From: Omnitrophica bacterium GWA2_41_15
Lineage (GTDB): Bacteria; Omnitrophota; Gorgyraeia; Gygaellales; UBA12090
DNA length: 64,000 nt
Direction of reading: 5' to 3'
NCBI GenBank assembly: GCA_919902675.1
Contig: CAKKRH010000007.1
Location: 12,942-76,941 of the forward strand
Under the pieces are notes generated by a model. The model made no database searches. It saw only the letters and a list, made by a program, of their open reading frames with translations, and was not told the DNA's origin. This document shows, in pieces, positions 1 through 64,000 of the stretch (positions within the stretch are counted from its first letter, which is position 1; the number at the start of each line of letters is the position of its first letter). Both the position numbers and the translations under genes were made by a program.

Positions 1-63
1 GCTCACCAGATAAATCAAGGGATACCTGGCCCTGACCAAAACATCAATTTCCTTATCGCACAT
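1..63 (-). CDS. 5' end of a gene truncated by the window edge (possible AAA+ ATPase N-terminus)
   Basis: ATG at 61-63 (minus) with GGAG 3 nt upstream. The frame stays open to base 1, reading MCDKEIDVLVRARYPLIYLVS. Only 21 codons are visible, so the family guess is weak. Confidence 0.3.
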   Translation of the reverse strand, partial: MCDKEIDVLVRARYPLIYLVS

Positions 64-107
64 TGTCTCCACGCGCGTATTCTCCTGTTACTCTAAAGGG
101 ATTTTCC

Positions 108-287
108 CTAACCGCAATAAACACTCAAATCCATATCTGCCTTGCCGGAAAGCGCTTTGGCCACTGAAGCGGTATTCCTGGTAAGAGGGGTAAATTTCAG
201 CTTCCCGTCTTCTTCTATATGAATTTCCAGATAGCTCTGTTTTTTTGCGCTTTCCAAAGATGACGTCACTTCTTTTAACCGGGGCAT
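108..287 (-). CDS. hypothetical small protein (59 aa), hand-translated
   Basis: ATG at 285-287 lies 6 nt after the cimA stop. It reads MPRLKEVTSSLESAKKQSYLEIHIEEDGKLKFTPLTRNTASVAKALSGKADMDLSVYCG, then TAG at 108-110. It is below the ORF-track cutoff, has no clear SD and matches no family I recognise. Confidence 0.25.
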   Translation of the reverse strand: MPRLKEVTSSLESAKKQSYLEIHIEEDGKLKFTPLTRNTASVAKALSGKADMDLSVYCG

Positions 288-293
288 AGATAA

Positions 294-1856
294 TTACGCC
301 TTGTCCTTTAAAAGCTTATACTCCACGCTGTCCACCAGGGCCTGCCATGAGGCCTCAATGATGTTCCCGGACACCCCCACCGTCCCCCAGGAGTCTTTTT
401 CATCCTGAGATTGGATGAGCACCCGCACCCTGGCGGCGGTGCCGGCCTTCTCGTCCAGCACCCGCACCTTAAAATCAGACAGATGCATCCGGCTTAAATT
501 AGGATAGAAAGATTTCAGGGCTTTACGCAGGGCATTATCCAGGGCGTTCACCGGGCCATCTCCGTCAGCGGCGGTATGCTCCAACATTCCTTTAACCCTT
601 ACCTTAATAATCGCCTCCGAGGTAATCTTTCCATCAGGCTTTTTCTCCACCACCACCCGGAAACTCTCCAAATCAAAAAATTTGTTGTATTGCTTAAGGG
701 CGCGCTTAATCAGGATTTCAAAAGAGGCGTCCGCGGCTTCAAACTGATAACCCTGATGTTCCAAATCCTGCAGCAACTTCAGTATTTTCCTAGCCTGGGG
801 TGATTTTTTATCCAAGTCAACAGCGAATTCCTTGGCCTTTAGGACAATCGGCATCTTGCCGGAAAGCTCGGAAGCCAAAAGCCGGCGGTGATTGCCCACC
901 AAGTCCGGCTCAATATGCTCGTAAGTCTTAGGATTTTTAAGCATAGCGTCAATATGCACCCCGCCCTTATGGGTAAAGGCCGAGGCCCCCACAAAAGGCT
1001 GATTCGACTGTTGGCGCAGATTGGAAATTTCGCTGATAAAATGCGAGGTCTTGGTCAGCTCTTTGAGGTTTTTGTCCGGGATACAGTCAAGATTCAGCTT
1101 GGTTTTTAAAATCCCGATGATTGTGGAGAGATCAGCATTGCCGCAGCGTTCACCATAGCCGTTAAAGGTTCCCTGAACATGGGTAAGGCCGCTTTCAAGC
1201 GCGAGGATAGAATTAGCCACCGCCAAACCTAAATCATTATGGGCGTGGATTCCCAGGACCGCCTTTAATTTGGGGGCAACCTGGTGAATAATCCGGATCA
1301 ACTCCGAACTTATTGTCCCGCCGTTGGTATCGCAAAAGACTATTCTTGAGGCCCCGGCATCCTGAGCGGCCAAAACCGTCCTTAAGGCGTATTCGGGATT
1401 GCTCTTATATCCGTCAAAGAAATGCTCGCAGTCATAAATTACGGTCTTTCCTTTGGAGGCCAGGTAGGAAACGGTATCCGCGATTATTCTAAGATTATCC
1501 TCCAGGGAAATCTTCAAGACATCCCTAGTATGTAAATCCCAGGTCTTGCCGAAAATGGTAACCGCTTTGGTCTGGGCCTCAAGTATGCTTTTTAGACTGG
1601 GGTCAAGATTTACTTTTTTATCCGCCCGGCGGGTGGCCCCAAAAGCGGTAAGAACGGCGTTTTTAAGCGGCTTGTTTCTTAAAATCCTAAAAACCTCTCT
1701 ATCTTTGGGATTAGCCGGCCAGCCAGCCTCAATGAAATGGACCCCCAACTGGTCAAGCTTTCGGGCAATCCTAACCTTATCCTGAACCGAATAGGAAATT
1801 CCCTCGGTCTGGGCCCCGTCGCGCAAAGTGGTATCGTAAAGCTCTATTTTACGCAT
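294..1856 (-). CDS. cimA: citramalate synthase / 2-isopropylmalate synthase family (CimA type)
   Basis: 520-aa ORF. N-terminus is KIELYDTTLRDGAQTEGISYS, with HAHNDLGLAVANS (HMGL-like aldolase barrel) and a C-terminal LeuA-allosteric-like region. Length and N-terminus fit the CimA subfamily. Confidence 0.85.
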   Translation of the reverse strand: MRKIELYDTTLRDGAQTEGISYSVQDKVRIARKLDQLGVHFIEAGWPANPKDREVFRILRNKPLKNAVLTAFGATRRADKKVNLDPSLKSILEAQTKAVTIFGKTWDLHTRDVLKISLEDNLRIIADTVSYLASKGKTVIYDCEHFFDGYKSNPEYALRTVLAAQDAGASRIVFCDTNGGTISSELIRIIHQVAPKLKAVLGIHAHNDLGLAVANSILALESGLTHVQGTFNGYGERCGNADLSTIIGILKTKLNLDCIPDKNLKELTKTSHFISEISNLRQQSNQPFVGASAFTHKGGVHIDAMLKNPKTYEHIEPDLVGNHRRLLASELSGKMPIVLKAKEFAVDLDKKSPQARKILKLLQDLEHQGYQFEAADASFEILIKRALKQYNKFFDLESFRVVVEKKPDGKITSEAIIKVRVKGMLEHTAADGDGPVNALDNALRKALKSFYPNLSRMHLSDFKVRVLDEKAGTAARVRVLIQSQDEKDSWGTVGVSGNIIEASWQALVDSVEYKLLKDKA

Positions 1857-1872
1857 ATTACCTCTGTTTTAT

Positions 1873-3135
1873 TTATTTCTTATCCAGGCCAAATTTATGA
1901 TGCAGGGCCCTGAGGGCGGTCTCGGCGGATTTCTTCTTAATGATACAAGAGATGCTTATCTCGGAGGTAGAAATCATCTCAATATTTATCTTTTCCTCAG
2001 CCAGGGTTTCAAACATTTTAGCGGCTACCCCGGAATGAGTTTTCATCCCTACCCCGACTATGGAAATCCTGGCGATATCCGAATCCTCCAACACCTGAAG
2101 CTCTCCCAAACCGCTGGCCAGAGGGCCGTGGTTGGGCTTCCCGCAGCCCAAGCCGCTGGCCGCCTTTTTGGTCAGCTTGATTGCCTTAGCTCCGTCACTT
2201 TTAGGGACGGTGAAAGAAATATCGGTCTGCTTGGTATGCGAAACATTCTGCACAATCATATCCACATTGATGCCGCCCTCTGAAAGCTGAGTGAAAATCC
2301 TGGCGGCGATACCGGGCTTATCCGGGACATCGCACACAGTAATCTTAGACTCATTCTTATTTAAGGTTACCCCGGTAACCAAAACATCTTCCATATTCTT
2401 TACCTCCCTGATAATCATTGTCCCGCGTTTTCGCGAAAATGAGGACCTGACATGTATGGGTACATCAAATTTTTTAGCCACTTCAATTGAGCGCGCCTGC
2501 ATTACCTGCGCGCCAAGAGAGGCCATCTCCAACATCTCATCATAAGTGATGTTTTCAAGTTTACGCGCCATGGGCTCAACACGCGGATCAGCGGTAAATA
2601 TCCCCTCAACATCGGTATAGATCTCGCACTCATCAGCCTCCAGGGTCTTAGCCAGGGCCACCGCGCTTAAATCCGAGCCCCCTCTTCCCAGGGTGGTAAT
2701 ATCCTGCTCCGGGGTCATCCCCTGGAAACCGGCGACAATCACAATCCTGCCTTTTTTTAATTCCTGGCGCAGTTTCTGAGCCTCGATTTTGACAATCCGC
2801 GCCTTGGTGTGCACGGTATCAGTAATAATGCCTACCTGCGAACCGGTTAGGGAAATTGCCTCAGCGCCCAACTCCTGAATGGCCATAGCCAGAAGGGCGA
2901 CTGAAATCTGCTCCCCGGTAGAAAGCAGCATATCCATCTCCCTTTCCGGAGGATTGTCTGAAATCTTAGCGGCCAGCTCAATTAACTCATCAGTAGTATC
3001 TCCCAGGGCCGAGACCACCACCACCAGATCATTGCCTTTTTTCTTATAGTTAACCACCCGGCGAGCCACATTCTTGATTCTTTCAGGATTGGCTACCGAA
3101 GAACCGCCGTATTTCTGCACAATTAACCTTCCCAC
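1873..3135 (-). CDS. lysC: aspartate kinase
   Basis: 420-aa ORF. VQKYGGSSVANPERI and GRGGSDLSAVALA are kinase motifs, followed by two C-terminal ACT-like repeats. Confidence 0.9.
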   Translation of the reverse strand: MGRLIVQKYGGSSVANPERIKNVARRVVNYKKKGNDLVVVVSALGDTTDELIELAAKISDNPPEREMDMLLSTGEQISVALLAMAIQELGAEAISLTGSQVGIITDTVHTKARIVKIEAQKLRQELKKGRIVIVAGFQGMTPEQDITTLGRGGSDLSAVALAKTLEADECEIYTDVEGIFTADPRVEPMARKLENITYDEMLEMASLGAQVMQARSIEVAKKFDVPIHVRSSFSRKRGTMIIREVKNMEDVLVTGVTLNKNESKITVCDVPDKPGIAARIFTQLSEGGINVDMIVQNVSHTKQTDISFTVPKSDGAKAIKLTKKAASGLGCGKPNHGPLASGLGELQVLEDSDIARISIVGVGMKTHSGVAAKMFETLAEEKINIEMISTSEISISCIIKKKSAETALRALHHKFGLDKK

Positions 3136-3233
3136 TCTATCTTCTCCTCATCTAATAAGCTTATTAGCTAAGGGCCTATGGTTCTTTCTATCGGCCATCG
3201 ACTATTGACTATTGACCCTTTATTATTTTTTTC

Positions 3234-4427
3234 CTATATTTCTTGCTCTTTGACCAGCCTGTCCATCAGGATATGGGCCTGGTCCAGGAATATGCCGCTT
3301 TTCTTGGCCTGGGCCTCGTTAAATCCTTCCAAACCACAAGGAGAAATGCCTTTTCCGTACATCGCGAAACAAATACTGTCGGCAGTATGGGTGCGCAATG
3401 CCAGAGGCGTGGCGTGGTCAGGCAGAAGAAGGATTCTAAAATCACCCTTCTTTTTTAAGGCCTCTAAAATTGTTCCTACCACTAATTGATCAAACCTCTC
3501 AATAGCCAGAATCTTCTCCCGCATATTACCGTTATGGGAGGCCTCATCCGGGGCCTCCACATGCAGATAAACCAAGTCTTTAGTTTTAAGCGAGGCTATC
3601 GCCGCCTCGGCCTTTCCCTGGTAATTGGTGTCATAATAACCGGTAGCCCCCTTAACATTCAATACCTCTAATCCCGCTACGCGGCCAATCCCCTTAATCA
3701 AGTCTACCGCCGAAATTACCGAACCGCTTAGTCCATACTTATCTTTAAAACTGACCAAAGACGGCCTCTTTCCCTGGCCCCAAAGCCAAATCATATTCGC
3801 CGGATTCTCTTTTAAGTCAATCCTGACCTGGTTCACCTCGTGCTCAGCTAAAATCTTCACTGACTCCTGCATCAAAGATACCAAAAACTGGGCATCCGGG
3901 CCCTTAGGCAAGTATTTCTTGAATTCCCTGCCGGTAATATCGTGAGGAGGGACACAGCGCGCCTTTAAGCCCTTGGTCTTAAACACCGCCAGGTGCCGAT
4001 AGCTTACGCCGGGATAAAACTTCAACTCCGAAGTGCCTAATTTCTCATCCAAGAATTCAATCAATACCTTAGCCTCTTTGGTAGAGATGTGTCCGGCACT
4101 ATAATCAATAAGCTTGTCCGGGCTTGCCGTAATCAAATTACAGCGAAAGGCAACCTCATCATCCTTAAGCGCAACCCCCAGATTAGCCGCCTCAAACGGA
4201 GCCCGTCCGGAATAATAAACCTTAGGGTCATAGCCGAATATGGCCAGGTTAGCCACATCCGAGGCCGGTGACAACCCTTCAGGGATGGTCCTGACTAATC
4301 CCAGTTTTCCGTTTTTGGCCAGGAAATCCATATTCGGGGTCTTGGCGTATTCCAGAGGAGTTTTATTCCCCAGGCTCTCAATGGGATAATCCCCCATTCC
4401 ATCCCCAACTAAAATAATATATTTCAA
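3234..4427 (-). CDS. cofactor-independent phosphoglycerate mutase family protein (ApgM type); by context a candidate non-orthologous homoserine kinase
   Basis: 397-aa ORF. MKYIILVGDGMGDYP, HVEAPDEASHNG and LLLPDHATP are alkaline-phosphatase-superfamily metal-site motifs typical of archaeal-type iPGM. It lies between lysC and thrC/hom. Confidence 0.8.
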   Translation of the reverse strand: MKYIILVGDGMGDYPIESLGNKTPLEYAKTPNMDFLAKNGKLGLVRTIPEGLSPASDVANLAIFGYDPKVYYSGRAPFEAANLGVALKDDEVAFRCNLITASPDKLIDYSAGHISTKEAKVLIEFLDEKLGTSELKFYPGVSYRHLAVFKTKGLKARCVPPHDITGREFKKYLPKGPDAQFLVSLMQESVKILAEHEVNQVRIDLKENPANMIWLWGQGKRPSLVSFKDKYGLSGSVISAVDLIKGIGRVAGLEVLNVKGATGYYDTNYQGKAEAAIASLKTKDLVYLHVEAPDEASHNGNMREKILAIERFDQLVVGTILEALKKKGDFRILLLPDHATPLALRTHTADSICFAMYGKGISPCGLEGFNEAQAKKSGIFLDQAHILMDRLVKEQEI

Positions 4428-4467
4428 AACTTCACCTCAGGTATTTTCCTAGACAATTATACTCAAA

Positions 4468-5121
4468 CTAAATTAAATTAACCAATGCATCCGCTAATTC
4501 TTTCTTGGAATTTATACGGCCCAGGGTTTCATTTTTATTAAGAATAAAAGCTTTATAGGAAGGGGTAATTCTATTAGCCACTATTAAATCCGCTTGAGCC
4601 TTAAGCAAGGCTTCGCGGGCCCGGCGGATCAACTCAATATCGGAAATACCCGCCTCCAGCTTAAACATCACTAATTTTGCCGCGGGGCATAATTTCCGTA
4701 TTTCACTGACTATCTTGGGCAAAACGGTTAATTTCAAATTATGGGCCTTGTTCGAAGCAAGTTTTCCCCGAGTCGGGCTTAACGGCCTGAAATCCGAGAC
4801 TGCCGCGCAGTGGATAATACAATCGTAGTTTTTAGAAAGAAGTTCTTTTTTGAGCCGGCTTCTCAACTGATCAAAGAATTTAAACCTTAGCAGCTTAATC
4901 TTTGTATCAATCCTGAGCGCGGTCGAAGGATTGATAGAACAGGACTCTACCGGCCCCAGAACCAGAGTTACCCCGGCTCCATGTTTAAGCAGTTTTTCCG
5001 CCAGCAGGATTCCGGTCTCCCCGCTGGATATATTTGAAATAACCCTTACCTCATCTATGGGAACCCAGGTCGGCCCGGCAGTAATCAGTATCCTTTTTCC
5101 TTTAAAATCATTTTTCCGCAT
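4468..5121 (-). CDS. coaB: phosphopantothenate--cysteine ligase (stand-alone CoaB domain)
   Basis: 217-aa ORF. KRILITAGPTWVPIDEVRVISNISSGETG and AAVSDF are CoaB motifs. No CoaC flavoprotein domain is fused. Confidence 0.75.
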   Translation of the reverse strand: MRKNDFKGKRILITAGPTWVPIDEVRVISNISSGETGILLAEKLLKHGAGVTLVLGPVESCSINPSTALRIDTKIKLLRFKFFDQLRSRLKKELLSKNYDCIIHCAAVSDFRPLSPTRGKLASNKAHNLKLTVLPKIVSEIRKLCPAAKLVMFKLEAGISDIELIRRAREALLKAQADLIVANRITPSYKAFILNKNETLGRINSKKELADALVNLI

Positions 5122-5144
5122 TCGGCTTTCCGCATTCGGCTTTC
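5117..5144. repeat. 14-nt tandem duplication (CGCATTCGGCTTTC x2) spanning the coaB start codon
   Basis: Units at 5117-5130 and 5131-5144 are identical. On the minus strand each carries GAAAGCCGAATGCG, giving a second, out-of-frame ATG at 5133-5135. Confidence 0.8.
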
Positions 5145-5185
5145 AGCTAAAAAGCCGACAGCTGACAGCCGAAAGCTGACAGCTC

Positions 5186-6259
5186 TTAATATCCAATTTC
5201 TTTAAGAACAGCTTTCAATTCCGCCTTAACCACTTTGGGTTTTTTGATAACTTTAATTACCCGATCCGGATCCTTAAGGCCATGGCCGGTTAAGACGCAT
5301 ACTATTCTTGCCGCGCCTGGCGCCTGGCGCCTGGCGCGCCTAAAATAGTTTCTCCCGGCTAACTTCAGCAGGCCGGCGACCGAGGCCGCCGATGCCGGCT
5401 CAACAAAGATGCCTTCACGGGAAGCCAGTAATTTATAGGCCGAGATTATCTCGGCGTCGCTGACCGCGTCAATTAAACCGCGGGATTCATCGCGGGCCGC
5501 CTCCGCCTGACGCCAGCTTGCCGGGTTACCTATCCTGATGGCGGTAGCGATAGTTTTAGGATTTTTTATTGGGTGCCCTTTAACAATCGGAGCTGCTCCC
5601 TGAGCCTGAAACCCCAGCATTTTAGGCAAAGATTTAATTTTACCGTCTTGTTTATATTCCTTATAGCCTTTCCAATAAGCTGTGATGTTTCCGGCGTTTC
5701 CTACCGGAATACATTGAAAATCCGGGGCGCGTCCTAAATCCTCGCAAATTTCAAAGGCCGCGGTCTTCTGCCCTTCCAAGCGATAAGGATTAAGGGAATT
5801 TACTAAAGTAATTGAATACTTGGCGGCAATCTCCTTAACTAAACTAAGGGCCTGGTCAAAATTTCCCCTAACCGCCAGAACCTTGGCCCCGTGGATAAGG
5901 GCCTGAGCCAGTTTACCCAGGGCAATCGCCCCCTCCGGGATTAAAACCACGCACTTAATACCGGCCTTGGCGGCGTAGGCGGCTGCCGAAGCCGAGGTAT
6001 TTCCGGTTGAGGCGCAGATTATAACTCTGCTTGCGGCTTCCTTAGCTTTTGAGACTGCCATGGTCATCCCCCGGTCTTTAAAAGAACCGGTGGGATTCAG
6101 GCCTTCATATTTCAGATACACCTCAAAACCTTTGCCTATAATTCGGCTCAGGCAATCCGAGAGTATTAAAGGGGTGTTTCCTTCTTTGAGGCTGACTACC
6201 GGAGTATCTTTAGAAACAGGAAGCTGCTTACGAAATCTTTCAATTATGCCGCTATACAT
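5186..6259 (-). CDS. thrC: threonine synthase
   Basis: Contains LNPTGSFKDRG (PLP lysine) and the family-typical C-terminus TGHGLKDP. The ORF track starts at 6328 and would overlap hom. The ATG at 6259 (MYSGIIERF...) sits 8 nt after the hom stop and is preferred. Confidence 0.9.
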   Translation of the reverse strand: MYSGIIERFRKQLPVSKDTPVVSLKEGNTPLILSDCLSRIIGKGFEVYLKYEGLNPTGSFKDRGMTMAVSKAKEAASRVIICASTGNTSASAAAYAAKAGIKCVVLIPEGAIALGKLAQALIHGAKVLAVRGNFDQALSLVKEIAAKYSITLVNSLNPYRLEGQKTAAFEICEDLGRAPDFQCIPVGNAGNITAYWKGYKEYKQDGKIKSLPKMLGFQAQGAAPIVKGHPIKNPKTIATAIRIGNPASWRQAEAARDESRGLIDAVSDAEIISAYKLLASREGIFVEPASAASVAGLLKLAGRNYFRRARRQAPGAARIVCVLTGHGLKDPDRVIKVIKKPKVVKAELKAVLKEIGY

Positions 6260-6266
6260 TTTATCG

Positions 6267-7559
6267 CTATCGCTCAACCCTGATGGCCACGGTTTTTTTC
6301 TTAACCGCGTTAAGCCTGTCAATCTCATCCAGAGCCAGACGCATATTCTTTTCCCTGGCGTCGTGGGTCATCATCACTACCGGAACCATCCTGGCCTGCT
6401 GTCTTTCTTTTTGGGTTACCGAAGCGATAGAAATTCCCTGCCGGCCTAAAATATCGGCAATCCTGGCTAAACCGCCCGGACGGTCAATAACCGAAAGCCT
6501 AAGATAGTAGCGGGTTTCGATCTCGCTGATCGGACGCAGACTTTTAATCGTCTTATCCGCGGTATACACCGGCACGCGGCCCACAGAACTGCTCTTTATG
6601 TTCCTGGCTACATCAATTATATCCCCCAGCACCGAGCTTGCCGCGGGGCGCGAACCCGCGCCCCGTCCGTAAAAAAGCGCTCCTCCCGCGTAATCTCCGT
6701 GCACATAGATAGCGTTATAGACGCCGCTGACATTGGAAAGCAGATGCTCTTTGGATAAAAGCGTAGGATGCACCCTCGCCTCAAGCTGGCCGCGGACATT
6801 CTTGGCAATAGCCAACAGCTTAATTACATAACCAAAATCCCGGGCGTATTCAATATCGCTTAAAGAGATATCTTCAATTCCCTCCACATAAATATCTTTT
6901 ATGTTCACGCTCTTGCCGAAGCCCAGCAAAGCCAAAATCGCCAGCTTATGCGCGGAGTCAAAACCTTTAATGTCTAAGGCCGGGTTTTTCTCGGCATAGC
7001 CTTTTTTCTTGGCCTCTAAAAGGGCCTGATTGAAGCTTAAACCGTCCTTTTCCATTGAGGTAAGAATATAATTAGATGTCCCATTGACGATTCCCAGCAC
7101 GGTATCAATATGGTTAGCCCCCAAAGACTCTCTCAGGACCTTGATAATCGGGATCCCTCCTCCCACAGAAGCCTCAAAATAAAGGTCAACCTTATAATTT
7201 CTGGCCGCCTGAAAAATCTCCTCACCGCACTCAGCCAAAAGGGCCTTGTTAGCGGTAACCACATGTTTACCCCGCTTAAAAGCCTCTAAAATGAATTCCT
7301 TGGCCGGATGTATCCCCCCGATAAGTTCAACCACAATCCGGATATCCGGATCATTTAAAATCTTATTTATATCCGTGGTTAAAATGCCCGATTTTACCTT
7401 TATCGCGCGCGGACGCCGGATATCCTTATCGCAGACGGCTTTTAAGACCAGGCCCGCGCCAACCTTCTCTTTCAGGAACTTTTCTCTGGTAAGCAGCGCC
7501 CTGACCACGCCCTCGCCCACCGTTCCAAAACCAATTAATCCCACGTTAATCTTATCCAT
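6267..7559 (-). CDS. hom: homoserine dehydrogenase
   Basis: 430-aa ORF. INVGLIGFGTVGEGV is the Rossmann motif; a catalytic domain and a C-terminal ACT domain (LRLSVIDRPGGLARIADILG) follow. Confidence 0.9.
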   Translation of the reverse strand: MDKINVGLIGFGTVGEGVVRALLTREKFLKEKVGAGLVLKAVCDKDIRRPRAIKVKSGILTTDINKILNDPDIRIVVELIGGIHPAKEFILEAFKRGKHVVTANKALLAECGEEIFQAARNYKVDLYFEASVGGGIPIIKVLRESLGANHIDTVLGIVNGTSNYILTSMEKDGLSFNQALLEAKKKGYAEKNPALDIKGFDSAHKLAILALLGFGKSVNIKDIYVEGIEDISLSDIEYARDFGYVIKLLAIAKNVRGQLEARVHPTLLSKEHLLSNVSGVYNAIYVHGDYAGGALFYGRGAGSRPAASSVLGDIIDVARNIKSSSVGRVPVYTADKTIKSLRPISEIETRYYLRLSVIDRPGGLARIADILGRQGISIASVTQKERQQARMVPVVMMTHDAREKNMRLALDEIDRLNAVKKKTVAIRVER

Positions 7560-7570
7560 AGTTTTGTTTT

Positions 7571-7704
7571 AAACCCTAAACCTTAAACTCTAAATCCTAA
7601 ACAAATCTAAAAGCTAAAATCCTAAACCTATGTTTTGAGTTTTGAGTTTATGGTTTTGAGTTTTGAGTTTATGGTTTTGGGTTTGCTTAGAGTTTAGGAT
7701 TTAG
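7571..7704. repeat. long imperfect hairpin built from TAAA(C/T)CC / GG(A/G)TTTA words; member of a 2-copy family
   Basis: The left arm is rich in AAACCCTAAACC/CTAAATCCTAAAC; the right arm holds the complements (GTTTAGGATTTAG, TTAGAGTTT). The core at 7591-7628 matches 23234-23271 at 36/38. Confidence 0.7.
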
Positions 7705-7822
7705 TGCATAACCCGGATTTTGCAATAGGATTTAGGCCATTTTTCTCGAAACCTATTGCGAAATTCGGGTTCAATCTAGAGGATTTATTGCCGCTGTCCT
7801 GCCGCGATTAGCGGTGAACCGA

Positions 7823-8179
7823 TTATTTCTGAGTCTTTAAATAATATCCAACCGTATCGTTAACTATGCCCGCGGACTTGGAATCAATTTCTAAGAACTG
7901 GATCCTGGTATCATAAATCAAATCCTTGACCACCTCTTTTGAATCAATAACCCTTCCGGTTAGATTTATTGCGTCAATAAAAAAGGGAAGCCGTATGTCA
8001 ATAGCCAAAACCGTCCCTAAAGTAAATTCCCGGTTGGTAGTCAACATCATTCCTCCCAGGCTTAAGTTGCGAGTTTGGGAGATATCATAGTTATCCACCT
8101 CAACCTTGACCCGGTAAGACACTACAAACTTTCCTGCCACCCGCGGATGTTTTCTTCTTTCAGATCCGGCGTAACCCAT
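7823..8179 (-). CDS. PilZ domain protein (c-di-GMP receptor family)
   Basis: 118-aa ORF with both PilZ signature motifs: RKHPR (RxxxR) and NLSLGG (D/NxSxxG). Confidence 0.8.
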   Translation of the reverse strand: MGYAGSERRKHPRVAGKFVVSYRVKVEVDNYDISQTRNLSLGGMMLTTNREFTLGTVLAIDIRLPFFIDAINLTGRVIDSKEVVKDLIYDTRIQFLEIDSKSAGIVNDTVGYYLKTQK

Positions 8180-8211
8180 AATTTCACCTCCGCAATGTTT
8201 TGCTTTATAAA

Positions 8212-8283
8212 CCTATCTTTACTGCTTTTCCTCTGTGAACTGTCAACTGTGAACTAAATTGGTCGGGGCGACAGGACTTGAAC
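8212..8283 (-). repeat. 72-bp duplicate of the tRNA-Pro(GGG) 3' end plus its 3' flank (copy 1; copy 2 is 8439-8510)
   Basis: 8212-8283 equals 8439-8510 with one mismatch. It includes TGGTCGGGGCGACAGGACTTGAAC, which is the CCA end, acceptor 3' strand and T-arm. Identity stops inside the T-loop. Confidence 0.85.
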
Positions 8284-8486
8284 TATTCATAGGGGGCCTT
8301 CCTGCCCCCTATGACGCTCCCCTAAAACCTTACGGTTTTAGGCTCGCTGTCACCCCCGTAGCGTAAACAAGGAAGCGTATCTTGGGGGGAAAATCATCTT
8401 TTCCCCCCAAACCCCCTTTTTGTTCAAGTCCTTACTGCCCTATCTTTACTGCTTTCCCTCTGTGAACTGTCAACTGTGAACTAAAT

Positions 8487-8564
8487 TGGTCGGGGCGACA
8501 GGACTTGAACCTGTGACCTCTTGAACCCCATTCAAGTGCTCTAGCCAAACTGAGCCACGCCCCG
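8487..8564 (-). tRNA. tRNA-Pro (anticodon GGG), CCA encoded
   Basis: Hand-folded 78-nt cloverleaf: CGGGGCG/CGCCCCG acceptor, GCTC/GAGC D-stem, CTTGA-ATGGGGT-TCAAG anticodon arm, ACAGG-TTCAAGT-CCTGT T-arm, then ACCA. Confidence 0.9.
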
Positions 8565-8675
8565 TTACAAACTAATATGCCTAAGCTCTATCTATCCTTC
8601 TGCCTAAATTAGTAGTAAAACCGGTGTAAAACTTATCATCTTTCTTACTTTGAAGAACATGCACATAATATATAG

Positions 8676-8704
8676 ATTATACCTGCCTTTTCCCAGGCTG
8701 TAAA
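8676..8704 (-). promoter_or_regulatory. sigma70-type promoter candidate upstream of tRNA-Pro(GGG)
   Basis: Minus strand reads TTTACA (8699-8704), a 17-nt spacer, then TATAAT (8676-8681). It is about 110 nt upstream of the tRNA 5' end. Confidence 0.4.
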
Positions 8705-8774
8705 GGAAAGTTTTTGCCAAAAAATAAGGCTGGATAAGCCAAACTTTCCCTCAACCAGCCCTATTTCTTATAAG

Positions 8775-9776
8775 CTATTCTTCTTTTCTCTGCCGGGTCA
8801 TCAGGTCATTGACCGCCTTAAAGGGATCTTTATTTTTGTAAAGCACGGAATAGACCTCATTAGTAATCGGCATGGAAACACGGTATTTCTTTCCTAAGAG
8901 ATAGGCCGCCTTGGCAGTGGCCACGCCTTCTGCCACCATATTCATGCGCGACAAGATATTCTTTAATTTACCGCCCTTTCCGATCTGCTCGCCCACTGAA
9001 CGGTTGCGGCTATGCTGGCTGATACAAGTGGTAACTAAATCACCCAAGCCGGTTATGCCGCTGAAGGTTTCTTTTTTCGCGCCTGCCGCTATCCCCATCC
9101 GGCTGATTTCCGCCAGGCCCCGGGCCAAAAGCGCGGCCTTGGTATTAGCGCCAAAGCCTAATCCGTCGGAAATCCCGCAGGCAATGGCAATAACATTCTT
9201 GAGGCTCCCGCCCAATTCCACGCCAACCACATCCGGATTAGTATAAACCCTGAACCTGTTGGTAGTAAAAACACGCTGTAATGATTCAGATAGTTTTTCG
9301 CTCCAGGAGCTGACCACCGCGGTCGTAGGCACCTCTTTAGCCACCTCTAAGGCAATGGTCGGCCCGGAAAGCACCGCCAATTTAAGGCTTTTCCCTAATT
9401 CCTGGTAAATTATTTCCGAAACCCGCATCAGGGTTTCAGTCTCAATGCCTTTAACTACGCTTAAGAAAGGAATAGAATTAATATTTAATTCTTTGAGCCG
9501 CTTTAATACCTGACGGATAAACTGGGAAGGAATGGCCAAGACGATTAAATCCGCGGCTTTAAGGGCCAAAACCAAATCAGAGGTAAGAATAATTGAGGAA
9601 GGCAATCTAATGCCGGGAAGGAATTTTTGATTAATACGCGTCTTATTGACTTCGGCTATATTATCTTTAAACGCCCCCCAGAGGGTTATTTTATATCCCT
9701 TCCTGGCCAAGAGTATAGCTAAGGTCGTCCCCCATCCGCCATCACCTAAAATTGTGATTTTATTTATAGCACGCAT
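8775..9776 (-). CDS. gpsA: NAD(P)H-dependent glycerol-3-phosphate dehydrogenase
   Basis: 333-aa ORF. ITILGDGGWGTTLA is the Rossmann motif; GSLKNVIAIACG and the C-terminus are family-typical. Confidence 0.9.
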   Translation of the reverse strand: MRAINKITILGDGGWGTTLAILLARKGYKITLWGAFKDNIAEVNKTRINQKFLPGIRLPSSIILTSDLVLALKAADLIVLAIPSQFIRQVLKRLKELNINSIPFLSVVKGIETETLMRVSEIIYQELGKSLKLAVLSGPTIALEVAKEVPTTAVVSSWSEKLSESLQRVFTTNRFRVYTNPDVVGVELGGSLKNVIAIACGISDGLGFGANTKAALLARGLAEISRMGIAAGAKKETFSGITGLGDLVTTCISQHSRNRSVGEQIGKGGKLKNILSRMNMVAEGVATAKAAYLLGKKYRVSMPITNEVYSVLYKNKDPFKAVNDLMTRQRKEE

Positions 9777-9785
9777 ATAATTATT

Positions 9786-9814
9786 ATATTAACGCATAAA
9801 CCTGGATTTTGCAA
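9786..9814 (-). promoter_or_regulatory. promoter candidate for gpsA; geometry implies a near-leaderless mRNA
   Basis: Minus strand reads TTGCAA (9809-9814), a 17-nt spacer, TAATAT (9786-9791), then only 9 nt (AATAATTAT) before the ATG at 9776. There is no SD. Confidence 0.45.
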
Positions 9815-9891
9815 TAGCAAAATCCACAAACAAAAGAGGCTGATACCATTTTCAGATAACAGCCTCTCCATTCTTTACCTTATCCAAAGAA

Positions 9892-11013
9892 TCAGCGCCT
9901 GTGGCCGCCTCCATGGCTACCTCCGCCGGCACGCGCTGGAGCGCCGCCGCCTCTATGCTCGCCGCCTCCGGCACGCGCGGGTTTATTTTCACTACGCATT
10001 GAGGCATCCGCCCTATGCTCACCACCTTGTCCCCTGCCGGCTCCGACACCCGCGCCGTGATCTCGGACGCCGCGGTCTTGATGCGCCCGGACATTATCTC
10101 CCAAATTTTCTCTTCTATCCCGGACATCCTCACGCCTATCCCGCCTATCTTCCCGGCGATCAAACTTGTTTTCGGCTTTATCGCGGACATTCTCCTTGCG
10201 GTCAAATCTGTCTTCGGCTCTGTCGGCTTTGTCTTCCAGCCCATCCAACCGGCCGCCATCGTGGGTACGGTCATACACATCTTCTCTCCTATCCCGAACG
10301 TCTTCACTCCTGTCTCGAAAGTCTTCCCGGCGGTCAAACTTGTTTTCGGCTTTATCGGCCTTATCCTCTAACTTGTCTAAGAACCCGCCATCGTGCCTGC
10401 GGTCATAGATATCCTCTCTCTTATCCCGGATATCCTCACGCCTGTCTCGAAAGTCTTCCCGGCGGTCAAACTTGTTTTCGGCTTTATCTCTTAGTCCCGG
10501 TGGCAAATCTCTGCCCGGGGGATTATTCGGGCCGGCTCCGGGAGGATTAAAACCTGATGTTTCCCCCTCTCCCTGTGATTGGTAATCCCTCTTTTCCTGG
10601 CGGGCGCTCTGCAGATCATTTTTAAACTCTTGCCTGGCCTCCTGAAACGCCTGAATATCGCCATGTATCTGTTCAATATTTTCCTGATGGGTTTCTTTAA
10701 ACTGATCTTTCAGGCTCCTGGCTGTCTCATAATCGCCTGACTGTATCGCCTGATGAATCTGATCCTTTAATTGCCGCTCCTCCTGCTTGGCGGCCTGGGC
10801 ATTCTCTGTTATTGATTGACGCTCTTCTTTAAGGGCCTGGCGGTCAGAAATAAACTCCTGCTTCCAGGCGCCTGAGCCTGACGCCTCTTGCGTTCCTACC
10901 GAAGCCTCTGTCTGAGATGCCGCTTCTTCCTGGGCCTGCAATGTTGGAAGCATTCCAATTAGAAAATACAAGCCTAAAGCTCCCACCAATAAAAATAATT
11001 TGTTTGACCTCAT
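9892..11013 (-). CDS. secreted, highly charged repeat protein (Asp/Arg/Glu-rich repeats, Gly/His-rich tail)
   Basis: The likely start MRSNKLFLLVGALGLYFL... is a signal peptide with an LQAQ-type cleavage region. A Q/E-rich helical part follows, then DKAENKFDRREDFRDRREDxRDxREDxYDRxHDGG repeats, then a GGGEHRGGG...GGGHRR tail. No family recognised. Confidence 0.6.
   Translation of the reverse strand: MRSNKLFLLVGALGLYFLIGMLPTLQAQEEAASQTEASVGTQEASGSGAWKQEFISDRQALKEERQSITENAQAAKQEERQLKDQIHQAIQSGDYETARSLKDQFKETHQENIEQIHGDIQAFQEARQEFKNDLQSARQEKRDYQSQGEGETSGFNPPGAGPNNPPGRDLPPGLRDKAENKFDRREDFRDRREDIRDKREDIYDRRHDGGFLDKLEDKADKAENKFDRREDFRDRSEDVRDRREDVYDRTHDGGRLDGLEDKADRAEDRFDRKENVRDKAENKFDRREDRRDRREDVRDRRENLGDNVRAHQDRGVRDHGAGVGAGRGQGGEHRADASMRSENKPARAGGGEHRGGGAPARAGGGSHGGGHRR
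10105..10488 (-). repeat. in-frame tandem coding repeats (132-nt unit, about 2.5 copies plus a partial variant)
   Basis: CCGGCGGTCAAACTTGTTTTCGGCTTTATC recurs at about 10153, 10327 and 10459, with spacings of 174 and 132 nt. This corresponds to the 44-aa DKAENKFDRRED... unit. Confidence 0.8.
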
Positions 11014-11014
11014 T

Positions 11015-11209
11015 TTACTCCTCCTTTCCATCATTCCCCTTATACAGATATTCCCTCATATATACAACCCGCCTCTGAAAACAATCCGCCACAGGCGATA
11101 ACGTTATTGTGCCTTTATAGACTGCCTGGGGCCGATGAATAGTAAAAAGCATCAGCCCGCCTTTGGTAAAAAGTTCCCGCAATTTCAAATTATTCGGATA
11201 GATATTCAT
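11015..11209 (-). CDS. hypothetical 64-aa protein, translationally coupled between two neighbours
   Basis: Its ATG at 11207-11209 lies 1 nt after the upstream stop (11211-11213). Its stop at 11015-11017 lies 1 nt before the downstream MRSNK ATG (11011-11013). No family recognised. Confidence 0.35.
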   Translation of the reverse strand: MNIYPNNLKLRELFTKGGLMLFTIHRPQAVYKGTITLSPVADCFQRRVVYMREYLYKGNDGKEE

Positions 11210-11210
11210 C

Positions 11211-11489
11211 TTACGCCTCGCTCTTCTCCTGGGGAGTTTTTTCTTTATCCTGCTGGTTCATTTTAGATATGGCTTCCTGTATTTTCTTTTTGAGTTCATC
11301 GTCATTTTTTATCCCTACCGCGTTCATTCTGGTCCTGGATAAAAGCTCAGCCATATCCTGAAGAATCTGGGAACGCGAGAGATGTCTGCCGGTAGAAAAC
11401 ATCATATCCTTCTCCAATTTATCCAGGAATTCCAACTCCGCTCTGGTCAGGAAAGTTACCACCCTATGAGTACTCACATTTTTTTTCAT
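11211..11489 (-). CDS. small hypothetical protein, possibly ribbon-helix-helix-like
   Basis: The preferred start MKKNVSTHRVV... at 11489 has AGGAGG 5 nt upstream (the track starts at 11516). The pattern RVVTFLTRAELEFLDKLEKD resembles a beta-strand plus helix RHH N-terminus. This is weak inference only. Confidence 0.45.
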   Translation of the reverse strand: MKKNVSTHRVVTFLTRAELEFLDKLEKDMMFSTGRHLSRSQILQDMAELLSRTRMNAVGIKNDDELKKKIQEAISKMNQQDKEKTPQEKSEA

Positions 11490-11535
11490 TTTCTCCTCCT
11501 GAAGGATGACCCTCATTGGATGATACGATTACAGC

Positions 11536-11652
11536 TTTGATACATTCGGCGGCGTTCAAACCCCGCCCTTTAGGCGGGGAAAGGTTACGCCGCTCTCAGT
11601 ATCAATCCTGAGCAAACCACGGTCTTTAGACCGTGGTGTCGAAGGATTGATT
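11536..11652 (-). mobile_element. 117-bp structured repeat element, copy A (MITE/RPE-like), in the 5' leader of the 11489 gene
   Basis: Its reverse complement matches 36396-36513 with a single 1-nt indel. It holds two stem-internal loop-stem hairpins (TCAATCCT...AGGATTGA around ACCACGGTC-TTTA-GACCGTGGT, and GGCGGCGT...ACGCCGC around CCCCGCCC...GGCGGGG). At this locus it is flanked by the inverted repeat GATACGATTAC (11522-11532) / GTAATCGTATC (11659-11669). Confidence 0.75.
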
Positions 11653-11707
11653 AAAGCGGTAATCGTATCAAGAAAAACTTACCGTGGCTGGTAGGCTATA
11701 TTCAAAC

Positions 11708-11767
11708 AAAAAGCCCTTACGGACTTAGTTTTACCGAACCATAAGGCAAACCTTCCGTAAGGGCTTT
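11708..11767 (-). other. 15-bp perfect stem hairpin with a 30-nt loop in the riboswitch-controlled leader
   Basis: AAAAGCCCTTACGGA ... TCCGTAAGGGCTTTT. Confidence 0.6.
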
Positions 11768-11796
11768 TAAAAAATCTTCTTCCTTAAAACGGCAAT

Positions 11797-11830
11797 AAAA
11801 AAACCCTAAAGGCTGATTTTTTAGGGTTAA
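11797..11830 (-). terminator. intrinsic terminator, likely the expression platform of the c-di-GMP riboswitch
   Basis: Minus strand reads AACCCTAAA-AAATCAGCC-TTTAGGGTT followed by TTTTTTT, immediately 3' of the aptamer. Confidence 0.6.
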
Positions 11831-11840
11831 TTATTGCTTT

Positions 11841-11935
11841 CACCCTTTGGTAACCCCGCTACCCCCTAACCTATGGTCAAGGGACCGGAAGCTTTGCGTC
11901 TTATCCTTACGGATAATTTGCCTTTTTCAAATGGT
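11841..11935 (-). promoter_or_regulatory. c-di-GMP-I (GEMM-I) riboswitch aptamer
   Basis: Minus strand reads GGCAAA-UUAUCC-GUAA-GGAUAA-GACGCAAAGC-UUCCGG...GGGGGUAGCGGGGUUACCAAAGG. This matches the conserved GEMM-I core as I recall it from Vc2: GGCAAA, a GNRA-capped P2, ACGCAAAGC, CCGG, and GUAGCGGGGUUACC. Confidence 0.85.
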
Positions 11936-11974
11936 ATTTCTTGTTTAATTGTCAAAGTGCAAACTTCTAATTAA

Positions 11975-12002
11975 AGTATAACACAAAATTTGAGTTTGTC
12001 AA
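11975..12002 (-). promoter_or_regulatory. sigma70-type promoter driving the c-di-GMP riboswitch leader
   Basis: Minus strand reads CTTGACAA with TTGACA at 11997-12002, a 16-nt spacer, then TATACT (11975-11980). It is about 35 nt upstream of the aptamer. Confidence 0.6.
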
Positions 12003-12021
12003 GGGGGGGGGCGGGTAAATT

Positions 12022-12408
12022 TTATGGAGAAAGACCCAAGATTTTCTTAACCTTGCTTAAGAGCTCCTCAAGGTTAAAGGGCTTTAAGATATAATCTCTG
12101 ATGTCTTCATGGGTCATCAAAGAACGGTTTACATCATTGTCTTTTCCGGTAATTACCACAATCGGCATCTGAGGCGCGCTTCCGGTTAAGGCCCTTAATT
12201 CCTTGATAGCCACCAAGAAAGAAAATCCGTCCATCCGCGGCATCATAATGTCCAATAGCAGTAAATCCGGCTTATTTATCAAAACCTTCTGCAGGCATTC
12301 CTCTCCGTTTGCGGCTGTATCCACCTCATAACCGTTTCTTTCCAAAGCTGTTTTTAAGGTCTGGGAAACCGCGGGATCATCATCCGCTATCAATATTTTC
12401 TTAGCCAT
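12022..12408 (-). CDS. stand-alone response regulator receiver domain (CheY-like)
   Basis: MAKKILIADDDPAV...DLLLLDIMMPRMDGF...ITGK...KPF carries the receiver acidic pocket, phospho-acceptor Asp, and conserved T and K. The track start at 12435 is a TTG; the ATG at 12408 is preferred. Confidence 0.85.
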   Translation of the reverse strand: MAKKILIADDDPAVSQTLKTALERNGYEVDTAANGEECLQKVLINKPDLLLLDIMMPRMDGFSFLVAIKELRALTGSAPQMPIVVITGKDNDVNRSLMTHEDIRDYILKPFNLEELLSKVKKILGLSP

Positions 12409-12459
12409 AAGAGAAAGTATATCATAAAAGTTCAAAAAATGGTAATGTTTTTCAAATTT

Positions 12460-13794
12460 TTACGGTTTTTTGCTTTCCTGGCGAAAAGCCGGGATTGCGG
12501 CACTGTCGGGAAGAATCTCGTTCTTTAAGTATAATAATTCCTCTTCCCTGGTGCTGAATTTTCCGTCTAATTTGGCGTCCAGAAGCTCCTTCAAAATCAA
12601 TTTAAAATCCGGGCCCGGCCGCAGGCCTAATTCCTTAAGCTCATCTCCCCGCAGATGGATTTGAATACCGCTGTAAACGCGTAAGAAATTCTGAATCTTT
12701 CTCTTAACCCGGCCATCCCCGGACTTTAAAAGCATCAGCAAGACGACTTCATAACTTAAGGGGAAAAGAATTTTATGGATACCACTGATTGAAATTTCCT
12801 TTTTTAACTTAGATACAACTTTAGCGGTATCTTTCTTAAAAGAAATAACTTTTTGAATATCTTTTTTATGAAAGGCGAAGCTTTGCAGGGTTCTCTTAAG
12901 CTTTACCATGCTTAGATTTTCAAGTAAAACAATAAGATAAAGAAGCCATCTTTCAACCTTATGTTTATGCTTATGGACAAAATTCCCGGCGAACCATTGA
13001 TAAAGTTCATCTACCCGCTTTAACAAAGCGAAGGTTTTCTCATCAACGGCTAAACTAGGATGGATAAATTTAAAACCGCGCAATTTATTTATCCTTCTTA
13101 AGGATTTAACCGGATCCGGTTCCTTAAGGATTAAAATAAGCTCATCGCGCAGGCGGTGATTATGCACCTTTTCTAACATCCCCTTAGAAAGCGATTCCTT
13201 GAGCAGTTTTAAGGTGCGCGGCTCGATGTAAAAGTCGAACCTTTGCTCAAAGCGCACCGCCCTTAATATCCGGGTAGGGTCATCAATAAAGCTTAAATCA
13301 TGCATGACCCTGAGGACTTTATCGCGCAGATCTTTTCTGCCGTCAAAGAAATCTACCAGCTCGCCAAAACTATCCCGGGATATATCAAGGGCCATGGCAT
13401 TGATGGTAAAATCCCGCCTTTTCAAATCATCTTTTATGCTCCCAAAATTCACTTTAGGAAGCGCGGCTGGCAAATCATAAATCTCTCGCCTGGCGGTAGC
13501 CACATCTAATTTTATTCTCACTTCGCCGGGAATATGTATCGTTGCCGTTTTAAACCTGATATGCGCGGTCCAACCGACTTTCAACCTGCGGCTTAACTCC
13601 CGGGTAAGATTTATCCCGTCTCCTTCCACCACTACATCTAAGTCAAAATCCTCAACTCCCAGGATGATATCCCGCACAAAACCTCCCACGGCATACACCG
13701 GATAGCCGAGTTCTTCGGCAATGCCGCTTATAAGTTTTATGCTCCGCAGGACCTCCGGCGGTTCCCGGTTAAGCTTGTCGGCTAAATTTTCCAT
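12460..13794 (-). CDS. cca: tRNA nucleotidyltransferase / poly(A) polymerase family (CCA-adding enzyme-like)
   Basis: 444-aa ORF. VYAVGGFVRDIILG...DFDLDVVVEGDG is the PolyA_pol head motif, and RDFTINAM is also present. I cannot separate CCA-adding from A-adding activity by eye. Confidence 0.75.
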   Translation of the reverse strand: MENLADKLNREPPEVLRSIKLISGIAEELGYPVYAVGGFVRDIILGVEDFDLDVVVEGDGINLTRELSRRLKVGWTAHIRFKTATIHIPGEVRIKLDVATARREIYDLPAALPKVNFGSIKDDLKRRDFTINAMALDISRDSFGELVDFFDGRKDLRDKVLRVMHDLSFIDDPTRILRAVRFEQRFDFYIEPRTLKLLKESLSKGMLEKVHNHRLRDELILILKEPDPVKSLRRINKLRGFKFIHPSLAVDEKTFALLKRVDELYQWFAGNFVHKHKHKVERWLLYLIVLLENLSMVKLKRTLQSFAFHKKDIQKVISFKKDTAKVVSKLKKEISISGIHKILFPLSYEVVLLMLLKSGDGRVKRKIQNFLRVYSGIQIHLRGDELKELGLRPGPDFKLILKELLDAKLDGKFSTREEELLYLKNEILPDSAAIPAFRQESKKP

Positions 13795-13837
13795 ATATCT
13801 TACTGCTACACCGTGCAGTTAATTCTTGCATGGTTGT

Positions 13838-13913
13838 TTGTCTATTGCTCTATTGTCGATTGCTCAATTGCTCTGTGCGCTGTTATTAAAAATTTTATGT
13901 AACAGCGCACTAC
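13838..13913. repeat. direct repeat copy 1 (about 76-79 bp) containing an 11-bp perfect inverted repeat
   Basis: TTGTCTATTGCTCTATTGTCGATTGCTCAATTGCTCTGTGCGCTGTTATTAAAAATTTTATGTAACAGCGCACTAC. Arms are GTGCGCTGTTA / TAACAGCGCAC, separated by 14 nt. Confidence 0.8.
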
Positions 13914-13978
13914 TACATTGTTACAGAAGTTTTTGAACAATTGAACAATAGAAAATAGACCGCAATTGAGCTTTTTTC

Positions 13979-14057
13979 TTGTCTATTGTTCTATTTGCTC
14001 GATTGCTCAATTGCTCTCTCGCGCTGTTATTAAAAATTTTATGTAACAGCGCACTAC
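13979..14057. repeat. direct repeat copy 2, abutting and overlapping the xerD-like stop codon
   Basis: Same sequence family as 13838-13913, with a few substitutions or indels in the ATTGCTC-word part. The core GCGCTGTTATTAAAAATTTTATGTAACAGCGCACTAC is identical. Confidence 0.8.
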
Positions 14058-14944
14058 GGCCGGGGATGAAAATTCTTATGAATCATCTTGAGCCGGTTCT
14101 TGTCGATATGGGTATAAATTTGCGTGGTGGAAATATCAGCGTGGCCGAGCATCTCCTGCACGCTCCTTAAATCCGCCCCTCTTTCTAAAAGATGGGTGGC
14201 AAAAGAATGGCGAAGGGTATGCGGACGGATATTCTTTTTTATCCGGGCGAGGGCGGCATAATGTTTTATCAACTTCCAGAAAGACTGACGGGATATCTTT
14301 TTGCCCAAACGGCTCAAGAACAAAAACGCGTCTTCGCCCGCGCCCCGGGCTAATTTTGGCCGCGCCTCTTCTAAATATTTTTTTATAGCCTGAATAGACT
14401 CTTTTCCTAAAGGCACTATCCTTTCCTTGGATCCTTTACCTATACAACGTAAAAAACCCACATCAAAGTTTACATCCTGGGTCTTAAGATTAACCGCTTC
14501 GGAAACCCGCAGTCCCGTGGCATACATCAGCTCCAGAATCGCTTTATCCCTCAGGCCCCGCGCGGTCTTAAGATCAGGGGCCTCAAGCAAAGCTTCCACC
14601 TCAAGCCCTGAGAGAACGTCCGGTATCTTCTTCCATAATTTCGGCGAATCTAAAAGGCTGGAGGGGTCCGTTGTCAAGATTCTCTCGCGCACCAGGAAAC
14701 GATACAACACCTTAATGGCCACCAGATTCCGGGCAATGGATACCGCGGATAAACCCGAGTCTTTAAGGCCAAACATAAAATCGCTGATATTTTTTCGGGC
14801 GGTCTGGGATAAAGAATTTATATTGGAAACTTTAAGGTAATGTATGTATTTCTCTAAGTCCCGGCGGTAAGAGAGTATGGTGTTCCTGCTTAAAGACCTC
14901 TCTACGGAAAGGTAATTAAGAAAACTCTCAACTAATTCTTGCAT
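14054..14944 (-). CDS. xerD: tyrosine site-specific recombinase, XerC/XerD family
   Basis: 296-aa ORF. It has an N-terminal SAM-like domain (FLNYLSVERSLSRNTILSYRRDL) and catalytic ARG..., LRHSFATHLL, LGHADISTTQIYTHI. It ends ...HPRP, as XerD proteins do. The C versus D assignment is not secure. Confidence 0.8.
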   Translation of the reverse strand: MQELVESFLNYLSVERSLSRNTILSYRRDLEKYIHYLKVSNINSLSQTARKNISDFMFGLKDSGLSAVSIARNLVAIKVLYRFLVRERILTTDPSSLLDSPKLWKKIPDVLSGLEVEALLEAPDLKTARGLRDKAILELMYATGLRVSEAVNLKTQDVNFDVGFLRCIGKGSKERIVPLGKESIQAIKKYLEEARPKLARGAGEDAFLFLSRLGKKISRQSFWKLIKHYAALARIKKNIRPHTLRHSFATHLLERGADLRSVQEMLGHADISTTQIYTHIDKNRLKMIHKNFHPRP

Positions 14945-14947
14945 CTG

Positions 14948-15555
14948 TTATTTTAAAAAAGGATTTTCCCTTTTTTCTTCTCCTATGCTTGAGGAAGGGC
15001 CATGGCCGGGATAGACCAGGGTTTCATCCGGAAGAGTCAACAATCTATCCCTGATTGATTTTATCAACTGCTTGCTTGAGGCCCCGGGAAAGTCAGTCCT
15101 GCCGATACTTCCGGCAAACAGGGTATCGCCGGTAAAGACAACATTCCCGGCTTTCAGGCATATCCCTCCGGGGGTATGCCCCGGAGTATGTATCGTCTCT
15201 AAGGATATGTCATCCAGGGTGATAATCTCCGCGTCCTCTAAAGGTTTAACCGGAGAATTCACCTTAAAGGGAAAGCTTAAGAAATTAGAGAGATTCTTAT
15301 CCGGGTCTTTTAAAAGCTCCACATCCAATTTATGCGCGTAAACCGCGAGGCCGAATTCATCATCCGCCTGGATGTGGTCAATATGGCCGTGGGTATGCAC
15401 GATAAATTTAGGGCTGAGCTTATGTTTTTCCAGGAAGGATTTTATCTTCGGGTAATCATCTCCCGGGTCAATAATAATGGCATTTCCGGTTTGAGAGCTT
15501 GAGAGGATATAGCAGTTCACCTGCAATTCTCCCACCGAAAGAGCGTCAACGCGCA

Positions 15556-15556
<1 letters not shown>
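14948..15556 (-). CDS. MBL-fold metallo-hydrolase (glyoxalase II-like)
   Basis: 202-aa ORF with HTHGHIDH and a downstream HTPGHTPG, the metallo-beta-lactamase metal ligands. Confidence 0.8.
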
Positions 15557-18098
<2,542 letters not shown>

Positions 18099-18827
18099 TT
18101 ACCTTCCCTCGGCTAAACGCCAGGCTAAAGATTCAGGCAGACCGGATTTAAGAATTTTTTCCTGGGTCCGCCTAAAGTCATATTCCACCCTTTTCAACTC
18201 AATAGTTTTGCTATCGGTATCGTAAATCACTACGCAGGCCCGGCAATCCCTGTCCCGGGGCTGTCCGATACTGCCCACATTGACGATATATCTTTTATTA
18301 TCCTCCAGCTCCAGGACTTTTAAGGGCTTAAAAAACAGTTCCTCGTCTCTTTCCACAAAAACCCCGGGCCGATGGGTATGCCCCACAAAACAAACCTGTT
18401 TTTTTAACACCGCCAAACTCGTATCCGCGTCTTCCGCATTATCGAGATAATAGAAATCCGCGGGGCTGTCTAAGCTGCCGTGGACTAGAATAAAGTTTTC
18501 TTCTTCATATACCAAAGGCAAAGCATCTAAAAAATTCCGTTCATCATCCCTTAAGGCCTTTTTAGTCCAAACCAGGGCCTCTTGAGCCAGAGCGGTAAAA
18601 TCCTCTAATTTAGATTTAGCGCAGACTCCCCATTCATGATTGCCGGCAATGACCTTCGCCTTCAGCTCTCTGACTATTTGGATACATTGGGAAGGGTCAG
18701 GGCCGTAACTTACAATATCGCCCAGACAAAGGTAGCGCTCAATTCCCTCTTTTTTATAAACCTCAAGCGCGGCATCAAAGGCCTCTAAATTAGAATGAAT
18801 ATCGGAAAAAATCCCATAACGCATCAA
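18099..18827 (-). CDS. metallophosphoesterase family protein
   Basis: 242-aa ORF with the calcineurin-like motifs SDIHSN, GDIVSYGP, GNHE and GHTH. Confidence 0.8.
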   Translation of the reverse strand: MMRYGIFSDIHSNLEAFDAALEVYKKEGIERYLCLGDIVSYGPDPSQCIQIVRELKAKVIAGNHEWGVCAKSKLEDFTALAQEALVWTKKALRDDERNFLDALPLVYEEENFILVHGSLDSPADFYYLDNAEDADTSLAVLKKQVCFVGHTHRPGVFVERDEELFFKPLKVLELEDNKRYIVNVGSIGQPRDRDCRACVVIYDTDSKTIELKRVEYDFRRTQEKILKSGLPESLAWRLAEGR

Positions 18828-19114
18828 AAGATAATGTTGAATTCGCGGAATTCCTCGGTAGGCTCCTGCCAGCTTATCCGGACATCCTCCATATCATCCT
18901 TAAAATGCGCGTTTAGTTGGCCTAAAAGCTTATTTAAATTATCCTCGCTTCCTTCAGCCACTAATTGCACTGCTCCATTAGGCAGATTCTTAACCCAGCC
19001 TTTAATATCCAGATGTTCGGCCAGTTTCTGAGCGGTAAAACGAAAACCCACCCCCTGGACCCTGCCGGAATATGACGCTTCAACGCGCTTAAAACTGCTC
19101 TTAGAATCTACCAT
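18824..19114 (-). CDS. acyP: acylphosphatase
   Basis: 96-aa ORF with the signature GRVQGVGFRFTAQ and GWVKNLPNGAV. Confidence 0.85.
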   Translation of the reverse strand: MVDSKSSFKRVEASYSGRVQGVGFRFTAQKLAEHLDIKGWVKNLPNGAVQLVAEGSEDNLNKLLGQLNAHFKDDMEDVRISWQEPTEEFREFNIIF

Positions 19115-19437
19115 TTTTTAAAAACGAAAAACACCGCCCCGACCATCATCAAGAAGCCGGCAATGTAATTCCATTTCAGACCTTCCTTAAGATAAACCAC
19201 TGAGAATACGGAGAAAACAATGAGGGCGATGACTTCCTGGATGGTTTTAAGCTGGGGTGCGGAAAACTGAGAATGGCCGATGCGGTTAGCCGGCACCTGG
19301 AAGCAATATTCCACGGAGGCAATCAACCAACTGATTAAAATCGCCATCCATAGCGGTGAATTCTTATATTTCAAGTGGCCATACCAGGCGATAGTCATAA
19401 AGATGTTGGAGATAATAAGCAGGAGTATGGTCTTCAT
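19108..19437 (-). CDS. DMT-superfamily small membrane protein (DUF486-like)
   Basis: 109-aa ORF with three to four TM helices. The N-terminus ISNIFMTIAWYGHLKY is typical of that family. Confidence 0.65.
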   Translation of the reverse strand: MKTILLLIISNIFMTIAWYGHLKYKNSPLWMAILISWLIASVEYCFQVPANRIGHSQFSAPQLKTIQEVIALIVFSVFSVVYLKEGLKWNYIAGFLMMVGAVFFVFKKW

Positions 19438-19549
19438 TTAAAAGAAGCAACTCTTAATCCCACTGGTGGCGGGTTTTGTTTAAATCCTTTTCGCCTTACC
19501 TTTGTTGCTTTTCCTCTGTGAACTGTCAACCGTGAACTGTGAACTAATA

Positions 19550-19627
19550 TGGTCGGGGCGACAGGATTTGAACCTGTGGCCTCGTCGTCCCGAACGACGC
19601 GCTCTAGCCAAGCTGAGCCACGCCCCG
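19550..19627 (-). tRNA. tRNA-Pro (anticodon CGG), CCA encoded
   Basis: Hand-folded 78-nt cloverleaf: CGGGGCG acceptor, GCTC/GAGC D-stem, CGTCG-TTCGGGA-CGACG anticodon arm, ACAGG-TTCAAAT-CCTGT T-arm, then ACCA. Confidence 0.9.
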
Positions 19628-19635
19628 AAATTAAT

Positions 19636-20016
19636 TTAATATATATTTACGAAATATCTGGAGGCAAGGAAACCAAAGATAACCAATGCTATGCCCAAGA
19701 TGTTGCTTAAAAGGATATTGGCCATGGCCGACATTAGTTTACCTTCGCGCAAAAGATTAAAAGTCTCCAAGCCATAGGCGGAAAAAGTGGTAAAACCTCC
19801 CAAAATACCGGTAAAAAGAAACATCCTCCAGATAGGGTGAAAAGCCGCCTTTTCAGATATCCCCCATAGTAGGCCGATTAAAAAAGAACCTATCAGATTA
19901 ACCAGTAATGTCCCTATGGGGAAACCAGGGCCGACCTTAGAGAAGACTCCGGATGCGCCATACCTCAACAAAGAACCTATTCCCCCACCGGCCAACACAA
20001 GCAATATTTTTGCCAT
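19636..20016 (-). CDS. crcB: fluoride ion channel CrcB/FluC
   Basis: Small four-TM protein with GGGIGSLLRY and GFTTFSA motifs. The track starts at 20082, but homolog length (about 125 aa) and promoter geometry favour MAKILLV... at 20016 (or MAMAK at 20022). Confidence 0.85.
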   Translation of the reverse strand: MAKILLVLAGGGIGSLLRYGASGVFSKVGPGFPIGTLLVNLIGSFLIGLLWGISEKAAFHPIWRMFLFTGILGGFTTFSAYGLETFNLLREGKLMSAMANILLSNILGIALVIFGFLASRYFVNIY

Positions 20017-20022
20017 CGCCAT

Positions 20023-20051
20023 ACTATACCAAAAAAAATGGCCTTTAGCAA
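20023..20051 (-). promoter_or_regulatory. extended -10 promoter candidate placing the crcB start at or near the transcript 5' end
   Basis: Minus strand reads TTGCTA (20046-20051), a 17-nt spacer ending in TGG, then TATAGT (20023-20028). ATG codons follow at +1 and +7 nt. There is no SD. Confidence 0.45.
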
Positions 20052-20112
20052 TAATTGATGTAATAGCTGCGTAAACAGTCAATAATCGGGGGAAAGATTA
20101 TTACGAAACTTG

Positions 20113-20157
20113 GGATAGGCCCGCCCCGAAGGCGGGACAAGTTTGTCCCGCCTATCC
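20113..20157 (-). other. GC-rich structure with mutually exclusive hairpins between ribE and crcB
   Basis: The outer stem is GGATAGGC / GCCTATCC. GGCGGG (20131-20136) can pair with either CCCGCC at 20120-20125 or CCCGCC at 20147-20152 (extended stem GGCGGGACA / TGTCCCGCC). Confidence 0.5.
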
Positions 20158-20199
20158 AAAGTGTAAATTTCCGCATGTCCCCATTGACGCGTTAGGCGG

Positions 20200-20775
20200 C
20201 TATTGGTTATTATATTTAGCCAGGATGTCGGTTTCTATATTCACTTCTGAAGACGGGCCTTTGAAACTCAAGGTGGTATTTTTGAGGGTATGAGGAATAA
20301 TACAGACGCTAAAGGTATTGGAACGCTTATCGGATACCGTCAGGCTGATGCCGTCAACTGTTATTGAGCCTTTAAGCGCGATAAATTTCAGGAACTCCCG
20401 GGGAATGGTTATCTTAAAAGAGAGATTTCCTGAAACATAGGTTTTCTCGCGAATAGCCCCCGGACAATCAATATGTCCGGTTACAAAATGGCCCGAAAGC
20501 CTGTCACCTATTTTAAGCGAGCGCTCCAGATTCACCTTTTCATTAGATTTAAGCTTTCCTAAATTAGTCAGCCGGGCAGTTTCTTCAAGAAGATCAAAAC
20601 TCAAAACCTTATCTTCTATTTTAACCACAGTCAGGCACACCCCGTTTACAGCAATGCTATCCCCTATTTTTGTATCGGAAATTGCCTTATCCGCCTGAAT
20701 AGATAACGAAATAAGGCGGCCTTTACGGCTCACATCCTTAACAATCCCTAACTCCTCAATGATTCCAGTAAACAT
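20200..20775 (-). CDS. ribE: riboflavin synthase (alpha chain)
   Basis: 191-aa ORF. The MFTGIIEELG N-terminus and the internal duplication (GDSIAVNGVCLTV / GSITVDGISLTV) are diagnostic. Confidence 0.9.
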   Translation of the reverse strand: MFTGIIEELGIVKDVSRKGRLISLSIQADKAISDTKIGDSIAVNGVCLTVVKIEDKVLSFDLLEETARLTNLGKLKSNEKVNLERSLKIGDRLSGHFVTGHIDCPGAIREKTYVSGNLSFKITIPREFLKFIALKGSITVDGISLTVSDKRSNTFSVCIIPHTLKNTTLSFKGPSSEVNIETDILAKYNNQ

Positions 20776-20816
20776 CTCAACTCCTGTTTAGGGCAGGCAC
20801 GGAGGCCTGCCCCTAC

Positions 20817-20837
20817 CTCAATAATCCCGGTAAACAT
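20817..20837 (-). repeat. ghost copy of the first 7 ribE codons, directly after the ribD stop
   Basis: ATGTTTACCGGGATTATTGAG compared with the real start ATGTTTACTGGAATCATTGAG (20755-20775). Identity is 18/21, and all three differences are synonymous third positions. Confidence 0.8.
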
Positions 20838-20843
20838 ATGAAT

Positions 20844-21935
20844 TCAGTATTCCTTAACCGTCCCCTCAACCAGAAAATCTTCCCCTATCATCTTAACCTT
20901 GACATCTTTCAACCTTACCGCCTTGTCTAAGCGGGAGATGCCCCGGCCCATTACTGAACTGATTGAGTCTTTACCGCCGATAATTTCAGGGACGATAAAA
21001 AACATCACTTTATCTACTAATCCATAATCAAACAGCGAACCGATCAACGAGCCTCCGCCCTCTACCAAAATATTGCACAGCCCAAGCCTGCCGAGCTTCT
21101 TCAATAAATCATAGAGATTCAACTGGCCGTTGTTTTCCTTCACCTCCAGAATCCGGGCCTTCTGAAGCAGAAGGTTCCGGCTCTCGGTCTCCTGGCCGCT
21201 TTTTTCCTTCAAAGAGGCAATAATCACCTCGCCCGGCTTCTTGAATATGTTGGCCTCTGCCGGCGTACTTAAAGAGCTGTCGGTTACAATCTTGGTTAAG
21301 GGCCTGTCAGGAGAGCCTGACAAAAAGGGGTTATCCCGGATCACGGTATTAACTCCCACCATTATTCCGTCATAATCACGGCGCAGGCTATGGGAATATT
21401 CTCTTGCAAGGGATGAGGTAATCCATTTGGATTCACCGCTCTTTAAGGCGATCTTTCCGTCTAAAGACTGCCCGACCTTAACTGTAATAAAAGGGGTTTT
21501 TTGGGTGATGTATTTGATAAAAGGCTGATTTTCCTTCTTTATTTCCTCCCCTAATAAACCGGTCTCAATCTTGATCCCGTGTTCTTTCAACAATTTTATC
21601 CCCTTGCCGTTATTCAGGGGATTAGGGTCAACCATACCCACCAACACCCTTTTTATCCCGGATTCAATTATTTTATCCACGCAAGGGGGTGTCCGGCCGT
21701 AATGAGCGCAAGGCTCTAAAGTAACATAAAGGCTCGCTCCCCGGGCGCGTTTGGCGGCGGCAGAAATAGCCTCAACCTCAGCGTGGGCTAAACCGGCCTT
21801 CTTATGATAGCCTTGACCGATAATTTTACCGTTCTTAACCACCACCGCCCCCACCAAAGGATTGGGCCAGGTCATCCCTTTAGCCCTTAAAGCCAGAGAA
21901 AAAGCCTTTCGCATAAAATATTCATTACTGTTCAT
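20844..21935 (-). CDS. ribD: bifunctional riboflavin deaminase/reductase
   Basis: 363-aa ORF. The CMP/dCMP deaminase zinc motifs are HAEVEA and PCAHYGRTPPC. A C-terminal RibD reductase domain follows. Confidence 0.9.
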   Translation of the reverse strand: MNSNEYFMRKAFSLALRAKGMTWPNPLVGAVVVKNGKIIGQGYHKKAGLAHAEVEAISAAAKRARGASLYVTLEPCAHYGRTPPCVDKIIESGIKRVLVGMVDPNPLNNGKGIKLLKEHGIKIETGLLGEEIKKENQPFIKYITQKTPFITVKVGQSLDGKIALKSGESKWITSSLAREYSHSLRRDYDGIMVGVNTVIRDNPFLSGSPDRPLTKIVTDSSLSTPAEANIFKKPGEVIIASLKEKSGQETESRNLLLQKARILEVKENNGQLNLYDLLKKLGRLGLCNILVEGGGSLIGSLFDYGLVDKVMFFIVPEIIGGKDSISSVMGRGISRLDKAVRLKDVKVKMIGEDFLVEGTVKEY

Positions 21936-21945
21936 ATCCTATCCT

Positions 21946-22779
21946 TTAGGCGCGTTTGGCGGCGGCTTCTTTAAGGCTCTCCACATACTCATAAGGAAGT
22001 TTAATCATTCCCATTTTTACTTCGGGCTTGGCCTGACCGTGGCAATCTGAACCACCGGTAACCAAAAGGCCGTATTTCTGAGCCAATTCTTTATAACGTT
22101 TAACCTGAGAATTGGTATGCTCCGGATATATCGCCTCTAAACCCATAAGCCCATCCTGAACAAACCCGGGAATCAACTCCTGATTAGCCAAACTATAAGG
22201 ATGAGCCAAAACCGGCACGCCACCGGCTTTACGAATCAGCGCGATGGCCTCTCCCGGCTTAAGCCGGAAGCGAGAAACATACGCTGACCTGCCATCACCA
22301 ATGAACCGGTTAAAGGCCTCTTGGGCGCTTGAGACAAATCCTTTCTTAACCATCATCCTGGCCAAATGCAGCCTGCCTACCGCGGCATTGCCGGTAAATT
22401 CCAGGACCTCATCCGCGCTTATAAGCATACCCAGGGCGCTTAACTTAGCGCACATCTCCTCCAGGCGGCTAACGCGTTCCCGGCGGATTTCTCTAAGTTT
22501 TTCCTGGAACCAAAGTTCTTGATAATCAACCAGATAGCCCAAAATATGGACTTCAATATTATTAAGGTCAGCGGTTAATTCTATCCCCGGGATAAGTTCA
22601 ACATCTTCCTCTTGAAAAGGAAAGCTCAGGTAGGCGTCAATTGAATCGTGGTCAGTGATGCTTATACAGCTAAGGCCTTCTTTCTTGGCTAAGGCAATAA
22701 CCTCTTGAGGGCTGAAGGTGCCGTCGGAGAAATAGGTATGCGTGTGCAGGTCCGCGTATTTCATTAATCCTTGCCGCAT
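21946..22779 (-). CDS. PHP-domain phosphoesterase (TrpH/YciV-like)
   Basis: 277-aa ORF. ADLHTHTYFSDG, ISITDHD and a C-terminal GGSDCHG are PHP metal-binding motifs. Confidence 0.8.
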   Translation of the reverse strand: MRQGLMKYADLHTHTYFSDGTFSPQEVIALAKKEGLSCISITDHDSIDAYLSFPFQEEDVELIPGIELTADLNNIEVHILGYLVDYQELWFQEKLREIRRERVSRLEEMCAKLSALGMLISADEVLEFTGNAAVGRLHLARMMVKKGFVSSAQEAFNRFIGDGRSAYVSRFRLKPGEAIALIRKAGGVPVLAHPYSLANQELIPGFVQDGLMGLEAIYPEHTNSQVKRYKELAQKYGLLVTGGSDCHGQAKPEVKMGMIKLPYEYVESLKEAAAKRA

Positions 22780-23177
22780 TCGTCTTTAATACGGTCAAGG
22801 ATGCCATTAACAAACTTTCCGGAATCCTCGCCGGAATATTTCTTAGCCAGGTCCACCGCCTCATTAATAGAAACCTTGGCCGGAACATCTTTGAGATACA
22901 AGAGCTCAAAACTACCTAAGCGCAGGACATTTCTATCCACCACCGCCATCCGGTTTAAATTCCAGTTGGCGGCGTATCCGGAGACCTTCTTATCAATATC
23001 TTTTAAATACCGGACAGTCCCCTGGACCAACTCCTCGGCAAAACCTTTAACTTCTTCATCCACAGGCTCTTCCTGCCGGCTCCAAAAAGAAGTTAAACTA
23101 TCCGGAAAGTCCTTAATAATATCATATTCATAAAGCAACTGCAGGGCATATTCCCTGGCCTGGGTGCGCTTACGCAT
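22764..23177 (-). CDS. nusB: transcription antitermination factor NusB
   Basis: 137-aa ORF. RTQAREYALQLLY and the helical NusB fold pattern are present. The ribH-nusB neighbourhood is classical. Confidence 0.85.
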   Translation of the reverse strand: MRKRTQAREYALQLLYEYDIIKDFPDSLTSFWSRQEEPVDEEVKGFAEELVQGTVRYLKDIDKKVSGYAANWNLNRMAVVDRNVLRLGSFELLYLKDVPAKVSINEAVDLAKKYSGEDSGKFVNGILDRIKDECGKD

Positions 23178-23211
23178 CTTAGCTATTGTTCCTCATAAAA
23201 TCAACCAATTT

Positions 23212-23324
23212 AAAAACCCCAAATACTAAACCATAAATCCTAAACAAGTCCAAAAGCTAAAATCCTAAACCCAAAACACATGTTTTGAGTTTGTTTAGAA
23301 TTTAGGGTTTCGAGTTTAGGGTTT
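23212..23324. repeat. second copy of the TAAATCC-word long hairpin element (ribH-nusB spacer)
   Basis: The core at 23234-23271 matches 7591-7628 at 36/38. The left arm AAACCCCAAATACTAAACC pairs imperfectly with the right arm GGTTTCGAGTTTAGGGTTT. Confidence 0.7.
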
Positions 23325-23341
23325 AAATGATATCCTTGTTA

Positions 23342-23806
23342 TCAAATTTGACTTATTAAATTAGCCATCTCGATGGCTGAGATAGCGGCGTCTTTTCCTT
23401 TATTTCCGTCTTTGGTCCCGGCTCTTTCTATTGCCTGTTCAATAGTGTCGGCGGTAATCACCCCAAAAATCACCGGTATTCCCGTATCCAAAGAAACCTG
23501 GGCTACCCCCTTAGAAACCTCAGAGGCCACATAATCAAAATGCGGGGTTGAGCCGCGGATTACCGCGCCCAGACAGATAACCGCGTCAAATCCTTTAGTC
23601 CTGGCTAATTTCTGGGCAATCAGCGGAATCTCAAAGGCTCCCGGAACATATACCAGCTCAATCTTTTCTTTATCCACTCCGTGGCGGATAAGAGTATCCA
23701 GACAGCCGTCAATAAGCTGTTTGGTGATAAAGTCATTAAAGCGGCTGGCCGCGATAACAAACTTCTTTCCCTTAGCAATCAAATTTCCTTCAATAGTCTT
23801 AACCAT
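23342..23806 (-). CDS. ribH: 6,7-dimethyl-8-ribityllumazine synthase
   Basis: 154-aa ORF with family-typical [14 protein letters not shown] and THFDYV. Confidence 0.9.
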
Positions 23807-23886
23807 ATTTTCTCCTTTTTAACGCTGGCTACGCGTAAGATATTCCGCGTAGTTCCGCGTATAATTCAGCGTGATTCCGCGCGCCA

Positions 23887-25107
23887 TTACGACAACAAAT
23901 GCCCTAACTTCTCCTTCTTGGTCTTTAAATACCTCTTATTCGTTTCGGTAGGCTCTGCCTCTATGCTCAAACGTTCAACTATCTCCATGCCGTATCCTTC
24001 CAGGCCGATAATCTTACGGGGATTATTAGTCAAGAGGCGAATTTTCTTTACCCCCAGATCCGCTAATATTTGAGCTCCGATACCATAGTCGCGCAGGTCC
24101 GCCGGAAACCCCAGGGCCTCATTAGCCTCAACCGTATCCATCCCTTTATCTTGAAGAGCATAGGCATGGATTTTATTCACCAGGCCTATGCCCCGACCCT
24201 CCTGGTTCATATAAATAATCACCCCCGAACCCTGAGAGCTAACCATCCGCATCGCCTTCTCCAACTGCTTTCCGCAGTCGCACCTTAAAGAAGAAAAAAC
24301 ATCCCCGGTCAGGCAGGCTGAATGCGCCCTGACTAATACCGGATTGTCCTTTTTAATCTCACCCTTGATTAAAGCCAGATGATGCGAACCGTCAATCAAA
24401 GACTCATAAAGCGCCAATTTAAAATCGCCAAAAGAGGTCGGAAGCTTGGTTTCTTCTATTTTCTTAACTAAGATTTCGTTTCTACGGCGATATTCAATAA
24501 GCGAGGCAATAGTGCAAATCTTTAAATGGTGAAGACGGGCAAACTTAATTAACTCGGCCGTCCTGGCCATAGTCCCGTCGTCATTCATAATCTCACAGAT
24601 AACCCCGGCCGGATATAGACCTGCCAAACGAGCCAGGTCCACCGCCGTCTCAGTATGTCCGGCTCTAACCAAAACCCCGCCGTCTTTAGCCGCCAGAGGA
24701 AAGATGTGCCCCGGACGAACTAAATCCTGCGGCTGGGTATTTTTATCTAATAAAACCTTAATGGTCTGGGCCCGGTCTAAGGCCGAAATCCCGGTAGTTG
24801 TCCCATGGCGGGCATCCACCGATATCCTCCAGGCGGTCTTAAAAGGGTCGGCATCCGCGGATAAATCCGAAGGAGCAAAATTAAGCATAGGATGCAGGCC
24901 TAAAGCCTCCAGGCGATCCCCGGACATCGGAACACAGATTAGACCGCGGCCAAACTTGGCCATAAAATTTATCTGCTCTTTGGTGGCGGCGCCGGCGGCC
25001 ATCAGCAAGTCCCCTTCGTTCTCACGGTCCTCATCATCAATAACAATGACCATCAAGCCGAGCTTAATATCCTGGATTATTTCTTCTATAGCGTTAAATT
25101 GGCTCAT
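23887..25107 (-). CDS. ribBA: bifunctional DHBP synthase / GTP cyclohydrolase II
   Basis: [11 protein letters not shown] marks the RibB part and CDCG...GRGIGL the RibA part. The track starts at 25149; homolog-like N-terminus [10 protein letters not shown] begins at 25107. The start is uncertain because no SD is seen at either site. Confidence 0.88.
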
Positions 25108-25204
25108 AAATAAAAATACCCCGTAATTAATCTCCCGGGGCATACACATTTTCGCGCTTTTGAGGCGCAGAATTATTCCGCGATTTTTAGCGCTTTCGCG
25201 GTTT

Positions 25205-25412
25205 CAATCTTCTCTCATCTAGACTTTAACTATCGGTACCGGATTCGCACCGGTTCCTGTCTCGCCGGTTTTGCTTTGCAAAACTGGCGGACTCGCGGAC
25301 TTTACCATGCGCCTTTTTCATATTCATGTTCTTATTCAAAAACTTGAAAAATTAAAAGGTGCGGAGCTCACCGCCGGTCGGGTATTCCACCCTGCCCTGA
25401 AGAATATTTTGA
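25205..25412 (-). promoter_or_regulatory. FMN riboswitch (RFN element)
   Basis: Minus strand reads TTCAGGGCAGGGTGGAATACCCGACCGGCGGTGAGCTCCGCAC ... GGAACCGGTGCGAATCCGGTACCGATAGTTAAAGTCTAGATGAGAGAAG. These are the conserved RFN 5' and 3' halves, upstream of ribBA. Confidence 0.9.
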
Positions 25413-25439
25413 TTATAATCCAAATTCTGCGCTTGTCAA
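25412..25439 (-). promoter_or_regulatory. consensus sigma70 promoter of the rib operon
   Basis: Minus strand reads TTGACA (25434-25439), a 16-nt spacer, then TATAAT (25412-25417), immediately upstream of the FMN aptamer. Confidence 0.7.
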
Positions 25440-25461
25440 GGCTTTTCGCGTAATATATAAT
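25433..25461 (+). promoter_or_regulatory. promoter candidate for thpR, back-to-back with the rib promoter
   Basis: Plus strand reads TTGTCA (25433-25438), a 17-nt spacer, then TATAAT (25456-25461). Its -35 overlaps the -35 of the minus-strand rib promoter within the palindrome CTTGTCAAG. Confidence 0.55.
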
Positions 25462-25463
25462 AG

Positions 25464-25533
25464 AAAAATAGGGACACATCCCATTTTTCATCTATTATCC
25501 CAGTTAGTAAAAATGGGATGTGTCCCTATTTTT
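25464..25533. terminator. 25-bp near-perfect inverted repeat (terminator-like on both strands) between promoter and thpR start
   Basis: AAAAATAGGGACACATCCCATTTTT, a 20-nt loop, then AAAAATGGGATGTGTCCCTATTTTT. T-runs follow the stem on either strand. The thpR ATG is 17 nt downstream. Confidence 0.6.
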
Positions 25534-25549
25534 AATTTAAAGAAAAACA

Positions 25550-26116
25550 ATGAGAATCTTTATCGCGATTAAATTAGAAAACGAGATAAAAGACAAACTA
25601 TCTCAGATACAGGAGGAGCTTAAATCGGCTCAGGCGGATGTCCGCTGGGTAAAGCCCGAAAATATCCACCTTACTTTAAAATTCCTGGGTGAGACCCCGG
25701 TTGAAGAAACAAAAATTCCGGAAATAATTCGGTGCCTGAAAGAGCTTGGCGGTCAAATAAAACCTTTTACTGCCAGGATAAGCGGTATGGGGGCCTTCCC
25801 TAGTTTAAAATCGGCCCGGGTGATTTGGGTAGGAGTTAAAGAAGACACTACTGAACTTACGAAGTTAGCCGGGATGATAGAAGACAGCTTGGTAAAATTA
25901 GGGTTTCCTGAAGAAAAGAGAAAGTTTTCCGCCCATCTTACTTTGGGCAGGCTAAGGTCAAATAAAAATAAAGACAAACTCGGCCAGAAACTTGAAAAAT
26001 TTAAAATCCCTGGACTGAGCGTGCGGATAAACTCAATCGCGCTGTTTGAAAGCGTGCTTCATCCAACAGGCGCGGCTTATCAAAAATTAAGCGAGATCAG
26101 CTTGAGCAAGATCTGA
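25550..26116 (+). CDS. thpR: RNA 2',3'-cyclic phosphodiesterase (2H phosphoesterase, ThpR/LigT)
   Basis: 188-aa ORF with two HxTx motifs: HLTLKFLG and HLTLGR. Confidence 0.85.
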   Translation: MRIFIAIKLENEIKDKLSQIQEELKSAQADVRWVKPENIHLTLKFLGETPVEETKIPEIIRCLKELGGQIKPFTARISGMGAFPSLKSARVIWVGVKEDTTELTKLAGMIEDSLVKLGFPEEKRKFSAHLTLGRLRSNKNKDKLGQKLEKFKIPGLSVRINSIALFESVLHPTGAAYQKLSEISLSKI

Positions 26117-26541
26117 AGGGTGATATTCACAAAAATCCCGGCCAGCAAATCATCCCCCATCACCCCAAGGCTGCCGTTAATCTTTTCCACTTTATATATG
26201 GGATAAGGCTTAAGCCCATCCATAATCCGAAAGAGAATAAAACCGGCCAGGCTTAATTTAAAGCTGTAGGGTAGGAATAATAAACTTACCCACATTCCGT
26301 AGAAATCATCAATGACTATCTGGCGGGCATCCTTCTTGTTGAATATAGCTTCCGCTCTCGCGGATAATCCAAAGCCGATTATAGTTACTAAGATAGTCAG
26401 GCCCAGATGCAGAGCTGTATTGCCTTTAATAAAAAACACATACACTAAAAATCCCACTAAGGAGGCCAATGTCCCGGGAACAAATTTGCTATAACCAATA
26501 TAGAATACGCTGGTCAGTGTTTTAATCAGGAATATTGACAT
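26080..26541 (-). CDS. pgpA: phosphatidylglycerophosphatase A
   Basis: 153-aa membrane ORF with VPGTLASLVG and MGDDLLAG, which are PgpA-family motifs. Confidence 0.8.
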   Translation of the reverse strand: MSIFLIKTLTSVFYIGYSKFVPGTLASLVGFLVYVFFIKGNTALHLGLTILVTIIGFGLSARAEAIFNKKDARQIVIDDFYGMWVSLLFLPYSFKLSLAGFILFRIMDGLKPYPIYKVEKINGSLGVMGDDLLAGIFVNITLQILLKLISLNF

Positions 26542-26583
26542 ATTTATTCTGTTTTGCGCTGGGGCGCGGGCCCCAAGCCCTCC

Positions 26584-27159
26584 CTATGAAGTAAAAACCT
26601 TGCGGTTAACCCATACATACGATATTCCTGAAATAAGAGTAAGCACAGCCGTAACCAGCATCGCGATATAGGCTAAGGCGCGGGTTGTGTTGTCAAAGGA
26701 GCCTTGCCAGGCAGACATATTCAACATTGCCTCTTTGACAACCATCGATATCAAGATAATAAAGATAGCGGTCATTTGGGATACGGTCTTATGTTTGCCG
26801 GACCTGGAGGCGGCGATAACCTTTCCCTTGGACAAGGCAAAGATGCGCAAAGAAGTAATCATTACCTCTCTAAAGATAATCACCATTACCGTCCAGGCCG
26901 GGATAAGCTGAAGCTGGATAAAGCTTAAGAAAGCCGCCAGCACCAGAATCTTATCCGCTATAGGATCCATAATCTTGCCAAAATCAGTAATCAGGTTCCT
27001 GGCTTTGGCGATCTTTCCGTCAAATAAATCAGTAAGGGCGGCGGCGGTAAAAACCAATAGCGCCAAAATCTTAAAAGTCAAACCCTGGGAAAATATAAAA
27101 AACATAAAGACAAAGGTCAGGATTATCCGTAATATGGTAAGTTGATTGGGTAGATTCAT
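26584..27159 (-). CDS. pgsA: CDP-diacylglycerol--glycerol-3-phosphate 3-phosphatidyltransferase
   Basis: 191-aa ORF. LTDLFDGKIAKARNLITDFGKIMDPIADK is the CDP-alcohol phosphatidyltransferase motif D(x2)DG(x2)AR...G(x3)D(x3)D. Confidence 0.9.
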   Translation of the reverse strand: MNLPNQLTILRIILTFVFMFFIFSQGLTFKILALLVFTAAALTDLFDGKIAKARNLITDFGKIMDPIADKILVLAAFLSFIQLQLIPAWTVMVIIFREVMITSLRIFALSKGKVIAASRSGKHKTVSQMTAIFIILISMVVKEAMLNMSAWQGSFDNTTRALAYIAMLVTAVLTLISGISYVWVNRKVFTS

Positions 27160-28412
27160 ACTGCCTCAGCTGCTAAGTCGTATTCACAGGTATCTATGAT
27201 TTTAGCCTTTATAAATGAACCGATTGACAACGGCTTCCCGGACTTAACGGACACCGCCTGGTCAACCTCCGGGGCGTCTATCTCCAGGCGCCCGATATAA
27301 TTCCCTTCCGATTCTTTTTCGTCAATTAGCACTTCCAGGGTTTTACCCAGGAATTCGCGGTTATTTTCCTCTGAAATTACTTTTTGTTCGCGCATTATCA
27401 GGTCAAAGCGCTCTTTTTTAATTTTCTCCGGCACCTGGTGGGGATAATCATAGGCCGCGGTCCCTTCTTCCCGAGAATACCGAAAAACCCCCAGACGCTC
27501 AAACCTCTGCTCCTTAACAAAAGAAACCAACTCTTTAAATTCCCTATCCGTCTCACCCGGAAAACCCACAATCAAAGAAGTGCGGATGGCCGCTGTAGGA
27601 ATTTTCTGGCGTAAATCCGATAACATACGGATTATCTTTTTTTTATCATGAGGACGCTTCATCGCCTTAAGGACGCGCCGGTTAATATGCTGTAAAGGCA
27701 GATCCACGTATTTACAAATCTTCGGTTCTTCCGCTATCAAGCGGATTAAATCCGAAGTTAAGTTCTCAGGATACAAATACAAAAGCCTGAGCCAGCGGAC
27801 ATTATTCAGAGCGCCGATAATTTTAGTAAGCAGACCGCTTAAAGACAATTTTTTATCTATGTCCAGGCCATAGATACTGATATCCTGGCCGATAATATTT
27901 ATCTCCGCCTTCTTTTCTTCATCCAACCTTTTTACTTCCTCAATTATAGATTCAGCCGCGCGGCTTTTGAGCCTGCCCTTAATTTTAGGAATAACGCAAA
28001 AACTGCAGGAATGATTACATCCTTCGGATATCTTTAGATAACCGGTATGTCCGGCAGTGAGGGGATATTTCTTATGGGAGAGGCCGCCCTCAAATTCCAG
28101 CCTTCCCACAAAGGCATCCACCTCAGACAGATTAGATAAAAGCTCAGACTTATAACGCTGGCTAAGGCAGCCGGCAACAATAATTTTCTTTAGCCGCCCT
28201 TCTTTTTTTAGTTCGACCAGGTCAAGAATGGCATCCACGGATTCCTTTTTGGCCTCGTCAATAAAGGAACAGGTATTCACCAGACCGATATCGGCATCCT
28301 GAATGTCCACAATCTTATAGCCTTTGGCGCTCAGGCGCCCGAGTATACTCTCCGAATCCACCAAGTTGCGCGGACAACCCAAACTGATAATTCCTACCTT
28401 ATTAAGCTTCAT
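27156..28412 (-). CDS. rimO: ribosomal protein S12 methylthiotransferase
   Basis: 418-aa ORF. It has a UPF0004 N-domain (GIISLGCPRNLVDSE), a radical-SAM CNHSCSFC motif and a C-terminal TRAM domain. Confidence 0.9.
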   Translation of the reverse strand: MKLNKVGIISLGCPRNLVDSESILGRLSAKGYKIVDIQDADIGLVNTCSFIDEAKKESVDAILDLVELKKEGRLKKIIVAGCLSQRYKSELLSNLSEVDAFVGRLEFEGGLSHKKYPLTAGHTGYLKISEGCNHSCSFCVIPKIKGRLKSRAAESIIEEVKRLDEEKKAEINIIGQDISIYGLDIDKKLSLSGLLTKIIGALNNVRWLRLLYLYPENLTSDLIRLIAEEPKICKYVDLPLQHINRRVLKAMKRPHDKKKIIRMLSDLRQKIPTAAIRTSLIVGFPGETDREFKELVSFVKEQRFERLGVFRYSREEGTAAYDYPHQVPEKIKKERFDLIMREQKVISEENNREFLGKTLEVLIDEKESEGNYIGRLEIDAPEVDQAVSVKSGKPLSIGSFIKAKIIDTCEYDLAAEAV

Positions 28413-28495
28413 GGGTAAGGTCTATGTAATCAATATCCGCTTTAATAGCGTCATAAATGACGCCGCTACCGTAGCGGTGCGATTTATCGCACACA

Positions 28496-28537
28496 ATCCG
28501 CCAAGTTACGCGGACAACCCAGGCTGATAATCCCTAT
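28496..28537 (-). repeat. ghost copy of rimO codons 6-19, directly after the rodZ stop
   Basis: The reverse complement encodes IGIISLGCPRNLAD; the real gene encodes VGIISLGCPRNLVD (28356-28397). Identity is 36/42 nt: four of the six differences are synonymous and two are conservative. Confidence 0.8.
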
Positions 28538-28542
28538 TTTTT

Positions 28543-29472
28543 TTATAATACTTTGAGGCCTTCGCTATTGATGAGTATATTTTTGATCGGCTGGCCGCGC
28601 TTGCCTAAAGAAGAGAATATTTTTTCGCCAATTTCAAGCACGATCGCGCCGGCATCGGCAACTGAGAGCTCAATTTTTTCCCTGGCTGTCCAGCTTTCCG
28701 CTTTTCCCTTGCGCAGGACGCCCTGATAAACCATCTGAGCGTCAACTTTCACCTTGAGGAAATTATCCTCCTGGGCCCGGACTACCACAGTTATCGCTTT
28801 CGGCTTGGTTTCCTTGATACTAGCTGAGGCTTGAACTTTAACCTTTGAGGCGTCTTGCTGAGGGGAAGCTTTGGGAAGGGCTTGGGATTTAAGAGGCTTA
28901 TTTCCCTTAATAATTACCTTTTGAGGCGGTTTTTTAGGAGATACCACGGCTTGGCTCTTAGGCTTAACCCGAGGAAGCTGTATCTTGGGGATATTTTCTT
29001 TGATAAAAACAAATCCTTTGTAGGCTACGGCCAAAGAAAGCAAAGAGGCGATAACCAGGAGAACTATGAAAACATTTTTCTTGTTATTTAAGATAAACGC
29101 CGGCCATGGAGACGACTCAGTGGATACCTTGGGTTCTCCTCTTGTCTTCCTTGCACTATAAGCATTGGTTTTTGCCCTTCGGCCTGGTTCGACCGCGCCC
29201 ACCACAGGCCGCACATGCTTGCTGGGAGACACCGCAGAACCACTAAGCATAGGCAGAGGATGTTCCTTGAGAAAATCCGCCCAGGCAATCCCCAAAAAGC
29301 GGCAGTAGAGCTTTAAAAAACCCTTAAGATAGATCGGTTCAACATTATCTATCCTGCCTCCTTCAATAGCCCGAATTACCGGCGCTGAAATCTTGGTGCC
29401 TTTGCTAACCTGCTCGATAGAATAACCCTTTTCCTCGCGGATATTCTTTAGGTATTCGCCTGCTTTAAGCAT
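28543..29472 (-). CDS. rodZ: RodZ-like cytoskeleton protein (HTH + TM + DUF4115-like C-domain)
   Basis: It has an N-terminal XRE-type HTH (GEYLKNIREEKGYSIEQVSKGTKIS), a central TM and a P/K-rich linker. The C-terminal beta domain reads LKVKVDAQMVYQGVLRKGKAESW. The ATG at 29472 is 4 nt after the ftsK stop. Confidence 0.7.
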   Translation of the reverse strand: MLKAGEYLKNIREEKGYSIEQVSKGTKISAPVIRAIEGGRIDNVEPIYLKGFLKLYCRFLGIAWADFLKEHPLPMLSGSAVSPSKHVRPVVGAVEPGRRAKTNAYSARKTRGEPKVSTESSPWPAFILNNKKNVFIVLLVIASLLSLAVAYKGFVFIKENIPKIQLPRVKPKSQAVVSPKKPPQKVIIKGNKPLKSQALPKASPQQDASKVKVQASASIKETKPKAITVVVRAQEDNFLKVKVDAQMVYQGVLRKGKAESWTAREKIELSVADAGAIVLEIGEKIFSSLGKRGQPIKNILINSEGLKVL

Positions 29473-29476
29473 AAGA

Positions 29477-31705
29477 TTATTCACCTTCTTCCTCTGCCTC
29501 AACGCTTAAGGCCGGGCTGAAACCGCGCTCCCTAAGCCAAAGCTGGCGGTCAACTAATATCTTGCGGGGCTTACTTCCCTGGTAAGGGCCGACTATTCCT
29601 TCCTCCTCCATAGAATCAATTATCCGGGCGGCCCGGGTATAGCCGAGCATCAACTTTCTCTGGAGTATGGAAACCGAGGCCTGATTGCTCTCTAATATTA
29701 TCCGGGCGGCTTCATCAAAAAGCTCATCCTTTTCCCGGTCGGAAATACTTGCCTGCTTAGACTGTTCTTTAAGAATAGTTTCTTCGTAAACCGGCTCGGC
29801 CTGGGCCTTGATAAAATTGACCACTTTTTCTATCTCATCGTCCTTTAACAGCGGCCCCTGGGCCCGGATAAGCCTAGACTCACCCGGACGCATAAAAAGC
29901 AGGTCACCCCGGCCCAGAAGTTTATCCGCGCCGTTAGCATCCAATACCGTGCGGGAGTCCACCTTAGAGGCAACCTTAAAGGAAATCCTGGAGGGAAAGT
30001 TTGCTTTGATTACCCCGGTAATAACATCTACCGAAGGCCTCTGAGTAGCCAAAATAAGATGTATGCCCACCGCCCGCGAAAGCTGGGCCAGGCGGGTAAT
30101 AGTGCTCTCAATCTGGTTAGCCGCTACCATCATCAGATCAGCCAACTCATCAATCACCACTACAATATAAGAAAGCCTTTCTTCCTGCTTCTGGTTGTAG
30201 GCCTCAATATTCCTTGAGCCGGCCTTAGCCAACATCCGATACCTCTCCTCCATCTCATTAACTATCCAGCCAAGAGCGGTAGAGGCTTTTTTAGCGTCGG
30301 TTACCACCGGACAAAGCATATGCGGCAGGCCGTTATAAATTGACATCTCCACCATCTTGGGGTCAACCATCACAAATTTAAGCTCATCCGGAGACAGACG
30401 GTACAATAAAGAAACAATCAAAGAATTAACGCAGACGGTTTTCCCGCTTCCAGTGGTCCCGGCTATTAGAAGATGAGGCATCTCCCCCAGGTCGGAAACT
30501 ACCGGCCTTCCGGTTATATCCTTACCCAGGGCCAGGGTGAGCTTCTTGGGTGAACTCTGAAACGCGGAACTGGCCAAAATCTCCTTCAGATAAACCGCGC
30601 CCACTGAGGTATTGGGAACCTCTATCCCCACCCGGCTTTTTCCGGGAATGGGGGCGACGATCCGCACCGACTGGGCCTTCATTGCCAGGGCAATATCATC
30701 CCCCAGGGAAACGATTTTTTGGACCTTTACCCCCGGAGCCGGCTCAAGCTCATAACGGGTAATTGCCGGGCCGCGCTCAATGTTGGTAACCCGGGCTGAT
30801 ACTCCAAAGTCAACCAGGGTATCCTCTAAGATGTGGGCATTCGCGGTCAAATCATCCTCCAGATTTTTTTTGGAAGAAATAACTGGGGCATCATCTAATA
30901 AATCTAAAGAAGGTAGTTGATAGCCATTACTGGTTTTTAACTGCACCGGCCTGGGATGCGGCGCGGTTTTTTCTTTTGGCTGGTTATTAATTTTTACCGT
31001 TAATTCCAACGCGGGGTTTGCCCGTCTGCCGGCAGACGGGGAATCAGGCTCGGCTTCTTCTTTTCTTGTCTGGGATTTAATGTTCTTAAGAAGAAGGGGT
31101 GGTGGTTTCAGGGAAGCGGCGATTACCGGCCTTTCTTTTTTATTATTGGGGCCTAATTTGATTTTTAGGGCCGGAAATTTTACCTTTTCTTTTATCCCCT
31201 CAACAACTTTAAGGATAAAATGGGAAACCAAAAACTCCATCACCAGGACACCGGACAAAAGCGCCAGGCTAAGGACAATCACCCAGGAACCGCTGCCGAA
31301 GTAGGAAGATAAAAACCTGGAAAACACAAATCCGGCTATCCCGCCCCTTGCGAAACTAAGCGTATCCGTTTGAGAGGTCAGGGCCGCCAGACTGCTTAAA
31401 GAGAATACTAAGAGCAGGATTCCGGGAATCCTGAAGGGCTCAAAAAAAACCTTACCCTTAAATTTGGCGAGGCCCCAGCAGAATAAAATCAAAGGCAGGA
31501 TATAGCTTATCCAGCCGATAGCAAAAAACAGGCCGGCAGACATTCCGGCCCCAAAAATACGAATAATATTTTTTACGGGAAAATTAACCGGATAGCTAAA
31601 AAAAGAGATGTCTTCGGGAGTGTAAGAGATCAACCCCAGGAAAATCAGGAGTCCTACGGCAATAATTATGATGCCCTTGATCTCGTTTAAATGGCGGGAA
31701 TTCAT
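29477..31705 (-). CDS. ftsK: DNA translocase FtsK
   Basis: 742-aa ORF. It has N-terminal TM helices, a linker, Walker A GTTGSGKT, the motor domain and a C-terminal gamma winged helix (SVSILQRKLMLGYTRAARIID). Confidence 0.95.
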   Translation of the reverse strand: MNSRHLNEIKGIIIIAVGLLIFLGLISYTPEDISFFSYPVNFPVKNIIRIFGAGMSAGLFFAIGWISYILPLILFCWGLAKFKGKVFFEPFRIPGILLLVFSLSSLAALTSQTDTLSFARGGIAGFVFSRFLSSYFGSGSWVIVLSLALLSGVLVMEFLVSHFILKVVEGIKEKVKFPALKIKLGPNNKKERPVIAASLKPPPLLLKNIKSQTRKEEAEPDSPSAGRRANPALELTVKINNQPKEKTAPHPRPVQLKTSNGYQLPSLDLLDDAPVISSKKNLEDDLTANAHILEDTLVDFGVSARVTNIERGPAITRYELEPAPGVKVQKIVSLGDDIALAMKAQSVRIVAPIPGKSRVGIEVPNTSVGAVYLKEILASSAFQSSPKKLTLALGKDITGRPVVSDLGEMPHLLIAGTTGSGKTVCVNSLIVSLLYRLSPDELKFVMVDPKMVEMSIYNGLPHMLCPVVTDAKKASTALGWIVNEMEERYRMLAKAGSRNIEAYNQKQEERLSYIVVVIDELADLMMVAANQIESTITRLAQLSRAVGIHLILATQRPSVDVITGVIKANFPSRISFKVASKVDSRTVLDANGADKLLGRGDLLFMRPGESRLIRAQGPLLKDDEIEKVVNFIKAQAEPVYEETILKEQSKQASISDREKDELFDEAARIILESNQASVSILQRKLMLGYTRAARIIDSMEEEGIVGPYQGSKPRKILVDRQLWLRERGFSPALSVEAEEEGE

Positions 31706-31853
31706 GAGAAGTCAAAAGTCAAAACGAAAAAGGCAAAAGTACAAGGAAAAATTCAAAACCTTCATATTCTTTAAGTTTTTACTTTAAACTTGTGGTTTTT
31801 ACTTTTTACTTTTTCCTTTTTCCTTTACTTTAAACCTCTATATTTAACAGCGT
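31706..31853. repeat. purine-rich/pyrimidine-rich low-complexity hairpin region (AAAGTCA / AAAAGT words)
   Basis: The left arm AAGTCAAAAGTCAAAACGAAAAAGGCAAAAGTACAAGG faces TTGTGGTTTTTACTTTTTACTTTTTCCTTTTTCCTTTACTT. It lies between pnp and ftsK. Confidence 0.55.
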
Positions 31854-33935
31854 TTATTTTTCTTCTTCTGCCTGTTTTTTGCTTAGGTTTATCCGGCCCA
31901 TATCATCAATGCCGATGATCTTGACCTTTATCTCATCTCCGATTTTAACCACATCTTCAACATTCTTGATAAACTTGCCGGCCAATTCTGAGACGTGAAC
32001 CAGGCCTTCTTTATTAGGGAGAAATTCGCAAAACGCGCCGAAAGGCATAATCCTTTTAACCTTGGCGGCATAGATTTTTCCCACCTCGGGAACCTCGGTT
32101 AATCCCTTAATCATATCAATCGCCTTGCGGGAAGCCTCGGGATCGCTGGAAGAAACATACACTGAACCGTCATCCTCGATATCAATCGCCGCGCCGCTTA
32201 AGCTGATAATCTTTTTGATATTCTTGCCTCCGGGCCCGATCAACTCACCAATCTTCTCGGTTGAGATTTTTAATATAGTTATCCGTGGGGCAAAGGCGGA
32301 AAGTTCGCTTCTGGGCTCTGATATCGCCGAGCGCATCTTATCTAAGATTATCATCCTGGCGTCTTTGGCGTTAATTAAGGTTTGAGAAACCAAATCCAAA
32401 TTAATACCGTCAATTTTAAGATCTAATTGTATAGCTGTAATACCGCTTATGGTTCCGGCAACCTTGAAATCCATATCTCCAAAATGGTCTTCGACACCGT
32501 TAAGATCAGTCAAAATAACACTGCGCTCCCCTTCTTTCACCAGCCCCATGGCTACCCCGGCTACCGGTTTCTTGATAGGAACACCGGCGTCCATAAGCGA
32601 TAAAGTGGCCGCGCATACTGTGGCCATGCTTGAAGAGCCATTAGACTCAAGGATCTCAGAAACCACTCTCACAGTATAAGGAAACTGCTCCTTGGCCGGC
32701 ATAACCGAAGACAGTGCCCTCTCGGCCAATGCCCCGTGGCCGATTTCTCTTCTGCCCGGGCCGCGCATCGGCTTGGTCTCACCCACGGAAAAAGGCGGAA
32801 AGCTGTAATGCAGCATAAAACTCTTGGAGCTCTCTCCCTCCAAAGCCTCAACTGTCTGTTCATCGGAGCTTGAGCCTAAGGTGGTTATGGCCAGACTCTG
32901 GGTTTGTCCCCGGGTAAACAATCCGGAACCGTGGGTGCGTGGAAGCACGCCAATCTCGCAGGTTATCTGACGTATTTCACCACAAGCGCGATTATCCACG
33001 CGCAGGCCCTTATCCAAAATATGAGTTCGGATGTTCTGCCTCTCAACTTCCTCTAAAGCCAGACGCACATCCTTAACCTCATATCCGTCAACCACAAGCT
33101 TCTCTTCCAGCTCTTGGGCTAAAATATCACTAGCCTCTTCCCTTTGCTCTTTGCCGGAAAGAAGGCAAATTTCCTTTAATTTGTCTTTAGCCATAGACTC
33201 TACCAACCCTAAGAGCTTCGAATCAATCTTTTTATATTTTATCTCGGATTTTTTGCGGCCTATCTTGCGGGAGAAGTCCTCCTGCAGGCTGATAATATCC
33301 TGGATATTCTCAAAAGCAAAACGGATTGCCTCTAAAGCCAATTCCTCGGAAACCTCCTTGAACTTACCTTCAATCATAATCACGCTAGCCCGGTTTGCCA
33401 CCACTATTAAGTCTAGAGCGCTCTTTTCGGTTTCGGCGTAAGTGGGATTCAAGACAAACTTGTCATCTATCCGGCCGACCCGCACCGCCCCCAGGGGGCC
33501 GTTAAAAGGTATATCCGAAATGGCCAAGGCCGCTGAGGCCCCGTTTACCGCCAGGACGTCGGGATCGTTTTCTCCATCGCTGGAGAGAACAATAGCAATC
33601 ACCTGGACCTCATGAACCATGCCCACGGGAAACAAAGGCCGGATAGGCCGGTCAATCAGGCGCGAGGTAAGTATTTCACTCTCCGAAGGCCTGCCCTCCC
33701 GCTTAAAAAACCCCCCGGGGATCCTGCCTGCGGCATAGGTTTTTTCCTGATATTCCACCGTAAGCGGAAAAAAACCTAATTGTTCTTTCGGCTCTTTAGA
33801 CATACACACAGTTACCAGCACCACTGTCCCGCCGCAAGTTACTACTACCGAACCGTTGGCCTGCTTGGCCAGCTTGCCGGTTTCAATAATCAAATCGCTT
33901 TTGCCAAATTTAATTCTCGTCTGTTCAGGTTTCAT
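31854..33935 (-). CDS. pnp: polyribonucleotide nucleotidyltransferase (PNPase)
   Basis: 693-aa ORF with two RNase PH domains, a KH domain (GPGGKNIKKI) and a C-terminal S1 domain (VGKIYAAKVKRIMPFGAFCEF). Confidence 0.95.
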   Translation of the reverse strand: MKPEQTRIKFGKSDLIIETGKLAKQANGSVVVTCGGTVVLVTVCMSKEPKEQLGFFPLTVEYQEKTYAAGRIPGGFFKREGRPSESEILTSRLIDRPIRPLFPVGMVHEVQVIAIVLSSDGENDPDVLAVNGASAALAISDIPFNGPLGAVRVGRIDDKFVLNPTYAETEKSALDLIVVANRASVIMIEGKFKEVSEELALEAIRFAFENIQDIISLQEDFSRKIGRKKSEIKYKKIDSKLLGLVESMAKDKLKEICLLSGKEQREEASDILAQELEEKLVVDGYEVKDVRLALEEVERQNIRTHILDKGLRVDNRACGEIRQITCEIGVLPRTHGSGLFTRGQTQSLAITTLGSSSDEQTVEALEGESSKSFMLHYSFPPFSVGETKPMRGPGRREIGHGALAERALSSVMPAKEQFPYTVRVVSEILESNGSSSMATVCAATLSLMDAGVPIKKPVAGVAMGLVKEGERSVILTDLNGVEDHFGDMDFKVAGTISGITAIQLDLKIDGINLDLVSQTLINAKDARMIILDKMRSAISEPRSELSAFAPRITILKISTEKIGELIGPGGKNIKKIISLSGAAIDIEDDGSVYVSSSDPEASRKAIDMIKGLTEVPEVGKIYAAKVKRIMPFGAFCEFLPNKEGLVHVSELAGKFIKNVEDVVKIGDEIKVKIIGIDDMGRINLSKKQAEEEK

Positions 33936-34067
33936 TTTTTCCTTATTTTGAGATCGTTAAAAAACTCTGTTTTTTAACGATATCATCCTGAGGAGGGACG
34001 CAAGTCCCGACGAAGGATCTCATACAGAAATATTTCAAGATGAGAACTCTCAGGGGTTTTACAACGG

Positions 34068-34337
34068 TCATTTTCTTAAGTTAAGTTTGGTTAAAACTTC
34101 CTGGTATTTTTTATTATCTTCTTTTTTCAGATAATTCAAAAGCCGGCGCCTCTTTCCCACCATGCCCAAAAGCCCCCGGCGGGAATGATGGTCTTTCTTG
34201 TGGGTCTTAAAATGCTCGCCCAACTGATTTATCCTCTCGGTAAGAATAGCCGTCTGCACCGAGGCGGAGCCGGTGTCTTTGGGATGTTCCTTATAATCCG
34301 AGATTATTTTCTGTTTCTTTTCCTTTTCTATTGCCAA
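34068..34337 (-). CDS. rpsO: 30S ribosomal protein S15
   Basis: [21 protein letters not shown] is the S15 signature. The track ORF is N-terminally over-extended. I prefer TTG at 34335-34337 (reading (M)AIEKEKKQ..., 89 aa) because GGAGGTG lies 5 nt upstream. Confidence 0.85.
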
Positions 34338-34434
34338 TTTAACACCTCCATATTTTCGGCTTCCGGCAGTAATTATAACCACCAGGGCCATATTAAACAA
34401 ATAACACTCTTTTTAGTCTTCTAAGTATACTATA

Positions 34435-35409
34435 TTAACCCTCTACGGTCAAGGATTCTTTAAAAAACATGCTGGATAAGAGCCTTCTTTTACCTAAGGC
34501 CGAAGGCGCGCATTTTAAGACCCCGGAAACCAATTTTTTTAGCGCCTTAGGCCGGAAAAACAATAAGTAAACCGCCGCGGCGCAATCATATAAGATAACA
34601 AATGGCAGGGAACTTAAGAAACCCAGCCAGGTTTCATTCTTAATTATGGCCAGCCAGCGGTTTTTCATCAAATCCGCGCATAGGTCGTCATCTAAGTAAT
34701 GGCGGGCAAATCTCCTGCCTATACCCTCATCCCGGCGCACCGTGGCTCCCCGGGCATGATAGGCTATTGCCTGGGGGATATAGTAACCCCTCCACCCGGC
34801 CCTCTGGGCCCGCCAGGCCATATCCAGGTCCTCATAAAAGATATGGAAATCTGGATCAAAATACTCCTGACCAATCTTAATCTCTTCCAGCATCTGCCTG
34901 CGGTAGAAGGCAACCGCTCCATTTACCCCAAAAATGTATTCCTCCCTTTCGAATCTTCCGGTATCAATCAATCCATGCCCTCTTTCCCCGGCTGTGCGCC
35001 AGACACTCAAGAACAGCCCGGTTGAGTCTATGGTTTTGCCGTCGGCGCGTAAAACCTTGGCGCTGACCATGCCGATTTTACTATCTTTACCAAATCCCTT
35101 TAAGGCTTGTGTAAGAAAATCCTTATCCAGGACTACATCATCGTTTAAGCAAAAGATAAACTCGCCTGAGCTTAAGGCTATGCCTTTATTCAGAGCCTGG
35201 CAGTAAAACAGATTCTCTCCTGATGAATACAGCCTGGCCTGGGGGTAATCCTCTTTTATCAGGCGGCTGAACTCGGAGTCAAGCGAATTATCAATGACTA
35301 TGATTTCGTAAGAAGAATAGACCTGCTTAAGCAGGGAATCCAGGCAAAGCCTAAGATAATCCTTCACCCCCTGGCTTACGATAACAATACTTACCAATGT
35401 ATTTGACAT
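34435..35409 (-). CDS. family 2 glycosyltransferase
   Basis: VSIVIVSQGVKDYLRLCLDSLLKQ...YEIIVIDNS and a later DDD-type motif (LNDDVVL) fit a GT-A fold. The start is at 35409 or 35415. Confidence 0.8.
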   Translation of the reverse strand: MSNTLVSIVIVSQGVKDYLRLCLDSLLKQVYSSYEIIVIDNSLDSEFSRLIKEDYPQARLYSSGENLFYCQALNKGIALSSGEFIFCLNDDVVLDKDFLTQALKGFGKDSKIGMVSAKVLRADGKTIDSTGLFLSVWRTAGERGHGLIDTGRFEREEYIFGVNGAVAFYRRQMLEEIKIGQEYFDPDFHIFYEDLDMAWRAQRAGWRGYYIPQAIAYHARGATVRRDEGIGRRFARHYLDDDLCADLMKNRWLAIIKNETWLGFLSSLPFVILYDCAAAVYLLFFRPKALKKLVSGVLKCAPSALGKRRLLSSMFFKESLTVEG

Positions 35410-35430
35410 TTGCATTTGGCGCGCTACAAT
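35403..35430 (+). promoter_or_regulatory. promoter candidate for the O-antigen-ligase-like gene (short or no leader)
   Basis: Plus strand reads TTGACA (35403-35408), a 16-nt spacer, then TACAAT (35425-35430). The ATG at 35440 is only 9 nt downstream. Confidence 0.5.
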
Positions 35431-35439
35431 TTAAGGATA

Positions 35440-36720
35440 ATGTTTTACGCCATACTCTTATTTATCTTTTACCGGCCCTTTATCTCTTCTTTGTCCTTCC
35501 CGGTTTTAAATTCAGCCTATTCCACCATCTTTCTGCTTTTTCTAATCATCTGGACTATCCTGAAACGCGAAGGCATACAAAAAAACCTCCCGGCAAAACT
35601 AAAGCCACCGCTCATACTCTTCATCCTGTCTCTTATTGTTTCAACCTTATTTTCTCAAAACAAAACCCATAGCCTCCAGGAATTCCCGCAATATCTCATC
35701 GGCCTACTGCTGTTTATGCTCCCGTTCTCATTATCGCCTAAAAACAAAAAGCTCGTCCTTTCAGCCATTATCCTTGCCGGATTAGGCATAAGCCTGCTGG
35801 CTATTTACCAGTATTTATTTGGCTTTGAATATATCCTTGATTATTTAGCCAAAGAAAACACTCCTTCCGCCGGCCTCATCACTTACCTTAGCCAAAGACG
35901 GGCCTTCCTGCCTTTTATCAGCCCAAATACCTTAGCCGGATACCTGATAATGATTATACCCCTAAGCCTGGCCTTTAAAAAGCGGATTTTCTTCATTTTA
36001 CCCCTGGGGCTAGCTTTATTACTCACCAAATCCTTAGGAGCGCTTTTTAGCCTATTCATAGGATCAATGCTATACTTTTACCTAAATAACCAAAAGGGCA
36101 GGCGGAAAATTGCCCTACTTTGCGGTTTCTCGGTGATTATCCTGCTGATTTTTCTTCTTCGCCAAAATAGCGGCTCTCAATTCAACCAACCCGGATTCTC
36201 ATTGCTAAGGCGCTGGGATTATTGGAAGGAAACTGTTGAAATTATAAAGCTTTTCCCCTTTTTGGGGGTGGGATTGGGGGCTCTACATCTCAGCCAGGTC
36301 AGATATGCCCACAACTGCTATTTGCAAATCTGGGCGGAGATGGGAATATTCGGAATCGCTTCTTTCTTTTGGTTGATAGCTGAAACCTATAGTTTAATCA
36401 ATCCTTCGACACCACGGTCTAAAGACCGTGGTTTGCTCAGGATTGATACTGAGAGCGGCGTAACCTTTCCCCGCCCTAAAGGGCGGGGTTTGAACGCCGC
36501 CGAATGTATCAAACGCGATTTTCTAAACAAAAAAAATATTTCTGTATTATCTGCCGCGATATTCACCTTTATCATCCATAATCTGGTTGATTTTACTTTT
36601 TCTCTGCCTGAAACAAGTTTCATCTGGTGGATAATCTTCGGTACCTACATCTCTCTCCATGAGCCTAAAACTACCGCAACATTTGTTGACGGCGGGGGTG
36701 TGCCCGTAACCCTCAGCTGA
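35440..36720 (+). CDS. O-antigen ligase/polymerase-family membrane protein (Wzy_C-like) carrying an in-frame repeat-element insertion
   Basis: Polytopic protein. YAHNCYLQIWAEMGIFG matches the O-antigen-ligase-domain core. The frame stays open through the 36396-36513 element, and TM-like sequence resumes after it (AAIFTFIIHNLVDFTFSLPETSFIWWIIFG). The track start at 35410 is a TTG. Confidence 0.7.
   Translation: MFYAILLFIFYRPFISSLSFPVLNSAYSTIFLLFLIIWTILKREGIQKNLPAKLKPPLILFILSLIVSTLFSQNKTHSLQEFPQYLIGLLLFMLPFSLSPKNKKLVLSAIILAGLGISLLAIYQYLFGFEYILDYLAKENTPSAGLITYLSQRRAFLPFISPNTLAGYLIMIIPLSLAFKKRIFFILPLGLALLLTKSLGALFSLFIGSMLYFYLNNQKGRRKIALLCGFSVIILLIFLLRQNSGSQFNQPGFSLLRRWDYWKETVEIIKLFPFLGVGLGALHLSQVRYAHNCYLQIWAEMGIFGIASFFWLIAETYSLINPSTPRSKDRGLLRIDTESGVTFPRPKGRGLNAAECIKRDFLNKKNISVLSAAIFTFIIHNLVDFTFSLPETSFIWWIIFGTYISLHEPKTTATFVDGGGVPVTLS
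36396..36513 (+). mobile_element. structured repeat element, copy B, inserted in frame in a coding sequence
   Basis: Near-identical (one 1-nt indel) to the reverse complement of 11536-11652. It is translated as about 39 residues, ...NPSTPRSKDRGLLRIDTESGVTFPRPKGRGLNAAECIK..., between hydrophobic segments. Confidence 0.75.
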
Positions 36721-37127
36721 ATTCTCCTCACCGCTATCACAGCGTTTGAGGCATCCAAGACTTCGCCGGTAGCATCAATTATTCTCTCCCCTGTCCCGAG
36801 GCTCACGATATACCTATACCTCCCGCTTCCCATAGACACATTCGTGGAACTGGTTGTGCCGGAGTTAGTTCTGGCCCAGGCCTTGGCCTCTTCAATGCCC
36901 GCCTGGGCTAAATAAAAAGCTGATTGACTGTTCTTTTCTAAGGAGCGCACCTGTATTTCCACATGCCACAAAGAGGCCAAAACAGCCGTTATGACTACCG
37001 CGACCACAAAGAAAAATAAAACAAGCATGAGAATCTGTCCGCTCTTTGCGTTGTTAAGCGACGCGCGGTTAAACTTGCTTTTTGTTCTAGAATTTCTAAT
37101 AGAAATAAAACTTTTTCTCGTTCTCAA
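36645..37127 (-). CDS. PilX-N-like pilus minor component
   Basis: One N-terminal TM (ILMLVLFFFVVAVVITAVL) is followed by SAFYLAQAGIEEA, the pattern seen in PilX N-terminal domains. The start overlaps the upstream ORF by 4 nt (ATGA). Confidence 0.55.
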   Translation of the reverse strand: MRTRKSFISIRNSRTKSKFNRASLNNAKSGQILMLVLFFFVVAVVITAVLASLWHVEIQVRSLEKNSQSAFYLAQAGIEEAKAWARTNSGTTSSTNVSMGSGRYRYIVSLGTGERIIDATGEVLDASNAVIAVRRIQLRVTGTPPPSTNVAVVLGSWREM

Positions 37128-37378
37128 TTTTGATACTCCATGGAAAGAAGTGTGAAATTAGAAGTCCAGCGGGCGATGCCTTTAGAGACGCGGAATTCGT
37201 CTATTTGACCATTCAAACAATTGCCTGTTCCATTAGCCCCTGCTCCAATAAATAATGAGGCTGAAAAATCAGGCACAGCATCAGCATCGCTTTCATCGGT
37301 CCCCAAGTGTTTCTCATTCACAAATATTTTCCAAGTACCTCCATTATCTATGATGACGACATGATACCAAACACTCAC
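37124..37378 (-). pseudogene. C-terminal half of a LamG (concanavalin-like lectin) domain; probable remnant
   Basis: WYHVVIIDNGGTWKIFVNEKHLG...LNGQIDEFRVSKGIARW covers only the second half of a LamG fold. It opens with GTG and is preceded in the same frame by TAA-AAG-TAA. Confidence 0.5.
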
Positions 37379-37438
37379 AATTTGGAATTGGTAGAAGCAT
37401 AAAACTATGAGTTGTGGAGCGATGTCCCGTGCTTACTT

Positions 37439-38110
37439 TTACTGGAAAGAAGAGACTTGACCCTCTGCCATTTCGTCGGCACTTAATACACGGTTAAAAA
37501 CAGCTACCTCATCAATGATGCCGTCGAATGTTGCTGCTCCGTTCTGCTGGTTACCAATAATAAGGGGTTGCGTGTCATCTGCCCGAGAGGCGCCGGTTTC
37601 ATTTTGAGTAACTTTATATGCAAGCTCAACACCGTTTTTATAGATATGTACATTGCTAGCGCTAGTAGACCCATCCCATGTTACCACCATGTACTGCCAA
37701 GTGTTAAAGGAAACTGTATTGTCGGCTGTTGATCTTTTCAAATCAGTATCGCCTTCTTTATAAAAAGTGAACGCATTAACCTCTGGAGCAGTGTTGTCTA
37801 TGGTAAAGGTCCAAAATCCAACATCACCCCAATTAATAGCATTCTTACAAATAATCCTACCACCACCTCCCTCTCCTGCGCTTCTTGGATAAATCCAGGC
37901 TGAAATTGTGATCGGCACAATGTTGTTCAATGTAGATGGATTTCCTACATAAGCATAATCATCCACCCCATTAAAATCCCTGGCCCCGCCAAATTTGCCA
38001 GCCACCACGGTGGTTCCACTCGCCGTAGCATTGTTGGCGTTGACGGTTGAGTCGTATAATGTCGGGCTAGTTTCCTCAAAATGCCAGAGGCCGACGGCGT
38101 TAGCGTTAGC
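37439..38110 (-). CDS. LamG-domain protein; the open frame begins right after the upstream gene's TGA and has no start codon until GTG at 38008
   Basis: FNGVDDYAYVG...ITISAWIYP...WQYMVVTWDG...FDGIIDEVAVFNRVLSADEM is a full LamG_3-type domain. The 34 codons upstream of the tracked GTG (ANANAVGLWHFEETSPTLYDSTVNANNATASGTT) look like the domain's usual first strand. Confidence 0.6.
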   Translation of the reverse strand, partial: ANANAVGLWHFEETSPTLYDSTVNANNATASGTTVVAGKFGGARDFNGVDDYAYVGNPSTLNNIVPITISAWIYPRSAGEGGGGRIICKNAINWGDVGFWTFTIDNTAPEVNAFTFYKEGDTDLKRSTADNTVSFNTWQYMVVTWDGSTSASNVHIYKNGVELAYKVTQNETGASRADDTQPLIIGNQQNGAATFDGIIDEVAVFNRVLSADEMAEGQVSSFQ

Positions 38111-38617
38111 TCAATTCCTGGGACGCGCCTTACTTTTCAGGGTGCAGAAGCGAGTGCCCTTGCGCACGGTAAGCTCGATACTGACTAAATTATTACCGGC
38201 AACGCTAAAGACTGAGTTGGTGTTAGCGACAAGATTGACCAATTCCTTTTTGGAGCTTGAGGAGTTGGCGGATGATAAATTCGCGCCCACACCGCGGAAT
38301 ATAAAGCCGCTATTGCCGTATCCCCCGCCGTCTCCCCGCCAATAAAACACAAGCTCGGTGTCGGCTACCAGCGGCGAACTAAAACATATCCCGTCTATGC
38401 CGACTGTGTTAACCGTGGAATTACGAGCCCGCCTGATTTCATTTACCATAGACTCCATTGCCCAACGGACATTATTAAACAGCTCTATGCCGGACTTTTG
38501 CTTTAGCCAGGCCTGCTGAATTGAGACTAAAGCCATAATTACCGCCAGGGCCACAAAAGTAAGTATGGTAATAGCCACCATCATCTCAATCAGGGTAGTT
38601 CCCCTTTTATTTCGCAT
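38111..38617 (-). CDS. pseudopilin with prepilin-type N-terminal methylation motif (PilW/GspJ-like)
   Basis: MRNKRGTTLIEMMVAITILTFVALAV is a class III signal peptide plus hydrophobic helix with Glu at position +5. Confidence 0.7.
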   Translation of the reverse strand: MRNKRGTTLIEMMVAITILTFVALAVIMALVSIQQAWLKQKSGIELFNNVRWAMESMVNEIRRARNSTVNTVGIDGICFSSPLVADTELVFYWRGDGGGYGNSGFIFRGVGANLSSANSSSSKKELVNLVANTNSVFSVAGNNLVSIELTVRKGTRFCTLKSKARPRN

Positions 38618-38620
38618 TAT

Positions 38621-39103
38621 TTAATAATTAGCTTTTAAAGAATAAGCGGAAAAACTCCCCCCGCTCCAGGATACGGTCGCATTGAGCTGCTTAAGAGGAG
38701 TTGAAGCATACAGCGGCCCATCGGTAATTGTCAAGACACAGCTATAGATAATACTATTAATGGTGCTAGATGGATATGCGTATGTCCCATTTGTCACTAT
38801 TCCGTCAGAGACGCCATCCAGCGCGTCCAAAGCTGACCATGAGCTGTATTCCTCCAACATCTGCCTGGCCAAACTACAAGCGCCGATATACTTCATACTC
38901 TTGGTGTTGGCGCCATACCCCTGGCTGATGATCTGTATGGTGTAGACAAAGAATAAAGACATTAACGTGATCCCCACTATAGTCTCAAAAACACTAAACC
39001 CCCAAACCTTTTTTCTGGCTAAGCTTTTAATGCTCTTAAAAGGTTTGAGGGCTGATTTTCTATTTCCGGGTATTGTCTGCTTTATAGCTAAAGGCGCAAC
39101 CAT
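38621..39103 (-). CDS. pseudopilin (PilV/GspI-like)
   Basis: A long leader precedes GFSVFETIVGITLMSLFFV, a prepilin cleavage/methylation-type segment. Confidence 0.6.
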   Translation of the reverse strand: MVAPLAIKQTIPGNRKSALKPFKSIKSLARKKVWGFSVFETIVGITLMSLFFVYTIQIISQGYGANTKSMKYIGACSLARQMLEEYSSWSALDALDGVSDGIVTNGTYAYPSSTINSIIYSCVLTITDGPLYASTPLKQLNATVSWSGGSFSAYSLKANY

Positions 39104-39157
39104 ATGATAGACATTATTCCAAGAATTATACTGCCGGCGGTTGTTCCGATTTAGAAA

Positions 39158-39631
39158 TCATTCTATCTTGGTGTAACCGGTATCATAATACACCGTGATA
39201 TTCTTTGTCTTCCCCTGATTTTCTAAAGAAAAACTGCTGACGGCCCCGCCGCTTCCGTTTTCCGCGTATATATTGCCCCGGGGAGAATAAATCCAGAGGT
39301 TTACCCGCGCCAACTGCAGCGATACTTTCATCATCACATCTTTTAAAAGATTTTCCGCCGTTAAATCCGCGGATGTTCCGGTAGGCGACTTATACACAGA
39401 ATATTTACTGGGAACAGCATTAGTGAAGACCACCGCGTGCCCTGCGTTAGTAGCCACAGTCCTTTGCCTGGCCCAGGAGATATCGCTTACGGCCTTTCTG
39501 GTCTCCGCGTCCAGAATTAAAGAACGCAGGCTGTTAACCGCGACCACGGTTGTTCCGGCCATCGTAGCCACGATTACCAAAACTACCATGGTTTCCGCCA
39601 GGGTGAAACTGCGGCGTTCTTTCTTTACCAT
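39158..39631 (-). CDS. pseudopilin (GspH/FimT-like)
   Basis: KERRSFTLAETMVVLVIVATMAG is a prepilin-type N-terminus. Size and position fit GspH/FimT-type minor pilins. Confidence 0.6.
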   Translation of the reverse strand: MVKKERRSFTLAETMVVLVIVATMAGTTVVAVNSLRSLILDAETRKAVSDISWARQRTVATNAGHAVVFTNAVPSKYSVYKSPTGTSADLTAENLLKDVMMKVSLQLARVNLWIYSPRGNIYAENGSGGAVSSFSLENQGKTKNITVYYDTGYTKIE

Positions 39632-39645
39632 GAAAGAGCCTTTCT

Positions 39646-40185
39646 TTAGTTAACCTCGCCATCCCGGGAAACCAAAATATTCACGGTATAAGCGCTTCCG
39701 ACGGGGATGTAACGGACCCATCCGCTTGAGGCATTAAGCGTGATATCTATAAAGCGGTCCAACCTTTGGGCGTCAGCTAAAGGCACGCTGGTTATAGAAA
39801 TATACCTCTCTCCCGCGAGTGATAAATTAAAGTTTGCCCCTGAAGACAAGCTATACCAGGCGTATGTGCCTCCCCAGGGATCAGCAACCTGCCAGCGATC
39901 TAAATATGGACCATCCCAGGTTGCCGATATGCTGCCACCCGGATCTACCATAAAATCCGCTCCGGTAGCAGATGTTGCCGGCCATACTTTATTATCGGAA
40001 AAATAAGCTACTGCCGCGTTCTTGACTGCCCCATAAAACTTCTCAACCGCGGAGGTCTTTCCCTTGTTTATATTCCGGTAAATCTGAGGAAGCACGCCCA
40101 CAGCCAAAGCAGCCAATACCGCGATAACCACCATTAATTCTATTAAGGAAAAACCATTATGCTGATGCGCGCTACGATACATCAT
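39646..40185 (-). CDS. type IV pilin / GspG-like pilin, paralog 2
   Basis: NGFSLIELMVVIAVLAALAV (G|F cleavage site, E+5). It shares DGPYLDRWQ...PWGG with the neighbouring pilin. Confidence 0.75.
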   Translation of the reverse strand: MMYRSAHQHNGFSLIELMVVIAVLAALAVGVLPQIYRNINKGKTSAVEKFYGAVKNAAVAYFSDNKVWPATSATGADFMVDPGGSISATWDGPYLDRWQVADPWGGTYAWYSLSSGANFNLSLAGERYISITSVPLADAQRLDRFIDITLNASSGWVRYIPVGSAYTVNILVSRDGEVN

Positions 40186-40191
40186 AGAAAA

Positions 40192-40677
40192 TTAACTTAC
40201 CGGGCCATCACGGGAAACCAAAATAGACAAAGTAGTTCCGCTATAACGGACCCATCCCGTAGTTGCACCAGATGTACCATCCGTATGCAAATCTATCCTT
40301 GCGGAATCCGCGGCTGGCACGAGAGTAGCCGTAATATACCTTTCTCCGGCAGAAGCGCCAAAAGTTGTACCGGTTTGATTAACCCAAGTAAATACCCCAC
40401 CCCAAGGATTAGTTGATTGCCAGCGATCAAGATACGGCCCGTCCCAAGTCGCGGCTCCGGTTGTAATCAGAAAACCATTAGTATCTGCCGGCCAAGACAT
40501 ATTATCCGAATAAAAACTAGTGGCCCCAGTCTTTACTGCCGCGTAAAATTGTTCGCAGGCGGCGGTTTTGCCCTTATTTATCTGCCGGAAAACCTGAGGC
40601 GAAATAACCGCCAATAACACCCCGATAATAGCAATAACCACCATTAACTCAATTAAAGTAAAAGCCTTCTTCATCAT
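40192..40677 (-). CDS. type IV pilin / GspG-like pilin, paralog 1 (likely major subunit)
   Basis: MMKKAFTLIELMVVIAIIGVLLAV. It is the first pilin after pilB, and AAGGAGG precedes its start. The -1 residue is Ala rather than Gly. Confidence 0.75.
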   Translation of the reverse strand: MMKKAFTLIELMVVIAIIGVLLAVISPQVFRQINKGKTAACEQFYAAVKTGATSFYSDNMSWPADTNGFLITTGAATWDGPYLDRWQSTNPWGGVFTWVNQTGTTFGASAGERYITATLVPAADSARIDLHTDGTSGATTGWVRYSGTTLSILVSRDGPVS

Positions 40678-40810
40678 CTTTTGTTACCTCCTTTTCATTT
40701 CCTGATTAATAAAATTATGCCGGCTCACTAAGGAAAATGCAACTCGTTATGGTAAATTTGCCTATGTAAAGCATATCACATCTTCACCTCCTTTTCAAGG
40801 CTGCCTATGG

Positions 40811-42487
40811 CTAACTCCCTGACTCTATAGTGATGCGAATTACCTCCTCAGCGCTAATCAGGCCGGACAACAACTTATCGACAGCTGTTTTTCTTAAGGT
40901 CTCCATTCCTTCTTTTATCGCGGCGAGACGAATCTCCTCCGCGGATGCCTTCCTTAACACCAAATCCTGAATAGCCGGACTTACGCAAAGCAGTTCAAAA
41001 ATGCCTACCCGCCCCTTGAAGCCGCTTTGAGCGCAATACTGACAGCCTTTTCCCCGGTTAAACTTTACCCCTTTAGCTATCATATTCTCCAGGCCAAGAG
41101 TCTTCAGCACTTCATCGCTGGGGATATACTCCTCCTTGCACTTATCACAAATTCGTCTGGCCAGCCTCTGGGCAAGCACTCCCAGTAAAGCGGAAGATAT
41201 TAAAAACGGCTCTATACCCATATTGATCAGACGGGTAAAAACGGTCGCGGCATCATTAGTATGTATGGTTGAAAACACAAGGTGTCCGGTTAAAGCGGAC
41301 TGCACCGCGATCTCCGCGGTCTCCCGGTCGCGTATTTCTCCCACCATAATAATATTAGGGTCCTGCCTTAAGAAAGAACGCACGGCCACGGCGAAGGTGA
41401 GGCCGGACTTAGGGTTCACGTGAACCTGGCGCATCCCAGGGAATTGATATTCCACGGGATCCTCCACGGTCATTATGTTTATATTCTCTTTATTAAGCAA
41501 TTGGAGGGCAGCGTATAAGGTGGTGGTCTTCCCGCTTCCGGTCGGGCCGGTAACCAGGATTATTCCGTAAGGAGAAGCGATTAACTCCTTGGATAAGCGC
41601 AATTCGCGCTCGGGAAAGCCCAGGGAATCCAAGGTTAAAGTAAGGCTGGATTTATCCAGGATCCTCAATACCACATTTTCTCCGTAAACCGTAGGGCAGG
41701 TGGAAACCCGGAAATCTATGTCCCGGTTACCTATCTTCATCATAATCCTGCCGTCCTGGGGCAGGCGCTTGTCGGCGATGTCTAATCCGGACATAATCTT
41801 AATCCGGGAAATAATCGCTCCGGCTAAATCTATAGACAGAGAGTAGTTCCGATGCAGCATGCCGTCAACGCGGTAACGGACATTCAAAATCCTCTTTTCC
41901 GGCTCAATATGTATATCGGAGGCCCTAAGCTGGACAGCCTGAAAAATCAGGTAATTAACAATTTTAACGATGGGCGCGTCCTCGCCCTTCTTTTCCATCT
42001 CCGCCAGCTTAGTCTTGTCTATTGAAGCGATGATTTCATCCAGACTACTGATGCCGCCAAAACACTGATCCTGGACCTTGCGGATTTCAAGCTCATCGGC
42101 AAAAACCGGATCAATAGTATAATGGGTCATTCGCCGCAATTCATCTATAATCATTACATTATTAGGCTCAGCCATAGCTATGGTGAGAATATTCTCAATC
42201 AGGAATACGGGAACAACCCTATACTTACGGGCGAAATCCTCCGGCACAAGCTTAAATACCTCAGGGCTGATGAGATAAGATGAAAGATTAAAAGCGGTAA
42301 CTCCGCTTTGTATAGACAGGTAGCGCTCGCGATCTTCAAGGTTAAGCCAGCCTTTGCGCACCAAAATCTCACCTATCTTTTCGCCGGTTTGCTTCTGCTC
42401 TTTTAATACCTCCTCAAGCTGAGACTCAAGAATCAGCCCCTGTTCCACCAGCACTTCGCCAATTTTCTTATTAATAATTATCGACAT
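40811..42487 (-). CDS. pilB: type IV pilus assembly ATPase (GspE/PilB family) with MshEN-type N-terminal domain
   Basis: 558-aa ORF. It has Walker A GPTGSGKTT, Asp/His boxes and a tetracysteine motif (CDKC...CQYC). The N-terminus has two 24-residue KIGExLV...G..L....L...L..Q motifs. Confidence 0.9.
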   Translation of the reverse strand: MSIIINKKIGEVLVEQGLILESQLEEVLKEQKQTGEKIGEILVRKGWLNLEDRERYLSIQSGVTAFNLSSYLISPEVFKLVPEDFARKYRVVPVFLIENILTIAMAEPNNVMIIDELRRMTHYTIDPVFADELEIRKVQDQCFGGISSLDEIIASIDKTKLAEMEKKGEDAPIVKIVNYLIFQAVQLRASDIHIEPEKRILNVRYRVDGMLHRNYSLSIDLAGAIISRIKIMSGLDIADKRLPQDGRIMMKIGNRDIDFRVSTCPTVYGENVVLRILDKSSLTLTLDSLGFPERELRLSKELIASPYGIILVTGPTGSGKTTTLYAALQLLNKENINIMTVEDPVEYQFPGMRQVHVNPKSGLTFAVAVRSFLRQDPNIIMVGEIRDRETAEIAVQSALTGHLVFSTIHTNDAATVFTRLINMGIEPFLISSALLGVLAQRLARRICDKCKEEYIPSDEVLKTLGLENMIAKGVKFNRGKGCQYCAQSGFKGRVGIFELLCVSPAIQDLVLRKASAEEIRLAAIKEGMETLRKTAVDKLLSGLISAEEVIRITIESGS

Positions 42488-42526
42488 TTTATGCCTTCAA
42501 CTTATAGTCTATGGACTTTTTATCAG

Positions 42527-43339
42527 CTACCAGACTTTTTCCCGCCACCAGGAATCAAGCTTTTTAGCCTTGCCTAAGAAACCCTTCAAAATCCCCGGTT
42601 TATTTTCCCGGCTCATATTAAAACAAGAAATCTGATCATTTCTTAATTTCTTAGAATTACCATTCTTCCCAGAGAGACTATTTTCTTTAATTTCTTCTTT
42701 CTGTTTCTCGCTTACTTCCTTAGCCGGGCGCGGCTCTGCTTGGACGGTATCGCGCGCTGACCGGCTTTCGCGCTCTTCCTTCAAAGCCTTAAGCTGACCC
42801 TCCAGGGAAACCTTTTCCTTACGCAATTTATCTAACTGTTTCCTGGTCAGGGCCTCTTCTTTAGAATAATCAGCCTCACGGCTTGCTTTACGGCCAATAG
42901 CTTCTTCCTTGGGCGGCGCTGGTTGGGCCTTTTTTAATTCTTCGATTGTCTTATTTTTCTTTTGAATAAAGGCGGTAGACTGCTCCGGGGAATTTAAAAG
43001 CTCTTGATTATTATGGCGCGAGGACTGTTGCTTTGACTGTGAATCTTTAAATTTAGTTTCTGTGGCTATTTTTTCACTTTGCGGGGCGTCCGGATCTTTT
43101 TTTTCTTTTTTTACCTTTTGTTCCTCAGGGCTTTGCTTCTTGCTTAAAATATCCTCATACTTTATTTTAAGCGACTCAACCGCTTTTTCTTCCTCAATAA
43201 TATTAGCCTGAAGCCTCTCCAGATACAATTCCATCTGCTCATTATCAGACTTTAAAGGTGAACTATAGGCCGGATAATCAACTAAAAAACAAATCCCCCA
43301 TAGACAGAGAAATAATGCCGTCCGATTAACTTTCATCAA
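42527..43339 (-). CDS. secreted Lys/Glu/Gln-rich coiled-coil protein, unknown function
   Basis: A signal peptide (ALFLCLWGICFLVDYPAYS) is followed by low-complexity charged sequence. It overlaps the secretin stop by 4 nt, so it is co-translated in the pilus operon. Confidence 0.5.
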   Translation of the reverse strand: MMKVNRTALFLCLWGICFLVDYPAYSSPLKSDNEQMELYLERLQANIIEEEKAVESLKIKYEDILSKKQSPEEQKVKKEKKDPDAPQSEKIATETKFKDSQSKQQSSRHNNQELLNSPEQSTAFIQKKNKTIEELKKAQPAPPKEEAIGRKASREADYSKEEALTRKQLDKLRKEKVSLEGQLKALKEERESRSARDTVQAEPRPAKEVSEKQKEEIKENSLSGKNGNSKKLRNDQISCFNMSRENKPGILKGFLGKAKKLDSWWREKVW

Positions 43340-44586
43340 TTACTTTCCTTAACGTTTTCCTCTTCCTTCTTGATTTTCTCTTCCAGCTCTTTTCTTTCTT
43401 TCAGCAGACTGCTTTGCTTCTCAGTTAACGTTTTAAGCTGGCCGATAACACGGGTGGCCTCTTTGGCTTTTTCCGCGACATCCTGGGCCAAGAGCCGGCC
43501 TTCCTGCTTCTGTTTTTCTTCATCAAGACTATTATCTAAGCCAGACTGCTTATTCTTCTGCATCCGCACAGATAGATCAGGAGTAATTATGGTGGGTGAA
43601 ATAAATATAAGCAATTCCGTCTTATCCACCGTATCCTTCTTGCTCTTAAAAAGATATCCTAAAAATGGCATATCCCCTAATAAAGGAACCTTAGTCTCTC
43701 CCTTAGTGCTTTTTTCCTTAATTAATCCGCCGATAATCAGGGTCTGGCCGTTTTTTACCACTACCTTAGTGGAAGCGCTGCGTTTATCAATCACCGGAAC
43801 TGTGTAAGGCACTGAGGTTGTGCCCTGGGTAACAGTCAGAGTGTAATCCGAGGTCTTATCGCTTATCTCCGGGTTAAGCACCATAGTAATATTGCCGTCG
43901 TTATTTATAATCGGCGTAGTTTTAAGGATAATCCCCACTTCCTCAAAATTAATTTTCCAGCTTACCGTAACGCTCCCGGAATCACCGGTAACCTGCACAT
44001 CCGGTTCAGCCCAGGGGAGGGATTGAATCACCTTAATTTCCGCCTCCCGATTATTCACCGTAGCCACCCGGGGCGCTGAAAGAACATTAGTATCCAGAGA
44101 ATTAGCCAAGGCCTGAAGTATAACATTTATATCTTCATCAAATATGCCAAAAGTAAAAGGGGATTCCGAGGTTGTACCGGTAATCGGGGGATAATTAGTG
44201 TTTTTATATGAAATGTTCTGCTTCAGGCCCTCTGTGAATTGACCTAACGCGGAAGAACTTCCCAGCTCATACTGCCCGAAAGGCATATGCTTCTTATCAG
44301 CTAAAAGCTGCCAATTCACCCCCAGGGCGTGTTCTTTTTGCAGCTTCACCTCCACCACCCTGGCCTCAATCATTACCTGCTGAGAAGGCACATCTATCAT
44401 ATCTAAATATTCCTTCACCCGTTCCACATTCTCAGGATGGTCAATCACCACTATTGAATTTGGCTCATTGCCATAAAGCACTTTACCGCTGGACGATAGA
44501 AGGCTCCTGATGCTACTGTTTTGCTCCTGGGCCAAAACAGAAGCCACGCTAAAAATAGAAAACAGAAATATAAAGGCGTATTTCAT
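43336..44586 (-). CDS. secretin (GspD/PilQ C-terminal pore domain) with its own signal peptide
   Basis: MKYAFIFLFSIFSVASVLAQ is followed by an N1-type domain and the secretin core (VLSAPRVATVNNREAEIKV...VPLLGDMPFLGYLFK...LLIFISPTII). A coiled-coil tail follows. GGAGG precedes the ATG. Confidence 0.85.
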   Translation of the reverse strand: MKYAFIFLFSIFSVASVLAQEQNSSIRSLLSSSGKVLYGNEPNSIVVIDHPENVERVKEYLDMIDVPSQQVMIEARVVEVKLQKEHALGVNWQLLADKKHMPFGQYELGSSSALGQFTEGLKQNISYKNTNYPPITGTTSESPFTFGIFDEDINVILQALANSLDTNVLSAPRVATVNNREAEIKVIQSLPWAEPDVQVTGDSGSVTVSWKINFEEVGIILKTTPIINNDGNITMVLNPEISDKTSDYTLTVTQGTTSVPYTVPVIDKRSASTKVVVKNGQTLIIGGLIKEKSTKGETKVPLLGDMPFLGYLFKSKKDTVDKTELLIFISPTIITPDLSVRMQKNKQSGLDNSLDEEKQKQEGRLLAQDVAEKAKEATRVIGQLKTLTEKQSSLLKERKELEEKIKKEEENVKESN

Positions 44587-44608
44587 ATCCTAACCTCCTA
44601 TTGGCGAG

Positions 44609-45403
44609 TTAACTCCCAGCTGAGGAAGAAGCAATGTCGGATTGAGTATTATGTTCCACTTCCACAACATCCGACGCTTTTGAAGAAGCAGCATCGGATT
44701 GAGTATTACGTTCCACTCCCACAACATCCGACGCTTTTAAATATTTAAGCTTAAAAATCCGGCTAGACATCTTGTAGTCTACTTCCTTAAGATAATCCTC
44801 TACTTTCTTGATATTGGGCGGATAATCTATAACCATAATTGAATTAGGTTGTTGCCCCAGGAAAACCTGGCCTTTGGCGGATAAAAGGTCATAAATGGTA
44901 TTTTCTTTTTTAACCGTTTCCCCGTTCTCCGCGGAAGATAAAACGGTTCGCGCTTCAATATGCCTGAGGATAAAAATCTTGGTAATCAGGTTAGGCTTCA
45001 CCTTTATAAAACTGCCGTTTTTTTCAATAGTAAGATTAAGTGACTCGGCAACCGCTTCTAGAAATTGTTCCAGGGAAACACTGGTCATAGTAGCGGTTAT
45101 TTTTCCCTCTACCTCATTATCCACCAGCAGGTTAAGCTTATGATCATAGGCTAAAACCCGGAAAATATCCCTTATCTGGGCGTCTTTAAGCTCAAAAGAA
45201 TAAGCCTGATTTTCACTATCCAGGCGTTCTATTTTCATAACCGGCCCATCAGCCGGCGGCACTACTTCTTCCGCTTGAACATCCTTAGCGCTATCCACCA
45301 CCGAAGACTGCTCCCCTGCGCCTTCCGGCATTTGGGCATAAACAGATATATTTGTCCCAACAGAGAACAACATTGCTACCGCGATAATAATCAGAAAACT
45401 CAT
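44609..45403 (-). CDS. secretin N-terminal module protein (STN/N0-like plus one N1-like domain) encoded separately from the pore
   Basis: After the signal peptide, FELKDAQIRDIFRVLAYDHKLNLLVDNEVEGKITATMTSVSLEQFLEAV is STN/N0-like. Then LLSAKGQVFLGQQPNSIMVIDYPPNIKKVEDYLKEVD parallels LLSSSGKVLYGNEPNSIVVIDHPENVERVKEYLDMID in the next gene. Confidence 0.65.
   Translation of the reverse strand: MSFLIIIAVAMLFSVGTNISVYAQMPEGAGEQSSVVDSAKDVQAEEVVPPADGPVMKIERLDSENQAYSFELKDAQIRDIFRVLAYDHKLNLLVDNEVEGKITATMTSVSLEQFLEAVAESLNLTIEKNGSFIKVKPNLITKIFILRHIEARTVLSSAENGETVKKENTIYDLLSAKGQVFLGQQPNSIMVIDYPPNIKKVEDYLKEVDYKMSSRIFKLKYLKASDVVGVERNTQSDAASSKASDVVEVEHNTQSDIASSSAGS
44625..44738 (-). repeat. 2 x 57-bp in-frame tandem repeat at the 3' end of the secretin-N gene
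   Basis: The units at 44625-44681 and 44682-44738 differ at a few positions. They encode KASDVVGVERNTQSDAASS and KASDVVEVEHNTQSDIASS. Confidence 0.85.
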
Positions 45404-45849
45404 TTTTCGCTCCCCTTATTTAATATCAACAGATATTTCTGGCCACTCATATCCTTTAATGTAACCATTCGGGGCTGGATTTCAACTATTTTTTTACTAT
45501 TCGCGTCTATCTCATCCCCAACCTTACAGATCATCCCGTTGATAATCGCCTTGTTTTCTGTTTTTGCCTGAGAACAAAAAATAGCGCTCAGGTTAAAATA
45601 ATCCAGCACAACAGGCGCCGGCGGCTCTTTGGGCCCGAAAAGATCCCCCTCTTCTTCAAAACTAAGGAAAGGATTTAGTCTGACCGGCCCAGCAAGGAAA
45701 ACGATTTGCTCCTGCCTAATGACTGCCGCATCGGTTTTAGCCTCCGGCAGGACAGGCTGGCCAACAGCTATAGTTACATCCTGCTTCAAATATGCCGAAA
45801 ATAAGATTAACCACGAAATTATTATCTTGGCCGCTCTCTTATGGTTCAC
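45400..45849 (-). CDS. periplasmic protein, PilP/GspC-like C-terminal beta domain (weak)
   Basis: It has an N-terminal hydrophobic anchor. The C-terminus AIINGMICKVGDEIDANSKKIVEIQPRMVTLKD resembles the PilP/GspC pattern. It shows 4-nt overlap coupling with the next gene. Confidence 0.4.
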   Translation of the reverse strand: MNHKRAAKIIISWLILFSAYLKQDVTIAVGQPVLPEAKTDAAVIRQEQIVFLAGPVRLNPFLSFEEEGDLFGPKEPPAPVVLDYFNLSAIFCSQAKTENKAIINGMICKVGDEIDANSKKIVEIQPRMVTLKDMSGQKYLLILNKGSEK

Positions 45850-46033
45850 CGGCTCCCCCCATTATTTTCCTTAACTTAATAATATCTTCTTGGGTATAGC
45901 AACGCCAGCGATTAATCGAGTTCCTTCTGGGTTTAGGAAAAATCCCTTTTTTCTCATAACGGAATAAAGTCTGCTTGGAGATACCTAATCTTTCCACAGC
46001 CTCCTGAGTAGTAAGAAAGCGCATCCTTCTCAT
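45839..46033 (-). CDS. small helix-turn-helix DNA-binding protein (MerR/excisionase-type HTH)
   Basis: FLTTQEAVERLGISKQTLFRYEKKGIFPKP...RWRCYTQEDI is a typical HTH_17-like pattern. The protein is 64 aa. Confidence 0.65.
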   Translation of the reverse strand: MRRMRFLTTQEAVERLGISKQTLFRYEKKGIFPKPRRNSINRWRCYTQEDIIKLRKIMGGAGEP

Positions 46034-46105
46034 AATTTGTTAAACTTAGCTGATATTTAACTATATTAGATGTTACCTGGTAATATTTGACAATATCTAC
46101 TAATA

Positions 46106-46134
46106 CTTATATATAATAAGGCATAACTTGTCAA
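46106..46134 (-). promoter_or_regulatory. internal promoter candidate upstream of the HTH gene
   Basis: Minus strand reads CTTGACAAG with TTGACA at 46129-46134, a 17-nt spacer, then TATAAG (46106-46111). The region is AT-rich, so the chance of a spurious match is not negligible. Confidence 0.4.
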
Positions 46135-46167
46135 GTTTTAATTTAACTTTTTAAAAAGCGGGGATAT

Positions 46168-46698
46168 TTAAGGTGAAAGAGTATAGATGAGTAACTGCAG
46201 ATAAATTTTTTGGGCAGGCAAATAATTCTCGTCACGCTCAATCTTTAACATTTCAACCGTGAATAACCTTTCTGTGTTCATTAATTCTTCAAAAAAATAA
46301 AGGAAGGCGGAATAATCTCCCTGAAAATTAATTTCCAGGCGGGTGGGAACAAACCCGTCATCCAGCGGTAAAGATTCATCACTCACATCTATGGTAATAT
46401 CCTTAAGCCCGGTCCGGGCGGCCTGGCGCATAAGCGTTTTTATAAAAGCAAGCGGTTGTTTCTCGTTAGCCGGGACCCGTCTTAGAATTAAGGCTTCCTG
46501 AGTATCCAAGTCCTTGCTTTGCTTTTCCAGCTCTGACAGGCGGTTCTGCTGGCCTTGAAGCATCAGAAGCGCCTGTTTCTTTTTAGTTATTTCTTCTTCT
46601 AAACCCGCGTTGACTCTGATTTGACCAATGCAATAGGTAAGTAATATTCCCACCCCTAAAATGACCACGAGACTGGCCAAAACCACCGTCTTCTTCAT
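46168..46698 (-). CDS. pilO: PilO-like pilus assembly protein
   Basis: 176-aa ORF with an N-terminal TM, a coiled coil (KKKQALLMLQGQQNRLSELEKQ) and an alpha/beta C-domain. It sits immediately after the PilM-PilN gene with a 4-nt overlap. Confidence 0.55.
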   Translation of the reverse strand: MKKTVVLASLVVILGVGILLTYCIGQIRVNAGLEEEITKKKQALLMLQGQQNRLSELEKQSKDLDTQEALILRRVPANEKQPLAFIKTLMRQAARTGLKDITIDVSDESLPLDDGFVPTRLEINFQGDYSAFLYFFEELMNTERLFTVEMLKIERDENYLPAQKIYLQLLIYTLSP

Positions 46699-48512
46699 TT
46701 ACCCTCCGCTATCTCAGCGCTTAGGCTAAATTTCCTTATTCGTGAACCGGTAAGGCGCGATTCTTGTCCGTTACCTCCAAAATCAGCGCTATTTATCTGT
46801 TCTAGGCTTAAAGGCGTCAAGCTTACCTTGCTGAAGTATTGCGACGATTCCAACCGCCCTTTAAATAACTCAACTATCTCAAGGGCGCGCTCGTAATCCG
46901 CCAAGACCCAGGCTTCAATTTTCATTCTAAACGACGCGTCCTCAACGGCTCCCCCCAAAGCTATCTGCCCTGGACCCTCCTGCCGCTCAATAGATAAACT
47001 GCTCCTGGCGGCGGTAAATCTATTAAAAACAACCTCTCGCGGAATGAGATTGGTTATTATTCTTAACAGCGAATGAAACCTCTTGGTTTTATCGGAAAGA
47101 AGGTTAAACTTGAAAAATCGCTGATCCAGTATATTTTTCTGCTGGCTTAACGCGTTCATTCTTTCGCTAATATCTTTAAAACCGCTCAACTCTAAATCAA
47201 GCCGCGCGATTTGTTTTTGAAGATAACCCCTCTGGGCCAGGATATACCCGCCTGCCAGAATAAAAATAAAAGCCAACCCCAGGGCAATTAAGAATAATAC
47301 CGGACTCCACCGGGCGGCTGTTTCTTTACGCTTAAACTCCTTAGGAAGAAAATTAACGACCGCGTCCTCGCTGCCTTTAACCCAGGCCAGGCTAATAGCG
47401 TTAGCATATATGGCCGCGGACAAAATGATTTCATTGCTTATATTCTTTGTTTCTACCGCTTTCAAATTGGCAAAAGGCTTAACAATCCCGCCTTCCCCGC
47501 CAATTAGTCCGGCCAGCATGGAAACAAGATTTTTTATCAGGCATCCCCCTCCCAGAAAATAAACACTCTCTACCCTCCTGCCCGCGGAATGTTCTTTATA
47601 ATAAATAAATGTCCGCCTTAATTCTTGAATCATTCTTTCAATGTGTGCCTGCCAAAGCATTCTTAATTCCAGACGATTTATTCTGGAGGCGCCTGGAAGC
47701 GATGGATCCTTGCCGGCTTCATATTTTTGGCGCATTATTTCTTCAACAATCGCCACTTTATTCTTAATATCAAAATCTACCTGGGGCACGCCCTCTTCTC
47801 TTATTATTCTTTCCGCTTCCGCGGGCGAAATACCTAACTGAGCGGAAATATCCTTTGCAATATCCCGCAGGGAATAACCCAGGCTTCGCGTAGAAACTAA
47901 TTTTCCATTCCTGGAAATAGAAATATTTAAATTACTCACCCCCAGGTCAACGAAAGCGATATCCTCATCCTTTTTCCAAGTCTCTTTGGGCGACAGATAG
48001 GCTATCGTGCAAGGAGAAGGAGCAATTAAAGAAGGAATAATGTCCGCGTTTTTACAAAGGTCGAGTATTCTCTGGACATGTTTATTTTCAGTCCTGATTA
48101 CCGAAACTTCAAACTTACGATTATCAGGACTGCCGCTTTCACCAACAAAAGAACATTCAAAATTATGATCCGCGGTAGAGGCAGGGATCATTGTGCGTTT
48201 GGCTTCAACTATGGCCGCCAAAAACAATTCCGACATATTCATTTTCGGCAAAGACACAACTATAGTAGATATATATTCCGGCGCCAGCGTTATCGCGACT
48301 TTGGATCTTCTAAGCCTGGAGAGAGAAATAAAGGTAAAAATCTGTTTCCAGAAGCCAGATGGATCAATTTCTTTTGAAACGGCATCCGGCTGAAAAACCG
48401 CGTAAGGAGTTTTAAATATGAAAACATTTGACAAGAGGAGGGTTTTTCTTCGCTCCATCCTGGCTATCTTGGTAGTATCCGCCCCTATGTCTATAGCTAT
48501 TATCTCCACCAC
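46695..48512 (-). CDS. PilM-PilN fusion protein
   Basis: The N-terminal actin-like ATPase fold (IIAIDIGADTTKIA...FVDLGVSNLNISI...LGGGC) is PilM. After a TM (WSPVLFLIALGLAFIFILAGGYIL), a coiled coil and a PilN-like periplasmic domain follow. Confidence 0.7.
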   Translation of the reverse strand: MVEIIAIDIGADTTKIARMERRKTLLLSNVFIFKTPYAVFQPDAVSKEIDPSGFWKQIFTFISLSRLRRSKVAITLAPEYISTIVVSLPKMNMSELFLAAIVEAKRTMIPASTADHNFECSFVGESGSPDNRKFEVSVIRTENKHVQRILDLCKNADIIPSLIAPSPCTIAYLSPKETWKKDEDIAFVDLGVSNLNISISRNGKLVSTRSLGYSLRDIAKDISAQLGISPAEAERIIREEGVPQVDFDIKNKVAIVEEIMRQKYEAGKDPSLPGASRINRLELRMLWQAHIERMIQELRRTFIYYKEHSAGRRVESVYFLGGGCLIKNLVSMLAGLIGGEGGIVKPFANLKAVETKNISNEIILSAAIYANAISLAWVKGSEDAVVNFLPKEFKRKETAARWSPVLFLIALGLAFIFILAGGYILAQRGYLQKQIARLDLELSGFKDISERMNALSQQKNILDQRFFKFNLLSDKTKRFHSLLRIITNLIPREVVFNRFTAARSSLSIERQEGPGQIALGGAVEDASFRMKIEAWVLADYERALEIVELFKGRLESSQYFSKVSLTPLSLEQINSADFGGNGQESRLTGSRIRKFSLSAEIAEGK

Positions 48513-49718
48513 CTAATCTCCAATAACCTGTGCCAACTGAAACATAGGCAGCAGGACCGAAATAGCGATACCCCCCACTACTACGCCTATCACCACAATC
48601 ATTGCCGGCTCAAAAAAAGTAAACATCATTTTTATGGTCGCGGGAACTTCCCGGTCATAAAATAGATTGACCTTGTCCAAGGCCTCAGGAAGCGAGCCTG
48701 ACTGTTCGCCCACACCAATCATACGCACCACAAGCGGGGGAAAATCTCCAGTTGCCTGCAAAGAGGTAGAAATCTTTTCTCCCACATTCACTGAATCGCG
48801 CGCCTTGGCCACTGAACGCTCTAAACGGATATTACCGACCACTTCACTGGCAATATCTAAGGAGGACAAAACAGTCACCCCTGACTTCAAAGATATGGCA
48901 AAGGTGCGACAAAACCTGGAGAGGGCAACCTTGCGTAAAAGCTCTCCAAAAACAGGTAGCTTTAGCTTAAAATTGTCTATCACATACCTGCCTCCCGGTG
49001 TAGAATAATAAAATTTATACCCGACGACCAGTAAAACCGGTGTCGCCAGACACAGATACCAAAAACTACGGACAAAACTACTTACTCCTAACACAATACG
49101 GGTGGGCAAAGGCAAAGATATCCCCCCCTGGGCAAACAACGGTTCAAAAATAGGAATCACCTTGACTACTAGTAAAATCACCACCCCCATCATCGCGCAA
49201 ATAAGCGTGAGCGGATAGACCATAGCCTCAGTCATCTTTGACTTCAATTCCAACTGCCACTCCAGAAGTCCAATCAAGTCTTTAAGGGCGCTCAATAATT
49301 TGCCTGTACTTTCTCCGGCGCCCACAATAGACGTATATATCTTCGGAAAAGATTTAGGATGATAGGATAACGATTCCCGCAGGGACATTCCGCCTTCCAC
49401 GCGCAGACGTATATCCTCAATCAGCTTACGGACGTCATCTACCGCGGCGTCTCTGGCTAAATCCCCCAAAGCCGAAGAAAGATGCGCTCCGGAATCAAGC
49501 AAAGCGTAAAGATGAATGGTAAAGGTAAGGACATCCCTGGGCTTAAGCCGACGGAGTCTATAATTTACCTTAACGGGGTTGGCGACAACTTTGGCGCGGA
49601 TAAGATAGTGCCCTAGGCCGGAAACCTTATTGGCCAGATCCAGATCATTTTCGGCCGGGATAACGCCGTGCAGGACCTTCCCCAAACTATCACTGGCAGT
49701 ATAGGAATAGGTTTGCAT
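48513..49718 (-). CDS. pilC: type II secretion system F family platform protein (PilC/GspF)
   Basis: 401-aa ORF with a duplicated T2SSF domain, three TM segments and a C-terminal ...PMFQL pattern. Confidence 0.9.
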   Translation of the reverse strand: MQTYSYTASDSLGKVLHGVIPAENDLDLANKVSGLGHYLIRAKVVANPVKVNYRLRRLKPRDVLTFTIHLYALLDSGAHLSSALGDLARDAAVDDVRKLIEDIRLRVEGGMSLRESLSYHPKSFPKIYTSIVGAGESTGKLLSALKDLIGLLEWQLELKSKMTEAMVYPLTLICAMMGVVILLVVKVIPIFEPLFAQGGISLPLPTRIVLGVSSFVRSFWYLCLATPVLLVVGYKFYYSTPGGRYVIDNFKLKLPVFGELLRKVALSRFCRTFAISLKSGVTVLSSLDIASEVVGNIRLERSVAKARDSVNVGEKISTSLQATGDFPPLVVRMIGVGEQSGSLPEALDKVNLFYDREVPATIKMMFTFFEPAMIVVIGVVVGGIAISVLLPMFQLAQVIGD

Positions 49719-49797
49719 TACTCTCCATATTTACAAAACACAATGCCTTATTTCTCACTTCCGCGCTTAAACAGGAAGTCTGCTTTGATTATAAGTT

Positions 49798-49826
49798 GTT
49801 ATAAATTAAAAGCGCCGGCTTGTCAA
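49798..49826 (-). promoter_or_regulatory. sigma70-type promoter of the pilus operon
   Basis: Minus strand reads CTTGACAAG with TTGACA at 49821-49826, a 17-nt spacer, then TATAAC (49798-49803). A leader of about 75 nt with GGAGAG precedes the pilC ATG. Confidence 0.55.
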
Positions 49827-49929
49827 GCTATAAAAACACCAGAATTACTTATCCACCACTTGCTTCCTTATACATAATTTTGAATATCCTACTTTTCATT
49901 TATCGAAAATATACTTATCCAATCGATAA

Positions 49930-50658
49930 TTACAGGCCGCCTATTTTCTTCCCGTCAATTATCGCGGAAGCCAAGACACGCGTCTCAGCAGAAATTTCCA
50001 TCTCTTTATCTTTAGCGCTTTCGGTAGTAATGCGAACTTCTTTTACTTTACCCACGCCCCGAGCAAGCCAAAAAATGCGATTTTCTTTTCCATGGCTCTC
50101 CGTATTTGCCCAATCAACATCAAGAGAGAATTTTAAACAATCAGAAAATTTTCCCGCAGGCACCGCGACATCCTCGGCTGATACAAGCTTTATCTGAACA
50201 TTTACCCTGAAATCTCCTATTTTTTTATTATCAAATGCGCTAATTACAAGATTGGTAGAATAATTTACACTTCCTCCAATTTCAATATTTCCTGGCACCT
50301 CTATATTTGGCGGATCAAATATTCTATAATTCTCATCTTCCATATCGACTGTTTTATATTTCTTTACACCTTCCGAATCGAAAGCAAAACACTCATATTC
50401 GTAGTCTATGGAATTTAATCCGGAATATAATTTTACGGTATTTGTCCCAGATATTATTTCTTCGCCATTAATCCTTAAGGTTTCTTCACTGCCTCCGCCT
50501 TCTTTTGTTGCGTATGTCCAAGTATTTCCTTGATGTAAAGGATAAAACTCTTCTGTTATATTAGCGGCTAAAGCAAAATTGGCAGGCATAATTAACATCA
50601 TTATTAAAAAGAGGGTGATATGTTTCACGTTTGCCTGAAAAAATATCTTTTCTTCCAT
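49930..50658 (-). CDS. secreted beta-rich hypothetical protein
   Basis: The preferred start is MEEKIFFQANVKHITLFLIMMLIMPANFALA (signal peptide). The mature part begins EEFYPLHQGNTWTY. No family recognised. The track start at 50724 overlaps the upstream gene. Confidence 0.5.
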   Translation of the reverse strand: MEEKIFFQANVKHITLFLIMMLIMPANFALAANITEEFYPLHQGNTWTYATKEGGGSEETLRINGEEIISGTNTVKLYSGLNSIDYEYECFAFDSEGVKKYKTVDMEDENYRIFDPPNIEVPGNIEIGGSVNYSTNLVISAFDNKKIGDFRVNVQIKLVSAEDVAVPAGKFSDCLKFSLDVDWANTESHGKENRIFWLARGVGKVKEVRITTESAKDKEMEISAETRVLASAIIDGKKIGGL

Positions 50659-50684
50659 TTTTTCCTCCCGCGTAAGTAACGAAG

Positions 50685-51410
50685 TTAGACAAAAAACCCA
50701 TGCCGAAGCTTGTGCCATGACCAAAGCATTTCAACAACTTTTGCTCTAAACGAACTAAAACTTGCTCCCGTAGGCTTACCTTTCTTGCGAGGATAATGCC
50801 TCACCTCTATCTCTTTAACAAGATATCCTTTTTTCAAAGCTTTTATCAACATTTCAGCGTTAATAAATCCTCCCGTACTTTCTAATTGCAATTCATCAAG
50901 CACCGACTTCTTAATCAGTTTGAAACCACAGGTTATATCTTTTATATTTATTTTAAACAATAGGCAAATTAAGAAATTATATAATTTCCCAACCAAAGCT
51001 CTATATAATTGGTCATGGCGAACTGCTCGCTTGCCAATGATAATGTCAAAATTATCTATGTGCGGGACAAACTTGTGCAAATCGGAGATAAGGAATTGTC
51101 CATCCGCGTCCATAAAAAACACCGAAGGATATTTTGAGCTCCTGAAACCACTTAACAACGCTCCGCCATATCCTATATTTCTTGGCAAACAAATCACTTT
51201 TAGGCGCGGAAAGACACAAGACAATCTCTCTATGGCATTACTGCTCTGATCTTCACTTCCATCGTCCACCACAATCACTTCGTAATTCTTAGCCATATTC
51301 GGGATAAAATTCATTACCGATTGGACAATATATTCTATATTGTCCTCTTCATTATATACTGGCAAAACTACAGATATTCCTTTTTCTGCGCTATTCATAC
51401 ATATTTCCAC
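50685..51410 (-). CDS. family 2 glycosyltransferase, polyprenyl-phosphate sugar synthase-like (soluble form)
   Basis: ISVVLPVYNEEDNI...YEVIVVDDGSEDQS...FFMDADGQ are GT2/DPM1-like motifs. No C-terminal TM. Confidence 0.8.
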   Translation of the reverse strand: MEICMNSAEKGISVVLPVYNEEDNIEYIVQSVMNFIPNMAKNYEVIVVDDGSEDQSSNAIERLSCVFPRLKVICLPRNIGYGGALLSGFRSSKYPSVFFMDADGQFLISDLHKFVPHIDNFDIIIGKRAVRHDQLYRALVGKLYNFLICLLFKINIKDITCGFKLIKKSVLDELQLESTGGFINAEMLIKALKKGYLVKEIEVRHYPRKKGKPTGASFSSFRAKVVEMLWSWHKLRHGFFV

Positions 51411-51420
51411 GTTCTGATTT

Positions 51421-52656
51421 TCAGCGTGCGTCCTTATATGCGCTTAAAACCACAGCTATTTTTAATTTCTTTGCAATGTATATTAAATTATTCCTTGATA
51501 ATGAAGGATAATTAGGCATCCCTAAGACTTCATTAAATGCTTTTAAGGCCTCCGGATAAACTCTCTTTTCACCATAGAGAAATGGGCAATATCTCGCCAG
51601 ATTTTCATTAGTATCAATTCCATTTATTAATAATCGCCACATGAGCCTCTTTTTATCTTTGCTTCTCACTACATAACTATAAGCCACGGGTGAAACATTT
51701 ACTTGTAATTTATAATAGCCTCTATTATCACTATCGCAAAAATCATCGATTAATGCACTATTCTCTATTCGCTTCCTATTGTTGATATCAACAATCCCTA
51801 TCTGCTTTAACCCAAATAATGCCTGCAAATTGGATAATTTTGTTATAGATTTTTTACCTATAAACATTTTCTTAATTGTCATGCTATACACTGTTGACAG
51901 ATTTATTCCTATAACTTTTAATATTATAAGACACGGAAAAACAAACAAGCTAAAGAATAACGGCCTGGTAACAAAATAAAGAAAATATGATATACAGATA
52001 TTTTTTATTAAGTCAATCCTTGTGATTGAAGGCAAATATTTTATTCTTTTTTTTATTTTATCTGCTAATAATGGATCGTTAGTAGCAATCATTCCTCCAC
52101 CAAAAGTATTAAAATGTTTTACCGTGGCAAAGCTAAAATAGGATGCTCTCCCGAAAGAACCAACTTTCCGACTCTTATACAGCGCTCCAATGGAATGAGC
52201 GCAATCTTCTAAAACAATAAGATCATATTTCTTAGATATAGATAATATTGATTCAATATCACAAGGCCTGCCGAATAAATGCGTTGCGATGATTACTTTC
52301 GTTCTTACGGTTATACTTTCCTCTATTTTTTGTATATTAATATTGTAATCAATTGGGTTCACATCAACGAAAACCGGCATGAATCCGCATTCAACGATAG
52401 TCTGCAAAACACTTTCATCGGTAAAAGCGGGGATTACTATCTCCGATCCATTATCCAAAGAAAGCGCTTCCAATATTATCTTTAAACCCACCCTGCCGGA
52501 TGAGACAGAATTTGCAAACTTTACGCCAATATACCGCGCGAACTTTTTTTCGAATTCATCGACAAAATTTCCCTCTATCCATTTTCCTGTGAGAAGACTT
52601 AAAAAGATATCTATAAATTGGCCTTTATAAATAGTTATACTTCTTCTAGGGAACAT
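51421..52656 (-). CDS. DegT/DnrJ/EryC1/StrS-family sugar aminotransferase with an unusual hydrophobic insertion
   Basis: GNFVDEFEKKFARYIG, IATHLFGRPCD, EDCAHSIG and FSFATVKHFNTFGGG (PLP Lys context) are present. The ATG at 52656 lies 1 nt after the upstream stop (the track starts at 52725). Confidence 0.75.
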   Translation of the reverse strand: MFPRRSITIYKGQFIDIFLSLLTGKWIEGNFVDEFEKKFARYIGVKFANSVSSGRVGLKIILEALSLDNGSEIVIPAFTDESVLQTIVECGFMPVFVDVNPIDYNINIQKIEESITVRTKVIIATHLFGRPCDIESILSISKKYDLIVLEDCAHSIGALYKSRKVGSFGRASYFSFATVKHFNTFGGGMIATNDPLLADKIKKRIKYLPSITRIDLIKNICISYFLYFVTRPLFFSLFVFPCLIILKVIGINLSTVYSMTIKKMFIGKKSITKLSNLQALFGLKQIGIVDINNRKRIENSALIDDFCDSDNRGYYKLQVNVSPVAYSYVVRSKDKKRLMWRLLINGIDTNENLARYCPFLYGEKRVYPEALKAFNEVLGMPNYPSLSRNNLIYIAKKLKIAVVLSAYKDAR

Positions 52657-52657
52657 C

Positions 52658-53725
52658 TTAAACCTCGCAGCTCTTATAACAAATTCCCATAAAACGCCGA
52701 ATCGCTGAAATAAAAGATCCGACATCCAAAGAACCGATTAAATTTAACTCTACAGCGCTATGAGTCCAACAAGACCGGCATTGAGATACTTCTGAGTCAG
52801 AATTATTCTCCAAATGCTCAAGCTTTCTTACCCGTTGTCTTTCTTTATTTAATCCCCATCCGCACGCATACATGCTTCCATTAGTTTCCATTCTAAACAT
52901 AATTTTCCCGGCTAAACACGACAGCTTCCTCTCTTCCGGAAAGCTATACAAATGTTTGAGATTGGCGATTGAATTTAGAATAAATCTGTTACCGCTAAGC
53001 TTTTTGTTAATTAAATATGCGATAATTTCCTTATAAGTTCGCTCGATGGGAGATAAATGATTAATCTCTCTGGAACCTAAACAGCACAAAGAAGCCGGCT
53101 GAAAACCTATTTCTATCTTATAATCTTCAGCTAAAGCAAGTAAAAAATCAATATATTTAAAATCTGAATTCAATTTTGAAATCACTGTTGTCAGCGAAAC
53201 CGGGACATTCTTATTCTTTGCTATTTCTACGGCTGTAATGGTTGATTTAAAAGCGCCCTTTCCTCTCAAGGCATCATTAATTCCTTCAGGGCCGTCTAAA
53301 CTTAAATTCAACCTACTTATACTGCGCAAACAATCAATCTTATCTTTCAATAAAATTCCATTTGTATTTAAGCTATTGATTAAGCCTCTTTCGCTTGAAT
53401 GGTCAAGGATGCGTCCTATGTCATCTCTCAATAAAGGCTCTCCTCCCGTAAAGCTGATATACCTCGTTCCGCGCGAATAGAGCTTATCGATGATATTACA
53501 CACTTCAGAAGTATTTAATTCCCTACCACTAATCTTCCACACATGACAATTAGCGCAATGCAAATTGCATCTGGTTGTTAACCTCCAGCTAATAAACAAA
53601 GGATATGCAATATTTAAAAACTTGAACTTTAATAAAGCCACCAAAAGGTTATCTTTTAATAGCTTTTTATACACCTTACCCATTTTACCCCTTGCTTGAT
53701 TGCGGTTAAAGTCAATGCGCGCCAT
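52658..53725 (-). CDS. radical SAM enzyme with Cys-rich C-terminal (SPASM/twitch-like) region, paralog A
   Basis: It has CNLHCANC (CX3CX2C), ISFTGGEPLL and LSLDGPEGINDALRGKGAF. The C-terminus carries LSCLAGK...NGSMYACGW...CRSCW. Confidence 0.8.
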   Translation of the reverse strand: MARIDFNRNQARGKMGKVYKKLLKDNLLVALLKFKFLNIAYPLFISWRLTTRCNLHCANCHVWKISGRELNTSEVCNIIDKLYSRGTRYISFTGGEPLLRDDIGRILDHSSERGLINSLNTNGILLKDKIDCLRSISRLNLSLDGPEGINDALRGKGAFKSTITAVEIAKNKNVPVSLTTVISKLNSDFKYIDFLLALAEDYKIEIGFQPASLCCLGSREINHLSPIERTYKEIIAYLINKKLSGNRFILNSIANLKHLYSFPEERKLSCLAGKIMFRMETNGSMYACGWGLNKERQRVRKLEHLENNSDSEVSQCRSCWTHSAVELNLIGSLDVGSFISAIRRFMGICYKSCEV

Positions 53726-53752
53726 CCGTTAAATATTACAAACCTATCAATA

Positions 53753-54967
53753 TTATAAGACTGATAATCGCATTAAAGCTTCGTTATATACTTCATCAAC
53801 AGTTATCGCACTTACGCATTTATTATCCTTACATGCAGACTTTCTGTAATTATATGCAGATATGCAAGGACTGCAGATAAATTGTTTATAGAATATCTTG
53901 CTTTTCATGCTCAGTGGCTTGTAAAGTAATGGTGTTTCGGGACCGAACAAAACAATTATTTCTATTGCCGTAAGGCTGGCCAAATGCACCGCTCCGCTAT
54001 CATGACTTATAAGAAGATTTGATATATGAAATAAGCCTAAAAGCTCTTTAATGGTTATTTTTCCCACAAGATGAATACACTGGGGATGCGGCACTGCTTT
54101 CTCAATTAACGCTATATCCCGCTGACGAATGTTATTACCTATAGTAATAACAAAAATGTTGGGAACGCTAAGAAAACGATTCGCCAATTGTATATAGCTG
54201 TCGAACGGCCATCTGCGTATTGGCAAAACATCATTAATACAGGGATGCACTAAGATTATTTTGGAATCCCTTTCTATTTGTTTATTATAGTTCCTTAATT
54301 TTAACCACATCGCATTCTCTCTTTCTTTATTTACTTTTACTTGAAGAGAAAAAAACTCATTACTCATCAAGAACTCTTTTAGAAAGGGTTCATGTGAATG
54401 CGCCTTTAGCGCCTGCGCAAGCGCTAAAAAGTTGTTACTCATATGCATATAATGATTGTAGTTTACTTTGTGTGTAAGTAAATTCCCCCGATAAGGGTTT
54501 TTTGCTGAAAAACCATAAAAACCCACCCTAACCCTTGCGCCGGATAAATAACTGAGAAAACTGCTAAACCTTGAGAAGAGCTCAAAATCAATAATAACGT
54601 CAATCCTTTCTTTACGAATCCTCCATACATTCTTTATTATATCAATACATAAACAAAGAAAATTATCCTCTCGCATAGCAATGACATTCTCTTCTGGGAA
54701 TATACCCAAAATTGGCACGATATCCTTATTTTTATTAAAAATCCATAAATAAAGCTTACTATGTGGAAATAATGCTTGCACTTTTTTCATTGCAGGGTAT
54801 CCCAGGATAACGCTGCCTATCTCTGAAAGTTCTAAAAATAATATATTTTTAGGATCGCCGTTCGCGTGAGAGCAGAAAATGCTTTTTAGCGTATTTAAAA
54901 GAGACAGCGCCATGCAAAGAGGTATCCCGAGCCAAAAATCAATCCTCCTTGCGATGGTAATATTCAT
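53753..54967 (-). CDS. family 9 glycosyltransferase (heptosyltransferase-like)
   Basis: LFLELSEIGSVILGYPAMKK is the N-domain. The C-domain ISHDSGAVHLASL...LFGPE matches the GT9 D(S/T)GxxH(L/I)A motif. Confidence 0.7.
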   Translation of the reverse strand: MNITIARRIDFWLGIPLCMALSLLNTLKSIFCSHANGDPKNILFLELSEIGSVILGYPAMKKVQALFPHSKLYLWIFNKNKDIVPILGIFPEENVIAMREDNFLCLCIDIIKNVWRIRKERIDVIIDFELFSRFSSFLSYLSGARVRVGFYGFSAKNPYRGNLLTHKVNYNHYMHMSNNFLALAQALKAHSHEPFLKEFLMSNEFFSLQVKVNKERENAMWLKLRNYNKQIERDSKIILVHPCINDVLPIRRWPFDSYIQLANRFLSVPNIFVITIGNNIRQRDIALIEKAVPHPQCIHLVGKITIKELLGLFHISNLLISHDSGAVHLASLTAIEIIVLFGPETPLLYKPLSMKSKIFYKQFICSPCISAYNYRKSACKDNKCVSAITVDEVYNEALMRLSVL

Positions 54968-55035
54968 CTAAAGTTATGCCATTTACACATGCGCCAAAGA
55001 ACCTTATCTTACGCAAAAACATCTTTACGAAAAAA

Positions 55036-56445
55036 TTAGTCTTTAACCATGCATGACGTAATATGGTTCATTAAAATGCTTAAGCCGTTCCGAAGCTTGC
55101 TTCTTAAATCTGATAAATTATGCAGACAATATATTCTCTCCATAAAATAAGCGGGCCTAAGGTAAAAAGAGCGTATTGCTTCCTGCCTTAAAGACCAAAT
55201 TTCGGCGCGATTAAGATGCTTTGTTTCAATTGTCGGATAGCTAATGCCGCTATCCATGAAACACAAACTATCCTCTACCATTGAATTCTCGATTAGCTTC
55301 TTTCTCAGTTCAGTGCCGTACGATGGAGTAAAAATATTAAACGAGGCATAATCGCAACCTATCTGTATGGAAAATTGAATAGTTTTTTTAATCATTTCTT
55401 TATTATCTCCTGGCAACCCAATGATAAATGTACCGACAGTATCAATACCAAACCGTTTGCACAAGGAAAACACTTCTTTAGTTTTTTGTAAATCTAACTT
55501 TCTGTTAAAATTTGATAGCAATTCCTGGCTTAATATTTCTACCCCGAAAATAATAGTGTGGCAACCCGCCTTTTTCATTGTTAAAAGTAATTCTTCATCC
55601 ATTATATCTGTTCGACTAAAACATATCCAACCAATATTAATATTATTATTTATGATTTCCTCGCAAAGAAGAAAGGCTCTTTGCCTGTCCGCAGCAAATG
55701 TTTGGTCCTTAAAGACAATTTCATGTATCTTAATATCCTTAATAAATTTGATTTCCTCCATTACCCCGCTTATTTCTCTTTTTTTATATCCAAAACGATT
55801 AACTACACAATAGCTGCATTTAAAAGGACAACCAAAATCTGTCATAACTGTAGCGAACCGCCTGCGCCTTGCGAAAGGAAACCCGTAGTTTCTATTTTTA
55901 AATAAATCATGGCGCGGAGTCGGAATTGAGAATACACCTGAAGCATGTAATTCTCTCCTCATTACGATATTTTCCTTATCTTTAAAAATAATGTTAAAGT
56001 ACGCGGAATCCTTTTTCTTAATGAACGACACGATGTCATTCGTGGTAAAATCTAAAAGGATGGCATCCATGAAACTATTATTCTCAAGCAATTCTTTCCC
56101 GTAATCTATAAAAATATCCCCTATCCCAACCATTAAACATTTTATTTTTGATTTAATCTTCCATAGAAAAGGCATGTCGCTTCCTAGAGACACAGCCCCT
56201 GAAAGAAATATAATTACCTCAGGATTAATTTTTATTATTCTCTTGAGAGATTCACTACTGTTTAATTTTTCCGTAATACAATCAATAATAAAAATATTAA
56301 AGTGCGCGGATAAAATTCCACTTAATATAATAAAATCTATCGGATGATAGCAATAAGAGGCTTTGGAAATTTTACTGCAATAATAATCCCTCATAAACAA
56401 ACTCCTGCCGGGCGGATTCAACAAAAGAACTTTTATTCTATTCAC
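55036..56445 (-). CDS. B12-binding-domain radical SAM enzyme (class B)
   Basis: It has an N-terminal Rossmann-like cobalamin-binding region (KVLLLNPP...IIFLSG...MVGIGDIF), followed by CPFKCSYC and a radical SAM core. Confidence 0.8.
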   Translation of the reverse strand: MNRIKVLLLNPPGRSLFMRDYYCSKISKASYCYHPIDFIILSGILSAHFNIFIIDCITEKLNSSESLKRIIKINPEVIIFLSGAVSLGSDMPFLWKIKSKIKCLMVGIGDIFIDYGKELLENNSFMDAILLDFTTNDIVSFIKKKDSAYFNIIFKDKENIVMRRELHASGVFSIPTPRHDLFKNRNYGFPFARRRRFATVMTDFGCPFKCSYCVVNRFGYKKREISGVMEEIKFIKDIKIHEIVFKDQTFAADRQRAFLLCEEIINNNINIGWICFSRTDIMDEELLLTMKKAGCHTIIFGVEILSQELLSNFNRKLDLQKTKEVFSLCKRFGIDTVGTFIIGLPGDNKEMIKKTIQFSIQIGCDYASFNIFTPSYGTELRKKLIENSMVEDSLCFMDSGISYPTIETKHLNRAEIWSLRQEAIRSFYLRPAYFMERIYCLHNLSDLRSKLRNGLSILMNHITSCMVKD

Positions 56446-56449
56446 TGCG

Positions 56450-57280
56450 TTAGCTCGAGATTAAATTCTTATCACATTGAAAATACCTATCCATCATTAT
56501 AATTATCCCAAAAAAAGATACAATTAAAAAACCTAAAAATTTGCTCATTAAAATACACTCTCCCGATAGCAAACAGAAGCCTAAAATATATAACAGCAAT
56601 AATATTCCTCTTGAAGGCTTGAAAAGAAAAGACAAAATCAATATTTTTATCAAGCTAATGAATCCAGATTTAACTGAAACTTTACTACCCTTACGCGAAT
56701 AAACATTGACAGGAACGAACTTTATTCTATGCATATTAAATATAAACAATACTGTACTAGTTGTGGTAAAAGAAAAAGTATCGGGAAGAAGGTCCAGGTA
56801 TTTTAAAATAATGCTTTTTTTATAAATTCTTAAGCCGGAATTTATATCTGGTATCTTAAAACCAACCGCAATATCAGCAAAAATATTTAATATGCGCCTC
56901 CCCGCGTTTTTCCACGAATAGAGATCAGTTCTCCCAACCCTTTTTCCCACAACCATATCAAAGGAATCAATATACCGCAACAGCGACTTAATATCCTTCA
57001 CATCATGCTCCCCATCCGCGTCTATTGATATAATTATATTATTTTTAGCGAGCTTAATCCCTGATTTCAGCGCCGCTCCATATCCCTTATTAATATGATG
57101 CTGGATAACCTTAACGTTAAAACCTTTAATTTTATTTATAGTGTCATCCGTTGAACCATCATTAATAACAATAATCTCCGAATCATAATAATTTTCCTGA
57201 ATATCAAGTAAAACTTTTTGAAGGGATGGTCCCTCATTATAAACAGGTATTATAATCGTAATTTCTTCGACTGTTATCAT
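56450..57280 (-). CDS. family 2 glycosyltransferase with C-terminal TM helices (GtrB/ArnC-like polyprenyl-phosphate glycosyltransferase)
   Basis: ITIIIPVYNEGPSL...SEIIVINDGSTDDT...ISIDADGEHD are present. Two predicted C-terminal TM segments (ILILSFLF...LLLLYILGFCLL; FLGFLIVSFFGIIIMM) follow. Confidence 0.75.
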   Translation of the reverse strand: MITVEEITIIIPVYNEGPSLQKVLLDIQENYYDSEIIVINDGSTDDTINKIKGFNVKVIQHHINKGYGAALKSGIKLAKNNIIISIDADGEHDVKDIKSLLRYIDSFDMVVGKRVGRTDLYSWKNAGRRILNIFADIAVGFKIPDINSGLRIYKKSIILKYLDLLPDTFSFTTTSTVLFIFNMHRIKFVPVNVYSRKGSKVSVKSGFISLIKILILSFLFKPSRGILLLLYILGFCLLSGECILMSKFLGFLIVSFFGIIIMMDRYFQCDKNLISS

Positions 57281-58079
57281 AATTTTGATTAAAGAAAATA
57301 TTCCGTATTGAATTAAATTTAAAATCTTTTAATAAATTATTCAAATAAATTCTTGTTGCCGATGAACGAAAACTACTTTTAAATTCATTCAAAAAAGATA
57401 AACGCGGTCTGTCTATTTTACCTCGAACTAATTCCCACGGATGGATATAAACAAGCACTCTTTTACTCTTTTCATTCTTATGCCTCATAAGATAATTTGT
57501 AAGAAAATAAGGATACGCTCTCAAAAAAAAACCGCCGGCGAATGGTATTGAGATATTTAAAACAGTAAATGATGACCGTGGAATTTCAATCAAGCCGGAC
57601 GGAATTCTATATTTATTTTTTTTAAAGAAGCCCTCCGTCATGCTTGAATCATACAAGAAACCTAAATCTTGTAATATTTCTAAAGCCCAAAAACATGAGA
57701 GATCTAATGACCAATTAGGCGCTCTATACCCAAGTATTTTCATTCCCGATAAGTCCTCAAGCAATTTTTTCGAATATTCAACTTCTTTTCTAAATTCTAA
57801 AGGCTTTTGGCGAAAAATTAAGTTGTGGTAATAACCATGCAAAGCAATTTCATGGCCATCAACCTTCAATAAATTTATTATCTCTGGATGGCGACGGACA
57901 TTATAGGCAAGAATAAAAAATGTTGCCCTTGTGTTAATTTTCTTTAGAACACCTAATATTTCTAAAAGAGATTCTATTAATTGGCTTTTTCTTGCATCCC
58001 AGGAAAAAATGCTTATCTTCGAATTATACGATAAAGTCTGATACCAATCTTCAACATCGATTGTTAAGATATTGCGCAT
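57237..58079 (-). CDS. polysaccharide deacetylase (NodB-homology) family protein
   Basis: The N-terminus MRNILTIDVEDWYQ and HEIALHGYYH are typical of the DUF3473-associated deacetylase subfamily. It overlaps the next gene by 44 nt. Confidence 0.75.
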   Translation of the reverse strand: MRNILTIDVEDWYQTLSYNSKISIFSWDARKSQLIESLLEILGVLKKINTRATFFILAYNVRRHPEIINLLKVDGHEIALHGYYHNLIFRQKPLEFRKEVEYSKKLLEDLSGMKILGYRAPNWSLDLSCFWALEILQDLGFLYDSSMTEGFFKKNKYRIPSGLIEIPRSSFTVLNISIPFAGGFFLRAYPYFLTNYLMRHKNEKSKRVLVYIHPWELVRGKIDRPRLSFLNEFKSSFRSSATRIYLNNLLKDFKFNSIRNIFFNQNYDNSRRNYDYNTCL

Positions 58080-58101
58080 ATAATATACTATTCAAAAAAA
58101 C

Positions 58102-59808
58102 CTATAAGCATTCACCCATATTTTGAATAAGATGCTTACAATTAATAATGATAAAATCATCATTCTCGTAGACTTTGTATTCTTGCGAAATATTTAACAT
58201 AATAAAGTTATTTCCAGTATTTTCTGAAAGAATATGTATTATCTTAGTATTAAAAGGCTCAAAGTAAAAATCTTTTTTGTATAAATATTTCTTTTCGAAA
58301 TGCCCCTTCTTCACTACAAGATAGTCGATGCGATATCTTCTGCAAATATTCACTGCTTCATCTATTGAGTTTGAATAATACAGCCTGAAAAAATCATGCG
58401 TTCTTCTACTCACCATCAGGTAGTAATTCTTGTAAAAAGGATGCGACAATTCTTCTTGCACAAAAACTTTTCTCTTTGAATATAACGGAATTTCATTCGC
58501 GTCACTTGGATGCGCAGCCAAAAGAGAATCTTTAGGAAGGGTGGACAGAAATTTATAAAGGTCTTTATTTCTAAAAGTGCAAAGGTCGCCATTCAGAAAT
58601 GGTAAAAATATAATAATTATAGATAGAGTTACTATAAACAACCTAAAAAAAGTTTTATAATTAAATTTCTCTATAACGTACCTATTTATAATTAATGCGG
58701 ACATGAAAATCGAATAGATTGGCAAAGAAAATTTTAAATACCGGCCCGGGTAAAAAAGTTTGAACAATAATAACCAAGATAAAACATACATCATTAAACT
58801 TGCGATCAAGAAAATGCTCAATATTAAATTAACCCTGATTTTATTTTTTAATATAAAAATTAATCCGCAAAATAAATTACCTATTAAAAACCAGGTCAAA
58901 AAATTATCTATAGGCATCCCAATCATTCTAGCCATGACATCTCGCTCAGTAAATATCCTATGCCAATTAACAAGAAAGGGGACCCTCCCGTCACTAAAAA
59001 ACTCTGGCATGGTAATAATGTCTTTAAAACTTACTAAGGGGCCCATGAAATTGTCACTCTTTATGTATAAAAAATACAGCACGATAGAGCCTATCATAGA
59101 TAGGCAACAGAGATAGCTTCTCTTATAAAAATTTTCTTCTTCAAGCTTCACCTTACCGAAAGAATTCTTAATGTTCCGCGCTATTAACACTATCAAGGTC
59201 AATATTGATATAAGCGCTACCGGAGGATAAAATAAAACCTGAAAAATAAGTATTATGCCCAGCAATACATAAGACCTCTTGATAAGATAATATATGAAAG
59301 ATAAGACCAGTGGAAAAGCAAAAGCTCGCGGATTTCCTCCCGAAAAATAAGTAAAAGTCCATGAATAAAGTATAAATATATTTGATGCCAAAAATCCCAC
59401 TGATATAGAATATAAAGCATTACCAATAAGAAAAACATAAATAGCTGATAGGCAGCAAAGAATAAATGGTAATATTTTTGTAAGGGCTAACGGGTCAAAA
59501 AAGATGCCAAACAAACTATATACAAAAATAGTTCCCGCGGTGTTATGCTTCATAGCATATTCGGCAAAGATATCATTCTGAAAAAGACTGGGATCTTTTA
59601 TCGCATAAAAAGGAAAGATATATTGATTAACATCATCATTAATAGTATATCTATCAAATAAGGCATCTTTTTGACAAATAAATGTTATGATCAGAGAAAT
59701 TGCGCCAATGACAGCAACATATTTTTTCCGCATCTTTCGAGTTTTTTGTGAATAATTTAGTGTATTTTTAAGCATTCTTGATAATTGTTTAGTCTTAGCA
59801 TAAAACAA
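58102..59808 (-). CDS. large polytopic membrane protein, candidate GT-C-type glycosyltransferase
   Basis: 568 aa with more than 10 hydrophobic segments. The first extracytoplasmic loop carries acidic NDD...DPSLFQND, and a soluble C-terminal domain follows. Family not recognised; the call rests on architecture and context. Confidence 0.4.
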   Translation of the reverse strand: MFYAKTKQLSRMLKNTLNYSQKTRKMRKKYVAVIGAISLIITFICQKDALFDRYTINDDVNQYIFPFYAIKDPSLFQNDIFAEYAMKHNTAGTIFVYSLFGIFFDPLALTKILPFILCCLSAIYVFLIGNALYSISVGFLASNIFILYSWTFTYFSGGNPRAFAFPLVLSFIYYLIKRSYVLLGIILIFQVLFYPPVALISILTLIVLIARNIKNSFGKVKLEEENFYKRSYLCCLSMIGSIVLYFLYIKSDNFMGPLVSFKDIITMPEFFSDGRVPFLVNWHRIFTERDVMARMIGMPIDNFLTWFLIGNLFCGLIFILKNKIRVNLILSIFLIASLMMYVLSWLLLFKLFYPGRYLKFSLPIYSIFMSALIINRYVIEKFNYKTFFRLFIVTLSIIIIFLPFLNGDLCTFRNKDLYKFLSTLPKDSLLAAHPSDANEIPLYSKRKVFVQEELSHPFYKNYYLMVSRRTHDFFRLYYSNSIDEAVNICRRYRIDYLVVKKGHFEKKYLYKKDFYFEPFNTKIIHILSENTGNNFIMLNISQEYKVYENDDFIIINCKHLIQNMGECL

Positions 59809-59903
59809 AAATGTTTACTACTTGGTTAAATTCTGAGAATAATATTTCGGTGTCCATGTATGGCGAAGCGCTGTCACATGTTCCGCTTTTTATCTCTGAA
59901 AAC

Positions 59904-61724
59904 TTATACACCGCTGAACATTAGAAAAGAAACACATAGAGAAATAATGGAAATCAATAAACCAACGTAAAAAGAAATCGGCAAATATGCTAATGAAATT
60001 AAATATTTTCCAACATGAGGACAATAAATACCTATTAAACCTTTGTAATCAGCTATCCTTCCTTTGTCGGCGTGCCAATACTTATGATAATTCTGGTTCA
60101 ACACAATTTTACCTGGGGTTTTAATATCAACCTCTAATAAAATAGAATTAGCTTTCAAAATTTTTAGCCGCGCCTTATTTTCAGGATTTAAACAATAAAC
60201 TTCCCCTTTGTATTCGGGATTCGTATATTTTTTATCTTGGAATTCTGAAAAATATCCATTAATATTGTATTCTTGTCCCGAATAATAACTGTTTCCCGGA
60301 TTAGAATATAAAATAATTGCGCCTGCGGACTCAATAAAATATTTGGGTATAGCACTCTGCCGCATAGGCAGCTCTGTATAAAAATCTATAGTTCCAACAT
60401 TTCTCAGGAGATTTAAATAGTGATTGCTCCTGAAGGTTCTAAGCGTATCTCTCGGCAGACCTATGCTTTCAACTTGATAGAAATCCGCTTCTTTCTTAAC
60501 GAGTGGGATTGGTTTCGTGAATATTTGATATTGCAATTTGATATTATTCCAATAGAGAGGAACAATGCCAACTAAAAATATAAATAATAAAAAAATGCTT
60601 TTGACGTTATTTTTACAGTTTAAAGATATGTATGTTAATAACTCTCCTGAAATGATTGCTGAGGTAAAAATAATATAAAAATCAAAATATTTATACCAGT
60701 TTTTTATCGATTTAAATACAGGTAAATATGAAAGAAAGGCGGACAAACTTATAGGAGAATCTATGGATAGAGCTATTAACGTGCACACTGCCAGTAAAAA
60801 AATCCAAACTATAATTTTACGCCTTATAAATATTATAGCAACCATACAAAGTATAAATTTTATGTAACCGCATTCAAAAAACAAACATTTTATCATATTT
60901 ACCGTCTTCTCAAGATAAAAACCTTGAAAAATCTGCGGTCCAACTATCCTGCTATTTACTCTTAATAATTCTACCATCGGCAGAAGTTTAATCATTCCAT
61001 AACATAAACTTAAAATTATTATTAACAGAAAAGTTACCAATCTCCTCATATTAATCACGTTCTTTTTTGTTCTAAATATTAACTCGCCAATAAAAAATAT
61101 GCAAAAAAATAGGCAAAATGTCATATAAGAAATACTTCCGGACATCAAAACAAAAGACAGCAACATTGCAGCTATAATAATATATCTTTTGTTGGTTTCT
61201 GCCTTTAGAATTATATAGAATATTAACGGGATATAAAAATACCAGAACTCGGTATAATTGCCATCTTTTAATCTCCTGGGGAACCAGCCATCTAATGTGA
61301 CCGATAATGTAGAAAACAAAACGGCCGGATAAGTAAATCTTAAAGCATATCGCGTCAAACAAAACATTCCAATCAGGCATATAGTATAAATTAAAAAAAT
61401 ATTTATTTTCAGCCCAAATAATTCTCCAAATAAAAGAGAATTTACTGCGAGCGGATTAAAAGCAGGAAAAGATGGATATGAAAAAATAGGGTATCCTCCT
61501 CCAAAAAAAGGACACCAGAGCGGGAACTGATGATAATTAATAAGACTATCTCTTAAAAATCGATGATAACTCATATGCTCCAGCCAATCATCATTCTCTA
61601 AATAACAATTTATATTCTTAAAGATTGGCAAACAGAAGCTCCCTATTACAATGAATAGAAATAAAAGAGCCAACAACTCTTTCTTATAACGACTAATTTC
61701 TCGAAGCTTGAGACCAATTTTCAT
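59904..61724 (-). CDS. YfhO-like polytopic membrane glycosyltransferase (GT-C)
   Basis: 606 aa. DDWLEHMSYHRFLRDSLINYHQFPLWCPFFGGGYP matches the YfhO N-terminal pattern. The C-terminus YHKYWHADKGRIADYKG...LAYLPISFYVGLLISIISL matches the YfhO tail. Confidence 0.6.
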   Translation of the reverse strand: MKIGLKLREISRYKKELLALLFLFIVIGSFCLPIFKNINCYLENDDWLEHMSYHRFLRDSLINYHQFPLWCPFFGGGYPIFSYPSFPAFNPLAVNSLLFGELFGLKINIFLIYTICLIGMFCLTRYALRFTYPAVLFSTLSVTLDGWFPRRLKDGNYTEFWYFYIPLIFYIILKAETNKRYIIIAAMLLSFVLMSGSISYMTFCLFFCIFFIGELIFRTKKNVINMRRLVTFLLIIILSLCYGMIKLLPMVELLRVNSRIVGPQIFQGFYLEKTVNMIKCLFFECGYIKFILCMVAIIFIRRKIIVWIFLLAVCTLIALSIDSPISLSAFLSYLPVFKSIKNWYKYFDFYIIFTSAIISGELLTYISLNCKNNVKSIFLLFIFLVGIVPLYWNNIKLQYQIFTKPIPLVKKEADFYQVESIGLPRDTLRTFRSNHYLNLLRNVGTIDFYTELPMRQSAIPKYFIESAGAIILYSNPGNSYYSGQEYNINGYFSEFQDKKYTNPEYKGEVYCLNPENKARLKILKANSILLEVDIKTPGKIVLNQNYHKYWHADKGRIADYKGLIGIYCPHVGKYLISLAYLPISFYVGLLISIISLCVSFLMFSGV

Positions 61725-61743
61725 ACGCTGCGCAATAAGTATC

Positions 61744-62883
61744 CTAATTCTTTAGAAAGTTCTTTAGTAATTTATTATAATTATTTATATTAAAAAGAAT
61801 AGATGTTGTCATCGCACATTCATAGGTACAAAAACATTTTTCTTTCTTTATCTCTTTTCGAATGCCTTCAGCCTCCTGCGATAACCAGATTTTATTTAAA
61901 TCATACCCTATTTTTTCACTACGCAAACTCCCCATCGATTCGGCTTTCATAATACAAGGATATACTTCCCCAACTTCATTTATAATTCCAAAAAGGCTGC
62001 CCGCATAACAAGGAATAAGATATTTTTTCTTGATAAATATTTTTGATATTAACTCTGATTCTAACATTTCTTTAGTAAATATTACTTTTTCCTGAAATGA
62101 CTTGCCCTTATTTTTCATATACTTTATTTTATTATCACGAAATCCTATATAATTATTTATATCAACGTCCTTTATCTCTGGGCTCTTAAGATTTCCTCTT
62201 ATTAAATTTATACCTATATTATCTGGCTTTATATTATTAACGATAAAACTGAATAATTGATTTAGCTTATTTTGATTTGTGGACATGCATGTTGTGGCAG
62301 TATATATAGATAACCGCGGATAAATTCTCTGCAATTCCTTGAGCCTTTTTATAGTTTGCATGCACACAGAGAAAGCGCCTCTGACACCTCTGATTTTATC
62401 ATGCAGCTGCGCTTCGCCATCCACCGAAACATTTATTATAACTTTTGCGGACGAAGGTATTTTGAGTATTTTCTCAATAGTTGAAATTATTTCATTTGTA
62501 AAAAAAGCATTCGTTGGGAATTGAATATATCTTGGTTTGCAATATATTAAAAATAACTTCACTATTTCATGCAAATCTTTTCGCAAAAAAGGTTCACCGC
62601 CGGTAAAGGATACAGACAGAATTGATGATAAATGATTAACAATCTTCTCAATTTCATCCAATGATAATTCTATGCGTTCTTGATTAATTCTATGCCAGTA
62701 ATAACAATGGTTGCAATGAAAGCTGCATTTAGACGTAACAAAAAATACAAGATGAAGAGGCAACCCTTTTTTAAATATAACTCTTTTTGCTATATTCAGA
62801 GAATTAATCATAATCTTACAGGCACTTATATCGATACATACGCGCTGGCCTAATTTTCCGTAACTTCTGCGCTTGTAATACAA
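61744..62883 (-). CDS. radical SAM enzyme with Cys-rich C-terminal (SPASM/twitch-like) region, paralog B
   Basis: It has CSFHCNHC, VSFTGGEPFLRKD and VSVDGEAQLHDKIRGVRGAF. The C-terminus carries IPCYAGS...GEVYPC...CFCTYEC. Confidence 0.8.
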   Translation of the reverse strand: MYYKRRSYGKLGQRVCIDISACKIMINSLNIAKRVIFKKGLPLHLVFFVTSKCSFHCNHCYYWHRINQERIELSLDEIEKIVNHLSSILSVSFTGGEPFLRKDLHEIVKLFLIYCKPRYIQFPTNAFFTNEIISTIEKILKIPSSAKVIINVSVDGEAQLHDKIRGVRGAFSVCMQTIKRLKELQRIYPRLSIYTATTCMSTNQNKLNQLFSFIVNNIKPDNIGINLIRGNLKSPEIKDVDINNYIGFRDNKIKYMKNKGKSFQEKVIFTKEMLESELISKIFIKKKYLIPCYAGSLFGIINEVGEVYPCIMKAESMGSLRSEKIGYDLNKIWLSQEAEGIRKEIKKEKCFCTYECAMTTSILFNINNYNKLLKNFLKN

Positions 62884-62904
62884 CGTCGCGCGCGTACGAT
62901 AGTC

Positions 62905-63927
62905 TCAAGATTTTGTTAAGATATAAAATTCTTGCCATATATCCGATATAGAGCTAAAAGGCGAATTCATCATACGTGATAATTTTATAGCCCCCTCGCA
63001 CCCACATCCTTTACAGAAAGGCCTTCCCAACATAGAAACTGCTTTATTAAACCCTAACTTTAAAATGTTTAGCTCTTGCTTTTCGCTTGCGAAAGAATTT
63101 GATAAAGGAATAATATGATCGCAGCTTTCCAATATTCCATTTGGACGAATAACACAAAACAATTTTCCTGCTGCGCAAGAAAATTGTTTACCATGGGGCC
63201 AATCCCTGATAAATTCTAATTCCTTAACCGAATTCTGAATAAAAGAACTATTCCGTCCCTTCAGTACGATAAGCTTATCAACCGCTTCTACAAACTTTTC
63301 TCTTGTTGGCCTAAGCTCGTAAACGTCTTTTCGTAAACTCAAATTCCTAAGAGGTTCAAATGTTATTTGTGAATGCAATTCAGACGCAAATTTAACCAAA
63401 AAATCAAGCTGATTTAAATTTTGATTCGTAAGCATCGAATTAAATACTACTTTAATTCCGCTGTTTTTTGCGGCATAAGAGGCTTCCTTAACAATATTGA
63501 ATGAACCATCTCCCCTCATTTTGTCATGTATAGATTCGGGTCCATCTATGCTTAACTTTAGTTTCGTTAAGGGTAACAATTCTTTAATCTTCTCTTTTAC
63601 TCCATAGCCGGATGAATTCAATTCTATTCTTTTTATACCCTTTTTTTTACAATAAGCAATTACCTCTCCCATATCATTCCTTGCCAAAGGCTCGCCACCG
63701 CTGAAAATAAGACAAACCGCCCTCTTCGAGATTTGATCTACAATCGCCTTTACTTCTCCCGTACTCAATTCCTCATTTATCTGATAATTCTTCACCTCAC
63801 AATAAAGGCATTTACGATAACATTGCTCGGTAATATTCCACCGAACACCTATAGGATAGTTATTTTTCAAAAACTTTACATTTAATACTGAACGCGATAA
63901 AACAACTATATCCGAAAAAGATAGCAT
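62905..63927 (-). CDS. radical SAM enzyme with Cys-rich C-terminal (SPASM/twitch-like) region, paralog C
   Basis: It has CYRKCLYC, LIFSGGEPLARND and LSIDGPESIHDKMRGDGSF. The C-terminus carries FSCAAGK...NGILESCDH...CKGCGCEG. Confidence 0.8.
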   Translation of the reverse strand: MLSFSDIVVLSRSVLNVKFLKNNYPIGVRWNITEQCYRKCLYCEVKNYQINEELSTGEVKAIVDQISKRAVCLIFSGGEPLARNDMGEVIAYCKKKGIKRIELNSSGYGVKEKIKELLPLTKLKLSIDGPESIHDKMRGDGSFNIVKEASYAAKNSGIKVVFNSMLTNQNLNQLDFLVKFASELHSQITFEPLRNLSLRKDVYELRPTREKFVEAVDKLIVLKGRNSSFIQNSVKELEFIRDWPHGKQFSCAAGKLFCVIRPNGILESCDHIIPLSNSFASEKQELNILKLGFNKAVSMLGRPFCKGCGCEGAIKLSRMMNSPFSSISDIWQEFYILTKS

Positions 63928-64000
63928 ACTCTAATATGAATTTAAAACCCGTAACCCTTGAATTCTAAACAATGTTAAAGTGGTTCATAGCTTAACGCAT

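Follow-up and report, generated by a model that had tools for sequence, protein, structure and literature searches.

A gene for an O-antigen ligase-like membrane protein in the window (the whole stretch of 64,000 nucleotides analysed here) carries a structured 111-nt repeat inserted in frame, and we conclude, with a probability of roughly 0.85, that this repeat is a transposase-less member of the IS200/IS605 family, made up solely of its left and right ends. Such elements have been named palindrome-associated transposable elements (PATEs) in haloarchaea, where they were described as deriving from elements of the IS605/IS1341 type and lacking a transposase (Dyall-Smith et al. 2011, PMC3119063). 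The same figure applies to the reading as a whole, according to which a TnpA transposase acting in trans would have inserted the element as a single strand 3' of a TTGAT target, and the insert would have been kept as a tolerated loop. A preliminary description of this DNA had placed a structured repeat, which it called a MITE, at this position in the gene and had noted that the open reading frame (ORF) stays open. Place, structure and open frame are confirmed, and the repeat is supported as a dispersed mobile one, whereas the label MITE, in the sense of an element with terminal inverted repeats (TIRs), has to give way to the PATE type; a specific mechanism can therefore be named. The element is another member of an already known kind of element, and knowledge of that class itself is unchanged by the present finding.

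The product of the host gene matched the Pfam family PF04932 (Wzy_C; E = 4e-16, 59.5 bits against a cut-off of 31.7), and its homologs are named O-antigen ligase family proteins of Candidatus Omnitrophota. A PDB profile search with the protein gave no match. AlphaFold2 produced an all-helical model (pTM 0.75), and judged from the sequence and this multi-helix membrane fold, the host protein is O-antigen ligase/polymerase-like. The extra segment was absent from all of the 17 aligned homologs, including orthologs that are 74–82% identical, which bears out the proposal that it is an insertion. The empty sites in ortholog DNA read ...AGTTTAATC|AGGCGCGATTTT and ...AATTTGATA|AAACGCGATTTC, and the filled site in the window reads ...AGTTTAATC[111 nt]AAACGCGATTTT. 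The net gain by this comparison is 111 nt or 37 aa, not the 117 bp and about 39 residues first given. It should be underlined that the 121-nt stretch common to the two copies in the window (copies A and B, Table 1) includes target-derived flanks, T-TTGAT and TAAA, and that the limits of copy A were set by the transposon's own logic, reading the minus strand. This top strand reads ACATTC...GGATTGAT, and the peptide added to the host protein is NPSTPRS...AAECI.

Table 1. Features of the element, its host gene and its second copy (positions in the window).
Feature	Position	Strand	Description
Wzy_C host gene	35440..36720 (ORF 35410/35440-36720)	+	426 aa from the ATG common to the orthologs
Copy A	36397..36507	-	111 nt, 37 codons in frame in the Wzy_C gene; limits from ortholog empty sites and 12-copy boundaries
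Target TTGAT (left cleavage site C_L)	36508..36512	-	host-gene sequence, directly 5' of the element
Left outer stem	36494-36501 with 36454-36461	-	GGCGGCGT predicted to pair with ACGCCGCT; matching stem at the left end
Left guide G_L, CAAA	36489..36492	-	directly 5' of the foot of IP_L
Left subterminal hairpin IP_L	36469..36488	-	CCCCGCCC-TTTA-GGGCGGGG; 19 nt from the left cleavage point; from folding
Right outer stem	36440..36447 with 36397-36404	-	ATCAATCC predicted to pair with GGATTGAT; encloses IP_R and C_R
Right guide G_R, CAAA	36432..36435	-	directly 5' of the foot of IP_R
Right subterminal hairpin IP_R	36412..36431	-	CCACGGTC-TTTA-GACCGTGG; from folding and compensatory-change analysis
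Right linker	36402-36411	-	10 nt, TGTCGAAGGA, followed by the right cleavage site
Right cleavage site C_R, TTGAT	36397..36401	-	final 5 nt of the element
A8 homopolymer	36529..36536	+	16 nt 3' of the 121-nt repeat; one base shorter in the public assembly
Copy B	11542..11651	+ (top strand)	110 nt, 1-nt deletion in IP_L; target TTGAT at 11537-11541

With regard to the protein, the protein merely gains a 37-residue loop, because 111 nt correspond to 37 codons and the frame is free of stops. The added residues (321–357) follow the helix after the conserved His-containing loop, and AlphaFold2 modelled them at low confidence (pLDDT 47–56) as an excursion, mostly coil, between helices 303–320 and 364–384, in agreement with the earlier supposition that the insert sits in a loop. 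This loop is probably disordered and, because it is rich in Lys and Arg, probably lies on the cytoplasmic side; the topology is based on the positive-inside rule together with the model. A parity count from naive hydropathy proved unreliable. The host protein presumably keeps its function.

The same locus in a public 2.16-Mb assembly encodes a frameshifted protein (P0001) that diverges just past the insert, as would be expected if the open frame in the window were an assembly artefact and the gene in truth a pseudogene broken by the element. However, the shift stems from an A8 run that is one base shorter in the public sequence. Over 21 kb the two sequences differ by 23 indels, this one included, and about 20 of them are one-base differences in homopolymer runs; many other genes of that assembly, FtsK among them, are fragmented too. 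Since most of the indels fall in homopolymers and so many genes are fragmented, this comparison of the sequences indicates that the frameshift is best read as a homopolymer or long-read assembly error. Moreover, the frame in the window restores C-terminal helices that are conserved in all orthologs. We therefore consider a pseudogene very improbable, and the earlier view that the ORF is not disrupted stands.

Both copies in the window are strongly structured, with minimum free energies of -62.5 and -63.8 kcal/mol (z = -6.8 and -6.9), and none of 200 shuffles folded as stably on either strand. Alignment of the copies gave four helices in which 96.8% of the cells are paired and 8 pairs show compensatory changes, a degree of compensation reached by 0 of 500 shuffles; slid registers gave 0–2. 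The two outer stems (helices 1 and 3) have compensatory changes in 3 and 2 pairs, respectively, and such changes are also present in helix 2, which supports IP_L. The two hairpins, whose stems are unlike, are subterminal, and the ends of the element form no convincing terminal inverted repeats. Insertion has occurred 3' of a conserved TTGAT and there is no target-site duplication, the TTGAT at the right end being the element's own; alongside the target, it gives the appearance of a 5-bp direct repeat. The linkers are asymmetric, with 19 nt at the left (ACATTCGGCGGCGTTCAAA) and 10 nt at the right. The cleavage sites of IS608 are placed in the same way, C_L 19 nt 5' of IP_L and C_R 10 nt 3' of IP_R, and in the IS200/IS605 family the left linker always exceeds the right one (PMC3597680).

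In IS608, guide tetranucleotides recognise the cleavage sites by the rule c1:g2, c2:g1, c3:g3 (A:A) and c4:g4, so that TTAC pairs with AAAG and TCAA with GAAT, and the contacts include A+16:T-3 and A+17:T-4 (PMC5934647). Applied to the present element, the guide CAAA and the TGAT of the cleavage site would pair as T:A, G:C, A:A and T:A at both ends, which is the IS608 pattern of complementarity. A relative from a CPR bacterium has TTGAC at both ends and the guide CAAG, likewise at both ends, although few independent lineages stand behind this covariation. The plus strand was rejected as the active strand: it gives the guides GACA and CTTT without matching cleavage sites, whereas both ends agree with the guide rule when the minus strand is read. 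According to GC skew and gene orientation, the minus strand is presumed to be the lagging-strand template; the top strand of copy A fits this and that of copy B does not (n = 2).

The occurrence of TTGAT on both sides of the inserted DNA is also what a classical TIR-type MITE would leave behind if a DDE transposase moved it and duplicated 5 bp at the target, and with TTGAT removed the ends retain a weak inverted similarity (ACATTCGGCGGC versus TCCTTCGACACC, about 7 of 12 positions). Yet the supposed duplication is not variable: TTGAT stands directly 5' of each of the 12 copies whose left end is visible, with variable bases farther upstream. A duplication model predicts no link between target and guide, but in the CPR relative TTGAC changes together with CAAA to CAAG at both ends. 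The 19/10-nt asymmetry and the guide pairing match IS608, and the genes that adjoin the hairpin elsewhere are Y1_Tnp and TnpB genes, not DDE genes (see below). Such a MITE is thus a very poor candidate. Directly after the element, 12 of 14 copies have a T, and ISDra2 likewise inserts 3' of TTGAT (PMC2806898) with a preferred next base (PMC2806898, PMC5934647).

That the repeat is dispersed and mobile, as had been supposed, is supported by its second copy in the window and by sister copies elsewhere. The match of copy B to copy A spans 11536-11655 on the opposite strand, is 99% identical and has sharp boundaries; the 20-mer of hairpin 1 has an expectation of 0 chance matches in the window. Copy B sits in a leader, with a c-di-GMP-I riboswitch on one side and a small ORF on the other, and its reconstructed empty site is predicted to fold into a long hairpin (about 17 bp) with the insertion point in the apical loop. 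The copies in the window are solitary and do not form the regularly spaced array of a CRISPR. The window also contains GTAG-tagged palindromes at 13877-14057.

Sister copies lie in frame in Epimerase_2, Radical_SAM and histidine kinase genes, in hisI, in an iscU-like gene and in the gene of an AroA-like protein, and 4 of the 9 copies sampled as DNA are inside Pfam-recognised genes. The repeat is thus tolerated in coding sequence, as originally proposed. All three stop-free frames are used across the hosts and give three unrelated peptides; the element therefore does not act as a module at the protein level. Its length is a multiple of three (111 nt, or 150 nt in a variant), and both sense phases that the TTGAT target allows within an ORF are free of stops, the third phase reading TGA in the target itself. 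Shuffling gave no evidence of a coding-compatible design: at least three of the six frames stayed open in 22% of the dinucleotide-shuffled sequences, and about 5% had the exact configuration, which is not significant. A peptide word-index search with the three frames joined returned 14 candidates without the window's own protein among them, which makes it unusable for counting. An exhaustive HMMER search with the frame read in the Wzy_C gene gave 24 representatives, a number that is not an estimate of prevalence, as an ortholog without the insert often stands for a whole cluster at 50% identity and several of the matches are translated hairpin arrays.

The fold is very stable on both strands, compensatory changes extend even to the outer stems that IS608 does not need, and copy B is located in a riboswitch-controlled leader; all this could point to a functional RNA or DNA signal (a terminator, attenuator, sRNA or protein-binding site) that the host selects for, mobility being secondary. 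Such a role appears extremely improbable, given that orthologous sites are empty and that copies occur in both orientations relative to transcription, inside unrelated coding regions as well as between genes. Rfam searches at gathering and permissive thresholds also assigned the element to no family, the sub-threshold matches (12–19 bits) being to single hairpins.

The 20-mer of IP_R was found at 94 loci of public genomes. Among 122 ORFs adjoining the hairpin, the most frequent family was OrfB_IS605 with a Cas12f1-like TNB domain (TnpB), and the hairpin adjoins TnpB genes at L024, L036 and L043. At a further locus (L089), the hairpin follows the end of a Y1_Tnp gene (PF01797, E = 5e-34) at a distance of 13 nt. 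In haloarchaeal loci that share the hairpin, the guide AATA or AATG is combined with TTAT, TTAC or TCAC, and the linker is 19 nt long. The guide rule had no convincing fit in two-hairpin repeats of the Ignavibacteria type and no obvious fit in TnpB elements of gut MAGs that carry the same hairpin.

Repetitive extragenic palindromes (REPs) are short GC-rich hairpins, and their associated tyrosine transposases (RAYTs) are related to IS200 TnpA. From this kinship, and from the presence of the same 20-nt hairpin in short two-hairpin repeats of Ignavibacteria, Bacteroidota and Acidobacteriota and of GTAG-tagged palindromes in the window, it might be argued that the repeat is a REP/BIME-like doublet, kept and moved by a domesticated RAYT, and not a pair of IS200/IS605 ends. 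However, its hairpins are preceded by CAAA and bear neither a GTAG nor a CGTC tag. REPs are extragenic by definition, but many of the present copies lie within genes, and the unit is of fixed length, with defined ends, a specific target and asymmetric linkers of the IS608 type. A REP/BIME origin is consequently quite improbable.

An autonomous partner for the IS200/IS605-type element was sought, and searches of public genomes found no full-length element with these exact ends. In the 64-kb window, no Y1 transposase was present among the 25 of 88 families listed. A regular-expression screen for TnpA found nothing. A tblastn search with an approximate IS200 TnpA query matched L089 only and nothing in the window. 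When TnpA of L089 was used as the seed for a database search, no match from the 2.16-Mb contig was among the best 120; the matches listed were mostly unnamed metagenome proteins, the one named being a Gallintestinimicrobium IS200/IS605 transposase.

We infer from the architecture that the element is mobilised by TnpA in the present organism through single-strand chemistry. A Y1 (HUH) TnpA, supplied in trans, would bind both subterminal hairpins on the single-stranded top strand, and the CAAA guides would set the position of the cleavage sites. The element would then be excised as a single-stranded circle and reinserted exactly 3' of TTGAT in single-stranded target DNA, without duplication of the target. 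One such event may have placed it on the antisense strand of the Wzy_C gene, at a codon boundary. Insertions that break genes would be lost, and those that fall in a tolerant loop and a stop-free frame would be kept.

To our knowledge, no transposition mechanism has been assigned to the Rickettsia palindromic elements (RPEs). Here an RPE-like outcome is tied to the well-understood single-strand peel-and-paste transposition of the IS200/IS605 family, with its TTGAT|T target, its lack of duplication and an excision that is seamless in principle. Since the mechanism is defined, it becomes testable where insertions arise, whether they are reversible and whether filled and empty alleles coexist in populations. 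When uncultured lineages are annotated, inserts of this type lengthen the proteins, give rise to spurious small ORFs and may be mistaken for lineage-specific loops or domains. A more far-reaching idea, which we regard as unlikely, is that this is a PATE family adapted to compact, intergenic-poor genomes (Omnitrophota and CPR) by way of reversible in-frame loop inserts. If so, the 3n length, the stop-free sense phases and seamless IS200/IS605 excision would together make in-frame loop insertions non-lethal and fully reversible, and genes for surface polysaccharides, signalling and biosynthesis would hold a pool of peptide insertions that can be switched on and off. In its wider version, which we hold equally doubtful, one lineage of Y1 transposase and hairpin, with the identical 20-nt hairpin, would extend across bacterial and archaeal phyla.

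Compared with known systems, REP/BIME repeats with their RAYTs share with the present element GC-rich hairpins on which a Y1 (HUH) enzyme akin to IS200 TnpA probably acts, but the present element is an untagged two-end unit with a specific target and many intragenic copies. RPEs are short palindromic repeats that lie in frame in many unrelated genes, where the added peptide is tolerated by the fold, and each of them encodes a conserved peptide according to a review of MITEs (PMC10969869). The analogy with RPEs made at the outset thus holds for the outcome, in-frame palindromic inserts in unrelated genes, and fails for the conserved peptide, three frames being used here. Compared by description, the present element further differs from RPEs in its unrelated lineage (Omnitrophota), its IS200/IS605 architecture and its defined target.

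The element shares its 19/10-nt linkers and the guide tetranucleotides 5' of the hairpins with IS608 of Helicobacter pylori, and the TTGAT target with a preferred following base with ISDra2 of Deinococcus radiodurans. Unlike these two, it has neither tnpA nor tnpB, and it has predicted outer stems around each hairpin, one of which would sequester the right cleavage site. Its hairpins are unlike in stem and perfectly paired with no bulged base, whereas those of IS608 are nearly identical.

The closest likeness is to the PATEs of haloarchaea. In contrast to these, the present element comes from Omnitrophota, has relatives in CPR bacteria and has no identified parent transposon, and a large share of its copies lie in frame in protein-coding genes, which is not known of Haloquadratum PATEs. 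PATEs likewise have near-terminal palindromes, no terminal inverted repeats and no target duplication, a targeting sequence of 4–5 nt at the 5' end, where the distance from end to palindrome is the longer one, a size too short for a transposase, and highly similar ("homogeneous") copies (PMC3119063). Moreover, three haloarchaeal elements (L028, L040 and L043) carry the very same 20-nt hairpin at their left end.

The preliminary description placed a structured 117-bp repeat in an O-antigen-ligase-like gene. Both the repeat and the identity of the host gene are borne out: a second copy, 99% identical and in reverse orientation, lies in the window with similarity stopping sharply at both edges, the two strands fold with energies of -62.5 and -63.8 kcal/mol (z about -6.8 and -6.9 versus shuffled controls), and a Wzy_C domain (PF04932, E = 4e-16) was recognised in the host protein, whose closest named relatives are entries called "O-antigen ligase family protein" from Candidatus Omnitrophota. 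An Rfam search of the element gave no matching family. The host ORF stays open across the whole element, and the homolog alignment proposed earlier confirmed that the segment NPSTPRS...AAECI is an in-frame insertion, as it is missing in 17/17 aligned homologs, including orthologs that are 74-82% identical. The proposed length did not hold. Ortholog DNA shows the empty site (...AGTTTAATC/AGGCGCGATTTT in loci L096 and L097, ...AATTTGATA/AAACGCGATTTC in L095) where the window reads ...AGTTTAATC[111 nt]AAACGCGATTTT, so that the net gain is 111 nt, or 37 codons, and not 117 nt.

Location of the element copies and of other features (window coordinates unless a locus handle, denoting a public genome or contig, is given)
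Feature	Location	Strand	Remarks
Long ORF	35410-36720	+	one long ORF in 35400-37400; ATG common to orthologs at 35440
Copy A	36397-36507	-	in frame in Wzy_C; ORF 426 aa; element 111 nt
Copy B	11542-11651	+	110 nt; similarity 11536-11655
In-frame copy	L100		UDP-GlcNAc 2-epimerase; ORF 403 aa; element 111 nt
In-frame copy	L101		Radical-SAM protein; ORF 613 aa; element 111 nt
In-frame copy, variant	L102:1475-1624		sensor histidine kinase; ORF 643 aa; element 150 nt
Variant	L103 (~1900-2070)
Wzy_C ortholog	L106:2501-3793		insert 120 nt / 40 aa
Wzy_C ortholog	L107:465-1757		insert 135 nt / 45 aa
Same locus, public assembly L098	ERZ1286166 contig_28, 1283177-1304370		element at same site
A8 run	36529-36536		A7 in L098
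TnpB-associated elements, gut MAGs	L036:1050-1230; L011:60-200
20-nt hairpin unit, example	L006:3150-3240
c-di-GMP-I-GGC riboswitch	11845-11931	-	63.1 bits; gathering score 59
Riboswitch leader	11515-11680		holds copy B
37-nt palindromes	13830-14057	-	two perfect copies, 144 nt apart
tRNA genes in repeat	8191-8564; 19474-19627		63.2 bits each; families D1 and D4
AT-rich repeats	7568-7684; 16035-16065; 23214-23327		intergenic; families D5, D7, D12, I3
Tandem 132-174-nt repeats	10102-10489		within ORF 9892-11034 (-)
Low-G+C block	48001-64000		last 16 kb

The reading frame, described as open, is intact in the window. The public 2.16-Mb assembly L098, which matches the window at 99.69% identity over 21 kb, is one base shorter in the A8 run and its product (P0001) is truncated. 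Of the 23 indels that separate these two sequences, about 20 are one-base homopolymer-run differences, and L098 also has FtsK, a T2SS ATPase and further genes broken up; given these homopolymer indels we read its frameshift as a probable assembly error. This amounts to roughly one homopolymer indel per kb, with many genes fragmented, and proteins predicted from that assembly should be used with care.

With regard to the host protein, an AlphaFold2 model from 101 sequences (mean pLDDT 77.8, pTM 0.75) places the insert (residues 321-357, block pLDDT 47-56) for the most part as coil between helices 303-320 and 364-384, in agreement with the loop position that had been presumed. A sequence search for a solved structure of the protein gave no match. 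Short Lys/Arg-rich loops (41-53, 98-104, 177-181, 216-223 and 358-366) alternate along the chain, with a large loop containing the invariant His291 between such loops; by the positive-inside rule, the insert would lie in a cytoplasmic loop.

On the minus strand the element reads TTGAT/ACATTCGGCGGCGTT-CAAA-CCCCGCCC TTTA GGGCGGGG ... GAG-CAAA-CCACGGTC TTTA GACCGTGG-TGTCGAAGGA-TTGAT/ (slashes at the boundaries), which, as judged from sequence, matches IS200/IS605 ends in its geometry. In IS608 the cleavage sites lie 19 nt 5' of the left and 10 nt 3' of the right hairpin, and a guide tetranucleotide stands directly 5' of each hairpin foot (PMC3597680). Its cleavage site/guide pairs, TTAC with AAAG and TCAA with GAAT, with contacts A+16:T-3 and A+17:T-4 (PMC5934647), give the rule that c1:g2, c2:g1 and c4:g4 are canonical and c3:g3 is A:A. 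Under this rule TGAT and CAAA of the element form T:A, G:C, A:A and T:A at both ends. Moreover, ISDra2 inserts 3' of exactly TTGAT (PMC2806898).

Seven further copies came from a metagenome scan (six on contigs labelled Hain-H41/H43, from ENA assemblies ERZ1292630 and ERZ1292640, and one on a JGI contig) and four more through proteins matched by the element's translations. Eight copies are exactly 111 nt long, two outside recognised genes have 110 and 112 nt, and one variant has 150 nt. Each of the 12 copies whose left end is visible has TTGAT directly 5' of it, the bases farther upstream being different, and the element is followed by T in 12/14. The TTGAT on both sides could be taken for a duplicated target; that model, however, does not predict what is seen in a relative from the Candidatus Andersenbacteria (CPR) MAG L088, where the right-end hairpin and architecture are the same, TTGAC occurs at both ends and both guides are CAAG. 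This coupled change is a prediction of the guide model. In an 11-sequence alignment the two inner hairpins and two outer stems, one of which pairs with the right cleavage site, have 96.8% of cells paired and 8 compensatory pairs, a number reached by 0/500 shuffles (slid registers give 0-2). The variants in L102 and L103 have the guide GAAA, not CAAA, and their left linker is enlarged by about 39 nt or more of hairpin-forming sequence, including TCCTTCGACA, which is the right linker in reverse complement.

The published definition of palindrome-associated transposable elements (PATEs) names near-terminal palindromes, a targeting sequence of 4-5 bp, a distance that is longer on the 5' side, a lack of inverted terminal repeats and of target duplication, and a size too short for a transposase (PMC3119063), and the element matches it. 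Every testable structural feature of an IS200/IS605-derived PATE was found. The earlier "MITE" reading stands as regards an in-frame mobile repeat, its kind being refined by ends, target and guides to such a PATE.

The search for other intragenic copies, also proposed earlier, showed that four of the nine copies found by DNA alone sit in frame within Pfam-recognised genes. Protein searches added in-frame copies in hisI (after codon 8) and an iscU-like gene, and a diverged one in an AroA-like protein. All three stop-free element frames are in use, so that no module is under selection at the protein level. In sense orientation TTGAT fits only two ORF phases, because the third reads TGA, and both run on into stop-free frames; in antisense one of three phases is open. 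Against shuffled sequences this open-frame pattern is statistically unremarkable: P is about 0.22 for at least three open frames and about 0.05 for the exact arrangement. To explain the in-frame copies it is enough that harmless insertions survive. The Wzy_C orthologs in L106 and L107 carry other hairpin-rich in-frame inserts, both in another Lys/Arg-rich loop after NNQKGRK and one with TIR-like ends; together with the element, this makes three unrelated structured insertions that the gene has accommodated across related lineages. Separately, the predicted proteins P0127, P0128, P0130, P0137, P0146 and P0150 show regular repeats of PRPKGRG(L/S)IEA or PRSEDRGLIEA and look like translated CRISPR-like hairpin-repeat arrays, whose stems, judged from the protein sequences, would resemble the element's two hairpins.

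The right-end hairpin 20-mer occurs at 94 loci in public genomes, against about one by our own chance estimate. Among 122 flanking ORFs, OrfB_IS605 and Cas12f1-like_TNB, a combination that marks TnpB, are the commonest Pfam families, and TnpB was confirmed beside the hairpin in L024, L036 and L043. In L043 (Haladaptatus) the hairpin forms the left end of a TnpB element, where the linker measures 19 nt and TTAT goes with AATA; in two Haloquadratum loci AATG goes with TTAC or TCAC. In the Myxococcales MAG L089 an IS200-type Y1 transposase gene (PF01797, E = 5e-34 after repair of its single internal stop) ends 13 nt before the hairpin. TnpA was not found within the 64-kb window, nor was an autonomous partner with the same ends found among public-genome loci, metagenome copies or the 120 best matches to the L089 TnpA. 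Judged by GC skew and gene strand, the lagging-strand template is the minus strand, with which copy A agrees and copy B does not (two copies only). The reconstructed copy B target sits in the apical loop of a long hairpin (about 17 bp), in the leader between the riboswitch and a downstream small ORF of no known family; speculatively, such a hairpin could expose single-stranded DNA independently of replication. Related TnpB-associated elements in L036 versus L011, and L043 versus L028/L040, have a flipped hairpin loop (TAAA versus TTTA) and one stem arm replaced, with flank orientation kept, so that the active strand cannot be told reliably from loop orientation. The identical 20-nt hairpin, CCACGGTCTAAAGACCGTGG, is also present in numerous MAGs of Ignavibacteria, Bacteroidota and Acidobacteriota (among L001-L094), there as part of another kind of short unit, made up of GGGGCTAAAGCCCC, a ~20-nt spacer, the hairpin and CTAATCA, often followed by tandem 7-14-nt repeats (L014, L023, L092-L094); the IS608 guide rule does not fit this unit.

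Elsewhere in the window, the 37-nt palindromes (GTAG-TGCGCTGTTA...TAACAGCGCA), each preceded by short CAATTGCT/CTATTGCT tandem repeats, are a GTAG-tagged REP-like element that might be a hint of a RAYT-type enzyme encoded elsewhere in the genome. The repeat around the two tRNA genes reaches beyond the tRNA and holds CTGTGAACTGTCAACTGTGAACT, and the AT-rich repeats, of the AAACCCTAAACC / TTTTGAGTTT type, are present in both direct and inverted orientation. The product of the ORF with tandem repeats is a repetitive protein rich in Arg, Asp and Glu (DRREDxRDRRED...), and its N-terminus is signal-like. In the last 16 kb G+C falls from about 0.45 to 0.32-0.38 with GC skew unchanged; the genes there may form a block that was acquired horizontally or is related to polysaccharides.

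Among the papers listed by a literature search with Omnitrophota and Omnitrophica as terms, none mentions either name. The kind of element is already known, and this one is a clean example that lends itself to mechanistic interpretation. According to a recent review it is "not unusual" for intragenic MITEs to give in-frame fusions, Rickettsia palindromic elements (RPEs) being the extreme case (PMC10969869). The analogy with RPEs drawn earlier proved apt at the level of outcome, in-frame copies being present in unrelated genes: in its presumed mechanism the element resembles the ends of IS608 and ISDra2, and in outcome it resembles RPEs.

Follow-up and report, generated by a model that had tools for sequence, protein, structure and literature searches.

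A LamG lectin module, probably silent, behind the native stop codon of a minor pilin gene in Candidatus Omnitrophota

The locus described here raises the question of how a complete lectin-like domain came to lie in frame directly behind the stop codon of a minor pilin gene, and whether it is translated there. The window, which is the whole stretch of 64,000 nucleotides (64 kb) that was analysed, comes from a groundwater Omnitrophota bacterium. A single frame of the minus strand holds a pilin ORF (38617..38111), a LamG ORF (38008..37439) and half of a further LamG domain (37378..37124). The pilin ORF is closed by TGA at 38111-38113 and the LamG ORF by TAA-AAG-TAA at 37441-37433. A sequence-only reading of this DNA had described the continuity of the frame through the TGA, its continuation past the second junction into an 84-codon ORF and the lack of ATG, GTG or TTG ahead of the GTG at 38008, and each of these points agreed with the ORF coordinates, the last over all 34 codons between TGA and GTG. 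The features are given below, all on the minus strand.

38621..42487, minus: upstream part of the operon, with a T2SS/T4P ATPase gene (40811-42487) and four pilin-like genes (40192-40677, 39646-40185, 39158-39631 and 38621-39103)
38111..38617, minus: minor (pseudo)pilin gene, 168 aa, at the 'J-like' fifth pilin position, ending ...KARPRN-TGA
38111..38113, minus: in-frame TGA, the native pilin stop position of the family; AGA or AGG (Arg) in fused relatives
38110..38116, minus: AATTGAG, left member of a pair of 7-nt direct repeats flanking the LamG insert as a whole
37442..38110, minus: LamG-B module, a stop-free run of 223 codons for a full-length Laminin_G_3 / ConA-like jelly-roll
37433..37441, minus: TAA-AAG-TAA, double stop of LamG-B, identical in the diverged copy L014
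37376..37432, minus: spacer, imported together with LamG-B; near-identical between the window and L014, unalignable to locus L003 and non-homologous to the A-type LamG of the relatives
37124..37375, minus: LamG-A relic, 3' half only, within the 84-codon ORF 37378-37124
37123..37129, minus: AATTGAG, right member of the pair, where the relic ends and the PilX-like gene starts
36645..37127, minus: PilX-like (GspK-position) minor pilin gene, TTG start with GGAG 8 nt upstream, syntenic in L002, L003 and L046

The region was 100% identical, both junctions included, in at least 9 assemblies obtained independently, with 98x coverage in one case, and the stops are therefore not sequencing errors. The assemblies compared at both junctions included ERZ1292622, ERZ1292618, ERZ1292617, SRR24529257, SRR24529256, ERR2809146 and ERR3858127. 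None of the 55 long ORFs of the window was interrupted and TGA is the stop of 15, a pattern of stop usage that rules out reassignment of TGA throughout the genome. That the interruption is an artefact of sequencing or assembly, or the product of a reassigned TGA, accordingly has a negligible probability.

The gene context is that of a T4P/T2SS cluster, with the ATPase and four pilin genes upstream and the PilX-like gene downstream. The called genes of this upstream part were assigned by Pfam families, and weak NCBIfam matches to GspG, GspH and ComG were obtained. The gene order (G-like, G-like, H-like, I-like, pilin, PilX-like) resembles that of T2SS/T4P systems with the tip minor pilins GspJ/PilW and GspK/PilX, to which weak GspJ/GspK matches were also obtained. 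The 168-aa pilin begins with MRNKRG followed by TTLIEMMVAITIL, a class III signal and N-methylation motif, and was matched by the Pfam N_methyl profile with an E value of 2.3e-7 (30.5 bits against a cut-off of 21.2). Its similarity to the GspJ and ComGE profiles was weak, and the J assignment is positional only, since all of these profile scores lie far below the family cut-offs. At a further locus (L013, on a 2.15-Mb contig) a secretin gene was found upstream; the split genes on that contig look like long-read indel errors rather than decay. Promoter or terminator motifs between the ORFs were limited to weak consensus matches, none of them at the junctions, and a search of the locus for phase-variation repeats revealed none beyond the AATTGAG pair.

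The pilin family comprises 234 relatives, of which 148 representatives had a median length of 182 aa. The C-terminal motif R.RN was present in 75 of the 148 representatives and only three were longer than 260 aa. At seven loci of the family that lack LamG the pilin ends in RPRN followed by TGA or TAA and leads directly into the PilX-like gene, with nothing in frame past the stop. One of these, L046, is the closest relative of the window (90.5% nucleotide identity) and carries the identical TGA at the pilin end, as does L014. The TGA of the window therefore occupies the family-wide native end of the pilin (...RPRN-stop), and as the seven loci include the closest relative, LamG is dispensable. 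A genome contig scan with close pilins found nothing, and a second genome contig scan returned four loci from Omnitrophota or Planctomycetes.

Three other syntenic loci, with approximately 81-84% nucleotide identity to the window, encode a single pilin–LamG fusion of about 375-392 aa (P0001-P0003) at the same operon position as the window pilin, and in the DNA alignment the TGA of the window stands opposite AGA or AGG. In these proteins the extra domain lies C-terminal in the same polypeptide, while in the window the TGA stands between the two parts. The window LamG is thus interrupted relative to intact fused orthologues. The common frame of pilin and LamG is not due to chance, because it was inherited from a fused gene that is still present in these relatives. 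The sequence-only reading had regarded pilin and LamG as one adhesin unit, and by their sequences P0001-P0003 are true fusions of this kind. The pilin parts of P0001 and P0003 are 100% identical while their LamG parts share 41% identity, and the loci L001 and L003 are 99.2% identical as far as the junction. Nucleotide homology between the window and the fused loci breaks off at 38110-38114 and is picked up again within the 84-codon ORF, at 37370 for L003, 37204 for L002 and 37186 for L001. Judged from these alignments, LamG is a module exchanged between strains. The motif ISKGIARWTSNFT was considered as a locus-specific recombination handle and rejected, since it is conserved throughout the stand-alone LamG-A family.

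The module that follows the TGA was matched by Pfam Laminin_G_3 (PF13385) over model positions 2-149 of 151, with an E value of 1.2e-23 (84.3 bits against a cut-off of 27.6). An AlphaFold2 model of the 223 residues had a pLDDT of 93.9 and was all-beta, with strands at residues 5-10 and 28-31, both of which precede the GTG at 38008 in the model. The NCBIfam TafC alignment likewise begins at residue 6, and the model and this alignment bear out the sequence-only reading in counting the 34 upstream codons as part of the LamG fold. Foldseek searches of the PDB gave a probability of 1.0 for matches with lectin-like domains from tetanus and botulinum toxin Hc, arabinanase domain 4 and trans-sialidase, and a PDB sequence search with LamG-B returned no match. 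On its predicted structure LamG-B has a ConA-like lectin fold and is a putative ligand binder. Its closest proteins are non-pilin LamG proteins with 44-51% identity. Apart from the L014 cluster, protein word-index searches for a fused pilin-B gene or for further B copies returned no match above 51% identity, and the best match of a JGI metagenome scan for B copies or a fusion was at most 45%.

LamG-B has no signal peptide, and no start codon of its own ahead of the GTG at 38008. NCBI and the gene callers annotate a separate gene from this GTG (TTG/GTG in L014); the calls in all assemblies include an ORF of 188-189 aa (annotated as MEK6563847.1) and a GTG or TTG is present at the corresponding place in both B copies. 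A start at 38008 would truncate the fold, because the fold begins right past the TGA; two strands of the confidently predicted jelly-roll would be stripped away together with the TafC-aligned part from residue 6. The sequence directly upstream of the GTG, gcgagtggaaccacc, contains no AGGAGG-like ribosome-binding site when read directly, and the 34 upstream codons are kept as coding sequence in L014. The product, which would begin Met-Val-Ala-Gly-Lys, opens in mature LamG sequence and not in a hydrophobic signal or prepilin leader, and the lectin module would therefore be confined to the cytoplasm. A free-standing LamG gene is very improbable on this evidence, and the non-canonical initiation offered as a second option by the sequence-only reading is poorly supported, since GTG 38008 loses the two strands and has neither a ribosome-binding site nor a leader. 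As deposited, the 188-aa "LamG domain-containing protein" almost certainly does not exist as a free-standing protein, and its annotation should be treated with caution.

The 84-codon ORF had been read from the sequence as the second half of a LamG domain only, in agreement with the Pfam Laminin_G_3 match, which covers model positions 79-142 of 151 (E value 7.6e-9, 36.3 bits) and lacks the 5' half of the domain. This relic shares 70% amino acid identity (tblastn) with the C-terminal 83 residues of P0003. The relic of L014 has a 66-nt deletion and an additional stop, and that of the window has non-conservative changes. The overlap between the relic ORF and the PilX-like gene proved to be TTGA (TTG start 37127-37125, TGA 37126-37124) and not the ATGA coupling reported earlier. 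No other LamG-like sequence that could represent a silent cassette store was found in the 64-kb window.

The explanation favoured here, with moderate confidence, is that LamG-B is a silent lectin module, uncoupled from its modular minor pilin, in a T4P / T2SS-like operon of Candidatus Omnitrophota. The default state of the family is a pilin ending in ...RPRN-stop with the PilX-like gene directly after it. One small clade has a LamG (ConA-like lectin) cassette between the two genes, which is swapped among strains, and in three relatives it is fused to the pilin via an Arg codon, which would produce a tip-exposed adhesin. In the lineage of the window a foreign B-type LamG, with its own stops and a short 3' spacer, replaced the 5' half of the resident A-type domain, the 3' half of which is left as the relic. 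As the junction codon is TGA, the ribosome would stop at the natural C-terminus of the pilin, and the 168-aa protein released would be an ordinary minor pilin still able to serve in pilus priming. LamG-B would remain essentially untranslated, silent but so far undecayed. The TGA may be a one-step change from AGA, and a stop at this junction may have been selected because it is the only place where a stop restores a clean pilin of native length. Of the three options in the sequence-only reading, decay of the adhesin module comes closest to this outcome; the history differs from the nonsense mutation plus a deletion that it proposed, in that import of B displaced the 5' half of A and the TGA is the native pilin end. 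Silence is favoured by the lack of an expression route for B alone (no early start, no AGGAGG-like motif and a truncating GTG).

The diverged copy L014 bears on how the TGA and LamG-B came together. The block of TGA, B, stops and relic is 94% identical between the window and L014 while the pilins are only approximately 50% identical, so that the block, or at least B, has spread by recombination; such spread is easier to explain if B has a function. L014 keeps the TGA, an intact 223-codon frame and 29 of the 34 codons upstream of the GTG, so that in this one diverged copy the lack of conservation of these codons, which the sequence-only reading had named as counting against its proposal, is not seen. 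The two B copies differ by 4.6%, with 11/7/13 substitutions over the three codon positions, giving an omega of 0.55 that is not significantly below 1 (two sequences, binomial P 0.07-0.14). Amino acid changes were fewer than in a neutral simulation (P ~0.025, two sequences). B diverged 2.4-fold more slowly than the adjacent spacer and relic (4.6% against 11%, Fisher P 0.001), a comparison which is not clean because the relic may have a separate history. Neither copy carries a disabling change, and the probability that substitutions would leave the frame intact in both by chance is approximately 0.35. The pattern lies between neutral and constrained; its relaxed side, together with the decaying neighbour relic, is consistent with silence, while the intact frame, the simulation, the slower rate than the flank and the presence of the block in two lineages argue against it. 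One variant of the silent-module explanation would change how the common TGA is read: B may have arrived as a working sense-codon fusion and lost its function recently through separate AGA to TGA changes in the window lineage and in L014, a stop exactly at the native end being the sole clean route to shedding the module. Each change requires a single base at a position strongly constrained as the native end of the family, and such losses would account both for the spread of B between lineages and for the mildly constrained omega. The same mutation would nevertheless be needed twice, and no sense-codon B junction was found in any collection searched, which makes this variant unlikely.

Functional readthrough of the UGA would instead yield mostly plain pilin and a small fraction of pilin–LamG-B, with a near-cognate insertion that is most likely Trp. 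This fraction would be built like the fusions of the relatives and would serve as a substoichiometric tip adhesin. The in-frame sequence is RPRN-X-ANANAVGLWHFEE, the readthrough junction would be PRN-(W/C/R/G)-ANANAVGLWHFEETSPTLYDSTVNANNATASGTTVVAGK, and DFNGVDDYAYVGNPSTLNNIVPITISAWIYPR is a predicted tryptic peptide of LamG-B. In keeping with a readthrough gene, the stop is followed in exact frame by an ORF with coding character and without its own start, the LamG fold begins five residues past the stop and the linker geometry is like that of the fused relatives. The retention of stop, start-less codons and whole frame in L014, the omega and rate values given above and the placement of the block behind two very different pilins all point the same way. 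UGA is also the leakiest of the bacterial stop codons. Against this, neither a stimulatory context or structure nor dedicated decoding machinery was found: downstream of the TGA there was no SECIS or other Rfam match and no stable fold (z 0.46), by which selenocysteine or a structured recoding signal was rejected, and the window contains no suppressor tRNA but two tRNA-Pro genes only, the tRNA-Trp and RF2 genes lying outside it. TGA is an ordinary stop in this genome, the relatives that use LamG carry a plain sense codon, and the seven other family loci have no in-frame sequence past the stop. The selection signal is weak and comes from two sequences, whose TGA may be shared through common descent or be a native stop that each has kept, and readthrough at background level would give very little product. 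Readthrough can be entertained tentatively, and the stronger claim of a TGA that is leaky on purpose, releasing mostly plain minor pilin plus a small tunable pilin–LamG-B fraction, is somewhat more doubtful. If it were true, a single gene would fix how much of a host- or surface-binding tip adhesin is made relative to plain pilin, and it would be as a functional unit that the TGA-B block moves from lineage to lineage. Functional readthrough of a chromosomal gene is rare in bacteria, and a stop leaky by design would add such a case and, in pilus biology, a chromosomal, bacterial counterpart of the Qbeta A1 readthrough protein.

Qbeta A1 is a readthrough extension of the coat protein and a minor structural product, and an amber bypass has reportedly been described for the CS3 pili of ETEC. 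These systems have a subunit gene with a leaky stop followed by an in-frame, receptor-binding extension without its own start, an arrangement that the window would share if its TGA were read through; they differ in that the window has no conserved stimulatory element and its close relatives fuse the parts by a sense codon. In polymorphic toxins (Rhs, CdiA) C-terminal modules are displaced and leave 'orphan' remnants, and the pilE gene of Neisseria draws on silent pilS cassettes. Common to these and the window are a conserved N-terminal carrier, a C-terminal module replaced by recombination and a displaced, start-less 3' fragment downstream. The window differs in having a single relic and no other LamG within 64 kb, in an exchange that apparently takes place between strains and not within the genome, and in that no immunity gene, cassette array, guanine-quadruplex or dedicated recombination signal was seen. 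A further likeness is to the modular type IV pilins, such as PilC (pilin and ConA-like lectin) and PilB (pilin and vWA) of Streptococcus sanguinis (Raynaud et al. 2021, PMC8179133; Shahin et al. 2023, PMC9934059), among which PF13385 is one of the frequently grafted modules (PMC8179133). Lectin-bearing pilins of this kind share with the window a grafted ConA-like/PF13385 module, a short pilin part that starts with a class III signal, and a place among minor pilins, and P0001-P0003 match the description of modular pilins fully. The window, from an uncultured member of the Omnitrophota, differs in the variation of the lectin among near-identical strains, in the displaced relic and in the stop between the moieties, as a result of which its default product is not modular.

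Omnitrophota are ultra-small and probably host-dependent, and attachment to other cells is the presumed role of their type IV pili (PMC10066038). In one clade a minor pilin bears a lectin module that is swapped between near-identical strains and can be cleanly turned off by a stop at the native pilin end. This suggests that attachment specificity turns over fast, with variation as expected at a host or prey interface. The loci also provide a natural series for the gain and loss of modular pilins, from no module through a fused module to a stop-separated module with a relic.

The reading frames were read from the sequence, and the pilin, the LamG domain and the LamG half-domain proved to share one reading frame common to three minus-strand ORFs:

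38617–38111, minus strand: pilin ORF, 168 aa, carrying a prepilin N-methylation motif
38111–38113, minus strand: TGA stop ending the pilin ORF
38008–37439, minus strand: LamG ORF, 189 aa counted from GTG
37441–37433, minus strand: LamG ORF stops, TAA-AAG-TAA
37378–37124, minus strand: LamG-half ORF, 84 aa

As the sequence-only reading had stated, the 34 codons after the pilin TGA contain no ATG, GTG or TTG, and the 84-codon ORF holds only a half-domain (positions 79–142 of the 151 in the Pfam Laminin_G_3 model). The overlap of this ORF with the PilX-like gene (36645–37127, minus strand), given there as ATGA, is in fact TTGA with TTG as the start. In Pfam the 223 codons after the TGA form a complete Laminin_G_3 domain (E 1.2e-23). 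The whole LamG insert is flanked on both sides by the 7 nt AATTGAG (38116–38110 and 37129–37123). The PilX-like leader (37034–37127) is approximately 25 codons longer in the LamG-bearing loci (the window, L002 and L003) than in LamG-less loci (L046 at 2818–2860, L049, L051, L052 and L053), and some of the PilX 5′ end seems to move together with the insert. Surface-glycan genes directly adjoin the pilus operon: a gene for a Wzy_C/O-antigen-ligase-like membrane protein (35410–36720, plus strand) is convergent with the PilX-like gene, the two overlapping by about 75 nt at the 3′ end of the latter, and a family-2 glycosyltransferase gene comes next.

Assembly error was checked and discarded, as both junctions were 100% identical in loci from seven datasets (ERZ1292622 at 98x coverage, ERZ1292618, ERZ1292617, SRR24529257, SRR24529256, ERR2809146 and ERR3858127); a sequencing or assembly artefact is extremely improbable. 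At NCBI the proteins have the accessions MEK6563848.1 and MEK6563847.1 and are assigned to a Candidatus Omnitrophota MAG. One locus from Hainich H52 (L006, 0.1 μm fraction) matches the window exactly over 2.6 kb apart from nine substitutions, all within 50 nt (38942–38992) of the neighbouring minor-pilin gene (38621–39103), suggestive of microdiversity or a short recombination tract. The same strain is also represented by a contig of nearly genome length (L013, ERZ1286166 contig_28, 2.155 Mb), in which the ATPase, pilin and LamG ORFs are each broken in two, a pattern typical of long-read indel error and not of real decay.

When orthologous loci were compared for fused or separate LamG genes, three syntenic relatives were found to be fused. 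The top database matches, P0001 (379 aa), P0002 (392 aa) and P0003 (375 aa), each consist of one polypeptide in which a pilin part, approximately 80% identical to the window pilin, precedes LamG, and their contigs share the order ATPase, four pilin genes, fusion and PilX-like gene. Nucleotide homology between the window and the fused loci (about 81–84%) is unbroken until 38110–38114, where the relatives carry AGA or AGG at the position of the TGA, and restarts after a gap at 37370 (L003), 37204 (L002) and 37186 (L001). The LamG of the relatives (type A) gave no BLASTP similarity to the middle LamG of the window (type B), and the C-terminal 83 residues of type A are 70% identical to the 84-codon ORF. 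This break and restart, together with the C-terminal identity, identify the half-domain as what is left of an A-type module at its 3′ side; the 5′ half of that module has, on this alignment, been replaced by B, the stops of B and an approximately 57-nt spacer.

The window pilin had 234 relatives in an exhaustive HMMER search. The 148 family representatives have a median length of 182 aa; in 75 of them R.RN lies no more than two residues from the C-terminus, and only three exceed 260 aa. In seven LamG-less loci (L046, L047, L048, L049, L051, L052 and L053) RPRN is followed by TGA or TAA and directly by the PilX-like gene. The closest relative of the window is L046, which comes from a different Hainich well; it has 90.5% nucleotide identity over the five pilin genes compared to approximately 81% for L001 and L003. 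The default product of the window is therefore an ordinary family member, and LamG is dispensable.

The LamG part behaves as a cassette. P0001 and P0003 show no difference in the pilin part (100% identity), whereas the LamG parts share only 41%; as far as the pilin/LamG junction, the loci L001 (4904–6043) and L003 (3649–4776) have 99.2% identity. On alignment, two nearly identical strains differ here by a clean swap of the module. The family that includes type A is very large and made up of stand-alone proteins of roughly 227–235 aa (P0259–P0377), with conserved ends M..D.YTKLLLH.DG and ISKGIARWT.NFTPP. Its members match the LamG segments in PHROGs for phage baseplate-wedge and virion structural proteins (E down to 7e-44); a phage receptor-binding protein is a possible origin of the pilin module. 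The closest relatives of type B are internal domains of larger non-pilin proteins (44–51% identity). P0008 (391 aa) joins a PilX-like N-terminus to a B-like LamG (44% identity to that of the window), and the same kind of lectin module therefore also occurs on a different minor-pilin type. Another member of the window's pilin family, P0133 (338 aa), has Cys-rich NLNTDEGNCGSCG repeats attached straight after ...RPLN, the same terminal position as LamG in the window's clade. The pilin C-terminus seems to be a recurrent grafting site.

A second copy of the arrangement was found in L014, where a pilin with only about 50% amino acid identity to that of the window is followed by the same ARPRN-TGA, B, TAA-AAG-TAA, spacer and A relic. 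Window positions 38122–37291 are 94.1% identical to L014 with no gaps, compared to approximately 72% or no alignment for the remaining operon; B has therefore moved between lineages, and probably the whole block did. The L014 relic contains a deletion of 66 nt and one additional stop, and the window relic has non-conservative changes specific to its lineage. The TGA precedes B in both known copies. A version of the uncoupling by parallel mutations is improbable.

The AlphaFold2 model of the 223 residues (mean pLDDT 93.9, 38 homologues as input) places β-strands at residues 5–10 and 28–31, upstream of GTG 38008, and the LamG fold is predicted to start directly after the TGA. A product begun at this GTG would consequently lack two strands; it would also carry neither signal nor prepilin leader, and direct reading found no AGGAGG-like motif ahead of the GTG, making independent initiation very unlikely. 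Foldseek matched the model to lectin-like jelly-rolls. The NCBIfam TafC profile also matched over residues 6–215 (E 9.5e-11), with a score falling far short of the family cut-off; TafC belongs to the haloarchaeal Tat-dependent fimbriae (PMC11821415) and is another filament subunit on the same lectin fold.

Functional low-level UGA readthrough, yielding a pilin-LamG-B protein, is a serious though less probable alternative to a silent B. TGA serves as an ordinary stop in the window, where 15 of 55 long ORFs end in it, an Rfam search returned neither SECIS nor other matches, the structure downstream is not stable (z 0.46) and the window contains no suppressor tRNA; relatives using LamG simply carry a sense codon at the junction, and other pilin-family loci have no in-frame sequence beyond the stop. 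In its favour, all 223 codons remain open in both B copies, an outcome with P ~0.35 by chance for 31 substitutions. With 10.5 synonymous and 20.5 non-synonymous differences between the copies, omega is 0.55, and simulation gave P ~0.025 for so few amino acid changes; the codon positions of these two sequences differ 11/7/13, and a binomial test was not significant (P 0.07–0.14). B diverges by 4.6%, less than the 11% of the adjacent spacer and relic taken together (P 0.001); compared to the spacer alone the difference is not significant (P 0.23).

On balance, the most likely reading, held with moderate confidence, is that a stop at the sole position restoring a native-length pilin has uncoupled the lectin module of a modular minor pilin. 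On this reading B is young and silent, and the 84-codon ORF is left over from the displacement of a module. Pilins of modular build that carry ConA-like or PF13385 modules have been described (PMC9934059, PMC8179133); PF13385 is among the frequently grafted modules (PMC8179133), and S. sanguinis PilC binds glycans and was modelled at the pilus tip (PMC9934059). P0001–P0003 are of this kind, whereas in the window gene pilin and module are not in the same polypeptide. Omnitrophota type IV pili have a proposed role in host attachment, and the giant putative adhesins of this phylum contain Laminin_G_3 domains (PMC10066038). Strain-level swapping of the lectin module, a displaced LamG relic and a recurring arrangement with TGA between pilin and LamG appear to be new.
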